In this document: piece after piece, positions 1 to 64,000 of the stretch
Layout of the letters: every line of letters starts with the position of its first letter
Numbering within the stretch: position 1 is the stretch's first letter
Source: a bacterium
GTDB lineage: Bacteria > CAYTYR01 > UBA6262
Reading direction: 5' to 3'
Assembly (NCBI GenBank): GCA_028712895.1
Contig: JAQTPL010000006.1
Coordinates: 239 to 64,238 of the forward strand
DNA length: 64,000 bases
Notes under the pieces: model-generated
The model's input: only the letters and a program-made list of their open reading frames with translations
What the model was told of the DNA's origin: nothing
The model's database searches: none
Program-made: the position numbers and the translations under genes

Positions 1-1320
1 TTGCACATAGTAAACCGGGTTGTCTGAGCTGTGTTTCTTAGCCAACTCCAAGTCAAAATCAAGCGCACTGTCCGGACTGCGCATTAAGAAAAAGAACCGG
101 CAAGCATCCTTGCCTACTTCATCTAGGACCTGCCGTAAAGTGACAAATTCCCCGGCCCGGGTAGACATGGGAACTGTCTCTTTCCCTCTTTTAAGGCTGA
201 CCAGCTGATAGAGGATTATTTTCAGCTTTTCCTTGTAACCAAGCATTGAGGCCACTGCCTCCATCCTGGGCACATACCCATGATGGTCTGCTCCCCAGAT
301 GTTGATCACCTGGTTAAGAGGCGGCTTTCTTTCAAATTTATTGATTAGATAGGCAATATCACTGGCAAAATAGGTCGGCCTGCCGTCTGCCCGGAAGATC
401 ACCCGGTCCTTATCATCGCCAAAATCAGTGGTTTTAACAAAAACCGCGCTGTCTTCCTCATATGTTTTAGCGGGATATTCATGGTTTAGCTTATCTAATA
501 ATTCTTTTTTTAGGTCCTTACCTTCATATAAAGTATTTTCAAAGAACCAAGTATCGAAAACTACGCCAAAATCTTCCAAATCCTTTTTTATCCATTCTAA
601 AATTGTATTAATTGCGTATTCACGAAAAGCATTTTCATCTGCCATCTGCCGTCCCTGCCCGCCAACGCTTGCTGGGAGGGCGCCAGCTGCTATCTGTTCG
701 GCTATTTCCTTGATATAATCGCCTTTATACCCGTCTTCAGGGATTTCCTTATCTTCATAACGGGCCTGGACTGATTTGCCCAGGATATTCATTTGGTTGC
801 CGATATTATTGACATAGTACTCTTTTTGGACTTGATAACCAAGTGCGTTAAAGATCCTGGCTAAGGTATCTCCGGTGGCAGCGCCCCGTCCATGGCCGAC
901 ATGCAAGGGCCCGGTCGGATTGGCGCTGACAAATTCGATCTGGATATGCTTGCCTTTGCCGGCAGAGGTTTGGCCATACTTACCGTGCGGGGCCAGGATT
1001 TCACTTAATTCTTTATAAACTCTCTCTTTGGCCACAAAAAAGTTTATGAATCCATTACCCGCGACTTCCACTTTTTCCAATAAGTTTTTATCTTGGGGAA
1101 GTTTATCAACGATTAGCTTGGCCAACTCCCGCGGTGATTTTTCATAAAAAGCAGCGCCATAGAAAGCAATATTAGAAGCATAATCGCCAAATTTTTCATT
1201 ACCGGGCAAGGTTAAGAAGAATTTGTCACTTGACCAATTGAATGTTTTATCCTTAAAATCCGCCGCCGCGGCTTTTACCGCTGTTTCCAGCAGGTTTATT
1301 ATCTCATTATAAATAGTCAC
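1..1320 (-). CDS. argS: Arginyl-tRNA synthetase, 3' end cut by window edge (first 440 codons present)
   Basis: Not in ORF track because it runs off the window. My minus-strand translation from GTG at 1320 reads VTIYNEIINLLETAV...FVSANPTGPLHVGHGRGAATGD (class I HIGH-type motif)...WGADHHGYVPR...MSTRAGEFVTL (KMSKS-equivalent)...NPVYYVQ at nt 1. It starts directly after the rsfS stop. Confidence 0.9.
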   Translation of the reverse strand, partial: MTIYNEIINLLETAVKAAAADFKDKTFNWSSDKFFLTLPGNEKFGDYASNIAFYGAAFYEKSPRELAKLIVDKLPQDKNLLEKVEVAGNGFINFFVAKERVYKELSEILAPHGKYGQTSAGKGKHIQIEFVSANPTGPLHVGHGRGAATGDTLARIFNALGYQVQKEYYVNNIGNQMNILGKSVQARYEDKEIPEDGYKGDYIKEIAEQIAAGALPASVGGQGRQMADENAFREYAINTILEWIKKDLEDFGVVFDTWFFENTLYEGKDLKKELLDKLNHEYPAKTYEEDSAVFVKTTDFGDDKDRVIFRADGRPTYFASDIAYLINKFERKPPLNQVINIWGADHHGYVPRMEAVASMLGYKEKLKIILYQLVSLKRGKETVPMSTRAGEFVTLRQVLDEVGKDACRFFFLMRSPDSALDFDLELAKKHSSDNPVYYVQ

Positions 1321-1665
1321 TTACATCTCCCATTTCACTTTGACTGCTTTACTCCACAATCTTTCCAGGTTATAGAATTCCCTGGCTTCTTTGATAAATA
1401 TATGCACCAGGACACCGGAAAAATCCAGCAATAACCACCGTTTAGACATCTGCTGCTGGCGATTACGCAGAGCTATCCCTTGGTCAATCAAACTATCGGC
1501 TATAGCTTCCCGCACAGCCTGGGCTTGCGGTTGTGAATTGACTGTCACAATTACAAAATAATCAGTAATAGGCGTTAATTTTCTGACATCTAAAACAACA
1601 ATATTCTCGCTCTTTTTGGCACTGGCTGCTTCCGCCGCCATAATTGCCGGTTTTTTATAGAGCAA
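1321..1665 (-). CDS. rsfS: Ribosomal silencing factor RsfS (iojap family)
   Basis: ORF track 114 aa. VVLDVRKLTPITDYFVIVT...WLLLDFSGVLVHIF..AREFYNLERLW matches the RsfS pattern. Lies in the usual nadD-rsfS neighbourhood. Confidence 0.9.
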   Translation of the reverse strand: MLYKKPAIMAAEAASAKKSENIVVLDVRKLTPITDYFVIVTVNSQPQAQAVREAIADSLIDQGIALRNRQQQMSKRWLLLDFSGVLVHIFIKEAREFYNLERLWSKAVKVKWEM

Positions 1666-2830
1666 TCTTTTGTCTCCAGTCTTCTCCGATAATGATCACT
1701 GCCTGGGTTAGGGAACTATCGCTCAGGCTGGTCTCGATCTCATCGCAATGAAGTATTTTACCCAGGTAATGGGCTGAGTCTATGTTACCGGTACGGTCAA
1801 TGATCTTAGTGTGAGGTAAAATCCGTTCAAAATTGCCCCACGTCAATACATCTACGCCTTTTTGGCGCAGATATTTAGTGACTTCCTCTACTGCCTCGCG
1901 ATTGCGGGTAGCATTCCATATCTCTACCCGGATATTAGCAGCGGCGTTATCATTGGCAACCGGATCTTCCCGCAGCAGCTGGGTAACTTTTTCCAGTCGT
2001 ATCTTGTCAATTTCCCAAACCCAAGCGCCTCTTACTGACACCGGCTTTCCCGGTAATTGCTGCTGCCGGAAATTCTGGGTGTTCAGTTTCCTTAACTCAA
2101 AAATTAAAGTTACGAGGTCATATAAACCAAGATCGGTATGTAAAGCATTCATACTGGTCCAGGCTAATTGCGGCATCCTGAAAATGATCGCCGGTGATTT
2201 TATTTTAGCGGCCAGAGCCCTGATAAAACTACGGTTGCGCTGCATACGTCCGATATCTCCCTGGAGATCTTTGCGGAAACGCAAATATTCCAGGCTTTGT
2301 TTACCATTCAAGGTCTGCCGGCCTGGTTTAAAATGGATATGCAGGTTGCCCCAATTGTCATCGTAATCCATTTTTTCGGTAATATCGAGCGTAACACCGC
2401 CCAAAGCGTCAACTATGCTGATCAGGTCATTAAAATCAAGCTGGATATAATAAGGGATTTCCAAGCCCAGCAAATTTTGGGTCACTTCCTTGGTCAGGGC
2501 TATGCCTTCCCCTATCCCGCCTTTTTTAAAGCCGTAAGCGAAAAATTCATTGATCCGCAGCAGCTTGTATTTTGGCACCCGAACCCGGGAATCGCGCGGG
2601 ATGGAAAGAATATCAGCCAAACGCTGGCGGGGATAAAAACTGACGAACATCAGGACATCGGCCCGCTTACTGTTCTCTGTCTCATCGCAGCCGATCAAAA
2701 GCAAGTTGATCCGCTCGCCTTTTTGTACTGCACGGTTGACCGGGCTATAAAAGGACAATCCGATCATGATGATAAGCAAACCCAGGGATATACCCAGGAA
2801 GACTTTGGTTATTGCTGGTTTATTTTCCAT
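1655..2830 (-). CDS. LytR/CpsA/Psr (LCP) family cell-envelope phosphotransferase with LytR_C-type C-terminal domain
   Basis: ORF track 1655..2884. LLIGCDETENSKRADVLMFVSFYP..ILSIPRDSRV is the LCP core pattern; the C-terminus IRVEIWNATRNREAVEEV...IIIGEDW is LytR_C-like. I prefer ATG 2830 (MENKPAITKVF + TM helix) because AAGGGA precedes it; ATG 2884 remains possible. Confidence 0.8.
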   Translation of the reverse strand: MENKPAITKVFLGISLGLLIIMIGLSFYSPVNRAVQKGERINLLLIGCDETENSKRADVLMFVSFYPRQRLADILSIPRDSRVRVPKYKLLRINEFFAYGFKKGGIGEGIALTKEVTQNLLGLEIPYYIQLDFNDLISIVDALGGVTLDITEKMDYDDNWGNLHIHFKPGRQTLNGKQSLEYLRFRKDLQGDIGRMQRNRSFIRALAAKIKSPAIIFRMPQLAWTSMNALHTDLGLYDLVTLIFELRKLNTQNFRQQQLPGKPVSVRGAWVWEIDKIRLEKVTQLLREDPVANDNAAANIRVEIWNATRNREAVEEVTKYLRQKGVDVLTWGNFERILPHTKIIDRTGNIDSAHYLGKILHCDEIETSLSDSSLTQAVIIIGEDWRQKIAL

Positions 2831-2889
2831 TATTCCCTTAAATGCGATTACCCGCCATCGCCAAGGCTTCGGCGGGCGCGGCACAGATT

Positions 2890-3471
2890 TTATTCGTATA
2901 ACTTATGCTTTTTTATATATGCGTACACTACTTTGGGAACAAGCTTACTGATACTTTTATTTTTGGCAATTTTTTGCCTGATAGCGGTTGCGGCAATAGG
3001 AATCCCGGTAATGCGCAATACGGCCACTTGCGCTGCCACCGGCTCCTGCGGTAACACTATTTGATAGCCTGGCCGGTTAATGACAATAAAGCGGCATATT
3101 CGCAGTAATTCCCGCCACCGGCGCCAGGTGCGGATCTCACCAAAAGCATCTGCTCCGATAATAAAAAAGAACTCCGCCCGGCGGCCAAGTTTTCTTTTTA
3201 AATGCCATACAGTTTCTATGCTATAGCTGGGAGATCTTTTGTTAGTTTCATACGCGCTTACGGTGAATTTCTTTTTATGCCGCAGGGACAGTTTAACCAT
3301 GGCCAGCCGGTCTTTGGCTGTAGCCTGGCTTTGCGCTTTATGGGGCAAAATCCCGGCGGGAATGAAGATGATCTTATCCAATCCCAGTTTTTGCCGCACT
3401 ATCCCGGCTATTTTAAGGTGACCGTTATGGATAGGATCAAAAGTTCCGCCGAATAAACCAATCTTTGTCAT
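2890..3471 (-). CDS. nadD: Nicotinate-nucleotide adenylyltransferase
   Basis: 193 aa. N-terminal GLFGGTFDPIHNGHL (HxGH nucleotidyltransferase motif); size and synteny with rsfS fit. Confidence 0.9.
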   Translation of the reverse strand: MTKIGLFGGTFDPIHNGHLKIAGIVRQKLGLDKIIFIPAGILPHKAQSQATAKDRLAMVKLSLRHKKKFTVSAYETNKRSPSYSIETVWHLKRKLGRRAEFFFIIGADAFGEIRTWRRWRELLRICRFIVINRPGYQIVLPQEPVAAQVAVLRITGIPIAATAIRQKIAKNKSISKLVPKVVYAYIKKHKLYE

Positions 3472-3485
3472 GAAAAACCTTAACT

Positions 3486-3566
3486 AAGCTCATAGCTCGA
3501 TGCTCGTAGCTCTTAGGATAGGTTAGAAGCATTTACTATGAGCTATGAGCTACCAGCCAAGAGCTT
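3486..3566. repeat. Intercistronic heptad-word hairpin, AGCTC family (copy 1)
   Basis: Arm 3486-3516 (AAGCTCA TAGCTCG ATGCTCG TAGCTCT TAG) and arm 3536-3566 are reverse-complementary in register: 24 Watson-Crick + 1 G.U of 31 positions by hand alignment, with a 19-nt loop. It fills the proA-stop to nadD-start spacer. Confidence 0.75.
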
Positions 3567-3568
3567 TC

Positions 3569-4825
3569 TTATTTCCGTGTTTGTCCGTTGCCGTAAATCA
3601 TATATTTATACGAACAAAGTTCATTCAGGCCCATCGGCCCGCGGGCGTGCATTTTTTGGGTAGAGATGCCGATCTCCGCTCCCATGCCGAATTCACCGCC
3701 GTCCGTGAACCGGGTAGAAGCATTCCAGTAAACCGCGGCTGAATCGACGGCGCGCATGAACTCATCGGCCCGTTTTTTATTCTTTGTTACGATAGTTTCA
3801 GAATGGTGCGATCCGAACTTATTAATGTGCGCCACTGCTTCTTCCGCTGTATCCACTATTTTGACGGAGAGGATAAGGTCAAGATATTCTTCTGACCAGT
3901 CTTCTTCCGCAGCCAGCTTGATGCCCTTCAAGATCGCCAGGGTTTTTTCATCACCGCGCAATTCTACTTTGGCTGCCGTAAAACGGGCGGCCATTTGCGG
4001 CAAAAATTCCAAAGCTATCCCATTATGCACCAGCAGGGTTTCCATGGCGTTGCATACTCCCGGCCGCTGCACCTTGGCATTAAAACAGATCTCTTCCGCC
4101 ATCTTCAGGTCAGCGTCAATGTCAACGTAGGTATGGCATACTCCCTTACCATGGGAAATAACAGGTATAGTAGAATGCTCTTTAATAAACTGGATCAATT
4201 CTTCCCCGCCGCGCGGGATGATCACATCAACGAATTTATCCAGCTTGACCATATCCAGGACTGCCTGGCGATCCGTGGTCTCAATAAACTGGATCGCTCC
4301 TTCCGGGATACCGGTAGCATAGGCTGCGGCAGCTATAGTTTTCGCCAGGATATGATTGGAATTGACTGCTTCCGAGCCGCCGCGCAAGATCACTGCGTTC
4401 CCGCTCTTTAGGCACAATCCTGCAGTATCAACTGTCACATTCGGCCGCGATTCATAAATAATGCCGATCACTCCCAGCGGAACACGCACTTTATTGATCT
4501 TCAAACCATTGGGACGCTCCACAGATAAAAGCACTTCCCCAACCGGGTCCTTTAAACCAGCCATCTCCTGCAATCCTTTGATCATGGCGGCTATCCGGGC
4601 CTCGGTAAGCGAAAGCCGGTCGATAAGAGCGGCGCTTAAGCCTGCTTCTTTGGCTGCTTCAACATCTATTTCATTCTTGAATAAAATATCGTCTTTGCCG
4701 GCTTGGAGCGCATCAGCCATAGCTAATAAAGCTTTATTTTTTATCTCTGTGGAGATATTAGCTAAAGCATAAGCAGCTCTTTTCGCGGCAGCCGCCCGTC
4801 TGATAATTTCCTCTTTTAGTTCCAT
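3569..4825 (-). CDS. proA: Gamma-glutamyl phosphate reductase
   Basis: 418 aa. ALDH-fold protein with ESRPNVTVD, IIPRGG, VISHGKGVCH and NASTRFTDGGEFG stretches typical of ProA. Confidence 0.93.
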   Translation of the reverse strand: MELKEEIIRRAAAAKRAAYALANISTEIKNKALLAMADALQAGKDDILFKNEIDVEAAKEAGLSAALIDRLSLTEARIAAMIKGLQEMAGLKDPVGEVLLSVERPNGLKINKVRVPLGVIGIIYESRPNVTVDTAGLCLKSGNAVILRGGSEAVNSNHILAKTIAAAAYATGIPEGAIQFIETTDRQAVLDMVKLDKFVDVIIPRGGEELIQFIKEHSTIPVISHGKGVCHTYVDIDADLKMAEEICFNAKVQRPGVCNAMETLLVHNGIALEFLPQMAARFTAAKVELRGDEKTLAILKGIKLAAEEDWSEEYLDLILSVKIVDTAEEAVAHINKFGSHHSETIVTKNKKRADEFMRAVDSAAVYWNASTRFTDGGEFGMGAEIGISTQKMHARGPMGLNELCSYKYMIYGNGQTRK

Positions 4826-4834
4826 AATGCACCT

Positions 4835-4896
4835 CTGAATTACGAATAACTCGAATGATAGCGAATAAATGCCGAATAGACTACGCGCATGATTCG
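4835..4896. repeat. Helically phased CGAAT word array plus one inverted copy in the proA/MFS divergent spacer
   Basis: CGAAT at 4843, 4852, 4862 and 4873 (spacing 9/10/11 nt), within aCGAATAa / tCGAATGa / gCGAATAa / cCGAATAg. Inverted ATTCG at 4892-4896. Confidence 0.6.
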
Positions 4897-4947
4897 CCTC
4901 TGTTTGTTACTTTTACCACAAAAAAACAGTTATTTCAATGAAATTAA

Positions 4948-6123
4948 TTGCCAAAAACCCCTACTTTAAGCTATATTAATAACATGTTTAACATAATCAT
5001 GGTAGGTATTACCAGTTTACTGACCGACATTTCCACAGAAATGGTCTATCCGCTCCTGGCCATATTCTTAAGTACCACCTTAGGAGCCTCTACCTGGATC
5101 ATCGGCTTGATCGAAGGCATAGCGGAAAGTATCGCCAGCCTCTTAAAAGTGTTCAGCGGCTACCTTTCTGATAAGTCGCAGAAAAGAAAACCGCTGGCTA
5201 TACTGGGATATGGTTCTTCTACATTCGGCAAAATATTTCTCTATATCGCTACAAGCTGGTGGTGGGTCCTTTTATCGCGGGTCATCGACCGGTTCGGCAA
5301 GGGTATCCGCAATGCCCCCCGGGATGCCTTGATCGCTGATTCCAGCGCTAAAGAAAGAAGAGGCCGGGCATTTGGCCTGCACCGGATGATGGATACGATC
5401 GGGGCCGCAACCGGAGTGCTGATCGCCTATTATCTCCTGACTTCCCATGCCGGGTCTATAGATTACCGCAAAATATTCCTGATATCGCTGATCCCGGCAT
5501 TCCTGGGATTATTATTTCTTTTCTTGGTAAAGGAAAAGAAAGCTGCCCCCGCATCTGCTGCTAAAAAATTCTCTTTTAACTGGTCCGCTTTACCTCTGCG
5601 GTTAAAATTATTCCTGGTTGTGACCGTACTCTTTACCCTGGGGAATTCATCTAACCAGTTTTTACTGCTTAGGGCTAAAAACCTCGGCTATACCACAGAA
5701 AACGTGCTTTTACTCTACCTGGTTTATAATATCGTCTATGCCATGGTTTCTTATCCAGCCGGGCGGCTGTCTGATATTATCGGCAGGAAAAAACTGTTAG
5801 TTTGGGGTTATGTTTTTTACGGGGTAGTATATCTCGGGTTCGCTCTCACGAATGATCCGCGGTTACTATGGGGATTGTTCGGTTTATACGGAATCTATAT
5901 CGGCATGACTGAAGGCGTGGAAAAAGCCCTGGTTACAGATATTGCCCCGGAACACCTGCGGGCCACGATGATCGGTTTGCATGCCACACTGGTAGGTATC
6001 GGACTTTTCCCGGCGTCATTCCTGGCCGGCATCCTCTGGAACCAATTCGGGCCGGCAGCCACCTTCTACTTCGGCGGCATTACCGGCCTGTTAGCTGCGG
6101 TAGGCTTGCTGCTTGTGCTTTAG
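4948..6123 (+). CDS. MFS-family transporter
   Basis: 391 aa, hydrophobic throughout with many TM-length segments. DRFGKGIRNAPRDALIAD loop motif is typical of MFS. Start is uncertain (TTG 4948 vs ATG 4984); no clear SD at either. Confidence 0.75.
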   Translation: MPKTPTLSYINNMFNIIMVGITSLLTDISTEMVYPLLAIFLSTTLGASTWIIGLIEGIAESIASLLKVFSGYLSDKSQKRKPLAILGYGSSTFGKIFLYIATSWWWVLLSRVIDRFGKGIRNAPRDALIADSSAKERRGRAFGLHRMMDTIGAATGVLIAYYLLTSHAGSIDYRKIFLISLIPAFLGLLFLFLVKEKKAAPASAAKKFSFNWSALPLRLKLFLVVTVLFTLGNSSNQFLLLRAKNLGYTTENVLLLYLVYNIVYAMVSYPAGRLSDIIGRKKLLVWGYVFYGVVYLGFALTNDPRLLWGLFGLYGIYIGMTEGVEKALVTDIAPEHLRATMIGLHATLVGIGLFPASFLAGILWNQFGPAATFYFGGITGLLAAVGLLLVL

Positions 6124-6157
6124 ATTTATAATAAATATTATATTACAATGTAATAGA

Positions 6158-6688
6158 TTATTCTTTGGTCGGATCAGCCGCAACTTTAAAACGTATATAA
6201 GTTTTGCATTTTACCAATTTACCTTCTGAATTTTCTTGTGACACTATGAGTTCTGTATTAACAAGCCATCCATACCCATTTGGACTTGTAAAGCTATAAG
6301 GAGCAATATATAGAACCTCTTTACCCGTATTTGGCATGACATTCCCAATTTTTACACTCCAGCTAGGATTAAATTTACCGCCAGTTTCACCAATATCATT
6401 TCCATCATTATCATAAGCGTGTGGAATTGCTTTAATTTTTACTCGTTCTCCTGGGCCAATTTCAATATACTGTTTACCAGTTTCAGCATTTAATATTTCT
6501 ATATCATCAAGTAATGGATTCTGCTTTTCTTGCTGTTCTTTAGCTTTTTGAAGTTCTTCTGCTTTCTGATTCTCTTGCTGTTCTATAACTTTTTGAAGTT
6601 CTTCAATTTTCAGTTTATCTTGAACTCTACTTGTAGCACACCCACATATCAGAAAGACTAAAGAACAATAAATAAAACTTTTTTTCAT
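6158..6688 (-). CDS. Predicted lipoprotein with Q/E/K coiled-coil repeat and beta-rich C-terminal domain
   Basis: ORF track 6158..6739. I place the start at ATG 6688 (MKKSFIYCSLVFLICGC, lipobox-like L-I-C-G-C), preceded by GGAGGA at 6693-6698. Repeat ELQKVIEQQENQKAEELQKAKEQQEKQ. No family recognised. Confidence 0.6.
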   Translation of the reverse strand: MKKSFIYCSLVFLICGCATSRVQDKLKIEELQKVIEQQENQKAEELQKAKEQQEKQNPLLDDIEILNAETGKQYIEIGPGERVKIKAIPHAYDNDGNDIGETGGKFNPSWSVKIGNVMPNTGKEVLYIAPYSFTSPNGYGWLVNTELIVSQENSEGKLVKCKTYIRFKVAADPTKE

Positions 6689-6735
6689 AAATCCTCCTGC
6701 ATTTATAATAATATTATCCCAAATAACCAGGTATC

Positions 6736-7098
6736 TCAAAATTTATAAACTACGCCTAATAGAGAGGCTTCTTTTTTTAACTTTACATCTAATGTCCATA
6801 AAGAGACTTCGCTTAACAAAGCAGAAGCCAACAGATACATATCAATAAGTCCGAGTCCCTTACCCATTAAATTATTCTTTTCAATAAACAACAATGTTTC
6901 TTCGTCATCTATATGTTCAACAGTGGGCAGAGTGCTAAGTAATGACAATATTTCCTTCCTATTCCTAATATTGCCACAGGCGAGCTCTCCAATGATAAAA
7001 GAGTGGCAGGCTATCTCGCCATCGTTTAAGAGCTGTTCCAGCCTGGCATTGCCATGACGCAAGTGAGCTATCCATATTGATGTGTCAGCAAGGATCAT
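6736..7098 (-). CDS. vapC: PIN-domain toxin VapC
   Basis: 120 aa. MILADTSIWI (first acidic PIN residue context), later IGELACG and LIDMYLLA. The start overlaps the vapB stop in ATGA. Confidence 0.85.
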   Translation of the reverse strand: MILADTSIWIAHLRHGNARLEQLLNDGEIACHSFIIGELACGNIRNRKEILSLLSTLPTVEHIDDEETLLFIEKNNLMGKGLGLIDMYLLASALLSEVSLWTLDVKLKKEASLLGVVYKF

Positions 7099-7289
7099 GA
7101 TTGAGTTCTCCGGCGAGGAATATTATGTATGTTTTTCTCAGTCCCTCCTAATTTAGCCAGTCTTTTACTGCTTTCTCTGGCTATTAAGGCTTCTAAACCT
7201 AATCTGACTAAAGTAGTCTTTTCCTTGATCCCGGTGAGAATTGATACTTTTCTGATCAACTCATCATTAATATTTAATGTTGTTCTCAT
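7095..7289 (-). CDS. vapB: Type II antitoxin VapB (DUF2191-like)
   Basis: MRTTLNINDELIRKVSILTGIKEKTTLVRLGLEALI is the typical VapB-type N-terminus. ATG 7289 chosen (GGGG SD-like at 7297-7300); the ORF track extends to 7331. Confidence 0.75.
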   Translation of the reverse strand: MRTTLNINDELIRKVSILTGIKEKTTLVRLGLEALIARESSKRLAKLGGTEKNIHNIPRRRTQS

Positions 7290-7322
7290 ATCATAACCCC
7301 TTTCATATAAAATATATGTATT

Positions 7323-7351
7323 ATTATGCATTAATTATGCATACATGTCAA
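7323..7351 (-). promoter_or_regulatory. Candidate sigma70 promoter of vapBC with AT-rich near-palindrome in the spacer
   Basis: Minus strand TTGACA (7351-7346), 17-nt spacer, CATAAT (7328-7323). The spacer contains ATGCATAATTAATGCAT-like dyad symmetry, a possible VapB operator. Confidence 0.5.
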
Positions 7352-7372
7352 GTCTTTTTGTTATCCATAATT

Positions 7373-7414
7373 AAAAAACAAAGAAGGGATAACAGGTTTC
7401 TGCCATCCCTTCTT
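7373..7414 (-). terminator. Rho-independent terminator after ppiC (end of the ECF/MacAB array)
   Basis: 10-bp stem AAGAAGGGAT (7381-7390) / ATCCCTTCTT (7405-7414) with a 14-nt loop. On the minus strand it is followed by UGUUUUUU (7373-7380). Confidence 0.65.
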
Positions 7415-7437
7415 TTAAACTTATTAGTACTATACCG

Positions 7438-7722
7438 CTATTCTGTCCTGCTGGTTATTTCTATTAAATGGTATCCGAACTGGGTTTTGACCGGTCCGAG
7501 CACTTTTTTGATTTCACCACTAAAAACAACAGTATCAAATTCTTTCACCATCTGGCCCGGGGTAAATTCGCCCAAATCCCCTCCCTGCTTCCCGGATGGG
7601 CAGGTTGAAAATTGTTTAGCCACCTCAGCAAAATCAGCTCCGGCAATAATCTTGCTTTTTAATTCTTCACATTGTTCTTTGGTCTTGACCAAGATGTGTC
7701 TTGCTGCTGCTTTTTTCATCAT
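7438..7722 (-). CDS. ppiC: Parvulin-type peptidyl-prolyl cis-trans isomerase
   Basis: 94 aa. ARHILVKTKEQ...GADFAEVAKQFSTCPSGKQGGDLGEFTPGQMVKEFD...TQFGYHLIE is collinear with E. coli PpiC as I remember it. Confidence 0.88.
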   Translation of the reverse strand: MMKKAAARHILVKTKEQCEELKSKIIAGADFAEVAKQFSTCPSGKQGGDLGEFTPGQMVKEFDTVVFSGEIKKVLGPVKTQFGYHLIEITSRTE

Positions 7723-7754
7723 ACTCCTCCTGAGTTATATTGTATATATGCTTA

Positions 7755-8360
7755 TTAAAAAGATCCGCCTGGACGGCCCATCCCTCCACCCATGCCGCCT
7801 CTCATACCACCCATACCTTCCATACCTTGCCGTCCGCCGCCTTCACGGTTACCCATCTGTTCTCTCATCGCTTCCCTCATGGCCAGTTCTTTCTTCTTTA
7901 AATAGTTAAATAATATGTCCCTTTGTTTTTCTGATAATAACATACGCAGTTTTGCCTTTACCGACATTCTTATTTTGTATTGCTTACCCCACAGTTCGCT
8001 GATCTGGTCGATAAGGGAAGCGACGGCAGCCAGGTCAGGCTGTACAAACTGCCCGTTGACTTTCACCAAGTTCTTGATCGGTATTTTGCTTCTTAAGGTG
8101 CTTTCTTTAGAGGCAATCTCTTCTCCCATGGCCACTGCTTTGGCAATATCGAAGGATAAAGCCTTGAATTCCCCGTTTTGTTGCTCGTTCATTTCCAATT
8201 CCTTGATCAATTTAGCGTCTTTAGCCCACTCAAAATTTAATCCATAATCAGACCACTCTAAATCTTGCCTGGCCATGGATGGCGGCCGTTCAGCCGCAAA
8301 GCACTGAAGAGCACTCAATAAAAAAATAATGCCTAATAACAGCTTACTTTTGCTGAACAT
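7755..8360 (-). CDS. Secreted protein with LSxxQ helix and Gly/Met-rich C-terminal tail
   Basis: 201 aa. Signal peptide MFSKSKLLLGIIFLLSALQCFAA; C-terminus GNREGGGRQGMEGMGGMRGGMGGGMGRPGGSF. No family recognised. Confidence 0.6.
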   Translation of the reverse strand: MFSKSKLLLGIIFLLSALQCFAAERPPSMARQDLEWSDYGLNFEWAKDAKLIKELEMNEQQNGEFKALSFDIAKAVAMGEEIASKESTLRSKIPIKNLVKVNGQFVQPDLAAVASLIDQISELWGKQYKIRMSVKAKLRMLLSEKQRDILFNYLKKKELAMREAMREQMGNREGGGRQGMEGMGGMRGGMGGGMGRPGGSF

Positions 8361-8381
8361 GTGTTTCTCCTTGGGATTATA

Positions 8382-10343
8382 TTATTCGTACCGTAATGCT
8401 TCGATCGGGTCAAGCTTGGCTGCCTGGCGCGCTGGCCAGATCCCGAAGCCGACACCTACGGCTATGGAAAACGTGGTTGCCATTATTACCGAAGACATAG
8501 AAACCGTAGTCGTCCAACTGGTGAAGGCAGACAAGGTAAACGCGATCCCTGCCCCAACCGCAATACCGATCAATCCGCCGGTCACGGTCATCACCACTGC
8601 TTCGATCAAAAATTGGGTCATAATATCCTTGGAACGGGCGCCGATGGCTTTACGCAATCCTATTTCTTTGACCCGCTCCCGGACCGACACCAGCATAATA
8701 TTCATAATACCAATACCGCCGACCAGCAGGGAAATAGCCGCGATAGAACCTAACAGCATGGTCATGGTCTTGGTGGTGCTTTGCACGGTTTCCTGAATAT
8801 CATTCATATTCCTGATCTCAAAAGAATCTTCTTTATCCTGACTCAGGAGATGTCGCTGGATAACTAATGTTTTGATCGATTCCTGGGCAGCATCCATCAA
8901 ATTAGCACTTTTTACTTCGAGGTCAATATAATCCACATATTCCTTACCTAATACCCGGTACATAGCTGTGGTAACCGGAATAACGATCACATCATCCTGG
9001 TTCATCCAGCCGGTCGATCCTTTAGTAGGCAATACCCCGATAACCTTGAAATATATCCGGTTGATCTTGACTGTCATTCCTACCGGATTAGCGGTATCAA
9101 ATAACTCCTTAGCTACAGTTGAGCCGATCAAGGCGACTTTTTGGCGCACTTGTAATTCTTCAGCGGTAAAGAACCTGCCGACTGTCGGTATCGCCGCGCG
9201 CATAGTCGGGTAATTGACCCCGGTACCTAAGATCTGGGTATTCCAGTTCCGGTCACCATAAACCACTTGGGCTCGGCCCCTGACTGTCGGGGAAACATTT
9301 TTTATTTCCGGCAGTTTAGCCAGGTATTCAGCGTCTTGCAGGGTGAACCTGGTTACTGACCCTGCTTCCACGGCTACACCCATTGACCGGTGTGAACCAG
9401 GAGTGACCATTAATAAATTAGAACCTAAGGAAGCCAGGCTTTTTTCTATTGATTCTTTGGCTCCCTGTCCCAGAGCTAACATGGCAATGACGGCAGCTAC
9501 CCCGATCAGGATCCCCAGCATGGACAACATAGAACGCATTTTATGGGAAACCAGGGCTTGCAGGGCTTGCCTGAAATGATCACCGAATTTGGCCCCATCT
9601 ACCTTAGACTCGCTTTCTTTGTCAGCCGATCCTGTAGTCAATTGTTCTGCTAGCTGTGCAGCAGCCAGACCTGACTTAGTTTTTTCATCAGTAACTATTT
9701 TCCCGTCGCGCATATAAATTATCCGTTTGGTCCGTTCCGCGACTTCTTTTTCATGGGTTACCATGACTATGGTTTTCCCTTGCTTATTCAGTTTGAGCAG
9801 GAGAACCATGATCTCTTCTTCATTTTTAGTATCCAGGTTCCCGGTCGGCTCATCGGCAAAAAGGATCAAAGGATCATTGACCATGGACCGGGCAACGGCG
9901 ACCCGCTGCTGTTCCCCACCAGACAGCTCAGTCGGCAAATGCAGGGCCCGGGATTCAAGTCCGACCTCTTTTAATTTTTCCAGGGCCCTTTCTTTCAGGT
10001 GCCGCCGGCCGGCATAGATCAAGGGCAGTTCAGCGTTGCCCAGCGCAGTGAGACGGGCCAAGAGGTGAAATTGCTGGAAGATAAAACCTGCTGTCTTATT
10101 CCTTAGCATAGCTAATTCATCATCATTGTACTTGCTGACTTCTTTATTGTTAAAAGTATACTCTCCGGAATCGGGACGGTCCAGCAGCCCGAGAATATGC
10201 AGCAAGGTGGATTTCCCGGAGCCAGACGGTCCCATTATAGCGACAAATTCCCCGGCTTCAATATTTAGAGAAACTCCGCGCAGGGCTTGTACCCCCACAC
10301 TGCCGATCTGATATGTTTTAGAGATATTTTTTACTTTTATCAT
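8382..10343 (-). CDS. macB: MacB-type ABC transporter, fused ATPase + FtsX-like permease
   Basis: 653 aa. Walker A GPSGSGKST, signature LSGGEQQR, Walker B ILFADEPT; then four TM segments with a large periplasmic loop and a C-terminal FtsX-type domain. Confidence 0.9.
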   Translation of the reverse strand: MIKVKNISKTYQIGSVGVQALRGVSLNIEAGEFVAIMGPSGSGKSTLLHILGLLDRPDSGEYTFNNKEVSKYNDDELAMLRNKTAGFIFQQFHLLARLTALGNAELPLIYAGRRHLKERALEKLKEVGLESRALHLPTELSGGEQQRVAVARSMVNDPLILFADEPTGNLDTKNEEEIMVLLLKLNKQGKTIVMVTHEKEVAERTKRIIYMRDGKIVTDEKTKSGLAAAQLAEQLTTGSADKESESKVDGAKFGDHFRQALQALVSHKMRSMLSMLGILIGVAAVIAMLALGQGAKESIEKSLASLGSNLLMVTPGSHRSMGVAVEAGSVTRFTLQDAEYLAKLPEIKNVSPTVRGRAQVVYGDRNWNTQILGTGVNYPTMRAAIPTVGRFFTAEELQVRQKVALIGSTVAKELFDTANPVGMTVKINRIYFKVIGVLPTKGSTGWMNQDDVIVIPVTTAMYRVLGKEYVDYIDLEVKSANLMDAAQESIKTLVIQRHLLSQDKEDSFEIRNMNDIQETVQSTTKTMTMLLGSIAAISLLVGGIGIMNIMLVSVRERVKEIGLRKAIGARSKDIMTQFLIEAVVMTVTGGLIGIAVGAGIAFTLSAFTSWTTTVSMSSVIMATTFSIAVGVGFGIWPARQAAKLDPIEALRYE

Positions 10344-11341
10344 TGTCTTGTATTCCTGTTTGTCTGATTCCGTTGGCTCCTCTGGCCTGGCCGGGTTGGC
10401 ATAAAAGGATTACCACTAGTGGCTTTCTGGGTAGCTGGCATATAGGTCGCGCTTTGTATAACCACCCTATCAGTATCAGTGAGCCCGGAAATAATTTCAG
10501 TATTAGTGTCATCAGCTAAACCGGTTTGAATGCGGCGCTGCCCCGGTTTCTGCTCTTTACCCTGGTCAATGAGGACATATTTCCCTTCTTTGTCTTGCTT
10601 GATTGCTTCCAAAGGTAAAGTCAACACATTCTCGTGACTGGCTTCCAAAACTTTTACTTCAGCAGTCATACCGGAACGGAATTCTGCCGGCACTCTATCC
10701 GGTAAGACATCTACTTTATAGATACTGACGTTACTGACTACCTGTGATTCATAATAAATATGGTTCACCGTGCCATTCACTTTGATATCTGGATAAGCAT
10801 CCAGAGTAATTGTCGCCGGTTGTCCCATCTTAATCTTGCCAATATCAGTCTCATCAAACTGGGCTTGCACGATCAGCCGGTCAGAAAGTACCAGTATCGC
10901 TTCGCTGGTCATAATCGTCTGTCCCGGCTCGACACTTTTGACGATCACTTCCCCGTCGATCGGCGCGATCAAGGGAGTTGACTTATAAACTTCTTGCCAC
11001 TGTTTGACAACTTCATCTCCCTGGGCTCGGGCGGCATCTAATAATGCCGCTCTTTCGGTCGAGCTCATCCAAGCGAGGGTTTGTCCTTTTTTTACCCGGT
11101 CACCTTCCTGCACCAGGATGTTTTCTACTCGCCCGCTGATCGCCGGTTTTACTTCCAGTCGATTTTGCGGCAAGACCGTCCCGGTGGTAGATACGAATGT
11201 TTGGATGTTGTCGTATACCGGATTAACGATGGTAGTTTTTTCCAGACTGTCCTTATTGTTCCCGGCTTTTACGGCCCAGAATATAGCGGCAATCACCACT
11301 AATATGCCTAATACTATGAGTTTCCATTTTTTACTCTTCAT
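10340..11341 (-). CDS. macA: Periplasmic adaptor (HlyD/MacA family)
   Basis: 333 aa. N-terminal TM anchor, lipoyl/beta-barrel pattern (VKPAISGRVENILVQEGDRVKKGQTLA). Overlaps macB (ATGA-type) and the OMF gene. Confidence 0.85.
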   Translation of the reverse strand: MKSKKWKLIVLGILVVIAAIFWAVKAGNNKDSLEKTTIVNPVYDNIQTFVSTTGTVLPQNRLEVKPAISGRVENILVQEGDRVKKGQTLAWMSSTERAALLDAARAQGDEVVKQWQEVYKSTPLIAPIDGEVIVKSVEPGQTIMTSEAILVLSDRLIVQAQFDETDIGKIKMGQPATITLDAYPDIKVNGTVNHIYYESQVVSNVSIYKVDVLPDRVPAEFRSGMTAEVKVLEASHENVLTLPLEAIKQDKEGKYVLIDQGKEQKPGQRRIQTGLADDTNTEIISGLTDTDRVVIQSATYMPATQKATSGNPFMPTRPGQRSQRNQTNRNTRQ

Positions 11342-12596
11342 CTAAAGTCACTCCTTTGGCTTGTATCCAGTTCGCTTCTGCTATCATGGCGTTGGCCTGG
11401 GTATTTAATAAGGTTTTTTTGGCATTGATCAAATCATCTTCAATAATGATCCAGTTGTCAAAAGACATTAACCCGATCTTATATTGTGCTTCAGCGATCT
11501 TGGACCGCTCTTCAGTGGCGATCAAGAATTTTTGCTGTACCTCTAATTGTCCCAATGCATCCCGCAGATTGGCCCAGTTTTCAGCCAGAGTAAGAATAAC
11601 GCTTGCACGGCCGTTTCTTTCTTCGGCCTGTGCCTGGCTATACGCTGATTCAGACCTTTTTACAGCCGCTACCTGGCTGCCTCCGGAAAAGATCGGCACG
11701 CTCACATTTACTCCGGCTGACCATTGGCTCCGGTCAGGAGGCCAATTTGAACCGCTCTTACTGGTTGAGGCGCTGGCATAAACCGAAGGATACATATCAG
11801 CGGTAGCGCCTTTTAAAGAAAGGCGGGAGGCATCTTTTTGGGCGATCAGAGCTTGTAGCAAAGGAACTGATCCTGCTAATTGTTCAAAATCAGGTGTCAC
11901 CGGGTCCAGCAAAGATACTGCCAGCTCACCTTGTACTTGTATCTGGCTATATTTGCCATAGCCCAGGTCCGCGCAGAGCATCCGGGCAGCTATTTCTAAA
12001 TTCCTAGTGGCTTGGGCAATTTCAAACTCAGCTTCTGCCAGGTCAGCCTGCGCTGTTAGTAATGAACCTTTATGCTCACGTCCTGCTTCATACCCCAGCT
12101 TGATCAGCTCCAGGCTTTGTTTACGCCGTTGTGCTATTTCAGTGGTTATAGCTACTAACTTCTGCGCTTTCAAAAGATTCACAAAATCTTTCTTCAGCTG
12201 CAGCCGCAAGTTGGAAGAAGTCACAGCATATGAATATACTGCTGACCGGAAAGTCGCGGAAGAAGTAGCGACATTATACTGGGATTTCAAACCGTCAAAG
12301 ATCAATTGCCTGCCGGAAACACCGTAAGAATAGCTATTGTTCCGGTCCTGATCATCTGCTTTTGAAGTTTGGCCGCTCGCGCTGCCGCTTATTTGCGGAT
12401 AATAGTTGCTCTTAGACGTGGTTATATTAATCCCGGCTTGCTTCAATTTCTCAGTCGCCGACAATAAATTGGGATTATTTTGCCTGGTCTCGCGGACACA
12501 ATCTGCCCAAGTCAGGTCTTGGGACACAGCGCTGTTAACAGAGCCCAATATACTTATAGACACCATCAATAATATTATAAAGAAGTTTCTTTTCAT
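11331..12596 (-). CDS. TolC-family outer membrane efflux factor
   Basis: 421 aa. Signal peptide, two OEP-type repeats with long coiled helices. Lies in an operon with macAB. Confidence 0.85.
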   Translation of the reverse strand: MKRNFFIILLMVSISILGSVNSAVSQDLTWADCVRETRQNNPNLLSATEKLKQAGINITTSKSNYYPQISGSASGQTSKADDQDRNNSYSYGVSGRQLIFDGLKSQYNVATSSATFRSAVYSYAVTSSNLRLQLKKDFVNLLKAQKLVAITTEIAQRRKQSLELIKLGYEAGREHKGSLLTAQADLAEAEFEIAQATRNLEIAARMLCADLGYGKYSQIQVQGELAVSLLDPVTPDFEQLAGSVPLLQALIAQKDASRLSLKGATADMYPSVYASASTSKSGSNWPPDRSQWSAGVNVSVPIFSGGSQVAAVKRSESAYSQAQAEERNGRASVILTLAENWANLRDALGQLEVQQKFLIATEERSKIAEAQYKIGLMSFDNWIIIEDDLINAKKTLLNTQANAMIAEANWIQAKGVTLDEE

Positions 12597-12626
12597 ACTG
12601 CTTTAACCACCTTTTAAAATTTGGGA

Positions 12627-13124
12627 TTATGGCTCTGGCGGCCCTTCATGCCTTTCCTTGCCGGGTTGGTCCGGCGGCGGGGTCATAAAACCCCTGGGCA
12701 TGATCGCTTTAAACTTCCGCTGTTGTTCCGGGGTCAGGTTCTTTTTCATGGTCACTAAATGCCCGACGATCGTTTTTTCGATTTTTGCCTGCAGAGAGGA
12801 AATAGCGTCAATTAATTTGTCTACCTTGACGCTGTCGACCGGATCGGTATCCAGCAGGGCAAACAATTCCGCTCGTTTTCTTTTCAATTCTTCCCTGGCC
12901 GATTTGATCTCCTGGTTTATATTTTTCCGGTCCTGCTCCATAAATTCGACCTGGGTATTGGTCAAATTAAGCTCTTTTTTTATTTTCTTTTTAAACCAGT
13001 TGTTCTCGCCCGGCCCTTTTTTAAAATCCCGCCGGATGAGCCAATGGCGACTGAACGTCGCCACTACCCCCAGGTTTAAACCCAGCGAGAGAACTAAAAT
13101 AACAGTCAGTACTTTATTTTTCAT
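12627..13124 (-). CDS. Periplasmic LTXXQ-motif protein (Spy/CpxP/ZraP-like, heavy-metal-resistance family)
   Basis: 165 aa. N-terminal anchor plus LNLTNTQVEFM and LTPEQQRKF (LTXXQ motifs). Sits downstream of the ECF sigma/anti-sigma pair. Confidence 0.7.
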   Translation of the reverse strand: MKNKVLTVILVLSLGLNLGVVATFSRHWLIRRDFKKGPGENNWFKKKIKKELNLTNTQVEFMEQDRKNINQEIKSAREELKRKRAELFALLDTDPVDSVKVDKLIDAISSLQAKIEKTIVGHLVTMKKNLTPEQQRKFKAIMPRGFMTPPPDQPGKERHEGPPEP

Positions 13125-13128
13125 CTAC

Positions 13129-13587
13129 TCACCCTCCAATAATACTATTATAAACTGTTTCAACTTGTTCATTGGGCATGTCATTGAATTCGGTTAATGA
13201 TAATTGCTGTGAAACCTCAGCGCTGGCCACGATCTCTTGCTGGGCAGTGGAGCCAAGCATCCCTGAGACAAGATAATTCCCGGCTAAGGCCATGACAACA
13301 AACATGGAAAAGGTCGCCACTGTGTTCAACCATTTTATCCCGCCATGCGCCGGCTCTTGTGCCAGGCGGCTTTTTATCCGCGTCCATAGGAAAGCGGGAG
13401 GTTCTACCGGCATTGCTTTCCGGAGAGGTTCAACCGTCAGGTTTGAAACAGCGGCGGCATAAGCGCGGCAGGCAGAGCAATCCCGCAAGTGACGGTCGAT
13501 CTCCTGTTTCCCCTGTTCATCGAGTTCACCATCAACATAATCAGTGATAATGATATCGCGGTATTTATCGCATTTCATGGTAACCAC
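13129..13587 (-). CDS. Anti-sigma factor (zf-HC2 type, single TM)
   Basis: 152 aa. C..YRD...DGELD......HLRDCSACR putative zinc-finger anti-sigma motif, then one TM segment. Overlaps the sigma gene's 3' end. Confidence 0.75.
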   Translation of the reverse strand: MVTMKCDKYRDIIITDYVDGELDEQGKQEIDRHLRDCSACRAYAAAVSNLTVEPLRKAMPVEPPAFLWTRIKSRLAQEPAHGGIKWLNTVATFSMFVVMALAGNYLVSGMLGSTAQQEIVASAEVSQQLSLTEFNDMPNEQVETVYNSIIGG

Positions 13588-14131
13588 CTCTTTTTAAGAG
13601 TATTTCCCTGGCCCTCTTCAGCCTTGATCTCACCGTATTAATATTGATCTTAAGGGCTTGGGCAATTTCATCATACCGTAACCCCTGTATCTCCCTTAAT
13701 ACTATACAGGCGCGGTATTCGGGACTGAGCGCCTCTAATAATTTATCAACCTGCGCTTTTTGGTCACGCTGCTCCAAAAATGTTTCCGCGGCTTCAGCCT
13801 GCCCCGGCAGTTCCGCACTGATATTTTCATGGTATTCAAATTGCCGGCGGCGGTCATACGCTGCTTTTTTCAGCACATTCAGCGTAGTATTGACCGTGAT
13901 CCTGTAGATCCAGGTTTTAAAAGAAGACTGGAACCGGAAGTCCCGCAGGCTTTTAAACACTTTCAAGAAAACTTCCTGGGTGATTTCCTGGGCATCTTCC
14001 CTGTTCCGGGCAGTCCGCAAAGCCACGTTATAGACGAAACTTGAAGCACCTTTATAGATCTCTTCAAAAGCTTGTATATCCCCGGCCACAGCTTTATGTA
14101 TAATGTCTGGCGAAATGCTTTGGATATCCAT
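13565..14131 (-). CDS. ECF-type RNA polymerase sigma-70 factor
   Basis: 188 aa. Region 2 (DAQEITQEVFLKVFKSL..F....FKTWIYRI) and region 4 (LSPEYRACIVLREIQGLRYDEIAQALKININTVRSRLKRAR). Confidence 0.9.
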   Translation of the reverse strand: MDIQSISPDIIHKAVAGDIQAFEEIYKGASSFVYNVALRTARNREDAQEITQEVFLKVFKSLRDFRFQSSFKTWIYRITVNTTLNVLKKAAYDRRRQFEYHENISAELPGQAEAAETFLEQRDQKAQVDKLLEALSPEYRACIVLREIQGLRYDEIAQALKININTVRSRLKRAREILLKRGGYHEMR

Positions 14132-14149
14132 TATGCTCCTTACACTAAC

Positions 14150-14178
14150 TTAGACAAAGTTGAAAAAGGAAAAGTTTC
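14150..14178 (-). promoter_or_regulatory. Possible ECF-type promoter upstream of the sigma gene
   Basis: Minus strand GAAAC (14178-14174), 18 nt, GTCTAA (14155-14150). It resembles the AAC...GTC ECF pattern, but the spacing is 1-2 nt long. Confidence 0.25.
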
Positions 14179-14183
14179 GCGGA

Positions 14184-14777
14184 TTAACGCAATAAATGCA
14201 GTGCAGCGCCAGCAATGATCGGGATAGTAAGGTTATCATCCAGGGCAATGGGCAGGGTTTCCACCACAGCAGCGATAAACGCACTAGCCAGGATAGCAAT
14301 GACGGTAAGATCTGCGGGGAAAAAGTATTGTTTCAAAATAAAACCAACCAGAATCGCTATAATAAAGAAAGCCGCACTGCCTTCCATGCTTCTGGGAGGA
14401 AAAAGTTTATAACGGCCAAATTTTTTCCCAATAATGGCTGCGGTGACATCGCCAAAGGTCAAAAAACAAAGAGCAGTAATAGCTATGGGTTTGTCAAAAA
14501 AAAGTACTGTCACCAGTATGCCGCTGATAAAATAGGGCATCCCAGTAACAGTTTTTTTCTCGTTTTCTTTAAAAAATCCCCGGAAATTTTGCCAAGTCCA
14601 ATTATTAAACAAAGGATATTTAGCCCGCACTAATTCAAATAGCAGTACCAGGACCAGGGCAGCAGCCATGATCCGGAGAAGTATTTCCCGATCTATAAAA
14701 TAGTAGGCTATAGGAAAAATCATCCCGCCGATAAAATGAAACAATGGCCTCTTCATATCACTTCTTCCAATGGCCAA
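14184..14777 (-). CDS. CTP-dependent polyprenol/diacylglycerol kinase family membrane protein (CdsA/dolichol-kinase-like)
   Basis: 197 aa polytopic. FGDVTAAIIGKKFGRYKL motif is typical of the phosphatidate cytidylyltransferase/dolichol kinase superfamily. Confidence 0.65.
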   Translation of the reverse strand: MAIGRSDMKRPLFHFIGGMIFPIAYYFIDREILLRIMAAALVLVLLFELVRAKYPLFNNWTWQNFRGFFKENEKKTVTGMPYFISGILVTVLFFDKPIAITALCFLTFGDVTAAIIGKKFGRYKLFPPRSMEGSAAFFIIAILVGFILKQYFFPADLTVIAILASAFIAAVVETLPIALDDNLTIPIIAGAALHLLR

Positions 14778-15043
14778 ACATAAGCACTAACGCTTCCCTT
14801 AGGCATTTTCTTCTTGATATTCTTGATCGTTTCCTTAATATTAGCCATACACTGATCTTCACAATAGATCAACAATGCTGAATTGTACCCTGGCCAAACA
14901 TTGGTGTCAAGCCTGGGATCGCTGGATTTTCCGGTTCCCAATACTTTTTCCCACTTAGTATAATAATTGATGCCAGCGGCAGACAGCCCTTCCATGATTT
15001 CCTCTTCCAATGGTGCATTATAGACGAATAATATCATCTTCAT
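14753..15043 (-). CDS. Small P-II-like (ferredoxin-fold) protein downstream of the RND pump
   Basis: 96 aa. beta-alpha-beta pattern MILFVYNAPLEEEIMEGLSAAGINYYTKWEKVLGTG resembles GlnB-like small proteins seen next to efflux pumps. Assigned by pattern only. Confidence 0.45.
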   Translation of the reverse strand: MKMILFVYNAPLEEEIMEGLSAAGINYYTKWEKVLGTGKSSDPRLDTNVWPGYNSALLIYCEDQCMANIKETIKNIKKKMPKGSVSAYVWPLEEVI

Positions 15044-15073
15044 TTAAAATCCCTTCTGGATTACACTGATTTT

Positions 15074-15128
15074 AAAAGATGATTACACAGATTCAAGCAA
15101 TAGGTTTTAATCGGTGTAATCATCTTTT
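15074..15128 (-). terminator. Hairpin overlapping the RND stop codon (terminator/attenuator-like)
   Basis: Perfect 15-bp inverted repeat AAAAGATGATTACAC (15074-15088) / GTGTAATCATCTTTT (15114-15128) with a 25-nt loop. On the minus strand the distal arm ends in UUUU. Extra GATTACAC and TTTTAATCGGTG direct copies flank it. Confidence 0.5.
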
Positions 15129-18100
15129 TAATCGGTGGAATCGTTCCTTCTAAATTTTTGTTCAAAAATTGTATACAGTACCGGCACAAAGATCAAAGTG
15201 ATCAGTGTCGACACCGTCAGTCCGCCAATGAGAGCTACGCCCATAGGTGCCCACGACTCGCTGCCCTCGCCCCGGGAAAAGGCCATGGGCACTAAACCAA
15301 ACAAAGTAGTGATCGTCGTCATTAATACAGGACGCAAACGGCTCTTACCGCCTTTTTGCACCGCTTCAAACAACTCAATGCCCCTGGCGCGCAGGATATT
15401 GATATAATCCACCAAGACAATGGCATTATTCACTACAATACCTACCAGCATGATCAATCCCAGGAAAGTCATGACATTGAAGCTTAATCCTGCAACCAAC
15501 AGCCCCCAAATAACCCCGGTGATAGCAAAAGGCACGGAAAACATAATGATGAACGGGTCGCGCAGGGATTCAAATTGGGCCGCCATGATCAAATATACTA
15601 ATAATATTCCTAAAATAAACGCGAAGAAAAGATCAGTGAATGAAGACTTCTGCTCTTTGATCGTACCACCGAATTTATAGGTAAAACCGCGGGGCATGAC
15701 CTTTTTCTGCAGCAGATTCTCTACATCAGTAGTGATCTCCCCCAGACTCCGGCCATAGGTACCTGCATCTATCCGGATCATTCTTGATCCGTCTTTACGC
15801 AATATTTCCAATGGGCCATATTGCCGTTCAAGCGTAGCCACATTACCCAATGGTATAGCTTTACCAGATGGCAGGAGGATCGGCAAATTAAGCAGATTGG
15901 CTAAACTGGTGCGTTCTTTCTTATTCAAGTTCATAAATATATCATATTCATCATCCTGGTCACGAAACTTGCTGACCGTAATACCATAGAAAGTCCCGCG
16001 TACAATATTAGCGATATAACCCACTGACAGGCCCAGGCTGGTAGCTTTGTCCCGATCCACCCGCACCCAGACCTCAGGATTGCCTTGTTCAAAGCTAACT
16101 TCTATATCTTTTACTCCCTTAATTTTAGCCATCATCCCCGAGATCTGGTCTGATAGCTCTGCTCCCTTAGCCAGATCATCCCCATAGAGTTCGATAGTTA
16201 AGGGTTTGCCGCTGCCCATGATCGCTGCTTCCATCGGGTCCTGGCTGGAAAAATTCACTTTGACTAAACCTGGGATTTTTTCTACTTTAGGCCGAACCGC
16301 TTCAATGATTTCCAGATCACTGCGCTGGCGCTGGTCTTTGGGCACTAATTTGCCGAAGAAATCAGCGGCACTGGACAGTTCTTTGCGTCCGCCTTGTACA
16401 CTGCCCATCGCTTCCCGGCTCTCACCCATATCCACCATCAGCATCCGCAGTTCTTTCACTTCTTCCCGCAGTATCTGCTCGATCTTGGACACAGCTATTT
16501 CTGTTTCATTAACATCGGTCCCTCGGGGCAGCTCTACGCGTAAGCGCAAGAATCCCTGGTCTTCCCGGGGGAAAAACTCTGTCCCCACCAGCGGGAACAG
16601 GAGCAGTGAAAATACAAAAATAGCAATGGCCCCGCCAATCACCTTTTTCCGGTTACTTAAGGCCCAGCCCAGGATCTGCCGGTATTTTTCGTCCAAGCGC
16701 TCAAACCATTTTTCACTCCAGCGAAAAAACCTGTCAACCAGTTTATTACTGTTACTATTACCATTGAGATGGATCGTTTTTTGGCTAAGCATCTTCCCGG
16801 CTAACATCGGGGATAAAGTATAGGCCACAAACAAAGAAGCCATCAAGGTAATGGTTACTATAGCGGCTAATTGTTTGAAATATACCTGTAAAAAACCGCC
16901 GACAAATATTAAAGGTAGAAAAATAACTACTGTGGTCAGGGTAGAACCAAGAATAGCTGCACTGATCTCGCCGGTACCAAAAATGGCTGCTTCCTGTGGC
17001 CTTTCTCCTTCATGTAAATGGCGGTAAATATTATCGATCACCACAATAGCGTTGTCCACGACCATACCAATGGCAATTGCCAGGCTGGCTAATGACAGGA
17101 CATTAATGGTCCAGCCATTAAAGTATACAAAAATAAAGGCTACCAGCAAAGAGGTGGGTATTTCCAGCGCCGCGATAAAACTAGCACGTACATTACGCAG
17201 GAAAAACAGCAAGACCAACACGACTAAGAATCCGCCCCAATAAATAGAGGTTTTCAGGCTGTTGATGGAATTAACAATGAAATCAGAATTATCCATCAGG
17301 ATCTTAACATCCACATCTTTAGGTAAAGTCTGCAGGATAGTTGCCAGCTTGGCCCGCACACCTTTAGCCACAGTCACGGTATTAGAGCCAGACTGTTTTT
17401 GTATTACAATAAAGCCACCGCTTTTCTGGTTGACATGGACCCGTTTTATGGCTTCCTGGAAATCATCCTTTACTTCAGCAATATCACTCACGTAAACGGG
17501 TTTACCCTGTCGGTAAGCCAGCAAGGTTTGGCTTAGTTCCGGCACAGTCGTGTATTCACCGGGAACCCGCAAACTGTATTTCTTCCGGCCTTCATATACA
17601 GAGCCTGCTGGAGTAGTCACATTTTCCTGCTGGATCTTATCAGTCACCTGGCTGAGCGAAAGATTATAAGCATTCATCTTATTAATATCTAAAATAATCT
17701 GGATCTCCCGGATCTTGCCGCCACGGACATAGACTGCACCTACTCCAGGGACAGATCGTAACTTATCAGCGATATCAGTTTCCATGATCTTATTCAGGCG
17801 GTCGTAGCTTTCGGCAGCATTGGCGCCCATAAACAAGATCGGTATGGCGCTGGTATTGAACTTAATGACCCGGGGCGCATCAGCATCATCCGGCAATCTA
17901 CTTTTAACAAATTCCAGGCGATCCCGGATATCATTACTGGCTGTATCCAGGGAAGTGCCCCAGTCAAACTTGGCTAAGACCACGGAAGCGCCTTCTTTAG
18001 AAGTGCTTTCCACAGAATCTATACCCGGAACGGTGCGCACAGCATCTTCAATAGTCTTGGTAACCTTGGTTTCAATATCCTGGGCATTGGCTCCAGGATA

Positions 18101-18250
18101 GGAGGTAATAACAGTCAGCATGGGCAAGGTGATCTCCGGCATCAAGTCCACCGGTAGCTTAGCCAAAGAGATAAAAGATAAGATTAACAGGACTACATAA
18201 ATGATACTAGTAAAGATTGGACGCTTTACACAATACTCTGTAAGCTTCAT
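15128..18250 (-). CDS. RND efflux transporter, inner-membrane component (AcrB/CzcA superfamily)
   Basis: 1040 aa, 12-TM/two-large-loop layout, with typical stretches AIGMVVDNAIVVIDNI and LVGIVVNNAIVLVDY. Confidence 0.95.
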   Translation of the reverse strand: MKLTEYCVKRPIFTSIIYVVLLILSFISLAKLPVDLMPEITLPMLTVITSYPGANAQDIETKVTKTIEDAVRTVPGIDSVESTSKEGASVVLAKFDWGTSLDTASNDIRDRLEFVKSRLPDDADAPRVIKFNTSAIPILFMGANAAESYDRLNKIMETDIADKLRSVPGVGAVYVRGGKIREIQIILDINKMNAYNLSLSQVTDKIQQENVTTPAGSVYEGRKKYSLRVPGEYTTVPELSQTLLAYRQGKPVYVSDIAEVKDDFQEAIKRVHVNQKSGGFIVIQKQSGSNTVTVAKGVRAKLATILQTLPKDVDVKILMDNSDFIVNSINSLKTSIYWGGFLVVLVLLFFLRNVRASFIAALEIPTSLLVAFIFVYFNGWTINVLSLASLAIAIGMVVDNAIVVIDNIYRHLHEGERPQEAAIFGTGEISAAILGSTLTTVVIFLPLIFVGGFLQVYFKQLAAIVTITLMASLFVAYTLSPMLAGKMLSQKTIHLNGNSNSNKLVDRFFRWSEKWFERLDEKYRQILGWALSNRKKVIGGAIAIFVFSLLLFPLVGTEFFPREDQGFLRLRVELPRGTDVNETEIAVSKIEQILREEVKELRMLMVDMGESREAMGSVQGGRKELSSAADFFGKLVPKDQRQRSDLEIIEAVRPKVEKIPGLVKVNFSSQDPMEAAIMGSGKPLTIELYGDDLAKGAELSDQISGMMAKIKGVKDIEVSFEQGNPEVWVRVDRDKATSLGLSVGYIANIVRGTFYGITVSKFRDQDDEYDIFMNLNKKERTSLANLLNLPILLPSGKAIPLGNVATLERQYGPLEILRKDGSRMIRIDAGTYGRSLGEITTDVENLLQKKVMPRGFTYKFGGTIKEQKSSFTDLFFAFILGILLVYLIMAAQFESLRDPFIIMFSVPFAITGVIWGLLVAGLSFNVMTFLGLIMLVGIVVNNAIVLVDYINILRARGIELFEAVQKGGKSRLRPVLMTTITTLFGLVPMAFSRGEGSESWAPMGVALIGGLTVSTLITLIFVPVLYTIFEQKFRRNDSTD

Positions 18251-19143
18251 TGCCCGACCTCTACTTTCGACCCATCACGCAGGTTATCCTGGCCAACGAC
18301 CACGATCTGTTCTCCTACTTTCAAACCAGCGGTGATCTCAATATCGCTTTCTTGTATTAAGCCGGTCCGGACCTGGCGTTTGGCTGCTGCCCGGCCATCA
18401 CTGACATAGACAAAACTATTCTCTTGTTCTTTTATAACTGCTTCAATTGGGACCAGGATACCTTGATAGGCTTTTTCAATAATCCGTCCTTTGGCAAACA
18501 TGCCGGTTTTGAGTTTTCTTTCCTTATTATCTATCCTGATATTCACTTCAGCAGTCCTGGTATAAGGATCGATCTTCGCCTGAACCATGTCTACTAAACC
18601 GGTAAATTCCTGTCCAGGATAGGCATCGACTTTTACTTGAGCCTCATCGTTTTTTTTGATCCGATGAAGGTCTTTTTCGGGAATATTGGCTACTACCTTA
18701 ATAATACTGGTATCAGCAACTGTGCCCAGGGAATCCTTCGGTTCGATTTTAGCCCCCAAATCTACCAGGTATCCGGTAAAAACACCGCTGATCGGAGCAG
18801 TAATCTCTACTTCCTTATAATCCATAGCTGGTTCGTCCCGGTCCAATAGGGCTATGGTTTGACCGGTTTTAACTATGGCTCCTTCATCCACTACTTTCTT
18901 CAGAAGTTTTCCTGAAACTTTGGGGTAAATGTTCGCTTCATTGAGACCGCGTATTTCGCCAACAAAATTTACCAGGGACGCGATATTGCCAACCTGTACG
19001 GTCGCCAGATGCACCGGGATAACAACTTCTTGTACGACCAGGTTTCTCTCGCTTCTTTTCCGCTGGATCAACTGCACCAGGCGATACCCGGCAATGAGCG
19101 CCAGGATAATAACGATGCTAATTATTATTCTTTTTATTTTCAT
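18247..19143 (-). CDS. RND periplasmic adaptor (membrane fusion protein)
   Basis: 298 aa. N-terminal anchor, lipoyl-hairpin pattern (IYPKVSGKLLKKVVDEGAIVKTGQTIA). Has a 4-nt overlap with the RND gene. Confidence 0.9.
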   Translation of the reverse strand: MKIKRIIISIVIILALIAGYRLVQLIQRKRSERNLVVQEVVIPVHLATVQVGNIASLVNFVGEIRGLNEANIYPKVSGKLLKKVVDEGAIVKTGQTIALLDRDEPAMDYKEVEITAPISGVFTGYLVDLGAKIEPKDSLGTVADTSIIKVVANIPEKDLHRIKKNDEAQVKVDAYPGQEFTGLVDMVQAKIDPYTRTAEVNIRIDNKERKLKTGMFAKGRIIEKAYQGILVPIEAVIKEQENSFVYVSDGRAAAKRQVRTGLIQESDIEITAGLKVGEQIVVVGQDNLRDGSKVEVGQ

Positions 19144-19178
19144 TTTCTTCCCCCTGTATTTAAATAGCTTTACGAAAA

Positions 19179-20501
19179 CTACTTTAATGTTTCGCCGATA
19201 ACCTTCTCTACTTTGGCCTGGGCCATGATATATTCGTAGGTCGCCTGGTAATAATTAATTTCTGCCTGGGTCAGGGTTAACTCAGCATCCCGCACTTCGA
19301 TATCGCTCATTAACCCCAGCTTATACCGCTCCTGGGCAATGCGCAGATTATCTTTAGCCGTATCTACATTCTCGCCTTGTCCGGCAATATTATCTTTAGC
19401 CTGGGCCAGGGTAAAATAAGCTTGTTTTACTTCGATCTTTATGCTGTCAATTAATTGGTCCTTGGTTAAGCGCACTTGTTCTTTTTGCGATTTAGCCTGG
19501 TCGATCCTGGCCTTAGTGGCAAATCCCTCAAATAAAGGAATAGTCAAAGAAACCGTAGTCGTCCAGCTGTTGGTCCAAGCCAGGTCAGCTCCGAACCCGG
19601 AAGAGTTTTGCCTGGAAGCAACCGAATTTAACAGTAAATTCGGCCAATGGCCGCTCTGGGCCAGCAACACTAGACTGTTAGCTGCTTCTTCTTGCAGCAG
19701 TAATTGCCGCACTTCTATCCTTTTACCCAAAGCCTGGTTCAAACCTGTTTCATAATCCTGCACTGATTTTTCCACATAATCAAGCTGGCCAACAAACTCT
19801 ATTTCCTGTGCCGGCTCTAATCCTAATATATTAATCAAGGCATCGACATTTATTTTTAAATTATTTTGCGCTTTGATCAAACTGGTTTTCTGGTTGGCTA
19901 ATTGCACTTTTACGCGACTCACATCATAATTAGACATCTTGCCTTCATTATATAAAGCATGGCTGACTTTCAGATGTGCCGCTACCACTTCATAGGCTTC
20001 CTGGTTGATCCGCACCATTTGCTGGGCCAGCAAGACAGTGTAAAAGCTCTGTTTCACCTGGTATAACAAGTCATCTCTTTGCTTTAAATAATCCCAGTTA
20101 ACTAATTGCATCCCGATATCTGCCTGGCGGTTAGATTGGTAGATCTTGCCACCCATAAATAGCGGTTGAGTTAAGCTTAACTTACCGAGATATGAATCCC
20201 TCGCTCCCAGGGGGAGTTCAGTACCAGCGAAATTTACCATATTTATCTTATGGTTGTAAATATATGCTCCCATGGCGCTGATATTGGGCCAATAGCTGCC
20301 CGCTGCCTCAATTTTTTTGGCTCTGGCATTATTGGTTTTTTCCTGGAAGAGCAGCAACTGCTTATTATTGGCCAAAGCAGTTTTAATACATTCATCCAAA
20401 CTCAGGCTTCTCTGCTGGGCTTGAACCTTGCCGGCTGATCCAACAAATCCCGCTACCAAAACCAGGATTATTAAGCTAATTAAATATTTGTTGAAATTCA
20501 T
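19179..20501 (-). CDS. TolC-family outer membrane efflux factor
   Basis: 440 aa. Signal peptide and duplicated OEP repeats. Overlaps the TetR gene's stop by 4 nt. Confidence 0.85.
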   Translation of the reverse strand: MNFNKYLISLIILVLVAGFVGSAGKVQAQQRSLSLDECIKTALANNKQLLLFQEKTNNARAKKIEAAGSYWPNISAMGAYIYNHKINMVNFAGTELPLGARDSYLGKLSLTQPLFMGGKIYQSNRQADIGMQLVNWDYLKQRDDLLYQVKQSFYTVLLAQQMVRINQEAYEVVAAHLKVSHALYNEGKMSNYDVSRVKVQLANQKTSLIKAQNNLKINVDALINILGLEPAQEIEFVGQLDYVEKSVQDYETGLNQALGKRIEVRQLLLQEEAANSLVLLAQSGHWPNLLLNSVASRQNSSGFGADLAWTNSWTTTVSLTIPLFEGFATKARIDQAKSQKEQVRLTKDQLIDSIKIEVKQAYFTLAQAKDNIAGQGENVDTAKDNLRIAQERYKLGLMSDIEVRDAELTLTQAEINYYQATYEYIMAQAKVEKVIGETLK

Positions 20502-21112
20502 GCTTTGGCTCCCTCCAGGAAAACTTCCAGGATAAACTGTTTTTCCTTGGCCTGAAACTTTCTAGCATTCTCAAACATAGCCCGCATAATGAAAATTTGC
20601 ACCATTCCCCCTAAACCTAAGGCCAATAATTCCGGGGATTCATTTTTCAAGATCTTTTCCTTAATCCCCTGCTTCATAATGGCGATCAAATATGATAATA
20701 TTCGCTTCATTTCCTTCATGGCTTGTTCATGAATATTTTTTTGGATATCAGTACATAAAACATCCCGTTCCAGCATCATAACTATGGTCCAGAGGTCACG
20801 GTTTTTTTCAAAATAATCAAAATTGTGGCCAATATAAGACTGGAGTTTTTCCCGGCAGCCAATATTTTGTTCCAATATGCCCCGGACCAATGCCGCCCGG
20901 TCATTCAGTCCCTCGGCGATCAGGGCCATGAACATTTTTTCCTTGCTGGGGAAATACAGGTATAAGGCCCCTTTGCTGATGCCCGCTTCTTTGGCTACGT
21001 CATCCATGGTGGCCCGGTGAAATCCCTTACGGGTAAAGATAGTCCGGGCAGCGGTCAGCAATGCTGTTTTGCGCCAAAGCGCCTCTCGTTCCCTGAGTTT
21101 GCTTTTAATCAT
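20498..21112 (-). CDS. TetR/AcrR-family transcriptional regulator
   Basis: 204 aa. N-terminal HTH TMDDVAKEAGISKGALYLYFPSKEKMF. First gene of the RND operon. Confidence 0.9.
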   Translation of the reverse strand: MIKSKLREREALWRKTALLTAARTIFTRKGFHRATMDDVAKEAGISKGALYLYFPSKEKMFMALIAEGLNDRAALVRGILEQNIGCREKLQSYIGHNFDYFEKNRDLWTIVMMLERDVLCTDIQKNIHEQAMKEMKRILSYLIAIMKQGIKEKILKNESPELLALGLGGMVQIFIMRAMFENARKFQAKEKQFILEVFLEGAKA

Positions 21113-21142
21113 GTCCTTACTCCTTTATGACTACTTAGTCAG

Positions 21143-21162
21143 TTGACTGACCGGTCAGTCAA
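21143..21162. promoter_or_regulatory. Perfect 20-bp palindrome, probable TetR operator
   Basis: TTGACTGACCGGTCAGTCAA equals its own reverse complement. It lies 31 nt upstream of the tetR start codon. Confidence 0.6.
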
Positions 21163-21171
21163 TATTAATAT
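21143..21171 (+). promoter_or_regulatory. Candidate plus-strand promoter P1 whose -35 lies inside the palindrome
   Basis: TTGACT (21143-21148), 17 nt, TAATAT (21166-21171). Its -10 overlaps the -10 of the divergent minus-strand promoter. Confidence 0.4.
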
Positions 21172-21196
21172 TACCATGCTAACCACGGCCTGTCAA
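21168..21196 (-). promoter_or_regulatory. Candidate sigma70 promoter of the tetR-OMF-MFP-RND operon
   Basis: Minus strand TTGACA (21196-21191), 17 nt, TAATAT (21173-21168). The predicted start falls at the edge of the 20-bp palindrome. Confidence 0.5.
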
Positions 21197-21237
21197 TAAA
21201 TATCTGTAAATAATTTGCCAAGGATCAATGATTAGTC

Positions 21238-21266
21238 TTGACAATTGATTAGAGATTAATTATAGT
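21238..21266 (+). promoter_or_regulatory. Candidate sigma70 promoter P2 for pilP-like/pilQ
   Basis: TTGACA (21238-21243), 17 nt, TATAGT (21261-21266). AGGAGG at 21283-21288 precedes TTG 21295. Confidence 0.55.
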
Positions 21267-21294
21267 ATATATGAATTATACTAGGAGGAAGAAT

Positions 21295-21831
21295 TTGCCG
21301 GCTAAATTCAAAGGATATGCCTTGACTAGTTCAGCAGTCCGCAGAGTTCTTGTTGCCTTATTTTTCTTAAGCCTGCCTTGTGCCCTTTGGGCTGTACCAT
21401 TGACTGTAATTCCCGCTTTACCTGAAGCTACAACCCCAGTTTTCGTCAGCACCTCTACGATCACCTTACCTATCCCGCAAAGCCAGGAATTACCGGATAG
21501 GACTATGTGGCGCAAAAATCCTTTCATGCCTCTTTTGGGTATAACCTTCGCACAAAAAACCAAGGCCAAAGCACCGGTAAGCGGCCCCTCTGATGTCGTG
21601 CAATTGCGGGATATGGAACTTATCGGCATTGTGAAAGACGCAATAGAATACTCGGGTATATTCAGGAATACCATGACCGGTAAAATATATATTACCCAGC
21701 AAAGCAAATTAATAGATAAAAGAAAAAGAACCATTAAAAATATCAGTGTTGGTTATATTGATGAAAACAGCGTTTTAATGAACGACGGGAAACAGGAAAC
21801 GAGTTACCGGCTCAGGAAAGCAGGAGAATGA
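21295..21831 (+). CDS. PilP-like secretin-associated protein
   Basis: ORF track 21271..21831. The ATG at 21271 lies only 4 nt after the -10, so I use TTG 21295 behind AGGAGG. Hydrophobic N-terminus, RKNPF motif (R[DN]PF of PilP/GspC-type proteins), beta-rich C-terminus. ATGA overlap with pilQ. Confidence 0.5.
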   Translation: MPAKFKGYALTSSAVRRVLVALFFLSLPCALWAVPLTVIPALPEATTPVFVSTSTITLPIPQSQELPDRTMWRKNPFMPLLGITFAQKTKAKAPVSGPSDVVQLRDMELIGIVKDAIEYSGIFRNTMTGKIYITQQSKLIDKRKRTIKNISVGYIDENSVLMNDGKQETSYRLRKAGE

Positions 21832-23414
21832 AAAAACAATTGGTTCTCATAATCATAGGTTGTATCCTGTGTCTAGGGGTAGGCACACCATTCCACTTGG
21901 CTGCTGCTGAAGCAAACCAGGCAATTTTACAATCTATTTCTACCAAAGTAGAATCGTCCGTATTTAAAGTCTTCCTGAAAATATCCGGGCCGGTGACACC
22001 TAAGGATTTTGTAAAGGCTGATCCTGATCCAAAATTAGTGCTCGATCTTATTAATACCAGGAATGCCTCTGATTTTAAGAAGATGAAAGTGAATCTAAGC
22101 CCGATCCTGTATCTCCGTGCAACGCAATACAAGATCACTCCGCAGCCAATCACCAGGGTGGTGCTTGACCTGACGGCAACGCCAGCCTATGAGATCAAAA
22201 CATCAGCAGACGGATTAGAGATCAATGTCACGCTTGACCAGGATAACACTATGGCTACTGACCCGGCAGCAGCTCAAATTCCACCAGAAACAACTAATCC
22301 CAGACTATTTTCCTTTGATTTTGAAAACGCCGACGTTAAAGATGTCCTCTATGCTTTAGGCTTAAAAAAAGGCATCAATATAATTATCGATGAAGATGTC
22401 ACCGGCCAGATAAGTATCAGTTTAAATAATATTTCGTTTGAAGATTCCCTGGATACGATCCTGAAGATAAAAAGCCTCTCCCTGACCAAGATCAGCGATC
22501 AGGTCATCAGAATCTCTAAAAAAGAAAAAGCTGACCTGGTCACTACTTTCGTGCAGCTCAAGTTTGGCCGGGCTGAAGACACTGCTCCCTTGGTCACCCC
22601 ATTACTTTCAGGAAAAGGGAATATCCAGGTAGATAAACGCACCAATAGCCTCTTGATCACTGATGCTTTGAATAATATCCAGGTAATAACCGATGCGCTC
22701 AGCAAAATGGACCTTAAGCCAAATGTAGTTGAGATCAAAGCTGAGATCGTGGAAGTAGATACAAACGCCTTACGAGAACTGGGAATTAGCTGGACTGCAG
22801 CCAAAGAAGCAAATCCCCCTACGGGAACTGGTATGACTTATAATGCTGCTCAGTCGTTGGGCAATTTAAGTATTAATCTTGGCACGGTGATCGATAAAGT
22901 GCAGGTTAATGCCACTCTCAGCATGCTGGGCCAGAAAGGAAAGAGCAAACTGCTTTCTTCTCCCAGCATTACGACTGTTGACAATCAGCCAGCCAAGATT
23001 ATAGTCGGTGATAAAGTTCCTTATGAAAAGAAAACTATCTCCAGCTCCGCGGCGGGGGAGACTGCGACAGAGTCCACAATAGAGTTCCTTGATATTGGCA
23101 TCAAGCTCGAAGTTACCCCGACCATAAACATCCATAAGCAAATTACCATGAAGATTAGACCAGAAGTAAGTTCTTATACCCCCTCTACTCTCGGGCCAAT
23201 CGTACATACCAGGGAAGCAGAGACCACGATCATGGTCAACAACGGAGAAACCATCGTCATCGGGGGCTTAATGAGTGAAACCGATACTGATACTATCCAG
23301 GCGGTGCCCTTTGTCGGAGATATTCCTATTTTAGGCTGGCTGTTTAAAAAGGCCACTAAAAACACTGATAAGACTGAATTGCTGATCTTTATTACTCCGC
23401 GTTTGATAGAGTAA
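21828..23414 (+). CDS. pilQ: Type IV pilus/type II secretion-family secretin with N-terminal AMIN domain
   Basis: 528 aa. AMIN-like N-terminus, STN/N0 region (FDFENADVKDVLYALGLKKGINIIID), C-terminal secretin core (VPFVGDIPILGWLFK...ELLIFITPRLI). Confidence 0.9.
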   Translation: MKKQLVLIIIGCILCLGVGTPFHLAAAEANQAILQSISTKVESSVFKVFLKISGPVTPKDFVKADPDPKLVLDLINTRNASDFKKMKVNLSPILYLRATQYKITPQPITRVVLDLTATPAYEIKTSADGLEINVTLDQDNTMATDPAAAQIPPETTNPRLFSFDFENADVKDVLYALGLKKGINIIIDEDVTGQISISLNNISFEDSLDTILKIKSLSLTKISDQVIRISKKEKADLVTTFVQLKFGRAEDTAPLVTPLLSGKGNIQVDKRTNSLLITDALNNIQVITDALSKMDLKPNVVEIKAEIVEVDTNALRELGISWTAAKEANPPTGTGMTYNAAQSLGNLSINLGTVIDKVQVNATLSMLGQKGKSKLLSSPSITTVDNQPAKIIVGDKVPYEKKTISSSAAGETATESTIEFLDIGIKLEVTPTINIHKQITMKIRPEVSSYTPSTLGPIVHTREAETTIMVNNGETIVIGGLMSETDTDTIQAVPFVGDIPILGWLFKKATKNTDKTELLIFITPRLIE

Positions 23415-23593
23415 TACCGCGTATGTTTTGTCCTAACTGTCAAAAGCCCCTGCATGCCTTTAATTATCATAAAAATATCTATACCCCGGCAGAATAGCAA
23501 AAAATGCCCCTGGCGCAGCTAAATTCCTGTTTTTTACCTGGCTGGGTAATTTGACACACCGTATCAGAATCGAGTTTTTCTTTTCAGAAAATA

Positions 23594-24922
23594 TTATCCA
23601 ATAAAAACATCTTCCCGGGCATATCTATAAAGCACCTTTTTTGGCTTGGTGATAACCGCTGTAGCTACAATTAACGGGCCTACCCTGCCAATAAACATAG
23701 TCAATGTTAATATTGTCCGGCCGGCATTGCTTAAAGCCGCGGTGATACCGGTAGATAATCCTGTATTCGCCAAAGCCGAAACAATTTCAAATAAGATTTG
23801 GATAAAAGAAGTTTTTTCCGTAAACGCCATGACCAATGAATCAATAAAAATAATGGCTAGGAAGAAGATAAAGATTATTACCGCGTTATATATCCCCTGC
23901 TCACCTATTTCCCTTTTAAAAACATTAAAATTTCGATCGCGAAGCTTAGACCAAACCAGGATGAATAATAAAGCAAACGTGGTGGTCTTTATTCCTCCTC
24001 CGGTACTCCCAGGAGAAGCCCCGACGAACATCAGCAGCATGATCATGATCCAGCTGGTCGGGCTCATTTTACCGATATCCAGCGTGTTAAACCCATCAGT
24101 AGTAGAAGCAGACACTGCCTGGAAAAAAGAGTGCATTCCCTTTTCATAATTATTCGCGGTTATAGGCTGCCAGTCTTCAGCCACACAGATCATTGCCGTA
24201 CCAGCCATAATTATAATAAAAGTAGTTATTAATACTAGTTTTGTGTGTATTGCTAATCTAGCTGGGTACTGTTTCTTAAGTCTGAGACTTAGGTAATGTC
24301 TGATATCGTCCAGCACAAAAAATCCCAAACCACCGGCTAAGGAAAGAATGTTAATAGTCACATTTAGCAGTATATTTTGCTGGTATTTCATCAGGCTATC
24401 GGGAAATAATCCGAATCCAGCCGTACAAAAGGTGGAAATCGAATGAAACAATCCAAAATAAAAAGCCTGCCACAGGGGGTAATCCCTCAGCCAGATCAAA
24501 CTTAAGATTATGGTCCCGCTTAATTCAAAAAAACAGGTGTAGAATAATACTTTGCGGAAAAAATTTTCCAGTAAATTGAGATCTGATCCTACCAACGATT
24601 CCCTGGCGACCAAAGAAGTTTTCAGGGAACGGCCCATTCCCAATACATAAGCGGTAAAAATTATGAAAGTCATGTATCCGATACCGCCGATCTGGAAAAT
24701 AACCATGAGGACTATTTGCCCAAAAAAGGAATAATAGCTGCCTATATCTACCACCGTAAGGCCAGAGGTACTGATCCCGGAACTTGCCAGGAATAGCGCA
24801 TCCAGAAACGGCTGGGCCGTACCTTTAGCCGAAGAAATGGGCAAAGACAATATCATAGCCCCGGTTAGGGTAATGAAAATATACCCTAATAGCAATAATT
24901 GATAGGGAGTGAGCTTTTTCAT
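23594..24922 (-). CDS. trkH: TrkH/KtrB-family K+ uptake membrane subunit
   Basis: 442 aa polytopic. Repeated selectivity-filter-like segments (SSGISTSGLT, TFCTAGFG, ASTTDGFN, ALANTGLSTG). Confidence 0.88.
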   Translation of the reverse strand: MKKLTPYQLLLLGYIFITLTGAMILSLPISSAKGTAQPFLDALFLASSGISTSGLTVVDIGSYYSFFGQIVLMVIFQIGGIGYMTFIIFTAYVLGMGRSLKTSLVARESLVGSDLNLLENFFRKVLFYTCFFELSGTIILSLIWLRDYPLWQAFYFGLFHSISTFCTAGFGLFPDSLMKYQQNILLNVTINILSLAGGLGFFVLDDIRHYLSLRLKKQYPARLAIHTKLVLITTFIIIMAGTAMICVAEDWQPITANNYEKGMHSFFQAVSASTTDGFNTLDIGKMSPTSWIMIMLLMFVGASPGSTGGGIKTTTFALLFILVWSKLRDRNFNVFKREIGEQGIYNAVIIFIFFLAIIFIDSLVMAFTEKTSFIQILFEIVSALANTGLSTGITAALSNAGRTILTLTMFIGRVGPLIVATAVITKPKKVLYRYAREDVFIG

Positions 24923-24969
24923 ACTATTAACTTACTCCCAGTTCAGGGGGAAGGCAAATCAATAAAAGG

Positions 24970-25668
24970 TCAAAAATCTTGCAGGCGATAGCCAATGCAG
25001 GGTTCAGTTAATATATAGGCGGGACGGTCAGGATCAGGTTCGAGTTTGCTTCTTAAATTGCTGATGGTTACGCGTAAGAGGTGAAAGACACCTTCTAATT
25101 CTTCGGTTTTATCCCAAACTTCTTTCAGTATCTGTTTATGGGTAAGCACCTTGCCAGCATTGATCACCAATAGTTTTAGTACTTCAAATTCAGTGGGAGA
25201 TACATTTACCTGGGCGCCATTAACAGTCACTTGGTGTTTAGCTATATCGATCAATAGTTTGCCAACATGAAAAACAGCTTTTTGGTCAGCCGGCAGAAGA
25301 CGCCTTAATACTGCCTTGATCCGCGCTAACAGTTCCTGTACTTTAAATGGTTTAGTCAGGTAATCATCCGCCCCCGCATCCAGCGCCGCGACTTTATCCC
25401 CCAGTTCTTCTCGTACCGAAAGAATAATAATGGGTGTTTTAGCCCATTGGCGGATCTGACGGATAACTTCTAGCCCATCAACATCAGGTAAGCCAAGATC
25501 CAGGATAATTACATCAGGATGCACAGCCAAGGCCCGTTTCAAGGCATCAGCCCCGGTTGCTGCTTCAAAAATACTGTACCCAAAAGAGGATAAAGACGTT
25601 TTGAGAAACCTCCTGATGGCTTTCTCATCATCAACTATCAGTACCCTTATGTTCTGTTTTATTTCCAT
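24970..25668 (-). CDS. OmpR-family response regulator, KdpE-like
   Basis: 232 aa. Receiver domain (VLIVDDE...PDVIILDLGLPDVDG...LSVREELGDKVAALDAGADDYLTKPF) is collinear with KdpE as I remember it; winged-helix C-terminus. Confidence 0.8.
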   Translation of the reverse strand: MEIKQNIRVLIVDDEKAIRRFLKTSLSSFGYSIFEAATGADALKRALAVHPDVIILDLGLPDVDGLEVIRQIRQWAKTPIIILSVREELGDKVAALDAGADDYLTKPFKVQELLARIKAVLRRLLPADQKAVFHVGKLLIDIAKHQVTVNGAQVNVSPTEFEVLKLLVINAGKVLTHKQILKEVWDKTEELEGVFHLLRVTISNLRSKLEPDPDRPAYILTEPCIGYRLQDF

Positions 25669-25677
25669 AAAATTAAC

Positions 25678-27171
25678 CTATACTGTTCGTGGCAGTTGAA
25701 TAACAAAAGTTGCCCCTGATCCTTGATTGTTACTGGCTATGATCTCTCCTCCGTGAGCTTCAATTATCCCCTTACAAATAGAAAGGCCTAATCCGGTCCC
25801 GGTGATTTGCTGCGGCTTTTCTGCCCGGTAAAATTTATCAAATATGCGTCTCAGGTCAGCCTCAGGTATGCCAAACCCCTGGTCAATTACTTCAATAATT
25901 ATCTGCTCCTGGTTCTCCCTGGCCTTGATCGTCAATAATGAATCTGGAGGGGAATATCTAAGCGCATTATCGATCAGGTTATTAAATACCTTCATCATAA
26001 AAGAAAAATCAACAGTGATCTCCGGAAGATCCCTGGGTATATCTATTTTTATGCTTCTCTTCCCGATCTTTTCTTTTAGCTGGTCCAGGGAGGCTCCTAC
26101 TATATCCCTGAGGTCGCAAGGCTTTTTGGTGATCCGTAAAGCCCCTGCTTCCATTTTAGTCATATCCAAAAGATTTTCAACCAGACGGTTAAGGCGCTCA
26201 GATTCTTCGTAAGCCGTATCTAACAGTTCTTCTTTGGCTATCGCCGCAAGGTTAGCGCTACTACCCATAAGGGTTGTCAAGGCGCCCTTGATCGAAACCA
26301 GTGGGGTTTTTAAGTCATGAGAGATCGAGTGTAATAGCGCGGATTGAAGTTTTTCCGTTTGTCTCATGATCTCAACCTGGCGGGAGTCTTCACCCAGTTT
26401 CGCCCGCTGGATCGCCATTGCCGCTTGATTCACCAAAGCTTTTATAAATTCCTCGGCTAATACTTTTCTTTCATTTTCATAAAAGCTGACACCTAAAACC
26501 CCAAGAATTTCCTGTGCCGTATCTAACGGGTAAAAAACTATCTGGACTGGTTTAGGGCTATCGGTTGTATAAATTTGTTTCTGACCATTTTTATACACTT
26601 GTTCCGCGATCAATGGCCCGGGACTTAGAGTGGGGAATTCCGGATCATAACTACTAAGTTCCGGGCTTCCGTTTACAGGCAAATAAACAGCGACATTACT
26701 ATTTAAGACCTGGCTGATATTTTTCCTGATCGCTTGTAGAACGACATCAAAAGAATCAGCATTAGCCAGGTCGTCGCTAAACCGGTATAATGCGGCAGCC
26801 TGGGCTTCCTGCTGCCGTGCCTGGATAGCCTGTTCTCTCATTTTTGAGGCTAACGTGCTGATCACCAGGCCAACGATCAAGAGCCCTATAAAAGTGAAAA
26901 TGTAATGAATACTGGCAACAGTGAAAGTTAAATAAGGAGGGACAAGAAAATAGTCAAAGCACAGAACACTGAGAATAGAAGTGACAATGGCCGGCCCCCT
27001 CCCCCATTCTATGGCGGAAATAACAACCACCAGCAGGTAAAACATAACCAAATTCGTCGGCTCTAACCTACCCTTAATAAATATACCAAATATGGTTGTT
27101 ATTAAAACAAGCCCAATGCTCAGTAAATATGGGATCACTTTGTTACTTCTGGTACTTAGTCGAAAAGCCAT
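25678..27171 (-). CDS. Sensor histidine kinase resembling the C-terminal half of KdpD (DUF4118 TM block + GAF-like + HisKA + HATPase)
   Basis: 497 aa. TM block with NLVMFYLLVVVISAIEWGRGPAI..SVLCFDYFLVPPY, H-box LHSISHDLKTPL, G-boxes DQGFGIP and GTGLGLSICKGI. No N-terminal KdpD/Usp domains. Confidence 0.8.
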   Translation of the reverse strand: MAFRLSTRSNKVIPYLLSIGLVLITTIFGIFIKGRLEPTNLVMFYLLVVVISAIEWGRGPAIVTSILSVLCFDYFLVPPYLTFTVASIHYIFTFIGLLIVGLVISTLASKMREQAIQARQQEAQAAALYRFSDDLANADSFDVVLQAIRKNISQVLNSNVAVYLPVNGSPELSSYDPEFPTLSPGPLIAEQVYKNGQKQIYTTDSPKPVQIVFYPLDTAQEILGVLGVSFYENERKVLAEEFIKALVNQAAMAIQRAKLGEDSRQVEIMRQTEKLQSALLHSISHDLKTPLVSIKGALTTLMGSSANLAAIAKEELLDTAYEESERLNRLVENLLDMTKMEAGALRITKKPCDLRDIVGASLDQLKEKIGKRSIKIDIPRDLPEITVDFSFMMKVFNNLIDNALRYSPPDSLLTIKARENQEQIIIEVIDQGFGIPEADLRRIFDKFYRAEKPQQITGTGLGLSICKGIIEAHGGEIIASNNQGSGATFVIQLPRTV

Positions 27172-27620
27172 TTAATTCCCTCAACGCTCATGATCAGTCC
27201 CGCATCGCAGACCAGGATGCCAGCCAGGATCGCCGGGATACTCTGGCGCGGCTTTATTCCCAGCAGCCGGGCCAATACTACTCCGCCTAACACTCCGCCG
27301 GTAAAAGCCGGCATAGCCACAATAAAAAAGACTCCCCAGCCGCCGTTTCTCTTAGCAGACAGGAACAGTTTGGAATGCATGATCTTATGTCTTTGGGGCT
27401 GGTATTTTTTTTTCAAACGCTGCACCCACATCATCCGGGAAGCCAACGAACCCAATAAAAAATAAAAAAGCGGGACCTGCGCCAGTTCAATAATAAGGAT
27501 ATACAGGAAAACAATCTGCCAGGAACCAAAAAGAGCAATCCCGATCGGGACTGCTCCTTTCCTGCCGGCAGCAATATAAATACCGGCTAAAACTATAAAT
27601 TCACTAAGATATTTAACCAT
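27156..27620 (-). CDS. Small 4-TM membrane protein (possibly small multidrug-export/COG2426-like)
   Basis: 154 aa and hydrophobic. The family call is by weak pattern memory only. Confidence 0.35.
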   Translation of the reverse strand: MVKYLSEFIVLAGIYIAAGRKGAVPIGIALFGSWQIVFLYILIIELAQVPLFYFLLGSLASRMMWVQRLKKKYQPQRHKIMHSKLFLSAKRNGGWGVFFIVAMPAFTGGVLGGVVLARLLGIKPRQSIPAILAGILVCDAGLIMSVEGIKWLFD

Positions 27621-28293
27621 TTTCTTTGTCGATAATATTCATAATTTCTTTAATATCGTTTATTTCGTAATCAGCGCCGCTTTCTTTAGTATCAAAAAGA
27701 TTGCCATAGCGGGCAAAGACCGTCTTCATCCCTACCTGCTTGGCCCCAACAACATCGCGCTCCGCCCAATCTCCCACCATAACGACATGTTGCGGGTCCA
27801 GCGACCATAATTCCAATAATTTACGAAAAGGTTTAGGGCTGGGTTTCCGCTCACCGGTATCGTCAAAAGTAATGACCTGGTCAAAGATCGGATGCAAACT
27901 AAAGGAGCACAGCCGCATCCACACTGCCAGCCGTGGAGCATCGCTGATCACTGCCATCTTGATCCCCCGCTTGGCAATACCGATCAGGGTGGACATAACA
28001 TGAGGGTAGAGAGTCAGGGCTCCTTCTTTGGCCCGGCGATAACCGATTATCCCGGCGGCCAGGATCTTATAATCGATTTTCCCGAATTCCTGCAATAATA
28101 TTTTGTCAAATATCTGCTGGTCCTCAATACCTTCTACCGAATACAGGTTAAATATCCGGTTGATCATTTGCTCCTTGGAAAGATCCAGCCCCGCGTCGAT
28201 CATGGCTTCTACCGCTGCTTCTACCGCCACGCGCTTGGCTTTCATGAAATCCCAAAGGGTATTATCCAGATCAAAGACTACGGCCTGGATCAT
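27613..28293 (-). CDS. HAD-superfamily hydrolase (possible nucleotidase/phosphatase)
   Basis: 226 aa. Motif I VVFDLDNTLWDF, motif IV-like VMVGDWAERDVVGA. Confidence 0.8.
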   Translation of the reverse strand: MIQAVVFDLDNTLWDFMKAKRVAVEAAVEAMIDAGLDLSKEQMINRIFNLYSVEGIEDQQIFDKILLQEFGKIDYKILAAGIIGYRRAKEGALTLYPHVMSTLIGIAKRGIKMAVISDAPRLAVWMRLCSFSLHPIFDQVITFDDTGERKPSPKPFRKLLELWSLDPQHVVMVGDWAERDVVGAKQVGMKTVFARYGNLFDTKESGADYEINDIKEIMNIIDKENG

Positions 28294-28691
28294 GCTCTAT
28301 CCTTTTTTAGGGTGAATGGTTCAGTCAGCAAGGTATTCATATTTAAGGCTTTCATTCCCCCTTTTTTATTTACCAGGATCACTTCCATCCTGGGATTGAA
28401 CTCAGCCATTACCTGGCGGCAAGCCCCGCAAGGGGATGTTAAATCCTCTGTATTAGTAAAGATTACCATAATCTTGAATTTAATTTCCCCGCTGCTGACG
28501 GCTTTTACTACGGCCACCTGTTCAGCGCAAAGACTTAATCCGTAAGAGGCATTTTCCACATTACCGCCGGAAAATATCTTACCAGTGGAGGTCAGCAACG
28601 CAGCCCCGACTTTAAACTTGGAATAGGGAGCATAAGCCTTATCTGCTGCTGCTTTAGCCGCTTGGACCAGTTCCTGTATCTCTTTTTCCAT
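28290..28691 (-). CDS. cdd: Cytidine deaminase
   Basis: 133 aa. Zinc motifs CAEQVAV and PCGACRQ, homotetrameric-type size. Confidence 0.9.
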   Translation of the reverse strand: MEKEIQELVQAAKAAADKAYAPYSKFKVGAALLTSTGKIFSGGNVENASYGLSLCAEQVAVVKAVSSGEIKFKIMVIFTNTEDLTSPCGACRQVMAEFNPRMEVILVNKKGGMKALNMNTLLTEPFTLKKDRA

Positions 28692-29605
28692 TAAAGGATC
28701 TCCTCGAAATGAGATAATCGTTTAAATTCTATGAAGCGCTTTTCAATTTCTTCATAGTGCAGTCTCTTAAAACGGTTTAAACTGAAATCTTCCACGTCGA
28801 AAGAGGCAATAACGCTGCCAATGATCGTGGCCTGCCGGAAACACTGCTCTGAAAGTTCTCCTTTTTTAGCGAGATAGCCCATAAAGCCACCGGCGAAGCT
28901 GTCGCCGGCACCAGTAGGATCATTTACTTCTTCCAGCGGAAATCCAGGCGCGCTGAAAACAGCTCCCTGGCTGAACATCAGCGCCCCATATTCTCCCTGT
29001 TTTACCACTACATGCTTAGCGCCCCAGGAGAATATCTTCTTAGAAGCTTTAACCAGATTCAACTCCTTGGTCAATTGGCGTATCTCTGCTTCATTAATAA
29101 ATAGCAGGTCTACTTTGGCAATAACTTGTTTTAAAGCGTCCAGTTTTTTATCAATCCAATAATTCATGGTATCGCAGGCGATAAATTTAGGATGTTTTAC
29201 CTGCTTGAGCACTTCTAACTGTAATTCCGGGTCAATGTTGGCCAACAGGACAAAAGGAGCATCCTGGTATTCTGGCGGCAAGATTGGTTTGAATTGAGCA
29301 AATACATTCAGCTGGGTATCCAGGGTCTGTGCCGTATTTAGATCATAGTTGTATTTGCCTTTCCAGCGAAATGTTTTCCCGGGATTAATAGTTAAACCTC
29401 TAGTATTGATATTCCGGCTTTGCAAGTATTCTATTTCTTTTTCTGGAAAATCAGATCCGACCACTGCTACCAGGTTTACCGGACTGAAAAAACTGGCAGC
29501 TACGCTAAAATACGTGGCTGATCCACCTAGTACATCCTGCACCTGGCCAAAGGGAGTCTCTACGGTATCCAGGCCGATCGAACCCACAACAAGTATCTTA
29601 TTCAA
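28691..29605 (-). CDS. PfkB-family carbohydrate/nucleoside kinase
   Basis: 304 aa, TTG start behind AGGAGG. C-terminal PfkB signature DPTGAGDSFAGGFMGYL. Confidence 0.85.
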   Translation of the reverse strand: MNKILVVGSIGLDTVETPFGQVQDVLGGSATYFSVAASFFSPVNLVAVVGSDFPEKEIEYLQSRNINTRGLTINPGKTFRWKGKYNYDLNTAQTLDTQLNVFAQFKPILPPEYQDAPFVLLANIDPELQLEVLKQVKHPKFIACDTMNYWIDKKLDALKQVIAKVDLLFINEAEIRQLTKELNLVKASKKIFSWGAKHVVVKQGEYGALMFSQGAVFSAPGFPLEEVNDPTGAGDSFAGGFMGYLAKKGELSEQCFRQATIIGSVIASFDVEDFSLNRFKRLHYEEIEKRFIEFKRLSHFEEIL

Positions 29606-29622
29606 CTAAACCTCCTAGAATC

Positions 29623-29710
29623 GTGTCACTAAAGAGTATCAATAAAACAGGGTCAAAAAAGAGGGTCAGCAAATAATTAAAATTCTTTGACACATTGACA
29701 CTCTGACACT
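29623..29710. repeat. Intercistronic word hairpin, GTCA family (copy 1)
   Basis: Left arm has four ~13-nt units (GTGTCACTAAAGA GTATCAATAAAACA GGGTCAAAAAAGA GGGTCAGC). Right arm has three ~9-nt units (TTGACACA TTGACACTC TGACACT) and ends at the mtnP stop. Related to 38193-38293. Confidence 0.7.
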
Positions 29711-30574
29711 CTATTTTATATATTTCCCTATAATAAATTTTAAATCTTTTTTAGTCTTAGCTGAGATTTTCTCCCTGGTAGTAATGATCGCATCAGACAA
29801 AGCCCGGTCACAATGGCAATCTGACTTCATCGGGAGTTCATTCATTAATTCTTTAATAATAGCCTTGGCTTTAGAAACATTACCCAGTAGGACCTTGATC
29901 ACTCCGTCACCGCTTACAGCGGCTTCAGAAGTATGCCAGACATCATAATCAGTGATCAAAGCCAGGGTGCTATAACAAATTTCTGCTTCTCTAGCAAGTT
30001 TTGCTTCAGTAACATTGGTCATGCCAATAACGTCTACACCCCATCTCCGGTATATTTCACTTTCACTCTTGGTGGAAAATTGCGGCCCTTCGATACAGAT
30101 ATAGTTCCCCCCACGATGGATGCGGAACCCTAATTTTTGTCCAATGGCATACACCTCGCCGCTCAATACCGGGCAGACCGGATTAGCCATACCTACGTGG
30201 GCCACTAATCCCTTGCCAAAAAAAGTAGCTTTTCTTTGGTTGGTGCGGTCAAAAAACTGGTCTACCACCATCAAGTCCCCGGGCACCAGGTCTTCCCGCA
30301 TACTGCCCACAGCACTTACTGATAATATTTTTTCTACTCCTAATTTCTTAAAACCAAAAATATTAGCCCGGTAGTTTATTTCTGAAGGAGTTATCCTGTG
30401 CCCACGGGCATGGCGGGGCAGGAAAGCTATTCTCTTGCCATTAAGGTCCCCGATCATATATTGATCACTCGGCTGGCCAAAAGGCGTAAGGATGGCCTTG
30501 GCTTTTAAATTCTTGATCCCTTCAATATCATATAATCCGCTACCGCCAATAATACCTAATTCAATTTTTTCCAT
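29711..30574 (-). CDS. mtnP: S-methyl-5'-thioadenosine phosphorylase
   Basis: 287 aa. GIIGGSGLY...LPRHARGHRITPSEINYRANIFGFKKLGV...VIGMTNVTEAKLAREAE is typical of MTAP. Confidence 0.9.
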   Translation of the reverse strand: MEKIELGIIGGSGLYDIEGIKNLKAKAILTPFGQPSDQYMIGDLNGKRIAFLPRHARGHRITPSEINYRANIFGFKKLGVEKILSVSAVGSMREDLVPGDLMVVDQFFDRTNQRKATFFGKGLVAHVGMANPVCPVLSGEVYAIGQKLGFRIHRGGNYICIEGPQFSTKSESEIYRRWGVDVIGMTNVTEAKLAREAEICYSTLALITDYDVWHTSEAAVSGDGVIKVLLGNVSKAKAIIKELMNELPMKSDCHCDRALSDAIITTREKISAKTKKDLKFIIGKYIK

Positions 30575-30629
30575 TACTACTCCTCCCGGTTAAGTACGAT
30601 TATCCCCCAAATTGAAACCCATATTATAG

Positions 30630-33014
30630 CTAAATCCTTCTGGAAAACTTGCTGAACAGTAGTACTAAAAAGACGATCATGGAACAAGCGGTCAGCAGCA
30701 TTCCCAGACGCAGGGAACGCGGCCGATAATGGAGCCAGATTTCGTGTTTGCCGGCAGGGACAGCAATTCTATTAAACATCCCTTCTTCACGCTCCAGTAA
30801 AACCGGCACCCCATCGATAGAAGCTTGCCAGCCAGGATAAGACATTTCCTTTAATACCAGTTGGTCCGCCCGGGGCAAGTCAGTATAAATCTTAATCTCA
30901 CCATTATGATAAAAAGCAATGATCGGCTGGTACTGCTTCTGCTGGAGATATCCAGCGCGCTGCTTAAAGTAAAGATTCTCGTACATATACGTCTGCGCAT
31001 CCTGAAAAACAACTTTTAAGCCGGCCGTTGTTATCTTCTGGGAAGCAATGATATATTTTACATTTTTCTCGCCTAATAACGGCAAAGCCAGGCGAATATC
31101 CAGTTGTTCAATATCTTTCATTTGTCGGCGTGCGGTTTTCAATTCCATCGGGCTATAACCGCTGACTTCGTCGATCTTCCACAACAGGTTCATATTCGGA
31201 GCAAGGCCCTGATCGGGACTTTGATAATTATAGACCCGGAAATAATCCGGATCCCTTTTTAATATACTAAGTAGACGGAACGACGGGGCTAACTCATTCT
31301 TTTCGGCAGTCACATTATATCCCAGACCAAAATAATACAGGTCGCACATAATAATCCCCAGTAAAACCAACTGAAAAGACTTGGCTTTAATCTCTCCTCC
31401 CAGGAAACCCTTAATGGTCCAATAAACCAGGAAGAGAATGATCAACTGCGCGTAGACATGGAGGCTGACCAAATTAAGGGAATACTGTAATCCTCCAATC
31501 AGCTGGTCCGCCCATGCGGCTAATTTATAAAAAGGGATATGTATGAAGATGCCTGCTATTTTAGCCAACCGTTCCTTGCCGATCAAGATCAGGCTATAAC
31601 CCAGCCCAAAAGCCAGTAACATAAAAGAACCGATCAGGATATAGACCCGTTTTAGCGCTAAACTAAAGTGTTCTTTTTTTAATAGTATTATTTTTAATCC
31701 AAACCCGGCCAGCACAGCCAAGCTAAAACTGACCACCAGTAGATATCCGGATATTCCTGAGGGGTGGCTGCTAAGAGACAGGGCCATAGCCGCGACAAAC
31801 AGAAAAACAAAAAAATTCAAATGTTTGGTTAGCCGGGACATCATGGACACCAGGGCCAGCACTAACGGGGCGATGCCGATATAACAGGCCAGATCCCAAT
31901 AGGTGGCCAAACCGTAGTAATAAGGACTGGCTGAGGGACTTTGCCAGCCAAAAAAATTAGGGAAAATATAGGTAATTAAATTACGTATGGGGAAAGAAAC
32001 CGCTCCATAATTAGTCGAGCGCGCCCCATTCATAACCAGCTCACGATATGGCAATAACTGTATCCCAGCCAGGGATAAACCAAGTATGATCAAAGCAGTA
32101 AAATATACAGCTTCTCTAAAAGGAAACTTCTCCCGGGACCAAAACCAGGCAAAATAGGCGGCATATACCACTATGGAACACAGAACTACTTGCGGATTCC
32201 CGGCCAATACTTGCAATGCTACCACCAGACTTAACCATATTAAAAAAGAACGCCGGCGGTCCTGTATATACCTCTCCAGGCAGTAAAAACCCAGCGGGAG
32301 CCAAGTCGCGGCAAAGATCAAACTGACATTCATTAAATTCGTAACTAAAAATCCGCCATAAGCAAACACCAGGCTGGTTATTAAAGCCGCGATCTCTTCC
32401 AAGCCCATGTACCGGGTATATATATAGGTAAAAAAACCAGCCAGCAAAAAATGGAAAATGAGCAGTAATGAGAGAGCGTACTCCGGAGCTAAAAAAGCCT
32501 GTGCCAGGAAATTCAAAGGGTAAAATACACCAAGGTGCCCCACAGCAAACAGAGGGAACCCACAAAAAAGCTGGGAGACCCATAAGGGTAAATGCCAATG
32601 CTGCCAAGCCTCGGCCATGATCTTGTGGCCGGGTAAATAAAAACGGGCAATCTCGCCAAACATAAATATTCTATTCTTAAACAGCCCTTCAAAAAATACC
32701 AGGGACCAGAAGAAACACATCCCTATTAACGGCAGGAACGCCGGGGATAAAAATATCTGCTTAACAGAAGTACCGCGGATATATCCCGCTATTTTCTTTT
32801 TAAACCGTTCAAAATGCTGATAAGCGCGCGGATATCGTTCTTTTAATCTGTTAAACATTTGCCCAGCCCAGGGATTTTCTTTAGCCAACAAAAATAAACC
32901 GACCAGCAAAAATAGGAGGCCTTGTAAAACAGGCAGAAAAAGGCCTAAAATCCCGAATAAGATGAATAACCAGCCAGCCATATTAAACAAGATCTTGCGA
33001 TATCGTATTTTCAT
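30630..33014 (-). CDS. YfhO-family polytopic membrane (glycosyl)transferase-like protein with an extra N-terminal 2-TM module
   Basis: 794 aa. Residues ~1-80 form a two-helix hairpin + basic linker (LFILFGILGLFLPVLQGLLFLLVGLFLLA). The remainder has the YfhO-like pattern (FYLPGHKIMAEAWQHWHLPLWVSQLFCGFPLFA). Confidence 0.65.
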   Translation of the reverse strand: MKIRYRKILFNMAGWLFILFGILGLFLPVLQGLLFLLVGLFLLAKENPWAGQMFNRLKERYPRAYQHFERFKKKIAGYIRGTSVKQIFLSPAFLPLIGMCFFWSLVFFEGLFKNRIFMFGEIARFYLPGHKIMAEAWQHWHLPLWVSQLFCGFPLFAVGHLGVFYPLNFLAQAFLAPEYALSLLLIFHFLLAGFFTYIYTRYMGLEEIAALITSLVFAYGGFLVTNLMNVSLIFAATWLPLGFYCLERYIQDRRRSFLIWLSLVVALQVLAGNPQVVLCSIVVYAAYFAWFWSREKFPFREAVYFTALIILGLSLAGIQLLPYRELVMNGARSTNYGAVSFPIRNLITYIFPNFFGWQSPSASPYYYGLATYWDLACYIGIAPLVLALVSMMSRLTKHLNFFVFLFVAAMALSLSSHPSGISGYLLVVSFSLAVLAGFGLKIILLKKEHFSLALKRVYILIGSFMLLAFGLGYSLILIGKERLAKIAGIFIHIPFYKLAAWADQLIGGLQYSLNLVSLHVYAQLIILFLVYWTIKGFLGGEIKAKSFQLVLLGIIMCDLYYFGLGYNVTAEKNELAPSFRLLSILKRDPDYFRVYNYQSPDQGLAPNMNLLWKIDEVSGYSPMELKTARRQMKDIEQLDIRLALPLLGEKNVKYIIASQKITTAGLKVVFQDAQTYMYENLYFKQRAGYLQQKQYQPIIAFYHNGEIKIYTDLPRADQLVLKEMSYPGWQASIDGVPVLLEREEGMFNRIAVPAGKHEIWLHYRPRSLRLGMLLTACSMIVFLVLLFSKFSRRI

Positions 33015-33030
33015 TGTCGTCCTTTATATA

Positions 33031-34401
33031 TCAATCAAATTTAAAATCGCGCTTGGTAAATACCGTAATACAGGCATCGACTACAGCCGGATCATATAGG
33101 GTACCGGCATGTTGCTTTAATTCATCCAGCGCCTTTTGTATCCCCAATGAAGGGCGGTAAGGACGATGCGAACACATGGCTTCAGTAACATCGGCAACCG
33201 CCATGATCCTGGCCTCTTTAATAATACTTTCACCGTTTAATCCTTTGGGATAACCAGTGCCATTCAAGCGTTCATGATGCTGGAGGATCACTTGGGCTAC
33301 CGGCCAGGGAAATTCCAGCTCTTTTAAGATCTCATAACCGACTTCGGGATGGGTTTTGACAATACTATATTCAAATTCATTTAATCGGCTGGGTTTAGAC
33401 AGGATTTCGGCCGGGACTACGATCTTGCCAATATCATGCAAAAATGCGGTGACCTTGATGCCGGCTACCGTGTCTTTGGACAAGCCCATTTCTTCGGCTA
33501 TCGCACAAGCCAGCTTAGCTACTCTTTTTTCGTGCCCGGCAGTATAAGGATCCCTTTTTTCCAGGGCTGTTGCCAGAGCATTAGCCGTACCTTCCAAGGT
33601 GCGCTGGAGCTTGCGATAACTTTCCAGCAGGCTCTCTTCAATAACTTTTTGCTGCGTTATGTCCCGGATAATACCAACGATAAATTTTTCCCCTTGCTTG
33701 TCTATGTATAATGTTTTTTTAGTCAGGATAATATGGAGAATACCAGTGGCATCAGTAAATTGCTCTTCATTGCTGTCTTCTCTCACATCATTAAAGACCA
33801 CTTCATCTCTGGCCCAGAACACTTCTGCCTGTTCTTTCGGGAAAAAATCAAAATCAGACTTACCGATCAGGTCTTCTCTTTTATATCCCATAAACTCACA
33901 ATAAGCATCATTGAGTAACACCCACTTATGATTACGGTCCTTGACAAAAATAGGATCAGCAACTGCATTCATGACTTTGCTCAGGTATTCCTGACTTTCT
34001 TTCAGTGATTGCTCAATGGAGATCTCTGCTGTCGTATCCCGTACCATGATGATCACCTGGTGGTCCACAAAGGGCATTAGCCTGGCATCAAAATGGTGTT
34101 TTTCCCCGGCAATAGATAGCCAGTACTGAATAGGAACTTTTTTCTGCGTTTTGTTTATTTGCTGCAGAGCTTCATCAAATATCTGGCCAGCATCAGGAGG
34201 CAGTACCTCTTGCATTTTTTTGCCTAAAAACTCTGTCGGCGGGATATACAATAAATCTTCATTACCGGCTCTATAATCAAGGATTACTCCTGCCGCATCA
34301 ACTTTAAAAAAGACATCTTCAAAGCCCTGGAATATGGCTTTTATTTCAGCTTGCAAGCGCAACAAAGATTCTGCCAATTTATTCTTTTCCATGTCTTCCA
34401 T
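33031..34401 (-). CDS. PAS-PAS-HD-GYP c-di-GMP phosphodiesterase-type protein
   Basis: 456 aa. Two PAS-like blocks, then HD-GYP (FLHDIGKIVVP...HHERLNGTGYPKGL). Confidence 0.85.
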   Translation of the reverse strand: MEDMEKNKLAESLLRLQAEIKAIFQGFEDVFFKVDAAGVILDYRAGNEDLLYIPPTEFLGKKMQEVLPPDAGQIFDEALQQINKTQKKVPIQYWLSIAGEKHHFDARLMPFVDHQVIIMVRDTTAEISIEQSLKESQEYLSKVMNAVADPIFVKDRNHKWVLLNDAYCEFMGYKREDLIGKSDFDFFPKEQAEVFWARDEVVFNDVREDSNEEQFTDATGILHIILTKKTLYIDKQGEKFIVGIIRDITQQKVIEESLLESYRKLQRTLEGTANALATALEKRDPYTAGHEKRVAKLACAIAEEMGLSKDTVAGIKVTAFLHDIGKIVVPAEILSKPSRLNEFEYSIVKTHPEVGYEILKELEFPWPVAQVILQHHERLNGTGYPKGLNGESIIKEARIMAVADVTEAMCSHRPYRPSLGIQKALDELKQHAGTLYDPAVVDACITVFTKRDFKFD

Positions 34402-34473
34402 ACAATGTATCCTGTCTGTTTCAGATTATCGCGTAGCCATTTTAGCGTTCCCCGCCTACTCCATTGGCAATGG

Positions 34474-35751
34474 TTAATTATATATTAAAGGATGTCTTGC
34501 TGGTTTAGTTTTCCTGATAACAATCGCAGCTAATAGCCTTTTTTTAAGTTCCGGGACAATGCCAGCCTTATTGTAATACATTGTAGCTACCAGGTCCCCG
34601 GCCTGTATTGGATCACCTATTTTCTTGTGCAGAAGAATCCCGGCGCTGTAATCAATCAGGTCTTCCTTCTTTTGCCGCCCGGCTCCGAGCATGGTGGCGA
34701 CCAGTCCAATCTCCCTGGTACTCATACTATATATATAGCCGCTGACTGGAGCTTTGATCACTAATTTATGCTTCGCTACTGGTAACTGGTTAATTTTTCC
34801 TCCCTGGGTCTTGACCAGGCAATAAAATTTATCCAAAGCTTGCCCCGTAGGAATTAATCCCCGCAGTATTTGTTCAGCCTCTTTAACATTGCCGGCTTTT
34901 TTCCCTAAAACCAGCATCTCGGCTCCCAGCGCCAGGGTTAAGGTCATAAAATCTGCCGGGCCCTCACCTTTTAGCACCTCTATAGCCTGGCTTATTTCCA
35001 AGCTATTGCCGACAGCATTACCCAAGGGCTGATTCATATCGGTAACCAGCGCTTTTATTTTCAAACCGTTCTTTTTCCCTACAGTTATTAAGACCTGCGT
35101 TAATTGTTTTGCAGCTGCATAATTTGGCATAAAAGCGCCATTACCGAATTTTACATCAAGGACCAGCCCATCTATTCCGGCCGCTATTTTTTTACTAAGG
35201 ATACTGGCGCAAATCAGGGAAATATTCTCTACTGTCCCGGTAGCATCACGCAAAGCGTATATCTTTTTATCAGCAGGCGCTAATTCTGCGGTCTGCCCAA
35301 TCATCGCTACACCTATCTTTCGTACCTGTCGCAGGGCCTGGCGGCTGGTTAATGCTGTCCTGAATCCTGGAATGCTGGCTAGTTTATCGAGGGTTCCGCC
35401 GGTATGGCCCAGACCCCGGCCGCTCATCATGAGCACCGGCAATCCAGCAGCGGCCACCAACGGAGCCAGCGCCAGTGATATCCCATCTCCTACCCCGCCG
35501 GTGGAATGTTTATCAATAACCATTCCCTTCAAACCAGTCAAATGCAAGGTCTTCCCGGAATGAGCCATCGCCTCGGTCAACGCTATAGTTTCGGACAAAC
35601 TCATCCCCTGAAAATATACTGCCATTAAGAAAGAAGCCATCTGGTAATCAAGAATATCGCCGCAGGAATAGCCGTCTATAAGCTCCTTTATTTCCCCGGC
35701 AGATAATCTTTGGCCGTTTCTTTTCCTGATGATAGTCTCGAGAACACTCAT
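34474..35751 (-). CDS. pdp: Pyrimidine-nucleoside (thymidine) phosphorylase
   Basis: 425 aa. DKHSTGGVGD, SGRGLGHTGGTLDKL and the C-terminal alpha/beta domain are typical. Confidence 0.9.
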   Translation of the reverse strand: MSVLETIIRKRNGQRLSAGEIKELIDGYSCGDILDYQMASFLMAVYFQGMSLSETIALTEAMAHSGKTLHLTGLKGMVIDKHSTGGVGDGISLALAPLVAAAGLPVLMMSGRGLGHTGGTLDKLASIPGFRTALTSRQALRQVRKIGVAMIGQTAELAPADKKIYALRDATGTVENISLICASILSKKIAAGIDGLVLDVKFGNGAFMPNYAAAKQLTQVLITVGKKNGLKIKALVTDMNQPLGNAVGNSLEISQAIEVLKGEGPADFMTLTLALGAEMLVLGKKAGNVKEAEQILRGLIPTGQALDKFYCLVKTQGGKINQLPVAKHKLVIKAPVSGYIYSMSTREIGLVATMLGAGRQKKEDLIDYSAGILLHKKIGDPIQAGDLVATMYYNKAGIVPELKKRLLAAIVIRKTKPARHPLIYN

Positions 35752-36561
35752 TTATATTTTCCTAAGCAGCGCTTTGATCAATTTATTTAAATTAAAACTG
35801 ACCTTCTGGGCGATCTCGAGCGTCGTGCGGTGGCTGTGTTTTATTTTACCTATGCCGGCTGCCCGGTTAGTAACACAAGCCAGGCCCAGTATTTCCAATC
35901 CCAATGAGCGGGCAATGATCGCTTCAGGCACCGTGGACATCCCGATAATATCAGCGCCAATTTTTTTGAACATTTTTATTTCAGCCGGGGTTTCATAAGT
36001 TGGCCCGGTTACCGCGGCATAGATGCCTTCCTGCAATTGCACCTGCAGTTTGGCGGCTTCGGTTTTAGCCAATCTCCTCAATTCCGGGGAATATACACCG
36101 GTCAAATTCAGGAAATTGATCGACTCCCCTTTTTCAGCCCGCAGCGGATTGATACCCATAAAATTAATATGATCCTTGATCAATATGAGATCACCTGGTT
36201 GATAGCCATTATTAATAGCGCCACTGGCGTTAGTCAGGATAAGTTTAGTGATCCCTATTGCTTTCATTACTTGGATCGGGAAAGTTATCTCTTCTATGCT
36301 GTATCCTTCATAGTAATGCAACCGGCCGCGCATAATCACTACGTCTTTGCCGGCCAGTGTCCCCAATACCAGGACTCCTTCATGTCCTTCCACGGTAGAA
36401 GAAACAAAATAAGGGATCTCCATAAAAGGGATTACTACTTTATTCTCTACTTCTTCCGCCAAAACTCCTAATCCCGAGCCCAGGACGATGCCGATCTCCG
36501 GCTGGATCATTTTTTTCATCTGGATCAATTTTAAAGCCTGTTCGATCTTGGTCCGCATCAT
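35752..36561 (-). CDS. punA: Purine nucleoside phosphorylase (PNP-I, trimeric type)
   Basis: 269 aa. GIVLGSGLG...STVEGHEG.LVLG...GRLHYYEGY...TNASGAIN..PGDL..IKDHIN pattern. Confidence 0.9.
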   Translation of the reverse strand: MMRTKIEQALKLIQMKKMIQPEIGIVLGSGLGVLAEEVENKVVIPFMEIPYFVSSTVEGHEGVLVLGTLAGKDVVIMRGRLHYYEGYSIEEITFPIQVMKAIGITKLILTNASGAINNGYQPGDLILIKDHINFMGINPLRAEKGESINFLNLTGVYSPELRRLAKTEAAKLQVQLQEGIYAAVTGPTYETPAEIKMFKKIGADIIGMSTVPEAIIARSLGLEILGLACVTNRAAGIGKIKHSHRTTLEIAQKVSFNLNKLIKALLRKI

Positions 36562-37172
36562 GTCAGTTTCACCACTATGTCTCCTATAATATTGCCGGCT
36601 TCATCAGCACGGTCAGCGGCATTGGAAAGATGCCGGTAAATCTCCCTTAATTTAAGGATATATATTGTATCTTTTTCTTTGAATAATTCTACTAAGGCTT
36701 CCTGGTAGGTATGCTCCATTTCGTTTTCCAGTTTTTTAGCTTTTTGCGCATGTTCCAGGGCTAATGAAGGCCGGGCCTGTAGATGGAAAATAGCCCGCGA
36801 TATTTCCTCGGCTTGCCGCCGCAGGATATAAACCATTTTCAGCAGTGACGGATTGGCTTGCACTTTAAATAACGCCATCTCGCCCACCGTACTTTTCGCA
36901 TAGTCCACAACATCGTCAACAGTGCGCGAAAGGGCAAAAATATCTTCCCGGTCAAAGGGCGTGATGAATGACCTATTCAATTCCGTGATCAGGATATGCC
37001 GCAAATCATCAGCGTCTTGCTCCATACGCTTAACTTTATCACTGGCTTCCTGGCTGGAATTTGACATAAACTCTTCCAGGGCAATAATACCCTCCAGGCT
37101 TTTATCTGCCTGGTCCAGGAGCAATTTATTAAAATTCTTTTCCTGCGGAAAAAAGAATTCTTTTAAACCCAT
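36558..37172 (-). CDS. PhoU-like DUF47 protein (PiT accessory/phosphate-transport regulator type)
   Basis: ORF track to 37292. ATG 37172 preferred (GGGAGGG SD at 37176-37182). Four-helix repeats and typical pairing with the PiT gene. Confidence 0.78.
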   Translation of the reverse strand: MGLKEFFFPQEKNFNKLLLDQADKSLEGIIALEEFMSNSSQEASDKVKRMEQDADDLRHILITELNRSFITPFDREDIFALSRTVDDVVDYAKSTVGEMALFKVQANPSLLKMVYILRRQAEEISRAIFHLQARPSLALEHAQKAKKLENEMEHTYQEALVELFKEKDTIYILKLREIYRHLSNAADRADEAGNIIGDIVVKLT

Positions 37173-38176
37173 AACCCTCCCTTTACTACTATTGAATATA
37201 AACTTAAGGCTTTCCAGAAAAGCATAGCCAGCAACCCGGTCACGGGAATAGTCACCAACCAGGCAATAAGAATATGCCGCGCTACCCGCCAACTGACCTT
37301 ATTAAATCTCTTAGCCACACCGGCACCTACTAAACCGGAACTTATAACCTGGCTAGTGGAAAAAGTTCCTCCCCATAAAGCTGAAGCCAGGATCACGATG
37401 CTGGTCGTAACCTGGGTAGTTACTGAATCAAGCGGCCTTATCTTTAACAGCCTACGGTTAAACGTTTTAGCAATGCGCCAGCCGCCAGCTAGAATACCGA
37501 GGACGATCAAGGAAACCGAAACTGCTACCACCCACAAAGGGATAGACAGGTCGCTTTGATATCCAAAAGCAGCCAGGATCATCACCAGGACAGCCATTGT
37601 TTTTTGCGGCTCAGTAGCCCCATGCAAGATGCTGGTAACCGCTACAGTCAAGAGCTGCAATTTACTTAATGCTCGGTTTACCTGGGGCGTAGCCCAACGT
37701 AAACAGAATAATTCAAGATGCATTAAGGTATAACTTAACAAAGCGCTGACCACTGGCGTGGCCAGTAAAATAATAATGATCTTGCCAAAAGCATCATAGG
37801 AAATACCCTGCCAACCATAAGCGACAATGATCGCCCCGGCTAATCCGCCAACCAGGGCATGCGCGGAAGAGGTAGGAATGCCTATGGAGATGGTTATTAT
37901 TTTCCAGATAACCGCAGCGCCCAGCGCGGCCAGTATTATAGCCGGGGTAACGGCGAATAAGCTCAAGCTGGTAATGCTGTGGACTATCCGCATGCCGACA
38001 TAATAAATAATAAAAATCCCGCATAATTCAAAAAAACAGACTAACATAACAATACGCACGGGAGCTAGGAAATGAGTGGAAACAAAAGTGCCAATTATGC
38101 TGCCGCCGTCATTATAGCCATTTAAGATATCATAAATGACAGTTAGAATGATCGCAATCCAAAACAACCAAGCCAT
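37163..38176 (-). CDS. pit: Inorganic phosphate transporter, PiT family
   Basis: 337 aa polytopic. N-terminal NGYNDGGS (GxND-type PiT motif). Confidence 0.82.
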   Translation of the reverse strand: MAWLFWIAIILTVIYDILNGYNDGGSIIGTFVSTHFLAPVRIVMLVCFFELCGIFIIYYVGMRIVHSITSLSLFAVTPAIILAALGAAVIWKIITISIGIPTSSAHALVGGLAGAIIVAYGWQGISYDAFGKIIIILLATPVVSALLSYTLMHLELFCLRWATPQVNRALSKLQLLTVAVTSILHGATEPQKTMAVLVMILAAFGYQSDLSIPLWVVAVSVSLIVLGILAGGWRIAKTFNRRLLKIRPLDSVTTQVTTSIVILASALWGGTFSTSQVISSGLVGAGVAKRFNKVSWRVARHILIAWLVTIPVTGLLAMLFWKALSLYSIVVKGGLWV

Positions 38177-38192
38177 TTAAACTCCAGATACT

Positions 38193-38293
38193 GGGTCACT
38201 AAGAAGTGTCAAGAAAGAGTATCACTAAAGAGGGTCAAGAAATTATAGCAATAACTTTGACACTGTTTTCACTGTGACCCTGTTCATTGATAC
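38193..38293. repeat. Intercistronic word hairpin, GTCA family (copy 2)
   Basis: Left arm GGGTCACTAAGAA GTGTCAAGAAAGA GTATCACTAAAGA GGGTCAAG; right arm TTTGACACTG TTTTCACTG TGACCCTG TTCATTGATAC. Shares GTCACTAAAGAGTATCA, AGAGGGTCA and CTTTGACAC strings with 29623-29710. Confidence 0.7.
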
Positions 38294-38298
38294 TTTTT

Positions 38299-39474
38299 TT
38301 ACATGATTTCCCGCAAAAAGCTGGTCCCGTTGGCTAACGGCCCCACCTGGCAATAGGCGGCAATGGTTTGGCCGACATCAGCAAAAGTAGCCCTTGTTCC
38401 CAAATTGATATTTTTCTTTACTTGTTTCCCGTATACCAGCAAGGGTACATATTCCCGGGAATGATCAGTACTGGGAGTAGTCGGATCACAGCCATGATCA
38501 GCCGTGACTATGAGCAGATCCTCATCCAACATTTGCTGGATGACCAGTGAGAGGCCTTGATCAGCTGTCCTCAAGGCCTGGGCATAACCGTTCACATCAT
38601 TGCGATGCCCATACATCATATCAAAATCCACCAAGTTTACAAAGATCAAGCCTGCTCTGCCAGCAGTCCGGTGCATGGCGGCCTGAGTAGCCTCCAAACC
38701 AGTAATATTATCCCTAGTATGTATACTATCAGTTAAACCCTGCCCGGCAAAAATATCTTCTATCTTTCCTATCCCGCTGCTGAGCTGGCCGTTTTGCTGC
38801 AATAAATCTAATATCGTAGGCATGGGCGGCTTCAGGGAATAATCTTTCCGGTTGGCGGTTCTGCAGAAATTTGTGCTGTCTGTACCAATAAAAGGTCGGG
38901 CGATCACCCGGCCAACAGCATGGGTTCCGGTCAGTAATTCCCTGGCCTGCAGGCAAATAGAATATAACTTCGACAAGCCAAACTTTTGTTCATGGCAAGC
39001 TATTTGGAAAACGCTGTCTGCCGAGGTATAGACGATGGGATAGCCGGTCCGCAGGTGTTCTTCGCCAACTTGTTTGATGATCTCTGTGCCGCTGGCCGGA
39101 ATATTGCCGATTACTTTAGTCCCGATATTCTTTTCAAAGGCATTAATAATTTCCTGGGGAAAGCCATGAGGATATACAGGGAAAGGTTGGCGCAAGATCA
39201 AGCCAGCCAATTCCCAATGACCAGTCGTAGTATCTTTGCCGGGTGACGATTCAGCCATTCTACCATAGCAACCGTTTATATCTTTCGTCCGGGAATGCCT
39301 CAAATCAACCAGTTCTCCCAATCCCAATCCTTCTAACACCGGAAGATCAAGCTGGCCTATAGCTTTGGCCAAATTCCCCAGGGTATTAGAGCCCTGGTCC
39401 TGATAAAGGGGGGCATCCGGCAACTCGCCAATGCCGACACTATCCAAAATGATAAGAACAACCCGATGGGCCAT
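38299..39474 (-). CDS. deoB: Phosphopentomutase
   Basis: 391 aa. [17 protein letters not shown]...TTTGHWE...[10 protein letters not shown] metal-site motifs. Confidence 0.93.
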
Positions 39475-39476
39475 CT

Positions 39477-40421
39477 TTATCCTTTTCTAGCTAATACTTT
39501 TTTAGCTGCAGCAACAATATCAATATCTTTTAAATGGAAAAAACGCATCAGCTCTTCCGGAGCGCCTGAGGTCCCAAAGGTATCATTCACTCCAATCATT
39601 TCCAGCGGCACCGGATAATTTTTTACGACTACTTCACTCACGGCACTGCCCAGTCCGCCATAAATCTGATGCTCCTCAGCGGTAACGATGGCTTTTGTTT
39701 CCCGGGCAGCCTGAATAATTATTTTTTCATCCAGAGGTTTTAAACTATGTATATTGATAACTCTAGCTTTGATATTTTCCTTTTCGAGTAATAAGGCGGC
39801 TTGTAATGATTCCGCCACCAGGCTGCCGCAGGCAATGATCGTTACGTCCTGTCCTTCTTTCATCAGTAATCCCTCTCCCGAAATAAATTTAGTTTCCGGA
39901 GTGGTGAGCACAGGGACAGGTTCCCGGCCCAATCTAATATAAACCGGGCCCTTCATCTCGGCTGCAGCCAGAGTCGCTTTCTTAGCTTCGAAAAAGTCAC
40001 AGGGTACAAATACGGTTAAATTCGGCAAAATCCTGGTTAAAGCAAATTCTTCCAAAGCCTGGTGACTGGCGCCATCAGGCCCGGTCAGTATCCCGCCGTG
40101 CGATCCGCCTATCTTCACATTAAGATTGCTATAACAAATCGTGGTACGCAGTTGCTCCCAGGCCCGCCCGCTGGCAAAAATAGAATAGGTGCTGGCAAAA
40201 GGGATCTTGCCGGTAAGACTCAGCCCGGCAGCTAAGCCCAAGAGGTTTTGTTCCGCTATACCGACATTGAAAAACCTTTCGGGAAATTTCTTTTTAAAAA
40301 GTTCGCTGGATGTGGAACGGCTTAAATCCGCATCAAGCACGACAATATTTTTGTTGGTAGCGCCCATTTCTATTAAAGCCTCTGAATAGCCATACCTGGT
40401 TGCTTTCTTCTCCATTTGCAC
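39477..40421 (-). CDS. Transketolase, C-terminal (pyrimidine-binding) subunit
   Basis: 314 aa, GTG start. [18 protein letters not shown]...[19 protein letters not shown] pattern. Confidence 0.9.
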
Positions 40422-40434
40422 TCCTATAAAAATA

Positions 40435-40521
40435 GTCCTCGAGTCTTCGAGTCTGGCTTAAATATTATAATTAAAACAATTCTTTGGACCCGCGGACTCG
40501 TGACCCGGGACCCGCAGACTG
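40435..40521. repeat. Intercistronic word hairpin (GTCNNCGA / GACCCG words) between the two transketolase genes
   Basis: Left arm GTCCTCGA GTCTTCGA GTCTGG (40435-40456); AT-rich centre AATATTATAATTAAAAC; right arm GGACCCGC GGACTCGT GACCCGG GACCCGC AGACTG (40486-40521) abutting the tktN stop. CGAGTC/GACTCG and GGTC/GACC pair. Confidence 0.65.
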
Positions 40522-41331
40522 TTACTCTAGTTCCTTGAGGGCTTGGGCCGTTAATTCCTTATTTGGCGCTTTACCATGCCACTCTTCCCGGTCTTCCATG
40601 AAACTTACACCTTTACCTTTTACTGTACGCGCGATGATCGCGGTTGGTTTTTCTTTGGTCTTAGCGGCTGTGGCATAAGCTTCCAGTATCTGTTTAAAAT
40701 CATGCCCTTCTATTTCTATGGTCTGCCAGCCAAAAGCTTTAAATTTATCCACGATCGGATAGACATTCATTACATCTTTGATCCTGCCGTCAATTTGCAG
40801 GTCATTATTATCAACGATACAGCAAAGGTTATCCAACCGATAATGACCAGCGCTCATCGCGGCTTCCCAAATTTGTCCTTCCTGCAGCTCCCCATCTCCG
40901 ACCAGGCAATAGACCCGAACATCACTCTGATCAAGCTTAGCCCCCAGTGCTATCCCAGTCGCTACCGATAGCCCCATGCCTAATGAACCAGTGGATACTT
41001 CTACCCCGGCCAGGTCCTGGCAACTAGGATGTCCTTGTAAACAACTGCCAAGCTTGCGCAAAGTTAAAAGTTGTTCCAGCGGGAAATACCCTAATTCAGC
41101 CAGGCAGGCATATAAGACCGGGGCACAATGCCCCTTGGAAAGAATAAAACGGTCCCGGCCCGGCCAGCGAGGGGCTTGCGGCTGTTGCCGCAGGATATTA
41201 AAAAATAAAGCGGTCATCAGGTCGGTGGCTGAAAGTGACCCACCGGGATGACCGCTGCCTGCTGCCCCCAGCATTTTTATTATATCCTGTCTGATCTTCT
41301 TAGCTTGATCCTTTAATTGTGCTATCTCCAA
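40522..41331 (-). CDS. Transketolase, N-terminal (TPP-binding) subunit
   Basis: 269 aa, TTG start behind GGGGG. GSGHPGGSLS...LSKGH...VGDGELQEGQIWEA TPP motif. Confidence 0.9.
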   Translation of the reverse strand: MEIAQLKDQAKKIRQDIIKMLGAAGSGHPGGSLSATDLMTALFFNILRQQPQAPRWPGRDRFILSKGHCAPVLYACLAELGYFPLEQLLTLRKLGSCLQGHPSCQDLAGVEVSTGSLGMGLSVATGIALGAKLDQSDVRVYCLVGDGELQEGQIWEAAMSAGHYRLDNLCCIVDNNDLQIDGRIKDVMNVYPIVDKFKAFGWQTIEIEGHDFKQILEAYATAAKTKEKPTAIIARTVKGKGVSFMEDREEWHGKAPNKELTAQALKELE

Positions 41332-41354
41332 AATAACCCCCTAAAATACAATCA

Positions 41355-41442
41355 GTTTTAAGTTTTGAGTTATAAGTGTTGAGTTATGGTTAAGATCTTC
41401 TATAATATGCTTACCTTAATTCAAAACTCAAAATTCAAATTT
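41355..41442. repeat. Intercistronic heptad-word hairpin, GTTTTGA family (copy 1)
   Basis: Left arm GTTTTAA GTTTTGA GTTATAA GTGTTGA GTTATGG; right arm CCTTAATTCAAAACTCAAAATTCAAATTT. The loop carries TATAATATGCTTACCTTAA, which is also conserved in 60590-60686. Confidence 0.75.
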
Positions 41443-41448
41443 ACCTGT

Positions 41449-41490
41449 CCCCGCGTCTTTGATTTGTCCCGTAGGGCAAATCAGCAGGGG
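41449..41490 (-). terminator. GC-rich hairpin after the response-regulator gene (terminator-like, no clear U-run)
   Basis: CCCCGCGTCTTTGATTTGTCCC GTA GGGCAAATCAGCAGGGG: inner GATTTG(T)CCC/GGGCAAATC and outer CCCCGC/GC(A)GGGG pairing. Confidence 0.35.
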
Positions 41491-41503
41491 ATAACTGCTT
41501 TTC

Positions 41504-41869
41504 TTAGCCCAGGATCTTCTTCACGCGATCCATTAATTCCTGCGGATGAAAAGGCTTGACGATATAATCCATCGCCCCTAATTCCAGGCTTTTAGCGACA
41601 TCACCTTCCTGCCCGAGCGCGCTTAACATAACCACGGGTATCTGCCTGGTGCTTTCATTTTCCTTTAATCTTCTGGTGGCCTCATTACCATCGATCACCG
41701 GCATCATGATATCCATCAAAATGAGATCTGGGTTTTCCTGGATCGCCAGTTTAACCCCTGCTTCTCCTTCATTAGCGCTGACTACGGTGAAAGCGTTCTT
41801 CTCCAGCAAATACCGCACCATTTTTACCACGCCAGGTTCATCATCAACGATCAAAACCTTTTTGCTCAT
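41504..41869 (-). CDS. Stand-alone receiver-domain response regulator (CheY-like)
   Basis: 121 aa. KVLIVDDEP...PDLILMDIMMPVIDG...VVMLSA...YIVKPF. Confidence 0.9.
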   Translation of the reverse strand: MSKKVLIVDDEPGVVKMVRYLLEKNAFTVVSANEGEAGVKLAIQENPDLILMDIMMPVIDGNEATRRLKENESTRQIPVVMLSALGQEGDVAKSLELGAMDYIVKPFHPQELMDRVKKILG

Positions 41870-41887
41870 AATCTCACTCCTGTTTAT

Positions 41888-43894
41888 TTAGTTTTTTGGC
41901 AAAGTGAAAATGAATTTTGCCCCATTTCTGTTTCTTTTATCCCAGCTGAAAACCTCTTTATCCATAACCGGGCTTTCAACCCAGATCTTACCCCCGTGCA
42001 ACTCAACCAGCAGCTTGGAGATGGCCAAACCCAAGCCTGTCCCTATCACATGTTCAGCTTTGGCTTTAGCGGACCGGTAAAAACGGCCAAACATGTAGGG
42101 CAAGTCTTTCTCTTCTATACCGTAACCATTATCGATCACCTGCACTTCCAGGAATTTCCCAGTGTCTTTAAAGCCTATGATCACTTCTCCCTGATCAGGA
42201 GTATACTTAATGGCGTTGGTCAGTAAGTTAGTCAGGATTTGGGTCAGCTGGTTCTCATCAGCCAGGATAGCAGCCAATGGTTCTGCCGGAGGCAGGACAG
42301 TTACCCGTAATTTTTTCTCAATGATGGCCAGGCGCAGATTATGCAAAACCCCATGCACTGTTTTTTCAAGGTCCAACGGCGCTTTTTTCAATTCCACTTT
42401 GCCGGCTTCTATTTTAGACAGGTTTAATAAATTATTTATCAAATCTACCAGGCGTCTGGTATTCTGGCTAATGATCTCCATGAATTCTTTCTGGGTGGCA
42501 TTCAAAACCCCGGGTTCGCCCTGCACCAGCAGGTCGGTAAACCCCAGGATACTGGTCAATGGCGAACGCATTTCATGGCTGACCATGGCGATGAAGTCAC
42601 TTTTTGCCTGGCTTAACTCTACTAATTTCTCATTAGCCTTTTTTAAATGTTCATTAGCCCGGGCCAGATCACCGGTAGCAATATTGACCTTTTCTTCCAG
42701 GTTTTTGCTGAATTGCTGCGTCTGCTCATAAAGTTGCGCATTCTGCAGCACTACGGCCAACTGCCGGGCAAAAGCCATCAGGAAGTCAACCCTGTCCGGT
42801 GGGAAAGCTGCCCGGTTACTTGAGTTGATATTTAATACTCCTAATTTGCGGTCACCGATCAGGAGCGGGATATTGACCATAACCGCAATTTTTTCCTGGC
42901 TTAAAAGAGCGGCCAGGCTACTTTCAGCCTGATTAAAATCACGGATCACTAAGGGTTCATTATACAGCAGAGCTTTTTGCGCCATGTCTTCCAATAAGAC
43001 AATGCCGTTAGCATTGACAAAAGCAGTGGATAAGCCTTGGGTGCTGCGCATTTTAAAAAGCCCATCATCACCAACCAGGAAAATACTGCATGAAGACCCT
43101 TGCAGTTTCTCTATACTCATAGCCATGACCAGGTCAATGATCAAGGTAATATCCAAAGCCGCGGTCACCGCCCGCGACATTTCGAATAATAAGGTCAACT
43201 GTTGCTGGTTTTCCTCAACCTGGGAAATCATCTGGTTAAACTGCGCCGCCAGATACCCCAACTCATCATTTCCTAATTTTTCTACCCGGGTAGACAGGTC
43301 ACCGTTCTGTACCCGGCGCATAGCCTGCAATATTTTCCCGATACGGTTAAAGATCATCTGCTCGGAAACAATGAACATCACCAGGCCCAGCAATATGATC
43401 CCCAGGATAACGACCAGGAAGAGCACTTGTTTGACACTAGTCGTTAGCTCATCAGCTACCCGGTTAAGAGAATACCAGATCTTAATCGTTCCGGTGCGCT
43501 CGCTTTTATAATATATTGGGATCTGTACTTCTAGGGCCCCGTTAAAATTCTCATCTTTTTTATTGCTATGGATAATCGGTTTATTTTTTACATCGGAGAG
43601 CAGAATATAGAGAACATCCTTATCACTGCTGATCTCCTGTACATAGCGTTTAAGAATAGCCATATCTGATTCTTTAATTCCCTGGCGACTGACCTTAGCC
43701 AGGAAACTGGCATAATTCTTGCTTTTTTTACTGATATCGTCAGTGACTACCTGCCTGACCTGGTTGACCATAATAAACCCGATCAACATCATCAGTGGTA
43801 TTAAAACCAGCATCAAGGCAGCGACAAACTTAAAGCCCAGGGTAAACCTGATTTTTGACCTAACCTTTATATTCGTTTCATTATGCATGATCAC
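41888..43894 (-). CDS. Sensor histidine kinase (2 TM + HAMP + GAF + HisKA + HATPase)
   Basis: 668 aa. HAMP (RRVQNGDLSTRVE), GAF-like middle, H-box MVSHEMRSPLTSI, N/G boxes NLLTNAIKYTP, DNGYGIE, GTGLGLAISK. Confidence 0.9.
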   Translation of the reverse strand: MIMHNETNIKVRSKIRFTLGFKFVAALMLVLIPLMMLIGFIMVNQVRQVVTDDISKKSKNYASFLAKVSRQGIKESDMAILKRYVQEISSDKDVLYILLSDVKNKPIIHSNKKDENFNGALEVQIPIYYKSERTGTIKIWYSLNRVADELTTSVKQVLFLVVILGIILLGLVMFIVSEQMIFNRIGKILQAMRRVQNGDLSTRVEKLGNDELGYLAAQFNQMISQVEENQQQLTLLFEMSRAVTAALDITLIIDLVMAMSIEKLQGSSCSIFLVGDDGLFKMRSTQGLSTAFVNANGIVLLEDMAQKALLYNEPLVIRDFNQAESSLAALLSQEKIAVMVNIPLLIGDRKLGVLNINSSNRAAFPPDRVDFLMAFARQLAVVLQNAQLYEQTQQFSKNLEEKVNIATGDLARANEHLKKANEKLVELSQAKSDFIAMVSHEMRSPLTSILGFTDLLVQGEPGVLNATQKEFMEIISQNTRRLVDLINNLLNLSKIEAGKVELKKAPLDLEKTVHGVLHNLRLAIIEKKLRVTVLPPAEPLAAILADENQLTQILTNLLTNAIKYTPDQGEVIIGFKDTGKFLEVQVIDNGYGIEEKDLPYMFGRFYRSAKAKAEHVIGTGLGLAISKLLVELHGGKIWVESPVMDKEVFSWDKRNRNGAKFIFTLPKN

Positions 43895-44687
43895 CTTGAC
43901 TATAACCCTGATAATTCCAGGAAGCCTGGGTATATTTCCCCGCCGCTAATCGCCGGGCCAGCAGCAGCTCTGCCGCAGACAAATTGCCGGGCACAAAGTT
44001 GAGCTGTAACTCTGAGGCAAAACTTTGCTGGAAAACAGTACTGATCTCGGCTAAACTTATTTTTTGCTGCAGTACTTCTTCCAGGCCAGCGGCTTGCTGC
44101 CAGAAAACTGGCTCTCCCGCAGTGCGTAAAATCAAAGACCCCTGCTGGAGAATGATATCACGATAACGGCGCTGGGCACTACCACAAACTTTTTTACCGT
44201 TAATAAGCAGGTCATACTTGGTCGGATTATTGAAACAGAAAAAGTGATTATCTTTCCCCGCAAAAACACTTTCTGTGAGATTGACTTGGACGCCCAGGGC
44301 TAACAAGGCTTTTTGAATACAGGTAGCGATCACCCGGAAATATTCAACAGCTTGGTGCCGGTCCCGCAAGTCCTGGCGGCTGAAAATCACGCTAAAGGTA
44401 AATTCCTGATCGTGCAGCACAAACCCGCCGCCAGTAGGCCGGCGGATAAGTTCAATATTGTTTTGGCCGCATAAATCAGCCAAGGCCTGGTCAATACGCT
44501 GGAAATATCCCAGACTGATAGTCCGTCTTTGCCAGGAATATATCCGGAGCGTGGAAAGACTGTCTCCCTTTACACGCTGGTGCAAGATAGCTTCATCCAC
44601 AGCCATATTCCAAGCGCCATCCTGCGGCTCATCTACTAATAATCGCCATACTTTTTTATTCGTGTAATTAGCTGGCATTAGAGTCAT
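43881..44687 (-). CDS. Lipoate-protein ligase/octanoyltransferase family protein (LplA/LipM-like)
   Basis: 268 aa. NMAVDEAIL...LRIYSWQRRTISLGYFQ...RRPTGGGFVLHD...GKKVCGSAQRR (BPL_LplA_LipB pattern). Lies adjacent to the gcv genes. Confidence 0.85.
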   Translation of the reverse strand: MTLMPANYTNKKVWRLLVDEPQDGAWNMAVDEAILHQRVKGDSLSTLRIYSWQRRTISLGYFQRIDQALADLCGQNNIELIRRPTGGGFVLHDQEFTFSVIFSRQDLRDRHQAVEYFRVIATCIQKALLALGVQVNLTESVFAGKDNHFFCFNNPTKYDLLINGKKVCGSAQRRYRDIILQQGSLILRTAGEPVFWQQAAGLEEVLQQKISLAEISTVFQQSFASELQLNFVPGNLSAAELLLARRLAAGKYTQASWNYQGYSQGDHA

Positions 44688-44692
44688 TCGTG

Positions 44693-46528
44693 TTATTTCT
44701 TTAAAAAGGCAAAATCGAGTACCATGTTCAAGTATTTGTATTGCTTGGGTACGCTTTCAAAGGAGATGTATTGCATGGGTATTTTTTCTTTATCGAATAC
44801 ACTATGGATAGAACGGACAAATTCTCCTTCGATCAAATTATTAGATGGCGGCGGCCCCATCCAGATTACCAGATCAATTCCCTGGCTGCGGCACAAATCT
44901 ACCATTTCGCTAAAATTCAGGTTTGAACTAGGAGCATAAGTCTGGGCAAAAGTTTTATCCAATTTGAATTTGATCTTATGTTTTTTAATGGTCTCGGCAA
45001 AATTCTTGATCATCTGGTCAAGTTCTTTGTCCTTACCGGTAGGATAAATATATCCGGTCCGCAAATTATGGGCATCGTCTCCCCTCCCCGCTGCCGCCGG
45101 CTGTGGAGGAGCCTGTTCTGAAGCAGGTAGCGGTTCCGGCGCAGGAGCTGGCTCTGACTCTATTATAGGCGGTGGTTCCGGCTCTGTTACCGGAGGTTCA
45201 TAGGCTGGTATTTCCGGTTCAACTACCTGTTCCGCTGGTTGTTCAGGAGCAGCGGGAGCTGCCTCAGATGCGCTCACGATCTCCACCGGCTGGGTCGGCT
45301 CAAAAATAATCTCTGTTTTCTCTTCAATGATCTGGGTTAAGCTCTCTTCCAGTGGTGCTAGGGTACTCATTTCTATGCCCGTAGTTTCTTCCGGCAGCAA
45401 GTCTTGCAGTAACTCTTCGGCTAAAGACTTGTTTATTTGCCGGTTAGTCAAAGAAGCGTAAGCCACGATACGGATCAGGAATCCTTCCAATTCGCGGATA
45501 TTTGATTTTAACTGTTCGGCGATAAAATACATTACTTCATCTTCAATCTGTACTTTGGTGCTGTCCGCTTTTGCTTTCAGGATCGCCACCCTGGTTTCCA
45601 AATTCGGCGACTGGATATCGGTGATCAAACCCCATTCAAAACGGGAGCGTAACCGCTCTTCCAATACGGAAATTTTCTTCGGCGGCTTGTCGCTGGCAAT
45701 AACAATCTGTTTATGGTCATCATAAAGAGCATTGAATGTATGATAAAACTCTTCTTGGGCGGCTTCAGCCTCGGATAAAAACTGCACATCATCGATCAGC
45801 AAAACATCTATTTTGCGGTATTTATTCCTGAACTCTATTATTTTGCCGTAACGGATCGCGTCTATTACTTCAGCCATAAACCGTTCAGCAGTAGTGTACA
45901 GTACCTTTGCCGTAGAATCATTTTCCAGCACAAAATGGCCAATGGCCTGCATCAAATGGGTCTTCCCTAATCCGACATCTCCGTACATAAACAGCGGATT
46001 ATATACCTTGCCCGGCATCTCGGCCACGGCCAAAGCAGCAGCCTTGGCAAAGTGATTGCTTTTCCCGACTACAAAAGTATCAAAGGTATAGCGCGGGTTT
46101 AAGCCTATTTCAGAAAACAAAGCTAGTTTCTGTTCTTCGGTCAATACTGGTTTGGTCGCTGTTTCAGCAATGGGAGAAGCAGCAATGGGAGCTGTTCCGG
46201 TAATCTCCCTGTTTATATCTTCATCAATTAAATTGTTTTCCTCTACCGGCGGTAAATATTTGGAAAAATCAAAATTGTCCGGACTTTCCTTAAAATCCTT
46301 CACTATCTCATATATTTTCTCCCGATCATCAACTTCCAGCTGATAGATATAAAATGACCAGTTGTAATCCTTCTCCCGCAAAGAGGTAGTCCTGCCGCAA
46401 CTGTAATTAAGCTTGGTTAGTACATTAGATAATTTAATGCCATCTTCCCTGTCGCCTTGCAGGACTATTTTCCAGCGGCTAGGATAATCAGCAGTAAAGC
46501 TTTCGACAAGGTCCCATTTTGTAATCAT
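44693..46528 (-). CDS. Chimeric protein: novel N-domain + DnaA-type AAA+ (domain III) + Pro/Glu-rich linker + novel C-domain; no DnaA domain IV
   Basis: 611 aa. [15 protein letters not shown], Walker [11 protein letters not shown], Walker [31 protein letters not shown] (DnaA domain III set). Residues ~405-480 are P/E/A-rich. Termini are homologous to ORF 51034..51966. GAGG SD lies before ATG 46528. Confidence 0.85.
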
Positions 46529-46580
46529 TTTTACCTCGCCTTTTCATAAAATTGAATTATGTTGCTGGCCATAAAAATAT

Positions 46581-48032
46581 TCATGTTAATAATGTATCCC
46601 TTCCTTTTTCATATTTTAAAATAAGCTGCCGGCCGGCACGGGCTTCATCGATCCGCCCAACCGGACTGGTCAACGGTGCTTTCTTCAACAGTTCCGGATT
46701 TTGTACTGCTTCTGCCGCAAGCTGTTCCAAGGCTTGAATAAAAGTATCCATGGTTTCCTTAGTCTCGGTTTCTGTCGGTTCTATCATCATGGCCTCATGG
46801 ACAATAAGCGGAAAATAGATCGTCGGTGGATGGAACCCGTAATCAATTATCCTCTTGGCAATATCCAGGGTACTGACTGACCAGGCCTGGTGAGGCGTCA
46901 TGACAAATTCATGCATACAGGTCCGGTGATAAGGAACCGGATAAAACTTTGCCAATTTATGCATTAAATAATTGGCGTTCAGCACGGCCTGACGCCCGAC
47001 CTTGGCTATGCCCTCTGCCCCCAGGGCCAAAAAATAAGCATACGCCCGGACCGCAATCAGGAAATTGCCATAAAAAGAGCGGACTTTGCCGATACTGTTG
47101 GCTTGCCGATACTCCCAAAAATAATTTTTCCCTTTTTTTATAACCTGTGGTACCGGTAAAAACGGGATAAGGTCTTTACTTGTGCCCACTGCTCCGGCAC
47201 CTGGCCCGCCACCGCCATGCGGAGTGGAAAATGTCTTGTGCAGGTTGAAATGCATTACATCAAAACCCAGTTCTGCAGGCTTGACCAATCCTAACAAAGC
47301 ATTAAAGTTCGCGCCGTCGCCATATAATAATGCCCCATTTTTATGGACCAGGTGGCTTATCTCAAGAATATTTTTTTCAAACAATCCCAAAGTATTCGGA
47401 TTTGTTAACATCAACGCGGCAACATCCAGGCCCAGATTCTGCTGCAAATCCTCAAGGTCAATATCACCTTGATTGTCACTCTTCACTTGCCTGACCTGGT
47501 ACCCGGCTAAAGCCGCCGTAGCCGGATTCGTGCCATGAGCGGTATCCGGGACAAGTATCACGTTTCGCTTTTGTTCCGGTTGGTTCTTCTGGTGATATGC
47601 TTTGATGAGCAAAATACCGGTTATTTCCCCATGCGCTCCGGCGGCGGGCTGCAAAGTCATCCCTGAAAATCCGCTGACTTCTTTTAGAAAACTCTCTAGC
47701 TCATAGATTATTTTCAAGGCGCCTTGTACACATTCTTCGGGAGAATAGGGATGGATCCCGGCCAAGCCATCAAAATCAGCTACTGTTTCATTTACCTTAG
47801 GATTATACTTCATAGTGCATGAACCTAAAGGATAAAAACCATTGTCTACGCTATAATTCAATTTGGAGAGAGCCGTAAAATGCCTGATTACATCTTGCTC
47901 ACAGGTTTGAGGTAAAGTTACTTCTTCTGCTCCTAAAAATTCGGCCGGTATATGTTTATTCACCGCTGCCGGATCGGCAGCAGGCACATAACTTGTTGGC
48001 TGTGAATGGTATTCAAAAATCACTTTTTCCAA
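46581..48032 (-). CDS. gcvPB: Glycine dehydrogenase (decarboxylating) subunit 2
   Basis: 483 aa, TTG start behind AGAGG. PLP-lysine region NLHKTFSTPHGGGGPG is typical of GcvPB. Confidence 0.95.
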   Translation of the reverse strand: MEKVIFEYHSQPTSYVPAADPAAVNKHIPAEFLGAEEVTLPQTCEQDVIRHFTALSKLNYSVDNGFYPLGSCTMKYNPKVNETVADFDGLAGIHPYSPEECVQGALKIIYELESFLKEVSGFSGMTLQPAAGAHGEITGILLIKAYHQKNQPEQKRNVILVPDTAHGTNPATAALAGYQVRQVKSDNQGDIDLEDLQQNLGLDVAALMLTNPNTLGLFEKNILEISHLVHKNGALLYGDGANFNALLGLVKPAELGFDVMHFNLHKTFSTPHGGGGPGAGAVGTSKDLIPFLPVPQVIKKGKNYFWEYRQANSIGKVRSFYGNFLIAVRAYAYFLALGAEGIAKVGRQAVLNANYLMHKLAKFYPVPYHRTCMHEFVMTPHQAWSVSTLDIAKRIIDYGFHPPTIYFPLIVHEAMMIEPTETETKETMDTFIQALEQLAAEAVQNPELLKKAPLTSPVGRIDEARAGRQLILKYEKGRDTLLT

Positions 48033-48050
48033 TTAAATAACCTCTTTAAT

Positions 48051-48085
48051 TAGCGTATAGCGTATAGCGTGTAGCGTATAGCGTA
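48051..48085. repeat. One-armed tandem heptamer array (TAGCGTA)x5 between gcvPA and gcvPB
   Basis: TAGCGTA TAGCGTA TAGCGTG TAGCGTA TAGCGTA (+TAGG) in exact 7-nt phase with one substitution. On the mRNA strand this is (UAUACGC)n, ending 5 nt before the AGAGG SD of gcvPB. No inverted partner nearby. Confidence 0.85.
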
Positions 48086-48095
48086 TAGGAAAACA

Positions 48096-49436
48096 CTAAT
48101 TCTTTTCTTTTAAGATACGGACCAGGGTGTCGATCTCGGCTTTGGTTCTTTTTTCAGTGACGCAGAATAATAATGACTTTTTAAGTTCCGGATAATATTT
48201 TTTCAACGGTAAACCGCCGATTATATTTTTTCTTAACAGCTTTTTATTCAAGGCCTCTATATTCCCGGGCGCTGTGGCTACAAATTCATTAAAAAAAGCA
48301 GTTTTAAAATTAATTTTCCAGCCTGGTATCCTGGCTACAGCAGCAGCCAGATAATGGGCTCCGGACAAAGAGGCAGTAGCCACATCTTTTAAGCCGGCAG
48401 CACCCATAGAGGAGAGATAAACACAAGCACTTAACGCGCATAAAGCCTCATTGGAACAGATATTACTGGTAGCTCGTTCACGGGGGATATGCTGTTCCCT
48501 GGTCTGTAAGGTCAGCACATAAGCACGTTGTCCCCTGTTGTCAATACTTTCTCCTACTATCCGTCCAGGCATTTTGCGCATGAATTCCTGGCGGCAGGCA
48601 AAAATTCCCAAGTACGGCCCGCCAAAAGAAACCGGTAGTCCCAATGATTGCCCTTCACCCGTAACGATATCAGCGCCGTATTCTGCCGGTTTTTGTAAAA
48701 CACCCAGGCTAACCGGGTAAATGCTGGTGACAAACAAGGCTCCCTGCTTATGGGCCATGGCCCCCAGCTGCTGGACATGTTCCAGGCAGCCGAAAAAATT
48801 CGGCTGCTGCACAACAACAGCTGCCACCTGGTCATTTAACTGGCTTTTCAAGGCAGCCAGGTCGATCAGACCTTCAATAAAAGGTATTTCCTTAATGCTA
48901 ATCCGTGAATTTTTTAAATATGTATGCACTACCTGGCGGTATTCCGGGTGAATGGCCTTAGCCACCAGGACTATATTCCTCTGGGTATGCTCACAAGCCA
49001 GGTGAATTGCCTCATAAAGCGCCGTGGCGCCATCATAGAGGCTGGCATTAGCTACGTCCATCCCGGTCAGGTTACAGATCATCGTCTGGTATTCAAAGAT
49101 CGATTGCAAGGTGCCTTGGCTTATTTCCGGCTGATAAGGAGTATACGCAGTATAAAATTCCCCCCGTTTGGTAATCACCGGTACAGTGCTGGGAATATAA
49201 TGATCATAAGCACCTGCACCTAAAAAACAGCTAAAGTCGGCTACACTGGCGTTTTGACCGGCTACTTCCCGTAGCTGCTTTTTAACTTCCAACTCACTGC
49301 CAGCAGGTGGTAACGCTAAACAGTGGCGAATGATCTTATCTTGCGGAATATCCTTCAAAAGATCTTCTGTTGAAGCTATGCCTAACGCCTGCAACATATC
49401 CTTATTATCAGCATCGGTATTGCCTATATAGTCCAT
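48096..49436 (-). CDS. gcvPA: Glycine dehydrogenase (decarboxylating) subunit 1
   Basis: 446 aa. FLGAGAYDHYIP...YTPYQPEISQG.LQ..FE.Q pattern of GcvPA. Confidence 0.95.
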   Translation of the reverse strand: MDYIGNTDADNKDMLQALGIASTEDLLKDIPQDKIIRHCLALPPAGSELEVKKQLREVAGQNASVADFSCFLGAGAYDHYIPSTVPVITKRGEFYTAYTPYQPEISQGTLQSIFEYQTMICNLTGMDVANASLYDGATALYEAIHLACEHTQRNIVLVAKAIHPEYRQVVHTYLKNSRISIKEIPFIEGLIDLAALKSQLNDQVAAVVVQQPNFFGCLEHVQQLGAMAHKQGALFVTSIYPVSLGVLQKPAEYGADIVTGEGQSLGLPVSFGGPYLGIFACRQEFMRKMPGRIVGESIDNRGQRAYVLTLQTREQHIPRERATSNICSNEALCALSACVYLSSMGAAGLKDVATASLSGAHYLAAAVARIPGWKINFKTAFFNEFVATAPGNIEALNKKLLRKNIIGGLPLKKYYPELKKSLLFCVTEKRTKAEIDTLVRILKEKN

Positions 49437-49438
49437 AA

Positions 49439-49828
49439 CTACTTAGATCCCTCACTGATTAACTTTTCATATTCTTCCGCGGACAGCAAGCTAGATAATT
49501 CCGTGGGAGCAGCTAAAGCTATTTTAATCATCCAGCCGTTAGTGTATGGTTCTTTATTGACCAATTCAGGCTGCTTGCCCAAAGCCTCATTGACACTGAC
49601 CACCATACCGCTGACCGGACTGAACAGATCACTGACCGCTTTTACGCTTTCAGCCACGCCAAAAGATTCTTGCTGTTTCAATTGTCGTTCTACCTTGGGT
49701 AATTCAACAAAGACGATGTCTCCCAGTTCTTCCTGGGCATAATCAGTAATGCCGATTACTATTGTATTATTGCCCACCGCTTTTACCCATTCATGGGATT
49801 TGCTGTATTTCAAGTCCTTTGGAACCAT
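49439..49828 (-). CDS. gcvH: Glycine cleavage system H protein
   Basis: 129 aa. Lipoyl-lysine context VAESVKAVSDLFSPVSG, N-terminal Y.KSHEWV. Confidence 0.95.
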   Translation of the reverse strand: MVPKDLKYSKSHEWVKAVGNNTIVIGITDYAQEELGDIVFVELPKVERQLKQQESFGVAESVKAVSDLFSPVSGMVVSVNEALGKQPELVNKEPYTNGWMIKIALAAPTELSSLLSAEEYEKLISEGSK

Positions 49829-49844
49829 TAAAACCTCCGGTATT

Positions 49845-49930
49845 AGCTTATTGCTCTTAGCTCATAGGTCGTAGGAAAATCTACTGATTTCTTTTTTTTC
49901 CTGCGAGCTACCAGCTACGAGCTACGAACT
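49845..49930. repeat. Intercistronic heptad-word hairpin, AGCTC family (copy 2)
   Basis: 31-nt arms 49845-49875 (AGCTTAT TGCTCTT AGCTCAT AGGTCGT AGG) and 49900-49930 (..GAGCTAC CAGCTAC GAGCTAC GAACT). 22 Watson-Crick + 2 G.U of 31 by hand. The 24-nt loop carries a T-run. Fills the gcvT-gcvH spacer. Confidence 0.75.
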
Positions 49931-49936
49931 GATTTA

Positions 49937-51037
49937 TTAGTCGCGAACATGGCTGGGGACAAAAGGCGTTTTTACTATTGTTGCCGGATATTTTTCTCCC
50001 CTGATCTCGATATTCAGCTTATTATCTAATGCAGCTTCAGCTAATCTGATATATCCCAGGCAAATACTTTTAGCCAAGGTTGGGGAAAATGTCCCGCTGG
50101 TAACCTGACCTACTATCTTCCCGTCTTGGTTAAAGATATGGAATCCATGGCGAGCGATCTGCCGGCCTTGCATGGTCAGACCAGCCAGCTTGCGTGATAG
50201 CCCGGCCTTTTTTATTTGTTCCAGGCTGGTCTTGCCAATAAAATTATCCTTCTCCAATTTTACTGCCCAGTCCAACCCAGCTTTTAGCGGATTAGTATCC
50301 TGGTCAATATCATTTCCGTACAGGGAATATTTCATTTCCAACCGCAAAATATCCCTGGCTCCCAAACCACAGGGGATGGCTCCCTGGTCAATAATGCTTT
50401 GCCAGATTTTTTCTGTATCTGGCTCCGGTTCAGGCTGGGCAAAATAAAATATTTCATAGCCTAGCTCTCCGGTATATCCGGTACGGGAAATAGTCACTGG
50501 CTTGCCGGCGACCTGCCCCTTAGCAAAATGCAAATAATCCAAAACGGCAATCTCTGGCCCGGCCAGTTTGACCATGATATCCCTGGCGCCAGGACCCTGC
50601 AGCGAAATCAGTGAAGTGCTTTCGGAAATATCATTCAACATCACATCATAAAAACTTTTTTGTTCCATCAGGTACTGGTAATCTTTTTCTGTATTCGCGG
50701 CATTTACCACCAATAGATAATTATGCCGGCTGATCTTATTAATGAACAAGTCGTCCACAATGCCGCCGTGATCATAACACATGAGACTGTAAAGACAATC
50801 TCCCGGCGCCATTACTGACACATCATTGGTCATTACCTGCTGCAGAAATTTTTCCGCCTGGTCACCGATAACGGTGATCTCTCCCATATGACAAATATCA
50901 AAGAGACCGGCTTTTTTCCGTACTGCCCAATACTCATCGATAATACTGCTATATTGCACCGGCATCAACCACCCGCCAAACTCAATCAAGCGGGCTTTAT
51001 GCTGCTGGTGCCAATGATAAAGTTTAGTTTGTTTCAA
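49937..51037 (-). CDS. gcvT: Aminomethyltransferase (glycine cleavage T protein)
   Basis: 366 aa. GGWLMPVQY, AGLFDICHMG, ISRTGYTGELGYEI motifs. Confidence 0.95.
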   Translation of the reverse strand: MKQTKLYHWHQQHKARLIEFGGWLMPVQYSSIIDEYWAVRKKAGLFDICHMGEITVIGDQAEKFLQQVMTNDVSVMAPGDCLYSLMCYDHGGIVDDLFINKISRHNYLLVVNAANTEKDYQYLMEQKSFYDVMLNDISESTSLISLQGPGARDIMVKLAGPEIAVLDYLHFAKGQVAGKPVTISRTGYTGELGYEIFYFAQPEPEPDTEKIWQSIIDQGAIPCGLGARDILRLEMKYSLYGNDIDQDTNPLKAGLDWAVKLEKDNFIGKTSLEQIKKAGLSRKLAGLTMQGRQIARHGFHIFNQDGKIVGQVTSGTFSPTLAKSICLGYIRLAEAALDNKLNIEIRGEKYPATIVKTPFVPSHVRD

Positions 51038-51966
51038 TCCTGGAAATCCCCGATCCCCCGCCCTTTGAATAAGGCGATATCAACGACCACGCTGACAAAT
51101 GTGGTTCTTAAGGCCATTTTACTGAGCGCGATCGCTTTGATCAGCACTTTCCGTTTCTTAGGCATTTTTTTAAGTAACGCCGCCAGGTTTCTAGCCTCAG
51201 GGAAAACCTGGTAATTGGGAATAAAAATCAAAAACGCTTCAATATTAAATCCCTGGTAAATTTCTACCAGATTGGCCAGATCCAACTGGGCCCTGAGAGG
51301 ATAGTTATCATCAAAAACATTTTCCAGGCTGAAAGGATGATGTTTCACTGTTTTTAAAACATCCGTTAATCCGGCGAGAAAAAGGCGGGCATTTTCCTGT
51401 TCTCCTTCGGGATATAAAATGCCAACTTTGACTTCATCTTCCTTCGGCACCAGTAACTCTTCCGGCAAATCTTTTTCCTTTTTCAGATACATCGGCTGGA
51501 TCCGGCCGACTTCCAGGGGAATCGGTTCCTCAGTCTCCTGGCCGGGCATCCTGATATCCCCGGGCAAAACAACATTCTTATGCTTGAGCGCTTCTTTGGC
51601 TTCAGCTTTACTGATCCCGCGATCGGATAAATCCTTGATCACCCCGCCAATTTCCCGGGCCAGGTTATCAGCTCTTTCCGGTGCGCCTGTTTTCTTTTTT
51701 GCCTCTGGTAATTCCTGGGCGTCAGCCACGGAAAGCCGCTTCATGAATTTTTCTACTTCCAACCGGGTTTCTTTACTGGACGTATTCAGATAAAAACCCC
51801 AATTATAATCGCCGCGAGCAGCTTTGAGTTGAAAAGGAGGCTGACAAACTTTCTCAAATTTTCCCACCACCCTAAGAACATCTTCACGATCCCCATTAAT
51901 CGATACCAGGTAGCGGTCCTGGTGTTTGTCGTCAAAATAAGATTCTATTTTCCAGCGGATAATCAT
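51034..51966 (-). CDS. Uncharacterised protein, paralogue of the N- and C-terminal domains of the DnaA-like chimera
   Basis: 310 aa. N-terminus MIIRWKIESYF..RYLVSINGDREDVLRV...GDYNWGFYL aligns with [27 protein letters not shown]...KDYNWSFYI. The C-terminal ~120 aa also align. Start overlaps the pilT stop (TAATG); stop overlaps the gcvT start (ATGA). Confidence 0.75.
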   Translation of the reverse strand: MIIRWKIESYFDDKHQDRYLVSINGDREDVLRVVGKFEKVCQPPFQLKAARGDYNWGFYLNTSSKETRLEVEKFMKRLSVADAQELPEAKKKTGAPERADNLAREIGGVIKDLSDRGISKAEAKEALKHKNVVLPGDIRMPGQETEEPIPLEVGRIQPMYLKKEKDLPEELLVPKEDEVKVGILYPEGEQENARLFLAGLTDVLKTVKHHPFSLENVFDDNYPLRAQLDLANLVEIYQGFNIEAFLIFIPNYQVFPEARNLAALLKKMPKKRKVLIKAIALSKMALRTTFVSVVVDIALFKGRGIGDFQD

Positions 51967-53075
51967 TATTTATCCCTCTTGCTTTGGTTATTATTTTCAT
52001 CAACTCCGGTGTAAATACCCCGAACGCTCAACATGAGTTCATCCGGATTAGTAGCATTATCCAGAGCATCTTCCAGGGAGATCTTCCCTTCTTTGTACAA
52101 ATTTAAAAGCGACAGATCAAATGATTGCATGCCGTAAAAAGCTCCCTGTTGCATAGCGGTATAAATACCGGCATCCTTGCCTTCGGCAATCAATTTTCTG
52201 ACAAAAGGGGTAACTGTCAGGATCTCGATGGCCGGGATCCGGCCTTCCTGATCGACCCGCGGGATCAGACGCTGCGCAATAATACCACGCAGGATCTGGC
52301 TGAGCGTCATTCTGATCTGGGTTTGCTGATGCGGAGAATACATATCAACAATACGGTTGACGGTATGGACAGCATCGATAGTGTGAACCGTGGAAATAAC
52401 CAAGTGCCCGGTTTCTCCCCCCATAATAGCGGCATTGACTGTTTCAAAATCTCTCATTTCCCCGATCACGATGACATCCGGGTCCTGGCGCAAGACATGT
52501 TTCAGCGCCTGGCCGAAAGACTTGGTATCGCTGCCCACTTCCCGCTGGCTGACCGTGCTCATTTTATCATTATGATAAAACTCAACGGGATCCTCGATCG
52601 TAATAATATTAGAGCGGCGGGTGGAATTAATAAAATCGATCATAGTGTTTAGGGTAGTAGTTTTACCGGCACCGGTAATCCCGGCAATCAAAATAAGACC
52701 GCGGTTATGGCTGGTTATTTTACGCATCGTTTCGCTGGGCAGGTTTAATTCTTCAAAGGTTTTAGGCGAGGGAGGAATAACCCGCAAACTTAACGCGATC
52801 CCGCCTTTTTGCCGGTATAAGTTGACCCGAAAACGAGATACTCCCTCTACTTCGTAGCCAAGGTCTAGTTCATCATCTTTCTCGAATTTTTTTTGTTGTT
52901 TCTCATTCATCAGGTTATAGGCCAGCTGTTCGATATTCTCGCTGGTTAAAGGACTGGATTCAGCAGCCATTAGTTTACCATTAAACCGCAGCATAGGAGG
53001 ACTGCCTGCTTTGAAGTGAATATCTGAGATACTGCGTTTGACCATCAGTTGCAAGAGATCGTCAACATTCATCAT
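51966..53075 (-). CDS. pilT: PilT-family type IV pilus retraction ATPase
   Basis: 369 aa. GLILIAGITGAGKTTT (Walker A), IITIEDPVEF, DPDVIVIGEMRD (Walker B/Asp box), GHLVISTVHT (His box). Confidence 0.9.
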   Translation of the reverse strand: MMNVDDLLQLMVKRSISDIHFKAGSPPMLRFNGKLMAAESSPLTSENIEQLAYNLMNEKQQKKFEKDDELDLGYEVEGVSRFRVNLYRQKGGIALSLRVIPPSPKTFEELNLPSETMRKITSHNRGLILIAGITGAGKTTTLNTMIDFINSTRRSNIITIEDPVEFYHNDKMSTVSQREVGSDTKSFGQALKHVLRQDPDVIVIGEMRDFETVNAAIMGGETGHLVISTVHTIDAVHTVNRIVDMYSPHQQTQIRMTLSQILRGIIAQRLIPRVDQEGRIPAIEILTVTPFVRKLIAEGKDAGIYTAMQQGAFYGMQSFDLSLLNLYKEGKISLEDALDNATNPDELMLSVRGIYTGVDENNNQSKRDK

Positions 53076-53088
53076 AAACCCCTTTTTT

Positions 53089-53320
53089 AGTGTGGTGTGT
53101 CTAATATATCTTTACATTTGCGGGAGCTATTTTTTTCTGATTCAAGGCGCGAGAAACGCCGCGGGCCTTCAGGCACGTAAGCGACGAGCAACACAGAAGC
53201 AGGGAAAAAGAGCCCCGCCCGGAGGGAAGGACGTCTTTGGCCGACTACTGCGTCGTTCCTCCTTGTATTCGGCTTAAATCCATTCCTTCAAATAAAAAGA
53301 TATATTAGACACGCCACACT
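53089..53320. repeat. 232-nt structured repeat element, copy 1 (candidate ncRNA or MITE-like element)
   Basis: 25-bp closing inverted repeat AGTGTGGTGTGTCTAATATATCTTT (53089-53113) / AAAGATATATTAGACACGCCACACT (53296-53320): 24 WC + 1 G.U. Internal helix 53120-53143 x 53196-53218 (19 WC + 2 G.U by hand). Helix 53221-53233 x 53251-53262 (11 WC). Core repeated at 55936-56155. Confidence 0.7.
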
Positions 53321-53321
53321 G

Positions 53322-53996
53322 CTATCTCTTTTTATCTCCGGAAACAAGATCAACAGCATGACTGGTGCCGATCCGGGTAGCACCGGCTTCCATCAGGATA
53401 TAAGCTTGCTCGGCAGTATCGATCCCACCACTAGCCTTAACACCCATTTCTATGCCCACTACCTGGCGGATCAGCTTAATGTCATCAACTGTCGCCCCGC
53501 TGTTACTAAAACCCGTGGAAGTTTTAATAAAATTAACACCCTGCATGCAGGCAATCTCGCAAGCCTTAATTTTTTCTTCTTTACTAAGCAGACAGGTCTC
53601 CAGTATCACTTTCAGCACATGACCGCTGGTAACGTTGCGTACCATTTTTATTTCTTCATCTATGATCTCAGGTTCATTCGATTTAAGAGCGCCGATATTC
53701 AAAACCATATCGATTTCATCAGCACCGCTCAGTAATGCGTTACGGGCTTCAATGCTCTTGATCGTGGAGGTGCTGGCACCCAGCGGGAAACCGATCACGG
53801 CTGTAACTTTAATACCGCTCCCATGCAATAGTTTTACCGCGAGTGGCACATAACTTGGATTAACACAAACTGTAGCAAAACGGTACTTTATAGCCTCCTG
53901 GCAAGCGCGTTCAATATCAGCACTTGTGGCCTCAGGTTTTAATACAGCATAATCAATAATTTGCGCTAATTTTTGGTCAAAATCCATAGCCAACAC
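53322..53996 (-). CDS. deoC: Deoxyribose-phosphate aldolase
   Basis: 224 aa. IDYAVLKPEAT..., VCVNP, FIKTSTGF (Schiff-base Lys context), VKASGGI. Confidence 0.93.
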   Translation of the reverse strand: MLAMDFDQKLAQIIDYAVLKPEATSADIERACQEAIKYRFATVCVNPSYVPLAVKLLHGSGIKVTAVIGFPLGASTSTIKSIEARNALLSGADEIDMVLNIGALKSNEPEIIDEEIKMVRNVTSGHVLKVILETCLLSKEEKIKACEIACMQGVNFIKTSTGFSNSGATVDDIKLIRQVVGIEMGVKASGGIDTAEQAYILMEAGATRIGTSHAVDLVSGDKKR

Positions 53997-54002
53997 CAGT
54001 TA

Positions 54003-54452
54003 TTATTCCTTCATATATTTTTTCTCGATCGCAGTTATCTTATCGATGCGACGCATATGCCGGTCCCGGCCAAAAGGGGTTTCCAGCCAAGCTTTGATCA
54101 TTTGTTCCATATCTGATTCACTGGTTAAACCGCTTAAGCAAAGCACATTAGCCTGGTTATGTTCGCTCGCTAACCTGGCTTGGTCTGCCTGGCAGCAAAG
54201 AGCAGCCCGGATCCTAGGTACCTTATTGGCGGCAATGCACATGCCAATACCTGTTTTACACAGTAATACTCCCCTGGCGGCCTTCCCTTGCGATATGTCC
54301 TCGGCTACCCGTAAAGCGATATCAGGATAATCAACACTATCCTTAGTATTGGTGCCCAGATCTTTAACTTCATGGCCGAGCTGAGTTAAAAAATCCTTAA
54401 TTTTTTCTTTCAGCTCCACGCCGCCATGATCGCTGCCTATGGCGATGATCAT
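54003..54452 (-). CDS. rpiB: Ribose-5-phosphate isomerase B
   Basis: 149 aa. IAIGSDHGG.ELK, G.LLCKTGIGMCIAANK, EHN.ANVL.L. Confidence 0.93.
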   Translation of the reverse strand: MIIAIGSDHGGVELKEKIKDFLTQLGHEVKDLGTNTKDSVDYPDIALRVAEDISQGKAARGVLLCKTGIGMCIAANKVPRIRAALCCQADQARLASEHNQANVLCLSGLTSESDMEQMIKAWLETPFGRDRHMRRIDKITAIEKKYMKE

Positions 54453-54465
54453 TGTTTACCTCGGA

Positions 54466-55221
54466 TTATAGGTCAAAAGTAACTATTTTGCTGAATGACT
54501 CGGGTTCCAGGCTGGCTCCGCCGACTAAGGCCCCATCTATATCCGCCTGTCCCATAAGTTCTTTGCTATTCTCCGGTTTAACGCTGCCGCCATACAAGAT
54601 CCTGATCTCTTCAGCTACAGCCGGAGCATATATTTCTGCTAATTTTTGGCGGATAAACTTGTGCGCTTCCTCAGCCTGCTGCGGAGTGGCTGTTTTGCCG
54701 GTACCGATAGCCCATACTGGCTCATAAGCAACCACTAATTTCCTAGCCTCTTCAGCGCTTAAGCCGCTGGCACCTTCACGGATCTGGCGTTCCAATACTG
54801 TGAAAGTCTCACTGCTTTCCCTTTCAGCCAGTGTTTCCCCGATACAAACAATGGGTAATAGTCCTGACAGGAAAGCTTTTTTCATTTTTTTATTGACCGT
54901 GGCATCAGTCTCGCCAAAGTATTGCCGGCGTTCAGAATGCCCAATGATCACATAGGTACAGCCGGTATCTCTCAGCATCCCCGGGGCAATCTCCCCGGTA
55001 AAAGCGCCTTTGTCTTCCCAATACATATTTTGGGCGCCTAATTTCAGGTTGGAGCCCTTCATGGATTCAGCCGCAATAGCTAAACTGGTAAAGGGCGGAC
55101 AGACTACCACTTCCCGGTCACTCAGCTTCCCTACCCGGCTGGCTAAACCTTCAACCAGGGCTTTAGCCTCCTGGGTATTTTTGTACATTTTCCAATTACC
55201 TGCAAGGATGGGTTTACGCAA
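54466..55221 (-). CDS. tpiA: Triosephosphate isomerase
   Basis: 251 aa. AGNWKMY, IIGHSERR, AYEPVWAIGTG, YGGSV. Confidence 0.95.
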   Translation of the reverse strand: MRKPILAGNWKMYKNTQEAKALVEGLASRVGKLSDREVVVCPPFTSLAIAAESMKGSNLKLGAQNMYWEDKGAFTGEIAPGMLRDTGCTYVIIGHSERRQYFGETDATVNKKMKKAFLSGLLPIVCIGETLAERESSETFTVLERQIREGASGLSAEEARKLVVAYEPVWAIGTGKTATPQQAEEAHKFIRQKLAEIYAPAVAEEIRILYGGSVKPENSKELMGQADIDGALVGGASLEPESFSKIVTFDL

Positions 55222-55333
55222 AGAAAATACCTCACTTTCAGAATTATATTCCGTAATAGATTATTGGTTTATGATAGCACATCATTTTTTTAATTTCAAG
55301 AGAAAAAAAGAGGATTGTAGGGAAGTTGGGAAC

Positions 55334-55873
55334 CTAACTAAACTGTGTTAGTTTGGGCGGTAATTTTAGGGCTAGGTTGGAGGCTAAAACTATCTTGACC
55401 AGATCGCCGGGCAGAAAAACGGCCATCCCGACCCAACAGGCCTGGGCCAGGGAAAGACGCGCGACAAACATCAGCTGGGCCAGGCCGCAAATATAAATCG
55501 CTATAGTTCCTAAGGCCATAGCCAAGGCCAGCCGCCAAAAGCTTCTTTTTCCTTTAGTCATAATACCAATAATGCAGCTGGCCGCCAGAAAACCCCACAA
55601 ATATCCGCCGGTTGGGCCGAACAATATTCCTAAGCCGGCTGTCCCACCGGCAAACACCGGCAAATTAAGGCAGCCGAGCAAGATATAGATCAACTGACTC
55701 AGCGGACCAAGCAGCGGGCCGAGGATTATACCGGATAAATAAGTAAAAAAAGTTTGCAAGGTAATAGGGACAGGATTGAAAGGCAAAGGGAGGGACACAA
55801 AGCTGCCGCCAGCGGTCAAACTGGCAAAAAGGCTGACTTTAACCATATCGTGGGCTGTTAGGCGCATAGGCAT
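55334..55873 (-). CDS. bioY: Biotin transporter BioY (ECF S-component type)
   Basis: 179 aa. VPITLQTFFTYLSGIILGP...LPVFAGGTAG...GPTGGYLWGF is the typical BioY pattern. Confidence 0.85.
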   Translation of the reverse strand: MPMRLTAHDMVKVSLFASLTAGGSFVSLPLPFNPVPITLQTFFTYLSGIILGPLLGPLSQLIYILLGCLNLPVFAGGTAGLGILFGPTGGYLWGFLAASCIIGIMTKGKRSFWRLALAMALGTIAIYICGLAQLMFVARLSLAQACWVGMAVFLPGDLVKIVLASNLALKLPPKLTQFS

Positions 55874-55935
55874 ACCATCTACTGTTAACTTACATTAAAA
55901 TCAAGTTAACTTTAAAGATAAAAAAAATAATAATA

Positions 55936-56155
55936 AGTTGGTGCTTCTAATATTTCTTTACATTTGCGGGAGCTATTTTTTCCTGGTTCAAGGCACGAGG
56001 AGTACGGCGTAGTAGCACTACGTAAGCGACGAGTAACACCGAAGCAGGGAAAAAGAGACCCGCCCGGAGGGAAGGATGTTTTTGGCCAACTACTGCGTCG
56101 CTTCTCCCTGCCTACCGGCAGGCAGGCTTGACGTATCTTCTAGACACACCACACT
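55936..56155. repeat. Structured repeat element, copy 2 (same orientation as copy 1)
   Basis: The run from TCTAATATTTCTTTACATTTGCGGGAGCTATTTTT to CTACTGCGTCG is collinear with copy 1. Helix 55966-55989 x 56041-56063 is retained. The apical segment and 3' tail differ. The closing inverted repeat is eroded on the left side. Confidence 0.65.
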
Positions 56156-56160
56156 AAGCC

Positions 56161-56198
56161 AAAAACGAGCCCCCATTAGTTAAACCGAATGGGAGCTC
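56161..56198 (-). terminator. Rho-independent terminator after the 43-aa gene
   Basis: Stem GAGCCCCCATT (56168-56178) / AATGGGAGCTC (56188-56198). On the minus strand it is followed by GUUUUU (56161-56166). A second 8-bp hairpin GTTAGAAA/TTTCTAAC lies at 56215-56235. Confidence 0.6.
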
Positions 56199-56260
56199 AA
56201 AAACTGTTTGCCTCGTTAGAAACTCGATTTCTAACCGGGGTTGCTTAAAAAACTGTTTAG

Positions 56261-56392
56261 CTATCTTCTTTTCTTTTTTTTCTTCTCACCACCGCGAGCC
56301 ATTTTCGCTCTGGAGATGTCACCCTGCTTGTCAATGAAATAAAGATACCCAGCCTGTTTCTTAACGCCGCATTTCATCACTTTCTCTGCCAT
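56261..56392 (-). CDS. 43-aa lysine-rich small protein (below the ORF-track size cutoff)
   Basis: My translation: MAEKVMKCGVKKQAGYLYFIDKQGDISRAKMARGGEKKKKKRR*. SD GGGGGGGTGA sits 6 nt upstream. It has its own consensus-like promoter and a terminator. Confidence 0.55.
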   Translation of the reverse strand: MAEKVMKCGVKKQAGYLYFIDKQGDISRAKMARGGEKKKKKRR

Positions 56393-56443
56393 TATTCTTC
56401 ACCCCCCCTCATCTTTTGATCATGAAAAAAATGTTCTAGGCTT

Positions 56444-56472
56444 CTTATACACTATCTATTTGGACTTGTCAA
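56444..56472 (-). promoter_or_regulatory. Candidate sigma70 promoter for the 43-aa gene
   Basis: Minus strand TTGACA (56472-56467), 17 nt, TATAAG (56449-56444). Confidence 0.55.
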
Positions 56473-56525
56473 GATAATTCTTACTTTTTTACGACGAGCT
56501 CTCTGACGATGAAAATCCCGAAGTA

Positions 56526-57743
56526 TTACACTGTCAGGGCCAGGAAGACCTCTCTGGCCCCGTTAACGATTTCTCCGTCGAACTGGTTGTCTTTTTGGCA
56601 CTCCAGTTCTGCTAGTGCCTCCTGAATGCTTTTCATTTTTTGGTAAGGGCGCGGGCTGGTCATAGCATCAAAAGCATCGGCCACGGTTATGATTCTGGAT
56701 AAATATGGTATTTGTTGCATTTCCAGATGATCCGGATATCCCAGGCCGTTAAAATGCTCATGATGATGGCGTACTGTAGGCACCAAATTCTTAAAAACAT
56801 CTATATATTTGATAATATCTGCGGTGGTCTCAGGATGCCTTCTCACCACGGCAAACTCTTCCTCGCTCAAGGGTCCTGGCTTGTTCAGGATAGATTGCGG
56901 GATAGCCACTTTACCGGCATCATGCAATAAGCTGGCCCACTTTATACGGCTGATCTCATCATGATCAAGATGTAGAGCTTCAGCCAATAACATCGCGTAT
57001 TGAGATACCCGCTGCGAATGGCCACTGGTATAGAGATGTTTGGCATCAATAACCCTGGCAAAAACCCGTAAGGTGATACCAATAACATCGCTCTTATCCT
57101 GACATTGCAAACGGGGTAACCCCTGCTGTAATTCTACAACCGCTTCTTCCAGACATTCATCCCGGTTAATTTCCCGGCAATACTCATTATGGGCTAATAC
57201 TTCACTAAAAGCTTCATACACGGAAGAGCAGAATTCCTTGTTCTTTTGTTCACCTAACTGTTTTATGCTTTGTTCATAATCAAGCTGGGGATTATCCTGC
57301 AGACAAAAATCGTAACTATCGGCAATTCTTAAGCATTGGGCCCCGATATTTATATCCTCGTTCTGTTTTTCATGTGGGTACCCTGCTCCATCCCAACGCT
57401 CATGATGGTCCATGATAATCTCAGCCGCCAGTTCCAGGCCGGGAATTTCCTGCACAATTCTAGCGCCTTTAACCGGATGCGCAAAAATCACCGGATGGGC
57501 TCTCTGCTGGTCCAGGGATAACTGTGGTCTGATACCATTGTCAATGCTGACCGACCCGACATCATGCAGTAAGCTGGCATAAAACACCTGGTTAATATCT
57601 TCCGGGGTAATTTTCCGGGCAACTTCTGTGGCCAGCACCGCCACCCGCCAGGCATGAAAGATACGCTGATGATTTTCTAAGGCAATAATTTGCGAAAGCG
57701 CATTGATAATCTGACTGAAGGAGCTTTCCAAATTAAATTCCAC
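56526..57743 (-). CDS. Tandem HD-GYP domain protein
   Basis: ORF track to 57767 (TTG). GTG 57743 preferred (GGGAGGG SD 4 nt upstream). Two modules: LLHDVGSV...HHERWDGAGYPH and LLHDAGKVAIP...HHEHFNGLGYPD. Confidence 0.85.
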   Translation of the reverse strand: MEFNLESSFSQIINALSQIIALENHQRIFHAWRVAVLATEVARKITPEDINQVFYASLLHDVGSVSIDNGIRPQLSLDQQRAHPVIFAHPVKGARIVQEIPGLELAAEIIMDHHERWDGAGYPHEKQNEDINIGAQCLRIADSYDFCLQDNPQLDYEQSIKQLGEQKNKEFCSSVYEAFSEVLAHNEYCREINRDECLEEAVVELQQGLPRLQCQDKSDVIGITLRVFARVIDAKHLYTSGHSQRVSQYAMLLAEALHLDHDEISRIKWASLLHDAGKVAIPQSILNKPGPLSEEEFAVVRRHPETTADIIKYIDVFKNLVPTVRHHHEHFNGLGYPDHLEMQQIPYLSRIITVADAFDAMTSPRPYQKMKSIQEALAELECQKDNQFDGEIVNGAREVFLALTV

Positions 57744-57797
57744 GATACCCTCCCTTTTTAGGAACAACTACTTAATTTTATTTATTCTTTATAAATT

Positions 57798-57825
57798 AAA
57801 AAACCGGGATATAATTAATCCCAGG
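57798..57825 (-). terminator. Rho-independent terminator downstream of tRNA-Glu
   Basis: Minus strand CCUGGGAU-uaauuau-AUCCCGG (57825-57804, one bulged U), followed by UUUUUU (57803-57798). Confidence 0.55.
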
Positions 57826-58019
57826 GTTATGGTGTTTATTAAATTATTATCTTTCCTTACATCCGGTTTATGATCCCGGTGTTTTACTATACACAGTCTG
57901 TCTATCTTAAACATAACTGCACCTCAAAAGCTTTACTTTCGAGTCACTTCTCATCCCGTTACTTTTGCTCTAGCTTTTTCTATCAGCTACGAGCTATGAA
58001 CTATGAGCTTTCTTTTTGG

Positions 58020-58045
58020 TGGCGCCAACGGGACTTCCACCCAGC
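58020..58045 (-). pseudogene. Fragment duplicating the 3' end of tRNA-Glu
   Basis: TGGCGCCAACGGGACT (58020-58035) is identical to 58102-58117 (acceptor 3' strand + T-stem of tRNA-Glu), with degenerate similarity for ~10 more nt. The flanking 16-mer CACTTCTC[A/G]TCCCGTT is also duplicated (57945-57960 and 58080-58095). Confidence 0.5.
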
Positions 58046-58101
58046 AAGCGTTGGCGGATTCCGTTCGCGCAGCTCACTTCACTTCTCGTCCCGTTTAAAT
58101 A

Positions 58102-58175
58102 TGGCGCCAACGGGACTCGAACCCGTAAGCTCTGCCTTGAGAGGGCAGCGTCCTAACCAATTAGACGATGGCGCC
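58102..58175 (-). tRNA. tRNA-Glu (anticodon CUC)
   Basis: Hand-folded cloverleaf: GGCGCCA/UGGCGCC acceptor, GUCU/GGAC D-stem, CUGCC-CUCUCAA-GGCAG anticodon arm, ACGGG-UUCGAGU-CCCGU T-arm. 74 nt; CCA not encoded. Confidence 0.85.
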
Positions 58176-58180
58176 GTAAG

Positions 58181-58546
58181 CTATTTACTTGGCGAAACGA
58201 GAAAAATACTTAACAAAGTACTAATCACGCTAAGAATGAGCGCGCCAATGATCGCCCAAAAGAAGCCATCAATAACAAAACCAGGAATGGCCCAGGCTAC
58301 AAAACTCAGGAGCATTCCATTGATAATGAAAGTCAATAATCCCAAGGTCAGTATATTTATGGGCAGCGTTAATAAGATAATGACCGGCTTAATAAACGCA
58401 TTAACCAAACCTAATAATAGCGCTGCCATTAGAGCCGCCCAAGGGCTGGCTATATATATCCCAGCCACCAGGTAATCTGTTAAGATCAAAGCTATGATAT
58501 TGATTCCCCAGCGTAATAAGAAATGCATAAGTACCTCAAATAGCAA
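58181..58546 (-). CDS. 4-TM membrane protein of the phage-holin-4_2/DUF360 (YvlD-like) family
   Basis: 121 aa. GLVNAFIKPVIILLTLPINILTLGLLTFIINGMLL..VAWAIPGF.IDGFFWA pattern. Lies between the two tRNA genes. Confidence 0.7.
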   Translation of the reverse strand: MLFEVLMHFLLRWGINIIALILTDYLVAGIYIASPWAALMAALLLGLVNAFIKPVIILLTLPINILTLGLLTFIINGMLLSFVAWAIPGFVIDGFFWAIIGALILSVISTLLSIFLVSPSK

Positions 58547-58657
58547 AAAACTATTAAAACTTGAGAGTTGAAATTTGGAATTAGATCGTAATCCCTGTCT
58601 GCCGACAGGTAGAAATTCTCGATTACTTTGCTTAAATCCAACAGAGTTGGATTTAAA

Positions 58658-58730
58658 CTGCCCGGCCTGGACTCGAACCAGGAGACTTCTGCTCCAGAGG
58701 CAGACGTGTTACCAATTACACCACCGGGCA
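58658..58730 (-). tRNA. tRNA-Gln (anticodon CUG)
   Basis: Hand-folded: UGCCCGG/CCGGGCA acceptor, GUGU/ACAC D-stem, UCUGC-CUCUGGA-GCAGA anticodon arm, CCUGG-UUCGAGU-CCAGG T-arm. 73 nt. A 9-bp hairpin (58634-58654) follows 3 nt downstream. Confidence 0.85.
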
Positions 58731-58778
58731 ATATCAAAATTATTTATCGTTCACCGTCCCCCGCCAATGAATTGGCGG

Positions 58779-58849
58779 GTCGTGGTTCATCGTTCGTAGT
58801 TATAGATATGTGCTTTTACGACCAACCACGAACGACTAACTACTAACGG
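58779..58849. repeat. Heptad-word hairpin overlapping the DUF1844 stop codon
   Basis: Left arm GTCGTGG TTCATCG TTCGTAG TTATAG; right arm ACGACCA ACCACGA ACGACTA ACTACTA ACGG. Perfect 8-bp core TCGTTCGT (58790-58797) / ACGAACGA (58828-58835). A separate 9-bp hairpin CCCGCCAAT/ATTGGCGGG lies at 58760-58779. Confidence 0.6.
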
Positions 58850-59141
58850 CCTTATTGCTTTCTTCGACGTAATTTAGTTCCAGGTCAGCCAATACTCCTT
58901 CAATCATTTGCTGTTCTTTAGGATTCAAGTTCCCCTGGGTTTTATTCTGCAGCATACGTAACATATCGATCATAGATTTAGCCTGTTTTAGATCCTTTTG
59001 GACCTGATTGCTAACTGGATGGACTTGTTTTCCCAGCCAAGACCAAGCTGCCTGGCTCAAGGAATAGACCAAGCTTAAAAAACTAAGTTCTTCCTCATTA
59101 ATTTTAGCTTCGACTTTCTCTTTTTCTAATTCTTCACCCAT
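58836..59141 (-). CDS. DUF1844-family protein
   Basis: 101 aa. FLSLVYSLSQAAWSWLG...AKSMIDMLRMLQNKTQGNLNPKEQQ...LADLELNYV matches the DUF1844 pattern. Has a 1-nt overlap with gltX. Confidence 0.7.
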   Translation of the reverse strand: MGEELEKEKVEAKINEEELSFLSLVYSLSQAAWSWLGKQVHPVSNQVQKDLKQAKSMIDMLRMLQNKTQGNLNPKEQQMIEGVLADLELNYVEESNKAVSS

Positions 59142-60565
59142 TACAGCCTCTCTACTGTTTGTTTGATCCGGGCCAATACCCGTTCCCGTCCCAGCACTGA
59201 AAGCATGTCAAAAAGGCCAGGTCCGGTGGTCCGACCACTCACTGCTACGCGAACCGGATGGAACACTTCCCCGGTTTTGTAATTATTAGTTTCACACAGC
59301 TGCCGTACAGTTTGCTCTAAGCCTGCTACGGAAAAATCCTGTGCACTTGACAATCCGGCAGCAACTTTTGCTAATATCTCTTTGACATTCGGCTTGGCCA
59401 GGGTTTTTTGGGCTTTATCATCTGCCAACTCAACCTTTTCCATAAAAAAGAAATCCACTAATTCCGGCAATTCGCCTATAGTCTTGATCCGCTCCCGCTC
59501 CAGGGAAATAACCTGGTTAATATACTCTAAATCCGTGTTTTCGTCTATTAATTTCTTTTCTACCAGGAATTTCTTCCCTAACCGCACTAGGTTTTCAGGT
59601 AGTAGTTTATGACGGATATACTCGCCATTCAGCCATTTTAATTTTTCCGGATCAAAAATGGCCGCATTCTTAGCGCACCGTTCCAAAGAGAATTTTTCGA
59701 TCATCTCAGAGACTGAGAATATCTGCTGGCTGTCTTCAGTAGCCCAACCCAGCAATACCAGGTAATTCATAATTGCTTCCGGTAGATACCCCTGCTGGAT
59801 ATATTCATCTAATGCTGCCGCACCATGCCGTTTACTTAATCGGGCGCCATCAGGCCCCAGGATCATGGGGATGTGGGCAAATTCAGGTAATTCCCAGCCA
59901 AAGGCCTGATAGAGCATAATTTGCCGGGGAGTATTGGAAATATGGTCATCCCCGCGAATCACATGGGTAATAGCCATATCGTGGTCATCACAAACCACGG
60001 CAAAATTATATACCGGTACCCCGGAGGATTTCAGGATCACAAAATCATCCAGGAGAGAATTATCAAACTGGATCGGACCTTTGACCAGGTCATTGATCTT
60101 GGTCACACCGGAATCAGGCATCCTGAAACGGATCACTGGCTGGCGGCCTTCCTGTTCAAATTTCTTTTTTTGTTCTGCCGAGAGAGCCCGGCATTGGCCG
60201 TTATATTTAGGCGGTAGTTTTTTAGCCATCATCTCTTTGCGCCGTGTTTCCAGCTCTTCCGGCGAGCAATAGCATTGGTACGCCCGCCCTTGCCGCACTA
60301 ACTGAGCGGCATACTGTTGGTGTTTTGCTTTATGGTCACTTTGTAAAAAAGGACCTTCATCCCAGTTCATGCCCAGCCATTCCATACTGCGCAGTATTTG
60401 GGCAGTAGATTCCTCAGTGGAACGAGCTTCATCAGTATCTTCAATGCGCAAGACAAAAACACCTTTTTTATTTCTGGCAAAGAGCCAATTAAACAAGGCT
60501 GTCCTGGCTCCCCCGATATGCAGATAGCCGGTGGGAGAAGGAGCAAACCGTACACGAATGGTCAA
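59141..60565 (-). CDS. gltX: Glutamyl-tRNA synthetase
   Basis: 474 aa, TTG start behind AGGAGG. RFAPSPTGYLHIGGARTALFNW (HIGH), LSKRHG (KMSKS). Confidence 0.95.
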   Translation of the reverse strand: MTIRVRFAPSPTGYLHIGGARTALFNWLFARNKKGVFVLRIEDTDEARSTEESTAQILRSMEWLGMNWDEGPFLQSDHKAKHQQYAAQLVRQGRAYQCYCSPEELETRRKEMMAKKLPPKYNGQCRALSAEQKKKFEQEGRQPVIRFRMPDSGVTKINDLVKGPIQFDNSLLDDFVILKSSGVPVYNFAVVCDDHDMAITHVIRGDDHISNTPRQIMLYQAFGWELPEFAHIPMILGPDGARLSKRHGAAALDEYIQQGYLPEAIMNYLVLLGWATEDSQQIFSVSEMIEKFSLERCAKNAAIFDPEKLKWLNGEYIRHKLLPENLVRLGKKFLVEKKLIDENTDLEYINQVISLERERIKTIGELPELVDFFFMEKVELADDKAQKTLAKPNVKEILAKVAAGLSSAQDFSVAGLEQTVRQLCETNNYKTGEVFHPVRVAVSGRTTGPGLFDMLSVLGRERVLARIKQTVERL

Positions 60566-60589
60566 TGGGAAAATCCTCCTGCTAAGATC

Positions 60590-60686
60590 AGTTTTGAGTT
60601 ATAAGTTATGAGTGTTGAGTTGTGGTCAAAATCTTTCCATAATATATTTACCTTAACTCAAAACTCAAAATTCAAAACTTAAAACT
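60590..60686. repeat. Intercistronic heptad-word hairpin, GTTTTGA family (copy 2)
   Basis: Left arm AGTTTTG AGTTATA AGTTATG AGTGTTG AGTTGTG against right arm 60651-60686: 27 WC + 3 G.U of 35 by hand. The loop carries CATAATATATTTACCTTAA. Fills the hisG-gltX spacer. Confidence 0.75.
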
Positions 60687-60690
60687 GCTT

Positions 60691-61563
60691 TTAATAGATC
60701 ACTTTATTCAATGGATATTCGATAATTCCCTGGGCACCGGCCCGTTTCAGTTCCGGGATAATTTGTTTGACAATTTTTTCTTCCATGATCACTTCCAGGG
60801 CGACCCAACCTTTTTTCGTCAATCCTGAAACTGTCGGGTTTTTCAGCGCCGGCAGCACAGCCAGTATTTTCTTCAGGTTCGCGTCAGCTACATTCATTTT
60901 CAAGCCTACCATTCCTTCGGCAGCGAGGGCTCCCTTTAACAAGATGGACAGGTTTTCGATCTTTCTTTTTTTCCAAGTGTCCTGCAAGGCAGCGGCGTTG
61001 GCGATCAACCGGGTGGTTGATTGCAATATGGTATCGATGATGCGTAATTTATTAGCCCGCAAGCTGGAACCAGTTTCGGTCAGCTCGACAATCGCGTCGA
61101 CCAGGTCCGGGACCTTGGCTTCAGTCGCTCCCCAGGAAAATTCCACATCTGCTTTTACTTTGTTCTTTTGCAGATAATTTTTAACGATATTCACTACTTC
61201 CGTGGCAATACGCTTGTTTTTAAGATCTGTTACTTTATTAAAAGAAGAATTCTCACTAACTGCCAATACCCATTTCACTGGCCGATAACCGCTCTTGGCA
61301 TAGATCAACTCTGTCACTTCCTTCACTTTGGCGCCAGATTCCACGATCCAGTCATAGCCGGCCAGGCCCACGTCAAAAACCCCGTCTTCCACATACTTGG
61401 GGATCTCCTGGGTCCGGACCAGCATTATTTCCAACTCATCATCATCACAGGAGGGAAAATAACTGCGATCATTCACATATATATTTACCCCGGCTTTTTT
61501 AAATAACGCCAGGGTTGAATCCTGCAAGCTTCCCTTTGGAAATCCTAATTTTAGTTTTTTCAT
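60691..61563 (-). CDS. hisG: ATP phosphoribosyltransferase, long form with C-terminal regulatory domain
   Basis: 290 aa. [30 protein letters not shown], plus the HisG_C-like tail. Confidence 0.9.
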
Positions 61564-61612
61564 TTTCCTTTTCCTCTTTATTATTTGTTTTTACTAGCGA
61601 CTGGAGACTGCT

Positions 61613-63046
61613 TTACCGTTGCCAGATACAGATCCGGTTTTTCCCTTCTTTTTTTGCCTGATACATGGCTTCATCAGTTTTTTGGATGAAATCCTCTTTT
61701 AAATATTTCTTTTCGAACTGGGCAATGCCACCACTGATCGTGACTTGACCGATATCTTTAAAGTATTCTTCCTGTCGGGTGCTGGCTTCCACTGCCTCTC
61801 TTATTTTGTCAGCTATGGACATACCTCCGACAGCTTCTGTTTCTGGCAGGATCATCACGAATTCTTCACCGCCATAACGGCAGACGATGTCAACTTCCCG
61901 GGCATTACTTTTAATAGTGGCGCTGATATGTCTTAAAATAACATCTCCGGTCAAGTGGCCAAAGCGGTCATTGTAAGATTTAAAATTATCAATGTCGAAC
62001 ATTACCAGGGAGAGCGGGCGTCCGTAACGTTTGGCCCGGTTTATTTCCTTGGCTAGTTGTTCCTGGAAATACCGATGGTTGAATAAGCTGGTCAAAGCAT
62101 CGGTAATAGCTAAATTCCTGACTTCTTCATATAACCGCGCATTTTCAATGGCCACAGCGGCATAGTTTATGATAATGGAAAGATAATTCAAGTCGTCCTC
62201 TGTAAAGACAGCCAACCCGTTATCTTTTTTATCAGTAACGCTTAAAACCCCATGCACCTTATCTTTATGCACCAGGGGTACGCTGATAAATGATTTCCCC
62301 AGGTAATGGGGCCGGCTTTCCCGTTTGGTGCGTTCGTCACTTTCGATATCCTCAACCAGCATGGCTTCCCCATACTTAATCACAAACCCAGCGACTTTAT
62401 CGCCGATTTTCATTTTAGTTTTGCTGATAATTTCATCGGATAAGCCGATCGCTCCTTTGATAATCAACTGCCCGGTGTCCTCGTCCAGGAGCATTAAAGA
62501 GCCTTTTTCTGCTTTCAAAACTTCAGTTGATTTTCTGACGATAAAATCGATCAGTTCCCGCAGGTCCAGGATCGAAGACATCATTTTGCCTATTTCCAGC
62601 ACTGATTCGAGTTTGTCTTTTTCTGTTTTCAAGCTGGACAGCAACTCTTTATTTTCCAGGGTCAGCCGCTGTTCTTCCAAACCGCGCTTGATGATCATTT
62701 TAATACGGTTGATGTCAAACGGCTTAATGATATAGTCATACACGCCAGCTTCCAGGGCTTTGATCGCTGTTTCAGTCGTGGCAAAAGCCGTCACCATCAA
62801 AACGACGGTTTCCCGGTGCGCTTCCCTGATCTGTTTCATCACTTCCATACCGCTCATGTCCGTCAGCTTAATATCAACGATGGCAATATTAAAGAACTTT
62901 TTCTGTATTTGATCTATACCAGCAGCGCCGTTTTCAGCGGTAGTGACATTATATCCTTCACGTACCAGCAATGCTTCCAACATTTCCCGGATAACTTTTT
63001 CATCATCAACGATAAGTAATTCCGGTTTGTCCGGTTTTTTGATCAT
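61613..63046 (-). CDS. Response regulator with receiver + GAF + GGDEF (diguanylate cyclase) domains
   Basis: 477 aa. ELLIVDDE...DIKLTDMSG receiver, GAF middle, RYGGEEF active-site motif with RPLSLVMFDIDNFKSYND. Confidence 0.9.
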   Translation of the reverse strand: MIKKPDKPELLIVDDEKVIREMLEALLVREGYNVTTAENGAAGIDQIQKKFFNIAIVDIKLTDMSGMEVMKQIREAHRETVVLMVTAFATTETAIKALEAGVYDYIIKPFDINRIKMIIKRGLEEQRLTLENKELLSSLKTEKDKLESVLEIGKMMSSILDLRELIDFIVRKSTEVLKAEKGSLMLLDEDTGQLIIKGAIGLSDEIISKTKMKIGDKVAGFVIKYGEAMLVEDIESDERTKRESRPHYLGKSFISVPLVHKDKVHGVLSVTDKKDNGLAVFTEDDLNYLSIIINYAAVAIENARLYEEVRNLAITDALTSLFNHRYFQEQLAKEINRAKRYGRPLSLVMFDIDNFKSYNDRFGHLTGDVILRHISATIKSNAREVDIVCRYGGEEFVMILPETEAVGGMSIADKIREAVEASTRQEEYFKDIGQVTISGGIAQFEKKYLKEDFIQKTDEAMYQAKKEGKNRICIWQR

Positions 63047-63081
63047 TGCTCACGCCTGCCCTTTGTCTTGACTTATACCTA

Positions 63082-64000
63082 TTAAGCGTATTTTGGAAAA
63101 GTAACGGTAAAGGTAGTCCCCTGGCCTAATCTACTTTCAACTGAAATTGTACCCTGATGTTTCCTGACAATCTCGTTCACGATGGATAAACCCAGGCCGA
63201 TGCCTTTATCTTTGGTGGTGAAGAAGGGCTGGAAGATACTTTTTAGGTTCTCCTCGGGAATACCGACTCCACTATCTTTGATCTTTACTTTAATAAAATC
63301 CCTCTCTTCCATGCTCGTGATCGTTAACTCGCCGCCGGCGCCCATAGCCTGTAAAGCGTTATTGATCAAGTTGTCAAATATTTGTTTAAGCTGGTCCCGG
63401 TCGGCTTTGATCACACTTTTAATTTCCTGCAGCTTTTTAGTGACTTTAATATCATGCAGCTCAGCCTGGTATTCCTGCACCGGCAGGATTTCCCCCAGCA
63501 ACTCATTTATATTGACAGTATTGAAGATCGGGCTGATCGGCTGCGAAAAGGTTAATATTTCCATCACGATCTTGTTGGCCCGGTCTGCTTCTGATTCTAT
63601 ATCATTAATGCTCTTATTGGCTTCAGCGTCCGCACTACTCACTTTATCGCGCAGAAAATAAGCAGCCATTTTAATGCCGGTTAACGGATTTTTTAATTCA
63701 TGGCTTACTGCCGCGGCAATCTGGCCAAGAGCAGCCATTTTTTCTGACTGCAGCAGTTTTTTCTGCGCTTCTTTTAATTCTCCCGTCATAGTGTTGAAAG
63801 AAGCAGCTAATTCTTTCAGTTCATCATTAGTATCTACCCTGATCGTATGGTCAAAATCACTATTAGCAACAGCAATAGCTCCCTGACGCAGGCTTTCAAT
63901 AGCCTTGGTCAAAGGCCGGCCCACATAAAATCCAATAGCCAAAGCCAGCAATATACTAAATCCAGCCATAAAGATAATAGAGGACATGACTTTTCTTTTG
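63082..64000 (-). CDS. Sensor histidine kinase (HAMP + HisKA + HATPase), 5' end probably outside the window
   Basis: The reading frame stays open to nt 64000 upstream of the ATG at 63987. H-box AAVSHELKNPLTGI, N/G boxes NLINNALQAM, DSGVGIP, GIGLGLSIV. Confidence 0.85.
   Translation of the reverse strand, partial: KRKVMSSIIFMAGFSILLALAIGFYVGRPLTKAIESLRQGAIAVANSDFDHTIRVDTNDELKELAASFNTMTGELKEAQKKLLQSEKMAALGQIAAAVSHELKNPLTGIKMAAYFLRDKVSSADAEANKSINDIESEADRANKIVMEILTFSQPISPIFNTVNINELLGEILPVQEYQAELHDIKVTKKLQEIKSVIKADRDQLKQIFDNLINNALQAMGAGGELTITSMEERDFIKVKIKDSGVGIPEENLKSIFQPFFTTKDKGIGLGLSIVNEIVRKHQGTISVESRLGQGTTFTVTFPKYA

What the first reader, a model, noticed from the sequence alone, without database searches (positions are those of the whole stretch)
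41504..53075. Ten-gene co-directional array joins pilT, the paralogue pair, gcvT-H-PA-PB, a lipoate ligase and a GAF histidine kinase/response regulator
Minus-strand junctions, read from coordinates: pilT/X overlap 1 nt; X/gcvT overlap 4 nt. The gcvT-gcvH spacer is 108 nt and filled by a hairpin. The gcvH-gcvPA gap is 2 nt. The gcvPA-gcvPB spacer is 63 nt and carries the heptamer array. The gcvPB to DnaA-like gap is 52 nt, and DnaA-like to lplA-like is 5 nt. lplA-like and HK overlap by 14 nt, HK to RR is 18 nt, and a GC-rich hairpin follows at 41449-41490. gcv + lipoate ligase is a logical pairing because H-protein needs lipoylation. A retraction ATPase, a DnaA-type ATPase and a two-component system in the same tight array are not explained by glycine-cleavage biochemistry. 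pilT is also separated from the only other pilus genes in the window (pilP-like/pilQ, ~30 kb away).
Basis: partly seen in the sequence, partly recalled or inferred. Interest (0 to 1): 0.6.

Follow-up and report, generated by a model that had tools for sequence, protein, structure and literature searches.

The report
DnaA–MID operon split by gcv genes
The ten-gene array is real but is a mosaic: in one Elusimicrobiota lineage an ordinary glycine-cleavage operon and a lipoate ligase were inserted into a phylum-wide pilT–X–X'–kinase–regulator operon, whose central protein is an undescribed fusion of the DnaA replication-initiator ATPase with an Argonaute-type MID domain.

Summary
Co-directionality is not special, because 37 consecutive genes (23.6–64 kb) share that strand.

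Comparison with 74 Elusimicrobiota loci resolves the odd mixture.
- The phylum-wide order is tpiA-rpiB-deoC-pilT-(0–2 X)-X'-HK-(RR)-tkt-deoB-PNP-deoA.
- pilT/X' and X'/HK often overlap by 1–4 nt.
- Only the window's monophyletic clade carries gcvT-H-PA-PB between X and X', and lplA between X' and HK. The gcv and lplA genes are the insertions.

The more interesting object is X'.
- X' (611 aa) has a DnaA domain III about 60% identical to canonical DnaA, with all ATPase motifs intact.
- It lacks DnaA domains I and IV.
- X has the same two end domains without the ATPase.
- Public records name X' "DnaA".

The function of X' is not shown. It could be an accessory DnaA paralogue that handles nucleic acid, linked to PilT and to deoxynucleoside catabolism. 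It could instead be the lineage's only initiator. I could not test whether a canonical DnaA coexists in these genomes.

The parts
51966..53075 (-). pilT: PilT/PilU-family type IV pilus retraction ATPase, first gene of the array
   Evidence: TIGR01420 444 bits (cutoff 319) and PF00437. Found immediately upstream of X/X' in 40 of 52 Elusimicrobiota loci.
51034..51966 (-). X: 310-aa protein made of the N-domain (1-80), a conserved helical middle segment (about 100-126) and a MID-like C-domain (178-301). It is X' without the ATPase.
49937..51037 (-). gcvT aminomethyltransferase (lineage-specific insertion)
   Evidence: NF001567 432 bits. Present at this position only in the window's clade.
49829..49936 (-). 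gcvT-gcvH spacer holding a hairpin built from heptamer repeats
   Evidence: RNA fold -31.2 kcal/mol, z -3.55. TRF finds period 7. Relatives have the same kind of hairpin with different heptamers, or no spacer at all.
49439..49828 (-). gcvH, the lipoyl-carrier H protein
   Evidence: NF002270 176 bits. Lipoyl-lysine motif ESVKA, K63.
48096..49436 (-). gcvPA, glycine dehydrogenase subunit 1
   Evidence: NF001696 642 bits.
48033..48095 (-). gcvPA-gcvPB spacer with a CTATACG heptamer array (5.4 copies) and the ribosome-binding site of gcvPB
   Evidence: TRF score 69. Not a hairpin. The array is shared by the closest relatives and absent at 69% X' identity, where the gap is 1 nt.
46581..48032 (-). 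gcvPB, glycine dehydrogenase subunit 2
   Evidence: NF003346 704 bits.
44693..46528 (-). X': 611-aa protein. N-domain (1-90), disordered linker, DnaA domain III AAA+ (about 130-378), P/E-rich disordered linker (379-485), MID-like C-domain (488-610).
43881..44687 (-). lplA-like: a lipoate/octanoate protein ligase-transferase with the catalytic domain only (lineage-specific insertion)
   Evidence: PF21948 114.5 bits; below every NCBIfam equivalog cutoff. Found between X' and HK only in the gcv-containing clade.
41888..43894 (-). Membrane sensor histidine kinase (2 TM, HAMP, GAF, HisKA with H440, HATPase)
   Evidence: An HK is the first gene after X' in 32 of 66 loci (plus 9 where it follows lplA), often with a -4 or -1 nt overlap.
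41504..41869 (-). Single-domain (CheY/DivK-like) response regulator
   Evidence: PF00072 108.8 bits, no output domain.
41441..41494 (-). GC-rich hairpin downstream of RR, at the 3' boundary of the array in this species
   Evidence: -21.5 kcal/mol, z -3.2. No T-tract. Lies in the 172-nt spacer before tktN.
53076..53321 (-). 246-nt deoC-pilT spacer holding a unit bounded by 37-nt inverted repeats and a terminator-like hairpin, at the 5' boundary of the array in this species
   Evidence: Relatives have a 1-nt deoC-pilT gap.

Best explanation
The array is a mosaic of two unrelated units in a genome where nearly every gene faces the same way.

**Unit 1, ancient and phylum-wide in Elusimicrobiota: pilT-(X)-X'-HK-RR**
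- It sits inside a block of pentose and deoxynucleoside catabolic genes: tpiA-rpiB-deoC upstream, and tktN-tktC-deoB-PNP-deoA downstream.

**Unit 2, acquired in the window's clade: gcvT-H-PA-PB plus a catalytic-domain-only lipoate/octanoate ligase**
- The gcv genes were inserted between X and X'. The ligase was inserted between X' and HK.
- This unit does ordinary glycine cleavage with its own H-protein lipoylation. Nothing requires a functional link to unit 1.

**Shown for X'**
- It is a DnaA-family AAA+ ATPase with every DnaA catalytic and oligomerisation motif intact.
- Domain I is replaced by a new beta-beta-alpha-beta-beta-alpha N-domain.
- The DnaA-box-binding domain IV is replaced, after a roughly 100-residue disordered linker, by an Argonaute-type MID domain.
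- X is the same protein without the ATPase.

**Inferred mechanism (low confidence)**
- X' forms ATP-dependent DnaA-type oligomers on DNA.
- Its MID domain anchors a 5'-phosphate nucleic-acid end, or binds a nucleotide.
- X shares both end domains, so it either competes with X' for the same partners or bridges to them.
- The HK-RR pair tunes the module.
- The conserved neighbours are PilT and the deo genes. My preferred role is therefore handling of DNA taken up by pilus retraction and fed into deoxynucleoside catabolism, by a DnaA paralogue that is not the oriC initiator.
For: **Mosaic structure**
- Close relatives (X' 91-46% identical) keep the ten-gene order.
- Distant Elusimicrobiota have pilT-X-X' directly adjacent, followed by HK-RR-tkt or by proS-rimP-nusA-infB.
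- pilT is upstream of X' in 40 of 52 loci. gcv lies between X and X' in 8 of 52.
- The gcv-bearing loci are monophyletic in an X' AAA+ tree.
- pilT/X' gaps of -4 to 23 nt occur in 5 loci, and X'/HK overlaps of -4 or -1 nt in at least 16 loci.
- The deo/pentose block flanks the module across the phylum.
- In the window, 37 consecutive genes are on the minus strand.

**X' anatomy**
- Domain composition.
- Domains I and IV are absent from the window and from all 81 loci.
- The X' AAA+ domain is 58-64% identical to canonical DnaA.

**MID homology rests on three independent lines**
- Foldseek on the same model: TM 0.70 to the target, E 5e-4.
- Sequence HMMs: six PADLOC pAgo models hit X' C-domains at their MID positions, in up to 9 of 20 family members, best E 9e-7.

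**Distribution of the C-domain**
- It occurs in only 99 cluster representatives out of 1.84 billion proteins.
- It is always C-terminal, and its only Pfam partner is Bac_DnaA.
Against: - Insertion rather than loss elsewhere rests on parsimony and on a rough NJ tree of one domain.
- Two insertions flanking the same gene is slightly awkward. One insertion followed by a local swap is equally possible.
- The functional part is inference from neighbourhood and fold only.
- No nuclease, ComEC or DprA was seen next to the module.
- One subgroup keeps X' without pilT (tpiA-rpiB-X'-RR-RR-tkt).
- In a compact, strand-biased genome, conserved synteny and overlapping codons can persist without shared function.
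- The X' ATPase is as conserved as orthologous DnaAs are between phyla. That fits a true initiator better than a neofunctionalised paralogue.
- I could not test whether a canonical DnaA coexists in these genomes.
- MID pocket residues were compared by eye only, not by superposition.
Confidence: 0.72

Rival explanations
1. X' is the genuine and only replication initiator of these bacteria. In this reading a DnaA has exchanged domain I and the DnaA-box-binding domain IV for new modules, and the MID-like domain provides origin or partner recognition. Its neighbours would then be conserved synteny without functional meaning.
For: - The AAA+ domain is 64% identical to an unrelated phylum's canonical DnaA. 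That is more than two canonical DnaAs from different phyla share with each other (62%).
- It is 60% identical to B. subtilis DnaA domain III.
- Walker A/B, box VII and box VIII are invariant even in the most divergent lineages.
- TIGR00362 is passed at 373 bits against a cutoff of 344, so public pipelines already name it DnaA.
- It appears as a single copy in a fixed place across the phylum.
- None of the named proteins among the 120 best hits is a domain-IV-bearing DnaA labelled Elusimicrobia.
Against: - X' is never next to dnaN, recF or gyrB.
- It always lies in the middle of a long co-directional block, with no GC-skew or strand switch nearby.
- In many lineages it overlaps its neighbours, which leaves no room for an adjacent origin.
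- A survey places the Elusimicrobia dciA gene in or beside the usual dnaA-dnaN-recF-gyrB context (PMC5109545). This hints that a conventional replication locus exists elsewhere.
- No cultured Elusimicrobia genome was hit by the C-domain pattern scan. This is weak evidence, because the scan depends on exact patterns.
Confidence: 0.25
2. All ten genes form one functional operon. X and X' would couple glycine cleavage or one-carbon supply to pilus retraction or replication.
For: - Junctions inside the array are tighter (median 5 nt) than around it (55 nt).
- The array is bounded by the two largest local spacers.
- The order is kept down to 41-46% identity within the clade.
- No sigma-70-like promoter or T-tract terminator stands out in the internal spacers.
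Against: - gcv and lplA are absent from this position in 44 of 52 informative loci, while pilT-X-X'-HK persists.
- The internal spacers and their heptamer hairpins differ between close species.
- The boundary spacers are species-specific. Relatives have deoC-pilT 1 nt apart and RR-tktN 24 nt apart.
- Co-transcription after an insertion does not imply shared function.
Confidence: 0.08
3. X' is an accessory DnaA paralogue that regulates replication initiation. It could co-oligomerise with or cap canonical DnaA filaments, read nucleotide-pool status through the MID-like domain, and take input from the HK-RR pair. X would act as its ATPase-less antagonist.
For: - All DnaA-DnaA interface motifs are preserved. 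That is what a protein entering mixed DnaA filaments would need.
- MID domains bind nucleoside monophosphates; hAgo2 MID-nucleotide structures are among the hits.
- The module is embedded among nucleoside-salvage and catabolic genes.
- An HK is translationally coupled to X' in at least 16 lineages.
Against: - Known DnaA regulators of this kind (Hda/HdaA) are far more diverged. TIGR03420 scores only 113 bits against a cutoff of 195, and X' has no clamp-binding motif.
- This reading does not explain the conserved pilT adjacency.
- There is no direct evidence for it.
Confidence: 0.25
4. The module is an Argonaute-related anti-phage or anti-plasmid defence system.
For: - The C-domain is homologous to the pAgo MID domain, and the hits are to PADLOC defence models.
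- It is paired with an NTPase.
Against: - There is no PIWI, APAZ, TIR, SIR2 or nuclease effector.
- X has no PADLOC hit.
- The locus is fixed, vertically inherited and phylum-wide among housekeeping genes. This is the opposite of a defence island.
- GC content is uniform across the region.
Confidence: 0.04

Closest known systems
Canonical bacterial DnaA (TIGR00362 / PF11638 + PF00308 + PF08299)
   Same: - Walker A/B, box VII (RLRSRFEWG) and box VIII (NIRELEG) are intact.
- A flexible linker separates the N-terminal domain from the ATPase, as in DnaA.
   Different: - No domain I (PF11638) and no domain IV (PF08299, the DnaA-box helix-turn-helix).
- In their place are a new N-domain and, after a roughly 100-residue disordered linker, a MID-like alpha/beta domain.
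- The gene is not beside dnaN or at a strand switch.
- It has an ATPase-less paralogue (X) next door.
Hda / HdaA (DnaA-related regulators lacking domain IV)
   Same: DnaA-family AAA+ proteins without the DNA-binding domain IV.
   Different: - Hda is about 230 aa, AAA+ only, strongly diverged from DnaA, and has an N-terminal clamp-binding motif.
- X' scores below the Hda cutoff (113 bits against 195), has no such motif, and carries two extra domains.
Argonaute/PIWI MID domain (eukaryotic Ago/Piwi, long and short prokaryotic Argonautes)
   Same: - Weak but repeated sequence-profile similarity to six pAgo models at their MID positions.
   Different: - No PIWI domain follows; the domain ends the protein.
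- No PAZ, N or APAZ partner.
- Fused to, or encoded beside, a DnaA ATPase.
- Conservation of the 5'-phosphate pocket (Y/K/Q/K) is not established.
gcvT-gcvH-gcvPA-gcvPB operons with a lipoyl ligase or octanoyltransferase (split P protein, as in Firmicutes and Thermus)
   Same: - T, H, P-alpha and P-beta all score above equivalog cutoffs.
- H carries the lipoyl-lysine.
- A LplA/LipM-type catalytic-domain protein is nearby.
   Different: - No glycine riboswitch (Rfam finds none).
- No L protein in the array.
- The operon is interrupted by X' before the ligase.
PilT/PilU retraction ATPases encoded apart from pilus assembly genes
   Same: Full-length PilT-family match (444 bits), encoded away from the secretin gene, as is usual for pilT.
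   Different: Conserved translational coupling to a DnaA-family and MID-domain gene. To my knowledge this is not described for other phyla (recalled knowledge, not tested).

Membership tests
DnaA replication initiator | AAA+ domain III with DnaA-specific boxes (Walker A/B, box VII arginines, box VIII) | tested here: met
   [not shown]
DnaA replication initiator | C-terminal domain IV (PF08299) that binds DnaA boxes | tested here: not met
   No PF08299 in X' or in any of the 86 listed family members. tblastn with a canonical domain IV finds nothing in the window or in the 81 loci. The C-terminus is a MID-like alpha/beta domain.
DnaA replication initiator | N-terminal domain I (PF11638) | tested here: not met
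   No PF11638 even at E up to 10. tblastn with a canonical domain I is negative. The predicted N-domain has beta-beta-alpha-beta-beta-alpha order.
DnaA replication initiator | Acts at oriC; the gene is usually beside dnaN or oriC at the strand and GC-skew switch | tested here: not met
   There is no skew switch in the window. X' lies inside a co-directional block in all loci and is never next to dnaN, recF or gyrB. Function at an origin cannot be tested with these tools.
DnaA replication initiator | Is the only DnaA-family initiator in the genome | not testable with these tools
   Whole MAGs cannot be searched here.
Hda/HdaA | Short AAA+-only protein scoring above the Hda model, with an N-terminal clamp-binding motif | tested here: not met
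   TIGR03420 113 bits against a cutoff of 195. Length is 611 aa. No QL[SP]LF-like motif.
Argonaute/PIWI proteins | MID domain fold | tested here: met
   [not shown]
Argonaute/PIWI proteins | PIWI (RNase H-like) domain following MID | tested here: not met
   Both proteins end with the MID-like domain. No PIWI Pfam hit. In 99 of 99 family representatives the domain is C-terminal.
Argonaute/PIWI proteins | Conserved 5'-phosphate-binding pocket (Y/H/R-K-Q-K) in MID | tested here: inconclusive
   Conserved F570, Q586, K595 and K/R598 in X', and PKKRK 269-273 and R287 in X, lie in the corresponding loops by secondary-structure order. No residue-level superposition was possible.
Glycine cleavage system | T, H (with lipoyl-lysine) and P proteins | tested here: met
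   All score above NCBIfam cutoffs. ESVKA motif in H.
Glycine cleavage system | L protein (dihydrolipoyl dehydrogenase) | tested here: not met
   Not in the array. It was also absent from every window ORF I scanned, but about a dozen large ORFs in 1-13 kb were not scanned. It may be encoded elsewhere in the genome.
Lipoate-protein ligase A | Score above an LplA equivalog model; C-terminal accessory domain | tested here: not met
   Only the catalytic domain is present (PF21948). TIGR00545 scores 70.5 bits against a cutoff of 280. The protein is LipM/LipL-sized at 268 aa. It belongs to the LplA/LipB/LipM superfamily, and its exact activity is unresolved.
PilT retraction ATPase | Full-length match to the PilT/PilU subfamily model | tested here: met
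   TIGR01420 444 bits against a cutoff of 319, covering model positions 2-343 of 343.
Single ten-gene operon | One transcript, no internal promoter or terminator | not testable with these tools
   Consensus scans show no enrichment: 29 promoter-like sites against 23 expected, and 24 terminator-like sites against 16 expected. This needs RNA-seq or RT-PCR.

The most novel reading that the evidence does not exclude
X' is the only DnaA-family protein in these Elusimicrobiota and is therefore their chromosomal replication initiator. That would be a bacterial lineage that has discarded the DnaA-box-binding domain IV and domain I, and that starts replication with a DnaA ATPase tethered to an Argonaute-type MID domain, assisted by an ATPase-less paralogue (X).
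Probability: 0.25. Interest if true: 0.92.

Novelty: new variant of a known kind. Interest (0 to 1): 0.66.

Why it matters
- The odd gene mixture that prompted the finding has an ordinary evolutionary cause, an insertion into an older operon. That part is closed.
- The work exposes a protein family that public pipelines label "chromosomal replication initiator protein DnaA" although it lacks the domain that defines origin recognition.
- In place of that domain it carries the first MID domain I am aware of outside an Argonaute/PIWI protein (recalled knowledge; a literature search found nothing).
- If a canonical DnaA coexists, this is a new class of DnaA paralogue. Its conserved partners (PilT, a sensor kinase, deoxynucleoside catabolism) suggest a new DNA-handling or nucleotide-sensing pathway.
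- If no canonical DnaA coexists, a whole lineage initiates replication without DnaA boxes.
- Either way, DnaA (TIGR00362) counts and DnaA-based origin predictions for Elusimicrobiota genomes are at risk of error.

Tried and rejected
- **Glycine riboswitch or other known RNA in the spacers:** Rfam at gathering threshold finds only two tRNAs in the window.
- **Promoter and terminator consensus scans:** counts are close to shuffled expectation and are not informative.
- **Pfam on the isolated domains:** searching the N-domain, the middle segment and the C-domain at E up to 10 gave nothing meaningful.
- **PDB sequence search with the C-domain profile:** no Argonaute match, only noise at E > 0.05.
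- **X's middle segment as a remnant of the AAA+ lid:** the MAFFT columns are scattered across X' and are an alignment artefact. Rejected.
- **The 'Xd' genes between pilT and X' in Endomicrobia-type loci:** they match the C-domain profile only weakly, at 16-20 bits or end-to-end at about 5 bits. I treat them as probable but unproven X homologues.
- **Third protein-database search with the C-domain profile:** it returned only 37 short fragments and no cultured organism.
- **afdb50 fold library:** not available.
- **Literature:** there is no paper on a DnaA-MID fusion or on an Elusimicrobia DnaA lacking domain IV. The Hongoh 2008 and Herlemann 2009 genome papers are not held. There is no supplementary table for the Endomicrobium dnaA pseudogene.
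- **NJ tree:** the rooting failed because one 'canonical' outgroup sequence (P0097) was in fact an X' fragment. I use only the monophyly of the gcv clade from this tree.
- **Defence-system reading:** rejected on genomic context.


Full report
**1. Observation**

The ORF list and the Pfam and NCBIfam scans confirm ten consecutive minus-strand genes:
- pilT 51966-53075
- X 51034-51966
- gcvT 49937-51037
- gcvH 49439-49828
- gcvPA 48096-49436
- gcvPB 46581-48032
- X' 44693-46528
- an LplA/B catalytic-domain gene 43881-44687
- a HAMP-GAF histidine kinase 41888-43894
- a single-domain response regulator 41504-41869

Public gene calls for the same species choose starts a few codons later for three genes.

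The spacer features are also as described:
- The gcvT-gcvH spacer folds into a strong hairpin: -31.2 kcal/mol, z -3.55.
- The post-RR hairpin is real: -21.5 kcal/mol, z -3.2.
- The gcvPA-gcvPB spacer is a 5.4-copy heptamer array that does not fold.

GcvH has its lipoyl-lysine. A secretin gene lies about 30 kb away.

**2. Is it more than chance?**

Co-directionality is not. 37 consecutive genes from 23.6 to 64 kb are on the minus strand, and GC skew is uniformly negative.

Tightness is modestly special. The median gap is 5 nt inside the array against 55 nt outside. The array is bracketed by a 246-nt spacer and a 172-nt spacer. These boundaries are species-specific, however. In a relative with 69% X' identity, deoC and pilT are 1 nt apart and RR and tktN are 24 nt apart.

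**3. The organism**

The closest homologues of X and X' come from MAGs labelled Elusimicrobia/Elusimicrobiota or unclassified 'bacterium'.

**4. Synteny resolves the mixture**

I took loci encoding X' relatives from assemblies. I added 74 loci from a scan of one genome per species with a profile of the X' C-terminal domain. All were annotated by local BLASTP with the window's proteins.

The general Elusimicrobiota order is tpiA-rpiB-(two small genes)-deoC-pilT-(0, 1 or 2 X-type genes)-X'-HK-(RR)-tktN-tktC-deoB-(pho4-phoU)-PNP-deoA. One Endomicrobia-type group instead has X'-proS-rimP-nusA-infB.

The counts are:
- pilT precedes X' in 40 of 52 informative loci.
- An HK is the first downstream gene in 32 of 66 loci, plus 9 where lplA intervenes.
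- pilT/X' gaps of -4 to 23 nt occur in 5 loci.
- X'/HK overlaps of -4 or -1 nt occur in at least 16 loci.
- Only 8 of 52 loci have gcvT-H-PA-PB between X and X'. The loci with lplA directly after X' (9 of 66) belong to the same gcv-bearing clade.
- These gcv-bearing loci form one clade in a tree of the X' ATPase domain.

By parsimony the glycine-cleavage operon and the ligase were inserted into an older pilT-X-X'-HK-RR operon. The 4-nt X/gcvT overlap must therefore be younger than the insertion. Tight junctions in this genome do not indicate shared function.

**5. What X' is**

X' scores 238 bits on PF00308 and 373 bits on TIGR00362, above the cutoff of 344. The TIGR00362 match covers only model positions 83-349. 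Neither PF11638 nor PF08299 is present in X' or in any of the 86 listed relatives. tblastn with domain I or domain IV of a canonical DnaA finds nothing in the window or in the 81 loci.

The ATPase domain is highly conserved:
- 58-64% identical to canonical DnaAs of other phyla
- Walker A/B, box VII and box VIII invariant even in the most divergent lineages

AlphaFold2 on a 60-sequence alignment gives:
- a confident N-domain (residues 1-90, beta-beta-alpha-beta-beta-alpha)
- a disordered linker
- the AAA+ module
- a roughly 100-residue disordered P/E-rich linker
- a confident alpha/beta C-domain (residues 488-610, pLDDT 80-93)

**6. What X is**

X has the same N-domain (54.6 bits against the X' profile) and the same C-domain (43.4 bits). 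They are joined by a linker that contains a conserved helix, and there is no ATPase. X-type genes vary from none to two tandem copies between lineages.

**7. The C-domain is an Argonaute-type MID domain**

- Foldseek against the PDB gives the same ranking: TM 0.70 to the target, E 5e-4.
- At the sequence level, X' C-domains hit six different prokaryotic-Argonaute HMMs of PADLOC at their MID positions. Up to 9 of 20 family members hit, with best E 9e-7.
- Pfam and PDB sequence searches see nothing.

The domain is rare. It has 99 cluster representatives among 1.84 billion proteins. It is always C-terminal, and its only Pfam partner is Bac_DnaA. No PIWI domain follows, so these proteins are not Argonautes.

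**8. How it may work**

Shown:
- X' has DnaA-type ATPase chemistry and interfaces, a MID fold at the end of a long tether, and an ATPase-less paralogue.
- pilT and a sensor kinase are conserved, often translationally coupled, neighbours.
- The module is embedded in a deoC/deoB/deoA/PNP/rpiB/tkt/tpiA block.

Inferred:
- X' oligomerises on DNA in an ATP-dependent way.
- The MID domain anchors a 5'-phosphate end or binds a nucleotide.
- X competes with X' or bridges to it through the shared end domains.
- The HK-RR pair modulates the module.

Two roles fit the data. One is a DNA-handling step that links pilus retraction (DNA uptake) to deoxynucleoside catabolism. The other is a replication-linked switch that senses the nucleotide pool. 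I prefer the first on neighbourhood grounds, with low confidence.

**9. The unresolved alternative**

X' may be the only DnaA of these bacteria.

For this reading:
- Its ATPase is as conserved as orthologous DnaAs are between phyla.
- Pipelines already call it DnaA.

Against this reading:
- X' is never at a strand or skew switch and is never beside dnaN.
- A published survey places the Elusimicrobia dciA gene in or beside the usual dnaA-dnaN-recF-gyrB context (PMC5109545).
- The endosymbiont 'Ca. Endomicrobium trichonymphae' is reported to have a pseudogenised dnaA (PMC5174739 and PMC10579323). I could not determine which type of gene that is.

**10. Comparison and novelty**

The glycine-cleavage and ligase part is ordinary. 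It has a split P protein, no riboswitch and no L protein in the array.

The DnaA-MID architecture and its MID-only paralogue have no Pfam model for either end domain. I found no literature on them. X' fails the membership tests for canonical DnaA (domains I and IV), for Hda (score and motif) and for Argonaute (PIWI domain).

I rate it a new variant of a known kind: a DnaA-family ATPase with exchanged recognition modules. It deserves experimental follow-up.

Noticed in passing
window 3487-3552, 40486-40514, 41354-41439, 48051-48088, 49850-49927, 58818-58848, 60655-60686; L008 5168-5255, L010 5212-5314, L011 5157-5308, L012 4418-4508: Many intergenic spacers carry arrays of 3-5 tandem heptamers, often followed by the complementary heptamers so that a hairpin forms. 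In the gcvT-gcvH spacer of closely related species the same kind of hairpin is present, but it is built from a different heptamer in each species. More distant relatives have no spacer. Periodicity and structure are kept while the sequence is not. I have no explanation for this.
   Followed up: partly
window 53076-53321 (inverted repeats 53089-53125 and 53284-53320): The deoC-pilT spacer holds a roughly 230-bp GC-rich unit bounded by 37-nt inverted repeats (86% complementary), with a terminator-like hairpin inside. It is single-copy in the window and is found only in the window's own species (L001, L002). Relatives have deoC and pilT 1 nt apart. It could be a MITE-like insertion or a structured RNA.
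   Followed up: partly
L014 9527-10393 (Elusimicrobia bacterium UBA6262, contig DJVG01000044): A 288-aa ORF joins a degraded copy of the neighbouring PP-loop ATPase gene to a 57%-identical copy of the X' linker and MID-like domain. It sits in an exopolysaccharide-type locus far from the main X' locus of the same MAG. It is probably a pseudogene fragment or a third paralogue.
   Followed up: partly
X' homologues in public databases (P0005, P0008, P0027, P0036, P0054, P0081 and others): Members of the X' family are named 'chromosomal replication initiator protein DnaA' by NCBI and JGI pipelines although they lack domains I and IV. X' passes the TIGR00362 cutoff on domain III alone. This can mislead marker-gene counts and origin prediction.
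   Followed up: yes
L008, L011, L017, L020, L021, L024, L038, L047 (labelled Clostridia); L036 (labelled Ignavibacteria): Several MAGs that carry the Elusimicrobiota-specific X' locus in full synteny are labelled Clostridia or Ignavibacteria in their record titles. L008 is 96% identical to the window in the C-domain. These are probably taxonomic mislabels.
   Followed up: no
window 33031-34401, 56526-57767, 61613-63046, 25678-27171, 63082-63987; L007 6689-8035: The neighbourhood is rich in c-di-GMP and two-component signalling genes: two HD-GYP proteins, a REC-GAF-GGDEF protein and further kinases. In Endomicrobia-type loci a GGDEF gene sits directly between deoC and pilT. This could link the PilT/X' module to c-di-GMP signalling.
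   Followed up: no
L050 6438-8566, L059 6273-8545, L064 6371-8592, L070 6844-9036; L026 6229-8088; L035 2277-4493: The X-type gene is highly plastic. It occurs as two tandem copies in some lineages and as single copies of 474-738 aa in others. It is absent where pilT abuts X' directly. The copy next to X' has the N-domain most like that of X' (66-68 bits).
   Followed up: partly
L017, L018, L024, L047 (about 8500-10400): One subgroup lacks pilT and the HK at the locus. It has tpiA-rpiB-X'-RR-RR-tktN-tktC, so X' can persist without an adjacent pilT.
   Followed up: no

What the first reader, a model, noticed from the sequence alone, without database searches (positions are those of the whole stretch)
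44693..46528. DnaA-type AAA+ module without DnaA domain I or DNA-binding domain IV, fused to two unrecognised domains
Residues ~143-378 (nt ~45395-46102) carry the full DnaA domain III motif set in order. These are [15 protein letters not shown], Walker [11 protein letters not shown], Walker [11 protein letters not shown], box VII/arginine-finger region [10 protein letters not shown] and sensor [12 protein letters not shown]. Canonical DnaA continues after sensor II into the ~100-aa helix-turn-helix domain IV, whose signature contains ..RDHTTV... Here the protein instead has an acidic stretch, a ~75-residue Pro/Glu/Ala-rich linker (nt ~45089-45316) and a ~120-aa domain with alternating strand/helix character (YIYPTGKD...DLVIWMGP...MQYISF...LDFAFLKK). 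The first ~80 residues ([11 protein letters not shown]...GDREDGIKL...[11 protein letters not shown]) do not resemble DnaA domain I. The gene sits between gcvPB and a lipoate ligase, not in a dnaA-dnaN context. Hda-type proteins are domain-III-only; I do not recognise this four-part architecture.
Basis: partly seen in the sequence, partly recalled or inferred. Interest (0 to 1): 0.8.

Follow-up and report, generated by a model that had tools for sequence, protein, structure and literature searches.

The report
DnaA ATPase fused to Argonaute-type MID domain
This gene encodes a strongly conserved relative of the bacterial replication initiator DnaA that has lost DnaA's DNA-binding domain and carries an Argonaute-type "MID" domain instead, an architecture not found in the searchable literature whose role (second DnaA-like protein or the cell's actual initiator) is still open.

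Summary
ORF 44693..46528 (-) encodes 611 aa with a complete DnaA AAA+ module (residues 143-388) and no trace of DnaA domain I or domain IV. It is not an artefact: more than 200 protein clusters and 76 species-level genomes share the architecture, almost all Elusimicrobiota or Endomicrobiia MAGs.

The two "unrecognised" domains are now partly identified.
- N-terminal domain: a generic two-layer α/β domain.

The gcv linkage is lineage-specific. The conserved context is pilT, then 0-2 genes for a paralogue with the same N and MID domains but no ATPase, then this gene. The window contains both partners (51034..53075).

All ATPase and arginine-finger residues are kept, but one ssDNA-contact lysine is lost family-wide. 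The gene never lies near dnaN or a GC-skew switch.

I could not test whether a canonical dnaA coexists in these genomes. My best reading is an accessory DnaA-family ATPase anchored by its MID domain (about 0.45). The rival is a sole initiator with a swapped recognition domain (about 0.3). It is a new variant of a known kind.

The parts
44693..46528 (-). Whole gene: 611-aa DnaA-family protein, arranged as N-domain, linker, AAA+ module, linker, MID-like domain
   Evidence: ORF listing. Domain scans. Homologues with the same architecture.
46265..46528 (-). N-terminal alpha/beta domain (residues 1-88), which replaces DnaA domain I
46103..46264 (-). Variable linker 1 (residues 89-142)
   Evidence: 57-85% identity among close relatives, against 90-100% for the AAA+ module. 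Length varies widely across the family.
45365..46102 (-). DnaA-type AAA+ module (domain IIIa/IIIb, residues 143-388). Motif positions: Walker A 45953-45982, Walker B 45776-45805, box VII with the arginine finger 45626-45655, sensor II 45476-45505.
   Evidence: Pfam Bac_DnaA E 5e-71. TIGR00362 372.9 bits, profile positions 83-349 only. About 65% identity to B. subtilis DnaA domain III, PDB 8btg. All catalytic residues are conserved in 89/89 family members. Coordinates.
45767..45769 (-). Ala254, the position of the ssDNA-contact lysine of canonical DnaA (E. coli K243, B. subtilis K222)
   Evidence: Lys in 28/28 canonical DnaAs and in E. coli; Ser or Ala in 88/89 family members. The alignment around it is ungapped.
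45071..45364 (-). Acidic, Pro/Glu/Ala-rich linker 2 (residues 389-486)
   Evidence: Composition 22 P, 19 E and 16 A of 98. 42-84% identity among close relatives. Other lineages carry coiled-coil or CxxC...CxxC inserts here.
44696..45070 (-). C-terminal MID-like domain (residues 487-611), which replaces DnaA domain IV
51034..51966 (-). Paralogue gene (310 aa): the same N-domain (residues 1-81, nt 51724-51966) and MID-like domain (residues 178-302, nt 51061-51435), with no AAA+ module
   Evidence: HMM hits: N-domain E 2e-20, C-domain E 1.9e-15. ORF. No Pfam or NCBIfam family. Homologous genes lie between pilT and the DnaA-like gene in 21 of 39 loci.
51966..53075 (-). PilT/PilU-family ATPase gene, the conserved upstream partner; its stop codon abuts the paralogue's start codon
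   Evidence: TIGR01420 444 bits against a cutoff of 319. On the same strand upstream of the DnaA-like gene in 39 of 54 loci with enough upstream sequence, median gap 923 bp. Junction sequence.
46581..51037 (-). gcvT-gcvH-gcvPA-gcvPB block lying between the paralogue and the DnaA-like gene; probably a lineage-specific insertion into the conserved array
   Evidence: ORFs. This block is present only in the window and L005-L010. In other lineages the array is contiguous, for example L034, L053 and L066.

Best explanation
The gene encodes a lineage-specific member of the DnaA family, found in Elusimicrobiota and allied candidate lineages.

Shown here:
- It keeps a complete, very strongly constrained DnaA AAA+ module.
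- DnaA domain I is replaced by a small alpha/beta domain.
- The DnaA-box-binding domain IV is replaced by a homologue of the Argonaute/PIWI MID domain.
- Both replacement domains are joined to the ATPase by long, freely evolving linkers.
- It belongs to a conserved co-directional array: pilT, then 0-2 genes for a paralogue with the same N and MID domains but no ATPase, then this gene.

Inferred mechanism:
- The ATP-bound AAA+ modules assemble head-to-tail through the intact arginine finger, as DnaA does.
- The assembly is positioned by the tethered MID domain rather than by DnaA boxes. MID domains bind a nucleotide or the end of a nucleic-acid strand.
- The N-domain is a shared docking module. 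It connects this protein to its ATPase-less paralogue and, in some lineages, to a diguanylate cyclase that carries the same N-domain.

I think it most likely acts alongside an ordinary DnaA, as an accessory DnaA-type ATPase. It could be a regulator or a specialised loader or organiser that may co-assemble with DnaA, rather than the canonical origin-melting initiator.
For: Architecture:
- AAA+ module only.
- no relation to domains I or IV.
- MID fold.
- pAgo/PIWI sequence profiles are essentially the only families hit.

Constraint:
- Walker A and B, sensor I and II, R281 and R285 equivalents are conserved in 89/89 members.
- The AAA+ module is 90-100% identical and the MID domain 76-97% identical among relatives in which GcvPB is 74-89%.

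Pointers towards an accessory role:
- The ssDNA-contact Lys (E. coli K243) is Ser or Ala in 88/89 members.
- There is no domain I for helicase or DiaA-type contacts.
- The gene is never next to dnaN, recF or dciA in 1.28 Mb of loci.
- No GC-skew switch occurs in 34 loci of about 20 kb, nor in the 64-kb window.
- The array with pilT and the ATPase-less paralogues is conserved in 39 of 54 loci.
- The N-domain is reused on a GGDEF protein in the same operon.
- A diverged subgroup has dropped the fused N-domain and evolves fast, at 40-45% identity.
- The family never appeared on a contig of 1 Mb or more in three homology searches or in the genome scan, so cultured complete-genome Elusimicrobia seem to lack it. 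Yet a dnaA is reported for Endomicrobium (PMC5174739, PMC4505116). Patchy loss of an accessory gene explains this more simply than reciprocal sorting of two initiators.
- DnaA-type AAA+ modules are recruited as non-initiator paralogues elsewhere, for example in Gemmatimonadaceae.
Against: - I could not show that any genome carrying this gene also has a canonical dnaA. That is the key assumption, and it is untested.
- The AAA+ module is as similar to canonical DnaAs of other phyla (60-65%) as orthologues usually are, and it passes the TIGR00362 equivalog cutoff. That level of similarity is unusual for a long-standing paralogue.
- No canonical DnaA labelled Elusimicrobia appeared among the best canonical hits.
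- The absence of cultured species from my hit lists is indirect evidence, because the lists are capped at 120 rows.
- The pilT linkage could be inherited synteny without functional meaning.
- The MID ligand is unknown. By a manual alignment based on secondary structure (inference only), the Argonaute 5'-phosphate lysines do not appear to be conserved.
- In Foldseek, lumazine synthases score nearly as well as MID domains by E-value.
Confidence: 0.45

Rival explanations
1. It is the genuine and only chromosomal replication initiator of these lineages: a DnaA orthologue whose origin-recognition domain IV was replaced by a MID domain and whose domain I was replaced by another interaction domain. 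Origin recognition would then rest on MID binding, to a nucleic-acid end, a small guide strand or a nucleotide, or on a partner protein such as the N-MID paralogue. The unchanged AAA+ module would build the DnaA filament and open the DNA.
For: - Orthologue-level conservation: 372.9 bits on the DnaA equivalog model against a cutoff of 343.9, and about 65% identity to B. subtilis domain III.
- Every ATPase, arginine-finger and AID-2 residue is kept, and the V211-equivalent Ile is kept.
- It is the most conserved gene in its neighbourhood.
- It is single-copy in 75 of 76 genomes.
- It lies on the leading strand among housekeeping genes.
- No Elusimicrobia-labelled canonical DnaA was seen among the top canonical hits.
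- Elusimicrobia encode DciA, so a DnaA-dependent helicase-loading pathway is expected (10.1101/2022.01.24.477630).
Against: - One conserved ssDNA-contact lysine is lost family-wide.
- There is no domain I.
- The gene is never near dnaN or a skew switch.
- An ATPase-less paralogue shares both terminal domains, and the pilT array is conserved. This suggests the N and MID domains have a job of their own.
- Cultured Endomicrobium and Elusimicrobium genomes, which the literature says have dnaA, did not show this family. Replacement would therefore need repeated reciprocal losses.
- A fast-evolving subgroup exists that NCBI does not even name DnaA.
Confidence: 0.3
2. It is an Hda-like negative regulator: a DnaA-related AAA+ protein that docks on the sliding clamp and stimulates ATP hydrolysis on DnaA.
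For: Hda is the known precedent for a DnaA-family protein that lacks domains I and IV. The arginine finger that Hda needs is present. There are weak Hda_lid and TIGR03420 matches.
Against: - TIGR03420 scores 112.6 bits against a cutoff of 194.8, while the DnaA model scores 372.9.
- No clamp-binding QL[SPD]L[PF]L motif is present in the query or in 0/89 family members.
- Hda is about 230-250 aa and consists of domain III only. This protein has two extra conserved domains and is 611 aa.
Confidence: 0.07
3. It is part of a defence system or mobile element: an Argonaute-derived MID sensor coupled to an AAA+ effector, or a phage or plasmid replication protein.
For: MID domains are otherwise known from Argonaute/PIWI proteins, many of which act in defence. 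The only PADLOC hits are pAgo/PIWI models.
Against: - There is no PIWI domain and no effector domain.
- No defence-system model matches the AAA+ module or the paralogue.
- Nothing was found on 2.9 million viral contigs.
- The gene sits in a vertically conserved housekeeping array across a phylum, on the leading strand, and its composition does not stand out from the flanking windows.
- It is under very strong purifying selection, unlike typical defence islands.
Confidence: 0.03
4. It is an artefact: a frameshifted or chimeric gene model that joins a truncated dnaA to an unrelated downstream ORF through the Pro-rich segment.
For: Low-complexity Pro-rich segments are a common site of assembly and gene-calling errors.
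Against: The same continuous architecture occurs in 76 independent species genomes and more than 200 protein clusters from NCBI, JGI, ENA and Logan. The linkers differ in length and sequence, but the flanking domains are conserved.
Confidence: 0.01

Closest known systems
DnaA, the bacterial chromosomal replication initiator (TIGR00362; Pfam DnaA_N + Bac_DnaA + Bac_DnaA_C)
   Same: Full domain III: Walker A and B, sensor I and II, box VII arginine finger, AID-2 Leu and the V211-equivalent Ile. It is about 60-65% identical to canonical domain III and passes the equivalog cutoff.
   Different: No domain I and no helix-turn-helix domain IV, so no DnaA-box recognition. The Lys equivalent to E. coli K243 is lost. 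It is not in a dnaA-dnaN or oriC context. It has extra N-terminal and MID-like domains.
Hda / HdaA (DnaA regulatory inactivator)
   Same: A DnaA-family AAA+ protein without domains I and IV. This is the precedent that such proteins act as regulators rather than initiators.
   Different: It is below the Hda model cutoff (112.6 against 194.8 bits). It has no clamp-binding motif. It is 611 aa with two additional conserved domains. Its AAA+ module is far closer to DnaA than Hda's is.
MID domain of Argonaute/PIWI proteins (for example MIWI 4p1z, hAGO2 3lud and 7c6b, Aquifex Ago 1yvu)
   Different: No PIWI, PAZ or N/L1/L2 domains. The domain sits at the C-terminus of an AAA+ ATPase, or of a small N-domain protein. 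Conservation of the Y-K-Q-K 5'-phosphate pocket could not be established; a manual alignment suggests the lysines are not kept.
Gemmatimonadaceae 'DnaA/Hda family proteins' (P0306, P0310, P0312)
   Same: DnaA-type AAA+ modules without domains I or IV, encoded away from oriC in a motility and signalling gene cluster. They show that DnaA ATPase modules are recruited to other roles.
   Different: They have two tandem AAA+ modules and no MID or N-domain. Their context is different (Che plus MglA/MglB-like genes). Their AAA+ modules are only 31-37% identical to the diverged Elusimicrobia subgroup.
Orc1/Cdc6 and DnaC/IstB-type AAA+ initiator and loader proteins
   Same: The same initiator clade of AAA+ ATPases, in which an ATPase module is combined with an exchangeable targeting domain (IstB_IS21 match E 1.8e-10).
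   Different: The sequence is clearly DnaA-type rather than DnaC or Orc. The targeting domain is a MID domain instead of a winged helix or a helicase-binding domain.

Membership tests
DnaA (chromosomal replication initiator) | AAA+ domain III with Walker A/B, sensor I/II and the box VII arginine finger | tested here: met
   Pfam Bac_DnaA E 5e-71. TIGR00362 372.9 bits, above the 343.9 cutoff. All residues conserved in 89/89 members.
DnaA (chromosomal replication initiator) | C-terminal helix-turn-helix domain IV (Bac_DnaA_C, PF08299) that binds DnaA boxes | tested here: not met
   No PF08299 hit at E<=1. The TIGR00362 match stops at profile position 349 of 437. hhalign probability 0.5%. The domain folds as beta-alpha x4, not as a helical bundle.
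DnaA (chromosomal replication initiator) | N-terminal domain I (DnaA_N, PF11638) | tested here: not met
DnaA (chromosomal replication initiator) | ssDNA-binding residues of the initiator-specific motif (E. coli V211, K243, R245) | tested here: inconclusive
   The V211 equivalent is Ile, as in canonical DnaAs. The K243 equivalent is Ser or Ala in 88/89 members, against Lys in 28/28 canonical sequences. The R245 position also varies in canonical proteins.
DnaA (chromosomal replication initiator) | Genomic position at or near oriC, typically next to dnaN | tested here: not met
   No DnaN, RecF or DciA in 1.28 Mb of loci plus the window. No GC-skew sign change in 34 loci or in the window. A positive-control canonical locus shows the expected layout. 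This feature is common but not universal for dnaA.
DnaA (chromosomal replication initiator) | Being the genome's initiator (sole or essential dnaA homologue) | not testable with these tools
   Only +/-10 kb around each gene can be read, and the window's own genome is not in the collections.
Hda / HdaA | Score above the Hda equivalog cutoff, and a domain-III-only protein of about 230-250 aa | tested here: not met
   TIGR03420 112.6 bits against a cutoff of 194.8. The protein is 611 aa with two extra domains.
Hda / HdaA | N-terminal beta-clamp-binding motif (QL[SP]LPL type) | tested here: not met
   The regex finds no match in the query or in the first 60 residues of 0/89 family members.
Argonaute/PIWI | MID domain (Rossmann-like, four beta-alpha units) | tested here: met
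Argonaute/PIWI | PIWI (RNase H-like) domain C-terminal to the MID domain | tested here: not met
   The protein ends with the MID-like domain, and there is no Piwi hit in Pfam. In 108 representatives the domain is always at the C-terminus.
Argonaute/PIWI | 5'-phosphate-binding pocket residues (Y/R-K-Q-K) | not testable with these tools
   The fold searches give no residue-level alignment. Sequence and profile alignment to the hAGO2 MID domain is not significant. Only a manual guess based on secondary structure is available.
PilT/PilU type IVa pilus ATPase (upstream partner gene) | Score above the TIGR01420 subfamily cutoff | tested here: met
   444 bits against a cutoff of 319.1 over the full length.

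The most novel reading that the evidence does not exclude
In these Elusimicrobiota lineages this protein is the only replication initiator. Origin recognition by the universal DnaA helix-turn-helix has been replaced by an Argonaute-type MID domain. The DnaA filament would then be positioned by binding a nucleic-acid 5' end, a small guide strand or a nucleotide signal instead of DnaA boxes, possibly under control of the ATPase-less N-MID paralogue and the linked PilT and c-di-GMP genes.
Probability: 0.3. Interest if true: 0.95.

Novelty: new variant of a known kind. Interest (0 to 1): 0.72.

Why it matters
DnaA's four-domain plan, and above all its DnaA-box-binding domain IV, is regarded as nearly universal in bacteria. 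Here a large and strongly constrained family keeps an almost canonical DnaA ATPase but swaps both end domains, and one replacement is a MID domain otherwise known from Argonaute/PIWI proteins.

If a normal DnaA coexists, this is a new class of DnaA-family accessory protein. It could co-assemble with the initiator and link it to a nucleotide or nucleic-acid-end signal, and perhaps to pilus and c-di-GMP signalling. If no normal DnaA coexists, a whole bacterial lineage recognises its origin by a completely different principle.

There is also a practical consequence. Databases currently name these proteins 'chromosomal replication initiator protein DnaA', and they pass the TIGR00362 DnaA equivalog cutoff. 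That affects origin prediction and possibly marker-gene analyses for these lineages. The family also provides a MID domain working outside any Argonaute.

Tried and rejected
1. Looking for a canonical DnaA, dnaN, recF or dciA in the window and in 80 related loci (1.28 Mb). Nothing was found, but only about 20 kb per genome can be seen, so this says nothing about the rest of each genome.
2. Looking up the window's own protein to find its source contig. It is not on record.
3. Literature. No description of a DnaA lacking domain IV or of a DnaA-MID fusion was found. The E. minutum and Rs-D17 genome papers are not held.
4. AFDB50 fold search, to get organism names for the MID-like domain. The library was unavailable.
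5. HMM search of the C-domain against PDB sequences, and alignment to a recalled hAGO2 MID sequence. Neither was significant, so the pocket residues cannot be mapped.
6. Pfam scan of the C-domain alignment: only noise.
7. PADLOC scan of the N-domain: only marginal Cas2 hits at E about 0.01, taken as generic ferredoxin-like similarity.
8. Checking whether the best canonical hits are mislabelled Elusimicrobia. P0094 is a true Bacillota origin locus, and cluster look-ups gave no taxonomy.
9. Gemmatimonadaceae 'DnaA/Hda family' proteins as possible members. Rejected: they have two AAA+ modules and no MID domain.
10. GC-skew search for an adjacent origin: no sign change anywhere.
11. Viral contigs: none encode the domain.
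12. The homology search with the diverged subgroup was partly swamped by low-complexity linker words. Only 304 of 8000 candidates were significant, so it says little about canonical DnaAs.
Full report
**1. The observation**

The ORF 44693..46528 on the minus strand encodes 611 aa.
- [15 protein letters not shown], residues 144-158
- Walker [11 protein letters not shown], residues 183-192
- Walker [11 protein letters not shown], residues 242-251
- Box [13 protein letters not shown], residues 292-301
- Sensor [12 protein letters not shown], residues 342-351

Pfam finds Bac_DnaA at residues 143-304 (E 5e-71). It finds no DnaA_N and no Bac_DnaA_C, even at E<=1. The NCBI DnaA equivalog model TIGR00362 matches only its positions 83-349 of 437, yet still scores 372.9 bits against a cutoff of 343.9. 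The AAA+ module is about 65% identical to domain III of B. subtilis DnaA, PDB 8btg. Profile-profile comparison shows no relationship between the N-terminal domain and DnaA domain I (0.4% probability), or between the C-terminal domain and domain IV (0.5%), while a self-comparison control gives 100%.

**2. It is not an artefact**

The full-length search returned about 90 protein clusters of 440-725 aa with Bac_DnaA but without PF11638 or PF08299. Most are named 'DnaA' from Elusimicrobia, Elusimicrobiota or Endomicrobiia MAGs. Canonical DnaAs of about 445 aa appear only below about 356 bits. A second search with an Endomicrobiales member gave 120 of 120 hits with this architecture.

A scan of one genome per GTDB species with the C-terminal domain found it in 76 species. 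Nearly all are labelled Elusimicrobia, Elusimicrobiota or Endomicrobiia; a few carry generic 'Clostridia', 'bacterium' or 'Ignavibacteria' bin labels. In these loci the N-domain, AAA+ module and C-domain lie in one ORF.

The two linkers differ greatly in length and sequence. One subfamily has a CxxC...CxxC insert and one protein has a coiled coil. This excludes a frameshift or an assembly join.

**3. The end domains**

Both domains give confident AlphaFold models from family alignments.
- The C-terminal 125 residues (pLDDT 88) fold as beta-alpha-beta-alpha-beta-alpha-beta-alpha.
- The N-terminal 88 residues (pLDDT 94) fold as beta-beta-alpha-beta-beta-beta-alpha.

Independent sequence evidence makes the assignment specific. 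PADLOC models of prokaryotic PIWI and Argonaute proteins match this domain in their MID region (PprPIWI positions 329-437 of 666, E 1e-6). They do so in 13, 10 and 9 of 35 family members, and essentially no other family matches.

The domain is rare: 108 representatives among 1.84 billion proteins. It always sits at the C-terminus. There is no PIWI domain.

I could not establish whether the Argonaute 5'-phosphate pocket is conserved. A manual alignment guided by secondary structure suggests the two lysines are not kept and that an invariant Asp sits at one of those positions. That is inference only.

**4. The AAA+ module**

I made a column-by-column comparison of 89 family members with 28 canonical DnaAs and E. 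coli DnaA (the E. coli sequence was recalled from memory). The following are invariant: the Walker A Lys, the Walker B Asp-Asp, the sensor I Asp, the R281 and R285 (arginine finger) equivalents, the AID-2 Leu and the sensor II Arg. The V211-equivalent is Ile, as in canonical DnaAs.

The one striking difference is the position of E. coli K243 (B. subtilis K222). From my knowledge of the Aquifex and B. subtilis DnaA-ssDNA structures, this is an ssDNA-backbone contact. It is Lys in 28/28 canonical proteins and Ser or Ala in 88/89 family members.

Among the window's close relatives, conservation is as follows:
- AAA+ module: 90-100% identical
- MID-like domain: 76-97%
- GcvPB: 74-89%
- GcvT: 61-87%
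- Linkers: 42-85%

The two structured modules are therefore under very strong purifying selection.

**5. Genomic context**

The gcvPB and lipoate-ligase neighbourhood is confined to the window and L005-L010. In distant members the gene follows rpiB, two hypothetical genes and deoC.

The conserved partner is a PilT/PilU-family ATPase gene (TIGR01420, 444 bits against a cutoff of 319). It lies on the same strand upstream in 39 of 54 loci that have at least 3.5 kb of upstream sequence, at a median gap of 923 bp. Between the two genes lie zero (18 loci), one (16) or two (5) genes for a paralogue that has the same N-domain and MID-like domain but no AAA+ module.

The window contains both partners:
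- pilT at 51966..53075.
- The 310-aa paralogue at 51034..51966 (N-domain HMM E 2e-20, C-domain E 1.9e-15). Its start codon abuts the pilT stop codon.

In this lineage the gcvT-H-PA-PB block (46581..51037) sits between the paralogue and the DnaA-like gene, apparently as an insertion.

In an Endomicrobiia subgroup, the gene just upstream of pilT (close by in L059) encodes a diguanylate cyclase (GGDEF) that carries the same N-domain (4-5 of 37 loci). The N-domain is therefore a portable module shared by three protein types in one operon.

**6. Relation to the origin**

Neither the window nor any of 34 loci of about 20 kb shows a GC-skew sign change. In nearly all of the loci, and in the window, the gene's strand has positive GC skew. 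No DnaN, RecF, DciA, DnaA domain I or domain IV is encoded in the 1.28 Mb examined. A canonical Bacillota locus fetched the same way shows the classical rpmH...dnaA-dnaN-recF layout and serves as a positive control.

**7. Diversity**

A subgroup of Elusimicrobia has a faster-evolving AAA+ module, 40-45% identical to the query. Its proteins lack the fused N-domain, and the R281 equivalent is Asn in the example read. NCBI names them only 'DnaA ATPase domain-containing protein'; a protein with the MID-like domain is encoded just upstream of the example.

Still more distant proteins of 644-1187 aa combine a diverged Bac_DnaA module with this C-domain after long N-terminal extensions.

The Gemmatimonadaceae 'DnaA/Hda family proteins' that surfaced in the search are a different family. 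They have two AAA+ modules and no MID domain, and they sit in a Che and MglA/MglB-like cluster. They do show that DnaA ATPase modules are recruited to non-initiator roles.

**8. The open question**

Whether these genomes also have a canonical DnaA could not be tested.

Indirect evidence points both ways.

For a sole initiator:
- The AAA+ module is conserved at orthologue level and passes the equivalog cutoff.
- The gene is single-copy.
- No Elusimicrobia-labelled canonical DnaA appeared among the best canonical hits.

For an accessory paralogue:
- The ssDNA-contact lysine is lost.
- Domain I is absent.
- The gene is never near dnaN or an origin.
- There is a conserved operon with pilT and ATPase-less paralogues.
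- The family never appeared on a contig of 1 Mb or more. The complete genomes of cultured Elusimicrobium and Endomicrobium therefore seem to lack it, although a dnaA is reported for Endomicrobium: intact in E. proavitum and a pseudogene in Ca. E. trichonymphae (PMC4505116, PMC5174739).

Since MAGs labelled Endomicrobiales and Elusimicrobiales do carry the family, loss of an accessory gene in some lineages is a simpler history than reciprocal sorting of two alternative initiators. That argument rests on capped hit lists and on NCBI bin labels.

**9. Mechanism**

Shown: an intact DnaA-type ATPase and arginine-finger module; a MID-type domain on a long flexible tether; a shared N-domain; and the conserved array.

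Inferred:
- ATP-dependent head-to-tail assembly, as in DnaA, possibly together with DnaA itself.
- Positioning by the MID domain through a nucleotide or a nucleic-acid end, rather than through DnaA boxes.
- The N-domain as the docking surface that links this protein, its ATPase-less paralogue (a likely competitor or adaptor for the same sites) and, in some lineages, a c-di-GMP synthase.

Any functional connection to PilT is suggested only by gene order.

I put about 0.45 on the accessory reading, 0.3 on the sole-initiator reading, 0.07 on an Hda-type regulator (no clamp motif, below the Hda cutoff), 0.03 on a defence or mobile origin (no viral contigs, housekeeping context) and 0.01 on an artefact.

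**10. Novelty and verdict**

The searchable literature contains no description of a DnaA lacking domain IV, nor of a DnaA-MID fusion. Databases simply call these proteins DnaA.

The protein fails two defining features of DnaA (domains I and IV), so it should not be filed as a standard DnaA. It is not Hda and it is not an Argonaute. I classify it as a new variant of a known kind: a DnaA-family AAA+ protein with a novel, conserved architecture. Interest is high because either outcome of one simple whole-genome census is informative, and one outcome would overturn the assumed universality of DnaA-box recognition.

Noticed in passing
window 51034-51966 (-): A 310-aa paralogue with the same N-terminal domain and MID-like C-terminal domain as the DnaA-like protein, but with no AAA+ module and no Pfam or NCBIfam family. 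One or two such genes lie between pilT and the DnaA-like gene in 21 of 39 loci.
   Followed up: yes
window 51966-53075 (-): A PilT/PilU-family ATPase gene whose stop codon abuts the paralogue's start codon (TAAATAATG). It is the conserved upstream partner of the DnaA-like gene across the family. No other pilus genes are nearby; deoC, rpiB and tpiA lie upstream at 53322-55221.
   Followed up: partly
window 46581-51037 (-): The glycine-cleavage block gcvT-H-PA-PB appears to be inserted into the otherwise contiguous pilT, paralogue, DnaA-like array. It is present only in the window's close relatives (L005-L010). gcvT overlaps the end of the paralogue gene by 4 nt.
   Followed up: partly
L011 9536-10402 (UBA6262, contig DJVG01000044.1): A 288-aa ORF whose C-terminal 125 aa are 66% identical to the query's MID-like domain, but whose N-terminal part is unrelated (no AAA+ module, no N-domain). 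It comes from the same bin as a full-length family member (L007), so it is either a third architecture or a mixed bin.
   Followed up: no
L044 5362-6795, L064 5168-6592, L001 6683-8035, L031 5470-6756, L059 4211-5656: Diguanylate cyclases (GGDEF) that carry the family's N-terminal domain, encoded just upstream of pilT (close by in L059) in an Endomicrobiia subgroup. The N-domain is a portable module within this operon.
   Followed up: partly
Proteins P0019-P0026 and P0035 (loci L015, L016, L018, L020, L023, L033, L052); P0018: One subfamily (P0035 lacks it) has a CxxC...CxxC zinc-ribbon-like insert (CLTCGQNLTYVEKYDRWYCHNCKKY) in linker 2. P0018 has a roughly 200-aa Glu/Lys-rich coiled-coil-like insert in the same place.
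   Followed up: no
L081 and L082 10001-12145 (Gemmatimonadaceae): 'DnaA/Hda family proteins' with two tandem DnaA-type AAA+ modules and no domains I or IV. They are embedded in a chemosensory cluster (CheA/W/R/B/D) next to a Roadblock/LC7 protein and a small Arf/MglA-like GTPase. This is another non-initiator recruitment of the DnaA ATPase.
   Followed up: partly
record titles (for example L006, L008, L015, L018-L020, L023, L037): Many MAGs that carry this family are deposited as 'Clostridia bacterium', 'bacterium' or 'Ignavibacteria bacterium'. Their gene order matches MAGs labelled Elusimicrobia, so the bin labels are probably unreliable. The window's closest named relative is 'Elusimicrobia bacterium UBA6262'.
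   Followed up: no
Proteins P0087 (557 aa) and P0091 (486 aa): Canonical DnaAs with an internal duplication of the N-terminal part of domain III (NPKYTFD...LFIYGG appears twice). These look like assembly or gene-model artefacts in the source data.
   Followed up: no
window 6158-8360: A low-GC patch (0.38 against about 0.45). It holds a 120-aa ORF that looks like a PIN-domain/VapC toxin by eye (6736-7098, -), a lipoprotein-like ORF (6158-6739, -) and a secreted Gly/Met-rich protein (7755-8360, -). It is possibly a small acquired island.
   Followed up: no
window 58102-58175 and 58658-58730 (-): Two tRNA genes. They are the only Rfam matches in the window at gathering threshold.
   Followed up: no
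window 39477-41331 (-) and 41504-43894 (-): A split transketolase (N- and C-terminal subunit genes), and a histidine kinase plus response-regulator pair directly downstream of the lipoate-ligase-like gene. All are co-directional with the DnaA-like gene.
   Followed up: no
Alignment A2 (N-terminal domain): Six of 34 N-domain sequences give marginal hits (E about 0.01-0.04) to Cas2 models in PADLOC. This is probably only a shared ferredoxin-like fold.
   Followed up: no

What the first reader, a model, noticed from the sequence alone, without database searches (positions are those of the whole stretch)
48051..48085. Exact-phase (UAUACGC)x5 array on the mRNA immediately upstream of the gcvPB ribosome-binding site
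Five contiguous heptamers with a single substitution occupy most of the 63-nt gcvPA-gcvPB spacer and end 5 nt from the AGAGG SD. Unlike the other word arrays there is no inverted arm, so the mRNA segment should be single-stranded and repetitive. That geometry resembles binding sites for oligomeric RNA-binding proteins (TRAP-like logic), or it could be a slippage-prone tract that tunes the stoichiometry of the two P-protein subunits.
Basis: partly seen in the sequence, partly recalled or inferred. Interest (0 to 1): 0.55.

Follow-up and report, generated by a model that had tools for sequence, protein, structure and literature searches.

The report
Conserved heptamer array before gcvPB start
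A real, unpaired run of five 7-base repeats fills a roughly 60-base insertion between two glycine-cleavage genes that normally abut; it is one of many 7-base-repeat spacer elements in this uncultured lineage, and its sequence is conserved far more than silent sites, but its function is still unknown.

Summary
On the minus-strand mRNA, 48088-48051 reads (CUAUACG)x5+CUA with one U>C change. It fills the 63-nt gap between the gcvPA stop and the gcvPB UUG start, ends 5 nt before AGAGG, has no inverted arm and is not structured.

- **Origin:** relatives at 70-74% identity, and three closer lineages at 83% (GcvPA+PB), have no spacer. There, stop and start are 0-1 nt apart and the SD lies inside gcvPA. 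The array therefore sits in a derived insertion of about 60 nt, flanked by an imperfect 8-nt direct repeat.
- **Class:** six lineages carry it, with 3, 4, 4, 4, 5 and 5 units. It is the single-arm form of a lineage-wide class of heptamer arrays that fill intercistronic spacers, mostly as hairpins.
- **Not a neutral or hypermutable microsatellite:** spacers are 78-97% identical where four-fold sites are 42-68% identical. An ACGCU core is nearly invariant and two positions vary.
- **Not generic either:** it is no less structured than shuffled controls. Its motif occurs nowhere else in about 200 kb of clade sequence, and no complementary partner lies in the window.

Best reading (moderate confidence): a sequence-constrained, dispensable cis element next to the gcvPB ribosome-binding site, probably a multivalent site for a trans factor. 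A TRAP, HutP or CsrA site is excluded.

The parts
48096..49436 (-). gcvPA (glycine dehydrogenase subunit 1), stop TAG at 48098-48096
   Evidence: Pfam GDC-P, E=9e-132. The stop lies inside the inserted segment. The last 4 residues (KEKN) differ in every array-bearing lineage.
48106..48113 (-). Upstream copy of the imperfect direct repeat TTAAAAGA flanking the insertion
   Evidence: Junction comparison with array-less relatives...CTTGAAAGAAGAGGTTGTTTAAT TTG versus ...CTTAAAAGAA[insert]TTAAAGAGGTTATTTAA TTG. That this is a target-site-like duplication is my inference.
48089..48095 (-). U-rich linker TGTTTTC between the stop and the first unit
   Evidence: Conserved as YRTTTT(C) in all six array-bearing lineages. 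The same TTTT(C)-CTA motif precedes the 3' arms of the gcvT-gcvH hairpins.
48051..48088 (-). Heptamer array (CUAUACG)x5 + CUA on the mRNA; core ACGCU plus 2 variable nt
   Evidence: Orthologous arrays have 3-5 units. Per-position conservation is over 25 units.
48043..48049 (-). Downstream copy of the direct repeat (TTAAAGA), overlapping the SD
48041..48045 (-). Shine-Dalgarno AGAGG of gcvPB, 8 nt before TTG
   Evidence: Read from the sequence. It is homologous to the GAGG inside the gcvPA codons (K-E-E-V-V) of array-less relatives.
46581..48032 (-). gcvPB (glycine dehydrogenase subunit 2), start TTG at 48032
   Evidence: Pfam GcvP2_C and GDC-P. The TTG is conserved in all 12 lineages. The GTG at 48023, used in the public annotation (480-aa P0001), is absent in L082/L168, L171 and L164.
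49840..49927 (-). Context: a two-armed member of the same element class in the same operon (gcvT-gcvH spacer hairpin built of heptamers)
   Evidence: MFE -35.7 kcal/mol, z=-2.56.

Best explanation
**What it is (well supported).** It is the single-armed form of a lineage-specific class of heptamer-repeat elements that have been inserted into, and now fill, intercistronic junctions in this uncultured lineage, which some records label Elusimicrobia. At this locus an insertion of about 60 nt split an ancestral junction in which the gcvPA stop and the gcvPB UUG were 0-1 nt apart and the SD lay inside gcvPA codons. The insertion supplied a new gcvPA stop and left the old SD and start intact. It has been inherited in most of the clade and lost, or never fixed, in some lineages.

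**How it most likely works (inferred).** The array is transcribed within the gcvTHPAPB mRNA as an unpaired leader of 3-5 tandem ACGCU-N2 sites. The last site sits 5-7 nt from the SD. Its primary sequence, not its structure or mere length, is under purifying selection. The most economical mechanism is therefore multivalent binding of a trans-acting factor, either an oligomeric or multidomain RNA-binding protein or a complementary RNA. By sitting inside the 30S footprint, that factor would modulate gcvPB initiation independently of gcvPA, now that stop-start coupling has been broken. The factor is unidentified.
For: - **Derived insertion.** Out-groups (70-71% GcvPA+PB identity) and in-group lineages L164, L166 and L167 have 0-1 nt between stop and start.
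- **Class membership.** Period 7 dominates the tandem arrays: 7 in the 64-kb window, 16 in 97 kb of clade loci, against 26 in 1.38 Mb of other taxa. Arrays fill stop-to-SD spacers. A single-arm array also occurs upstream of the transketolase SD in L164 and L166, and the same arm is the 3' half of a hairpin in L002.
- **Selection.** Four-fold identity is 42-68% (JC distance 0.4-1.1), but spacer identity is 78-97% with gaps essentially in whole units. Examples are L001/L002 at 60/62 and WIN/L004 at 49/54, P<=1e-10.
- **Internal contrast.** The 9 nt of the insertion just 5' of the array, which are the new gcvPA tail codons, differ in every lineage.
- **Conserved core.** Over 25 units, positions A5, C6, G7, C1 and T2 are 24-25/25, while positions 3 and 4 vary.
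- **Fixed phasing.** The last core is 5-7 nt from the SD and the first unit is 6-7 nt after the stop.
- **Unpaired.**
Against: - No binding factor is known. The motif ACGCUNNACGCU occurs nowhere else in the window or in 172 fetched loci, so there is no sign of a regulon.
- Other heptamer arrays in the lineage each have their own unit and are also conserved. A dedicated protein per array is implausible, which points to RNA pairing or to a reader-less role.
- Three in-group lineages do without the array, so any function is dispensable.
- The evidence that the core is more conserved than the 2 variable positions rests on few independent substitutions.
- Selection is inferred from only six lineages.
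- L163 may have acquired its junction by recombination: synonymous identity to L004 is 89% in the last 40 gcvPA codons, against about 62% elsewhere.
Confidence: 0.4

Rival explanations
1. Orphan arm, or tolerated by-product. The array is simply half of a heptamer-hairpin insertion element, or a local 7-nt slippage expansion. It landed in the junction, kept the SD and start intact, and persists without a function of its own. Its conservation would reflect general constraint around the ribosome-binding site, or recombinational spread.
For: - It is a member of a lineage-wide class.
- Hairpin elements occur as dispersed copies: 41335-41460 and 60570-60695 share 84% mean column identity.
- Other junctions show the same patchy gain and loss with short flanking direct repeats, for example gcvPB-dnaA: 52 nt in the window but 2 nt in its sister L001.
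- The array is absent in 3 of 9 in-group lineages, and array-bearing lineages are not monophyletic (0.2% bootstrap).
- Synonymous sites near the junction are slightly more conserved than elsewhere (70% against 61%).
Against: - The array is far more conserved than adjacent synonymous sites and than the 5' part of the same insertion.
- Other spacers in the same loci, such as transketolase N-C, are unalignable between the same lineages, so intergenic DNA is not intrinsically slow-evolving here.
- No second copy of the unit exists in about 200 kb.
Confidence: 0.27
2. Generic translation leader. The array acts as an unstructured, A/U-rich standby or enhancer platform (ribosomal protein S1, cold-shock proteins, 70S scanning after termination at the gcvPA stop). 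This would restore efficient gcvPB initiation across the new 63-nt gap.
For: - The array is unpaired.
- The weak UUG start was previously served by stop-start coupling.
- Comparable proposals exist for TAACTGA repeats (PMC4679880) and for Nostoc heptamers (bioRxiv 10.1101/2022.06.06.494920).
Against: - The natural array makes neither itself nor the RBS more accessible than composition-matched shuffles in all six orthologues.
- A generic role does not predict conservation of a specific 5-nt core.
Confidence: 0.15
3. Slippage-prone contingency tract. Frequent gain and loss of units tunes the P-protein subunit stoichiometry.
For: - Unit number differs among lineages: 3, 4, 4, 4, 5, 5.
- Heptamer SSRs are considered slippage-favoured (Mrazek 2007, as cited in PMC4679880 and PMC4692102).
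Against: - The 5-unit array, including the position of the variant unit, is the same in three assemblies that differ by 1 nt or less in 2-7 kb.
- L001 and L002 have identical arrays at a JC distance of 0.62.
- 3-5 units is short for high slippage rates.
- The array lies between stop and SD, so a unit change shifts no reading frame and no promoter spacing.
Confidence: 0.06
4. DNA-level or antisense element. The repeats are read on double-stranded DNA (a direct-repeat binding regulator) or on the opposite strand, where they spell (UAGCGUA)n. That is NAG-N4, the spacing of HutP sites.
For: - The plus strand reads UAG-N4 at a period of 7, with AG invariant and the first base variable across lineages.
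- Heptameric direct repeats are bound by some regulators (SARP-LAL; title of PMC5930380).
Against: - No promoter-like site would drive plus-strand transcription through the array, and no promoter or terminator lies in the spacer.
- Contiguous 7-bp repeats are not the 11-bp phasing of known direct-repeat regulators (from my own knowledge).
- There is no hut context.
- CGU is also invariant, which HutP spacers are not.
Confidence: 0.07

Closest known systems
TAACTGA heptamer direct repeats of marine Beggiatoaceae, cyanobacteria and some Bacteroidetes (MacGregor 2015, PMC4679880)
   Same: Short tandem arrays (2-6 copies) of a 7-nt unit in intergenic DNA, in forward orientation just upstream of start codons, including inside operons. 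They are proposed to be post-transcriptional binding sites, and their function is unproven.
   Different: There, one heptamer recurs at about 170 loci and often replaces the SD. Here the unit is unique to one orthologous junction, a canonical SD follows it, neighbouring spacers carry other units, and most arrays are paired with an inverted array.
Cyanobacterial STRR heptanucleotide repeats (Calothrix/Nostoc; cited in PMC4692102) and the Nostoc heptamers near recF/recO (bioRxiv 10.1101/2022.06.06.494920)
   Same: Tandem heptamers in intergenic regions. Deletion of the recO heptamers changed reporter output.
   Different: A few fixed units are dispersed genome-wide, often in long arrays, in a different phylum. 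No evidence has been reported of orthologous conservation with an invariant core.
Heptanucleotide long simple-sequence repeats (Mrazek et al. 2007, as summarised in PMC4679880 and PMC4692102) and GGGAATC repeats of Xanthomonas
   Same: Period-7 over-representation among intergenic SSRs. Occasional inverted pairs. [quoted passage not shown]
   Different: Xanthomonas arrays show extensive length and sequence variation between close relatives and can form G-quadruplexes. This array is stable, is not G-rich, and is conserved beyond synonymous sites.
TRAP, HutP and CsrA sites (multimeric RNA-binding proteins on repeated short motifs near an SD; from my own knowledge)
   Same: The logic is the same: tandem short cores with variable spacers in unpaired mRNA, next to or overlapping the ribosome-binding site.
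   Different: The motifs do not match on the mRNA strand. There is no (G/U)AG and no GGA. The period and copy number differ from TRAP. No cognate protein has been identified.

Membership tests
Heptanucleotide long SSR (LSSR) | Head-to-tail copies of a 5-11 nt unit, longer than chance allows in that genome | tested here: met
   TRF score 69, 5.4 copies. Lag-7 run score 23 against 13 or less in 100 shuffles.
Genome-wide heptamer repeat families (STRR / TAACTGA type) | The same heptamer recurs as arrays at many loci of the genome | tested here: not met
   CTATACG arrays and ACGCTNNACGCT occur only at this junction in the 64-kb window and 172 loci. The whole genome could not be searched.
Genome-wide heptamer repeat families (STRR / TAACTGA type) | Arrays lie in intergenic DNA close upstream of start codons | tested here: met
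   The array ends 5 nt before the SD and 18 nt before the TTG.
This lineage's heptamer spacer elements | 7-nt periodic array filling the stop-to-SD spacer of co-directional genes | tested here: met
This lineage's heptamer spacer elements | Second, inverted array forming a long hairpin | tested here: not met
   No inverted arm. Single-arm precedents exist in L164 and L166.
TRAP (MtrB) binding site | 9-11 (G/U)AG triplets separated by 2-3 nt on the mRNA | tested here: not met
   The sense strand CUAUACG has no (G/U)AG. The period is 7 and there are 3-5 copies.
TRAP (MtrB) binding site | Cognate MtrB protein encoded in the genome | not testable with these tools
   Only 64 kb of the genome is available, and collection scans are exhausted.
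HutP binding site | Three UAG/NAG triplets spaced by 4 nt on the regulated mRNA | tested here: not met
   The pattern exists only on the antisense (plus) strand. No promoter would drive that strand through the array.
CsrA/RsmA site | GGA cores, typically in hairpin loops, overlapping the SD | tested here: not met
   There is no GGA in the array. The only G-rich element is the SD itself.
Phase-variable contingency SSR | Copy number varies among very close strains or within populations and switches expression | tested here: not met
   The array is identical in three near-identical assemblies and in L001/L002 at JC 0.62. Read-level data were not available.
MITE / REP-like insertion element | Terminal inverted repeats and multiple genomic copies | tested here: not met
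   No TIR and no other copy.
MITE / REP-like insertion element | Target-site duplication | tested here: inconclusive
   An imperfect TTAAAAGA / TTAAAGA(G) direct repeat flanks the insertion in most lineages. It could equally be a relic of a local duplication.

The most novel reading that the evidence does not exclude
Heptamer arrays in this uncultured lineage would form a modular post-transcriptional system. SD-proximal arrays with locus-specific units are the functional modules. They are masked either in cis by an inverted array (the hairpins) or in trans by a complementary RNA or a periodic RNA-binding protein. Under this reading the gcvPA-gcvPB array is a trans-regulated arm that sets the alpha:beta subunit ratio of glycine decarboxylase after translational coupling was broken. 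The concerted replacement of units in both arms of orthologous hairpins (for example CTATCAA to CTAYGAG between L001 and the window) would then reflect a templated homogenising mechanism that has not yet been described.
Probability: 0.15. Interest if true: 0.75.

Novelty: new variant of a known kind. Interest (0 to 1): 0.45.

Why it matters
Intergenic heptamer repeats have been known since 1990 (STRR) and are over-represented in many bacteria. No function or reader has ever been established for them.

This locus offers an unusually clean test case:
- a short, unique array
- natural alleles with 0, 3, 4 and 5 units
- a defined ancestral state of tight stop-start coupling between two subunits that must assemble 1:1
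- clear purifying selection on a 5-nt core

If a binder exists, it would be the first identified reader of a heptamer array. If none exists, the conservation itself needs explaining.

The wider class is undocumented in the searched literature for Elusimicrobia-like and Omnitrophica-like lineages. Its features are hairpins built of heptamers, dispersed copies, and gain and loss at junctions.

Tried and rejected
- **Inverted arm or long-range pairing.** None lies within +-400 nt. The best duplex anywhere in 64 kb is -30.6 kcal/mol, within the range of permuted-unit controls (-29 to -40).
- **Known RNA family.** Rfam at gathering score finds only two tRNAs. The permissive scan of 47900-51400 finds nothing relevant, including no glycine riboswitch there.
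- **Promoter or terminator in the spacer.** None found.
- **Selection for lack of structure.** The native arrays are not more unpaired than shuffled arrays, and the RBS is not more accessible.
- **AU hairpin AAUUAAA/UUUAAUU around the SD and start**. It is not conserved in L003, L004 or L163, so I dropped it.
- **Read-through or fusion idea.** In the window the insertion is in frame (TAG ... TAA, 66 nt). Unit-number differences of 7 nt break the frame in the relatives, so there is no conserved coding potential.
- **Strand asymmetry (G-U pairs) of the hairpin elements.** I used this to ask whether they act as RNA or DNA. Sense and antisense stabilities are mixed, so it is uninformative.
- **Recombination as the sole cause of conservation.** Synonymous identity is only mildly raised near the junction, and the 5' end of the insertion is divergent.
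- **Array-bearing monophyly.** Rejected at 0.2% bootstrap. The history needs losses or recombination.
- **Metagenome scan.** It added only one out-group relative.
- **P0005.** No DNA was available; only a called gap of 56 nt.

Full report
**1. Observation**

The window's minus strand carries gcvT (51037-49937), gcvH (49828-49439), gcvPA (49436-48096) and gcvPB (48032-46581). All four are confirmed by Pfam.

Between the gcvPA stop (TAG, 48098-48096) and the gcvPB start (TTG, 48032) lie 63 nt. These read UGUUUUC (CUAUACG)2 CUACACG (CUAUACG)2 CUA AUUAA AGAGG UUAUUUAA.

TRF reports period 7, 5.4 copies, 93% matches and score 69. A lag-7 run score of 23 compares with a maximum of 13 over periods 4-12 in 100 dinucleotide-preserving shuffles.

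There is no inverted arm nearby, and the segment folds no better than shuffles (z=+0.32).

**2. Organism and relatives**

The closest genomes are uncultured MAGs. Two are labelled Elusimicrobia and others are labelled only "bacterium" or, by automated pipelines, Clostridia.

With protein searches and exact-protein look-ups I assembled the following lineages:
- nine in-group lineages, 78-90% pairwise GcvPA+PB identity (80-90% to the window)
- three out-group loci (L168, L171, L082), 70-71% identity to the window; L082 and L168 are 100% identical to each other
- many distant taxa, at 57% or less

Two further assemblies (L081, L162) differ from the window by 1 nt in 2.0 and 7.4 kb. They carry the identical 5-unit array.

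**3. The spacer is a derived insertion**

In the out-groups and in in-group lineages L164, L166 and L167, the gcvPA stop lies 0-1 nt from the gcvPB TTG. The SD (GAGG) is part of the last gcvPA codons...AAA GAA GAG GTT GTT TAA T TTG. More distant taxa have overlapping or abutting genes too.

In the window and in L001, L002, L003, L004 and L163, about 50-65 nt are inserted between AAAGAA and GAGGTT. This brings a new stop, a U-rich linker and the array. The old SD-to-start segment survives downstream. The insertion is flanked by an imperfect direct repeat (TTAAAAGA ... TTAAA(A)GA).

A tenth lineage (P0005) has a called gap of 56 nt but no DNA was available.

Unit numbers are 5 (window), 4 (L001), 4 (L002), 4 (L003), 3 (L004) and 5 (L163).

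A neighbour-joining tree of GcvPA+PB with 500 bootstraps puts L003+L004 outside all other in-group lineages (97%). It gives 0.2% support to monophyly of the array bearers. The history therefore needs one gain plus one or two losses, or recombinational spread. The array-less in-group lineages keep the out-group length of the GcvPA C-terminus.

**4. It belongs to a lineage-wide class**

Period 7 is the only tandem period enriched in the window. Arrays of at least 2.8 copies number as follows:

| Sequence set | Period-7 arrays | Size |
|---|---|---|
| Window | 7 | 64 kb |
| In-group loci | 16 | 97 kb |
| Out-group loci | 4 | 40 kb |
| Unrelated taxa | 26 | 1.38 Mb |

Almost all of them fill stop-to-SD spacers of co-directional genes. 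Most consist of an array, a loop and the inverted array, making 25-38-bp hairpins with locus-specific units. Window examples are 3472-3568, 40422-40521, 41332-41503, 49829-49936 (gcvT-gcvH), 58780-58848 and 60566-60690.

Single-arm forms exist elsewhere. Upstream of the transketolase SD, L164 and L166 carry ATTTAGA ATTTCGT ATTTCGA ATTTAGA alone. L002 has the same arm as the 3' half of a hairpin, and the out-groups have a 14-27-nt spacer without any array. The UUUU(C)-CUA motif that precedes the gcvPA-gcvPB array also precedes the 3' arms of the gcvT-gcvH hairpins.

Two hairpin elements in the window are copies of one another (84% mean column identity), so at least some members are dispersed repeats.

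Other junctions show the same patchy insertions with short flanking repeats. The gcvPB-dnaA gap is 52 nt in the window and 2 nt in its sister L001 and in the out-groups.

**5. The array is neither neutral nor hypermutable**

Identity at four-fold degenerate sites between array-bearing lineages is 42-68% (JC distance 0.42-1.11). The out-groups sit at about 35%, which is saturation.

The spacers are 78-97% identical, with gaps essentially confined to whole units:

| Pair | Identical sites | P (binomial, given four-fold identity) |
|---|---|---|
| L001/L002 | 60/62 | 2e-12 |
| Window/L004 | 49/54 | 2e-13 |
| Window/L163 | 60/68 | 3e-11 |

This is not a regional effect, for three reasons:
- Synonymous sites in the adjacent 40 codons are only mildly more conserved (70% against 61%).
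- The 9 nt of the insertion just upstream of the array differ in every lineage.
- The transketolase N-C spacer is unalignable between the same genomes.

Over the 25 units, positions A5, C6, G7, C1 and T2 are 24-25/25, while positions 3 and 4 vary (A19/G4/T2 and T16/A6/C3). This gives a core ACGCU with two variable nucleotides. The independent events behind it are few.

The last core is always 5-7 nt from the SD, and the first unit is 6-7 nt after the stop.

**6. What does not explain it**

- The native arrays are no more unpaired than composition-matched shuffles, and they do not make the RBS more accessible, in any of six orthologues. Selection for lack of structure is therefore not the explanation.
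- No complementary segment exists in the 64-kb window above control level.
- The motif occurs at no other locus in the window or in 172 loci.
- There is no promoter or terminator and no Rfam family.
- Coding potential is not conserved, because 7-nt unit differences change the frame.
- On the antisense strand the array spells UAG-N4, the spacing of HutP sites. That strand has no promoter-like site that would drive transcription through the array, there is no hut context, and CGU is invariant as well.

**7. Mechanism**

Shown:
- A transcribed, unpaired array with constrained sequence and fixed phase.
- It lies inside the region a 30S subunit must occupy.
- It was created by an insertion that abolished stop-start coupling to a weak UUG start.
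- It is dispensable in some lineages.

Inferred: the array is a multivalent binding platform for a trans factor, protein or RNA, that modulates gcvPB initiation independently of gcvPA. I give this 0.4.

| Rival | Weight |
|---|---|
| Function-less orphan arm | 0.27 |
| Generic standby or enhancer leader | 0.15 |
| DNA-level or antisense reading | 0.07 |
| Slippage-tuned tract | 0.06 |

**8. Comparison with known systems**

The closest described phenomena are these:
- The TAACTGA direct repeats of Beggiatoaceae, cyanobacteria and Bacteroidetes, which lie just upstream of start codons (PMC4679880).
- The cyanobacterial STRR and Nostoc heptamers (PMC4692102; bioRxiv 10.1101/2022.06.06.494920).
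- The general over-representation of heptanucleotide SSRs attributed to polymerase slippage (Mrazek 2007, as cited in both papers).

This case differs in several ways:
- The unit is unique to the locus.
- A canonical SD follows the array.
- The array is conserved at one orthologous junction, with an invariant core.
- It belongs to a class whose usual form is a hairpin of two inverted heptamer arrays.

It works like TRAP, HutP or CsrA sites in logic only. The defining motifs of those families were tested and are not met.

A literature search for such elements in Elusimicrobia returned nothing relevant.

**9. Verdict**

The feature is real and non-random. It is a new variant of a known kind (intergenic heptamer arrays) with evidence of purifying selection and no identified reader. 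Interest is moderate (0.45). It is a good experimental entry point into the old question of what heptamer repeats do, but nothing here demonstrates regulation.

Noticed in passing
window 3472-3568, 40422-40521, 41332-41503, 49829-49936, 58780-58848, 60566-60690 (also 29606-29710 and 38177-38298, with looser periods of 8 and 9): Most intercistronic spacers of about 100 nt are filled by hairpins whose two arms are inverted arrays of locus-specific heptamers. The 3' arm ends a few nt before the SD. Many begin with (A)AGCAGTT and end with AACTG. No sense/antisense stability bias was found.
   Followed up: partly
window 41335-41460 and 60570-60695: These are two copies of the same heptamer-hairpin element, loop included, at two unrelated spacers (84% mean column identity). 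At least some of these elements are therefore dispersed repeats.
   Followed up: partly
window 49829-49936 versus L001 4106-4211, L002, L003, L004, L166, L171 (gcvT-gcvH spacer): The orthologous hairpin keeps unit TTGATAG/CTATCAA from the out-group L171 to L001, L004 and L166, although four-fold sites are saturated. In the window (TCGTAGC/CTAYGAG) and in L002/L003 (GCATATG/GCCATAA) both arms carry a different unit, and L164 and L167 lack the hairpin (17-18 nt spacers). Both arms have changed unit in concert. I have no explanation for the mechanism.
   Followed up: partly
window 53076-53321: A 246-nt insertion lies between deoC and the T2SSE ATPase gene. It has inverted termini of about 25 nt (CAGTGTGGCGTGTCTAATATATCTTT ... 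AAAGATATATTAGACACACCACACT). Relatives have 8-30 nt at this junction. It looks like a MITE.
   Followed up: no
window 46529-46580 and orthologous junctions: The gcvPB-dnaA-like junction is 2 nt (TAA AA ATG) in the out-groups, L001, L164, L166 and L167. It is 52-69 nt in the window, L002 and L004 and 20 nt in L003, and these longer spacers share a 3' segment (GAAAAGGCGAGGTAAAA). L004 has a 9-nt repeat there. The gain/loss pattern is patchy and conflicts with the gene tree, as for the gcvPA-gcvPB array.
   Followed up: partly
window 44693-46528 (-): A 611-aa DnaA-family protein lies immediately downstream of gcvPB in all clade members. It matches TIGR00362 above cutoff, but only over model positions 83-349 of 437. 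There is no match to the C-terminal DNA-binding domain, and about 220 extra C-terminal residues are unexplained.
   Followed up: no
window 51034-51966 (-): A 310-aa protein with no Pfam or NCBIfam match overlaps the gcvT start by 4 nt. It is conserved upstream of gcvT in all in-group and out-group loci.
   Followed up: no
window 48023-48032: The public annotation (480-aa P0001) starts gcvPB at GTG 48023. The TTG at 48032 has the proper 8-nt SD spacing and is conserved in all relatives, whereas the GTG codon is absent in L082/L168, L171 and L164.
   Followed up: yes
L045 7443-7550 / L109 5443-5550 (Omnitrophica MAG), L071 3069-3309, L043 11008-11178, L168 15296-15393: Paired heptamer arrays also occur next to gcv genes in other uncultured lineages (Omnitrophica and unclassified MAGs). 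The phenomenon is therefore wider than this clade.
   Followed up: no
window 39477-41331 (-): Transketolase is split into N- and C-terminal genes separated by a heptamer hairpin (40422-40521). The spacer is 11-23 nt in L171 and L166 and 122 nt, with a different heptamer hairpin, in L168.
   Followed up: partly
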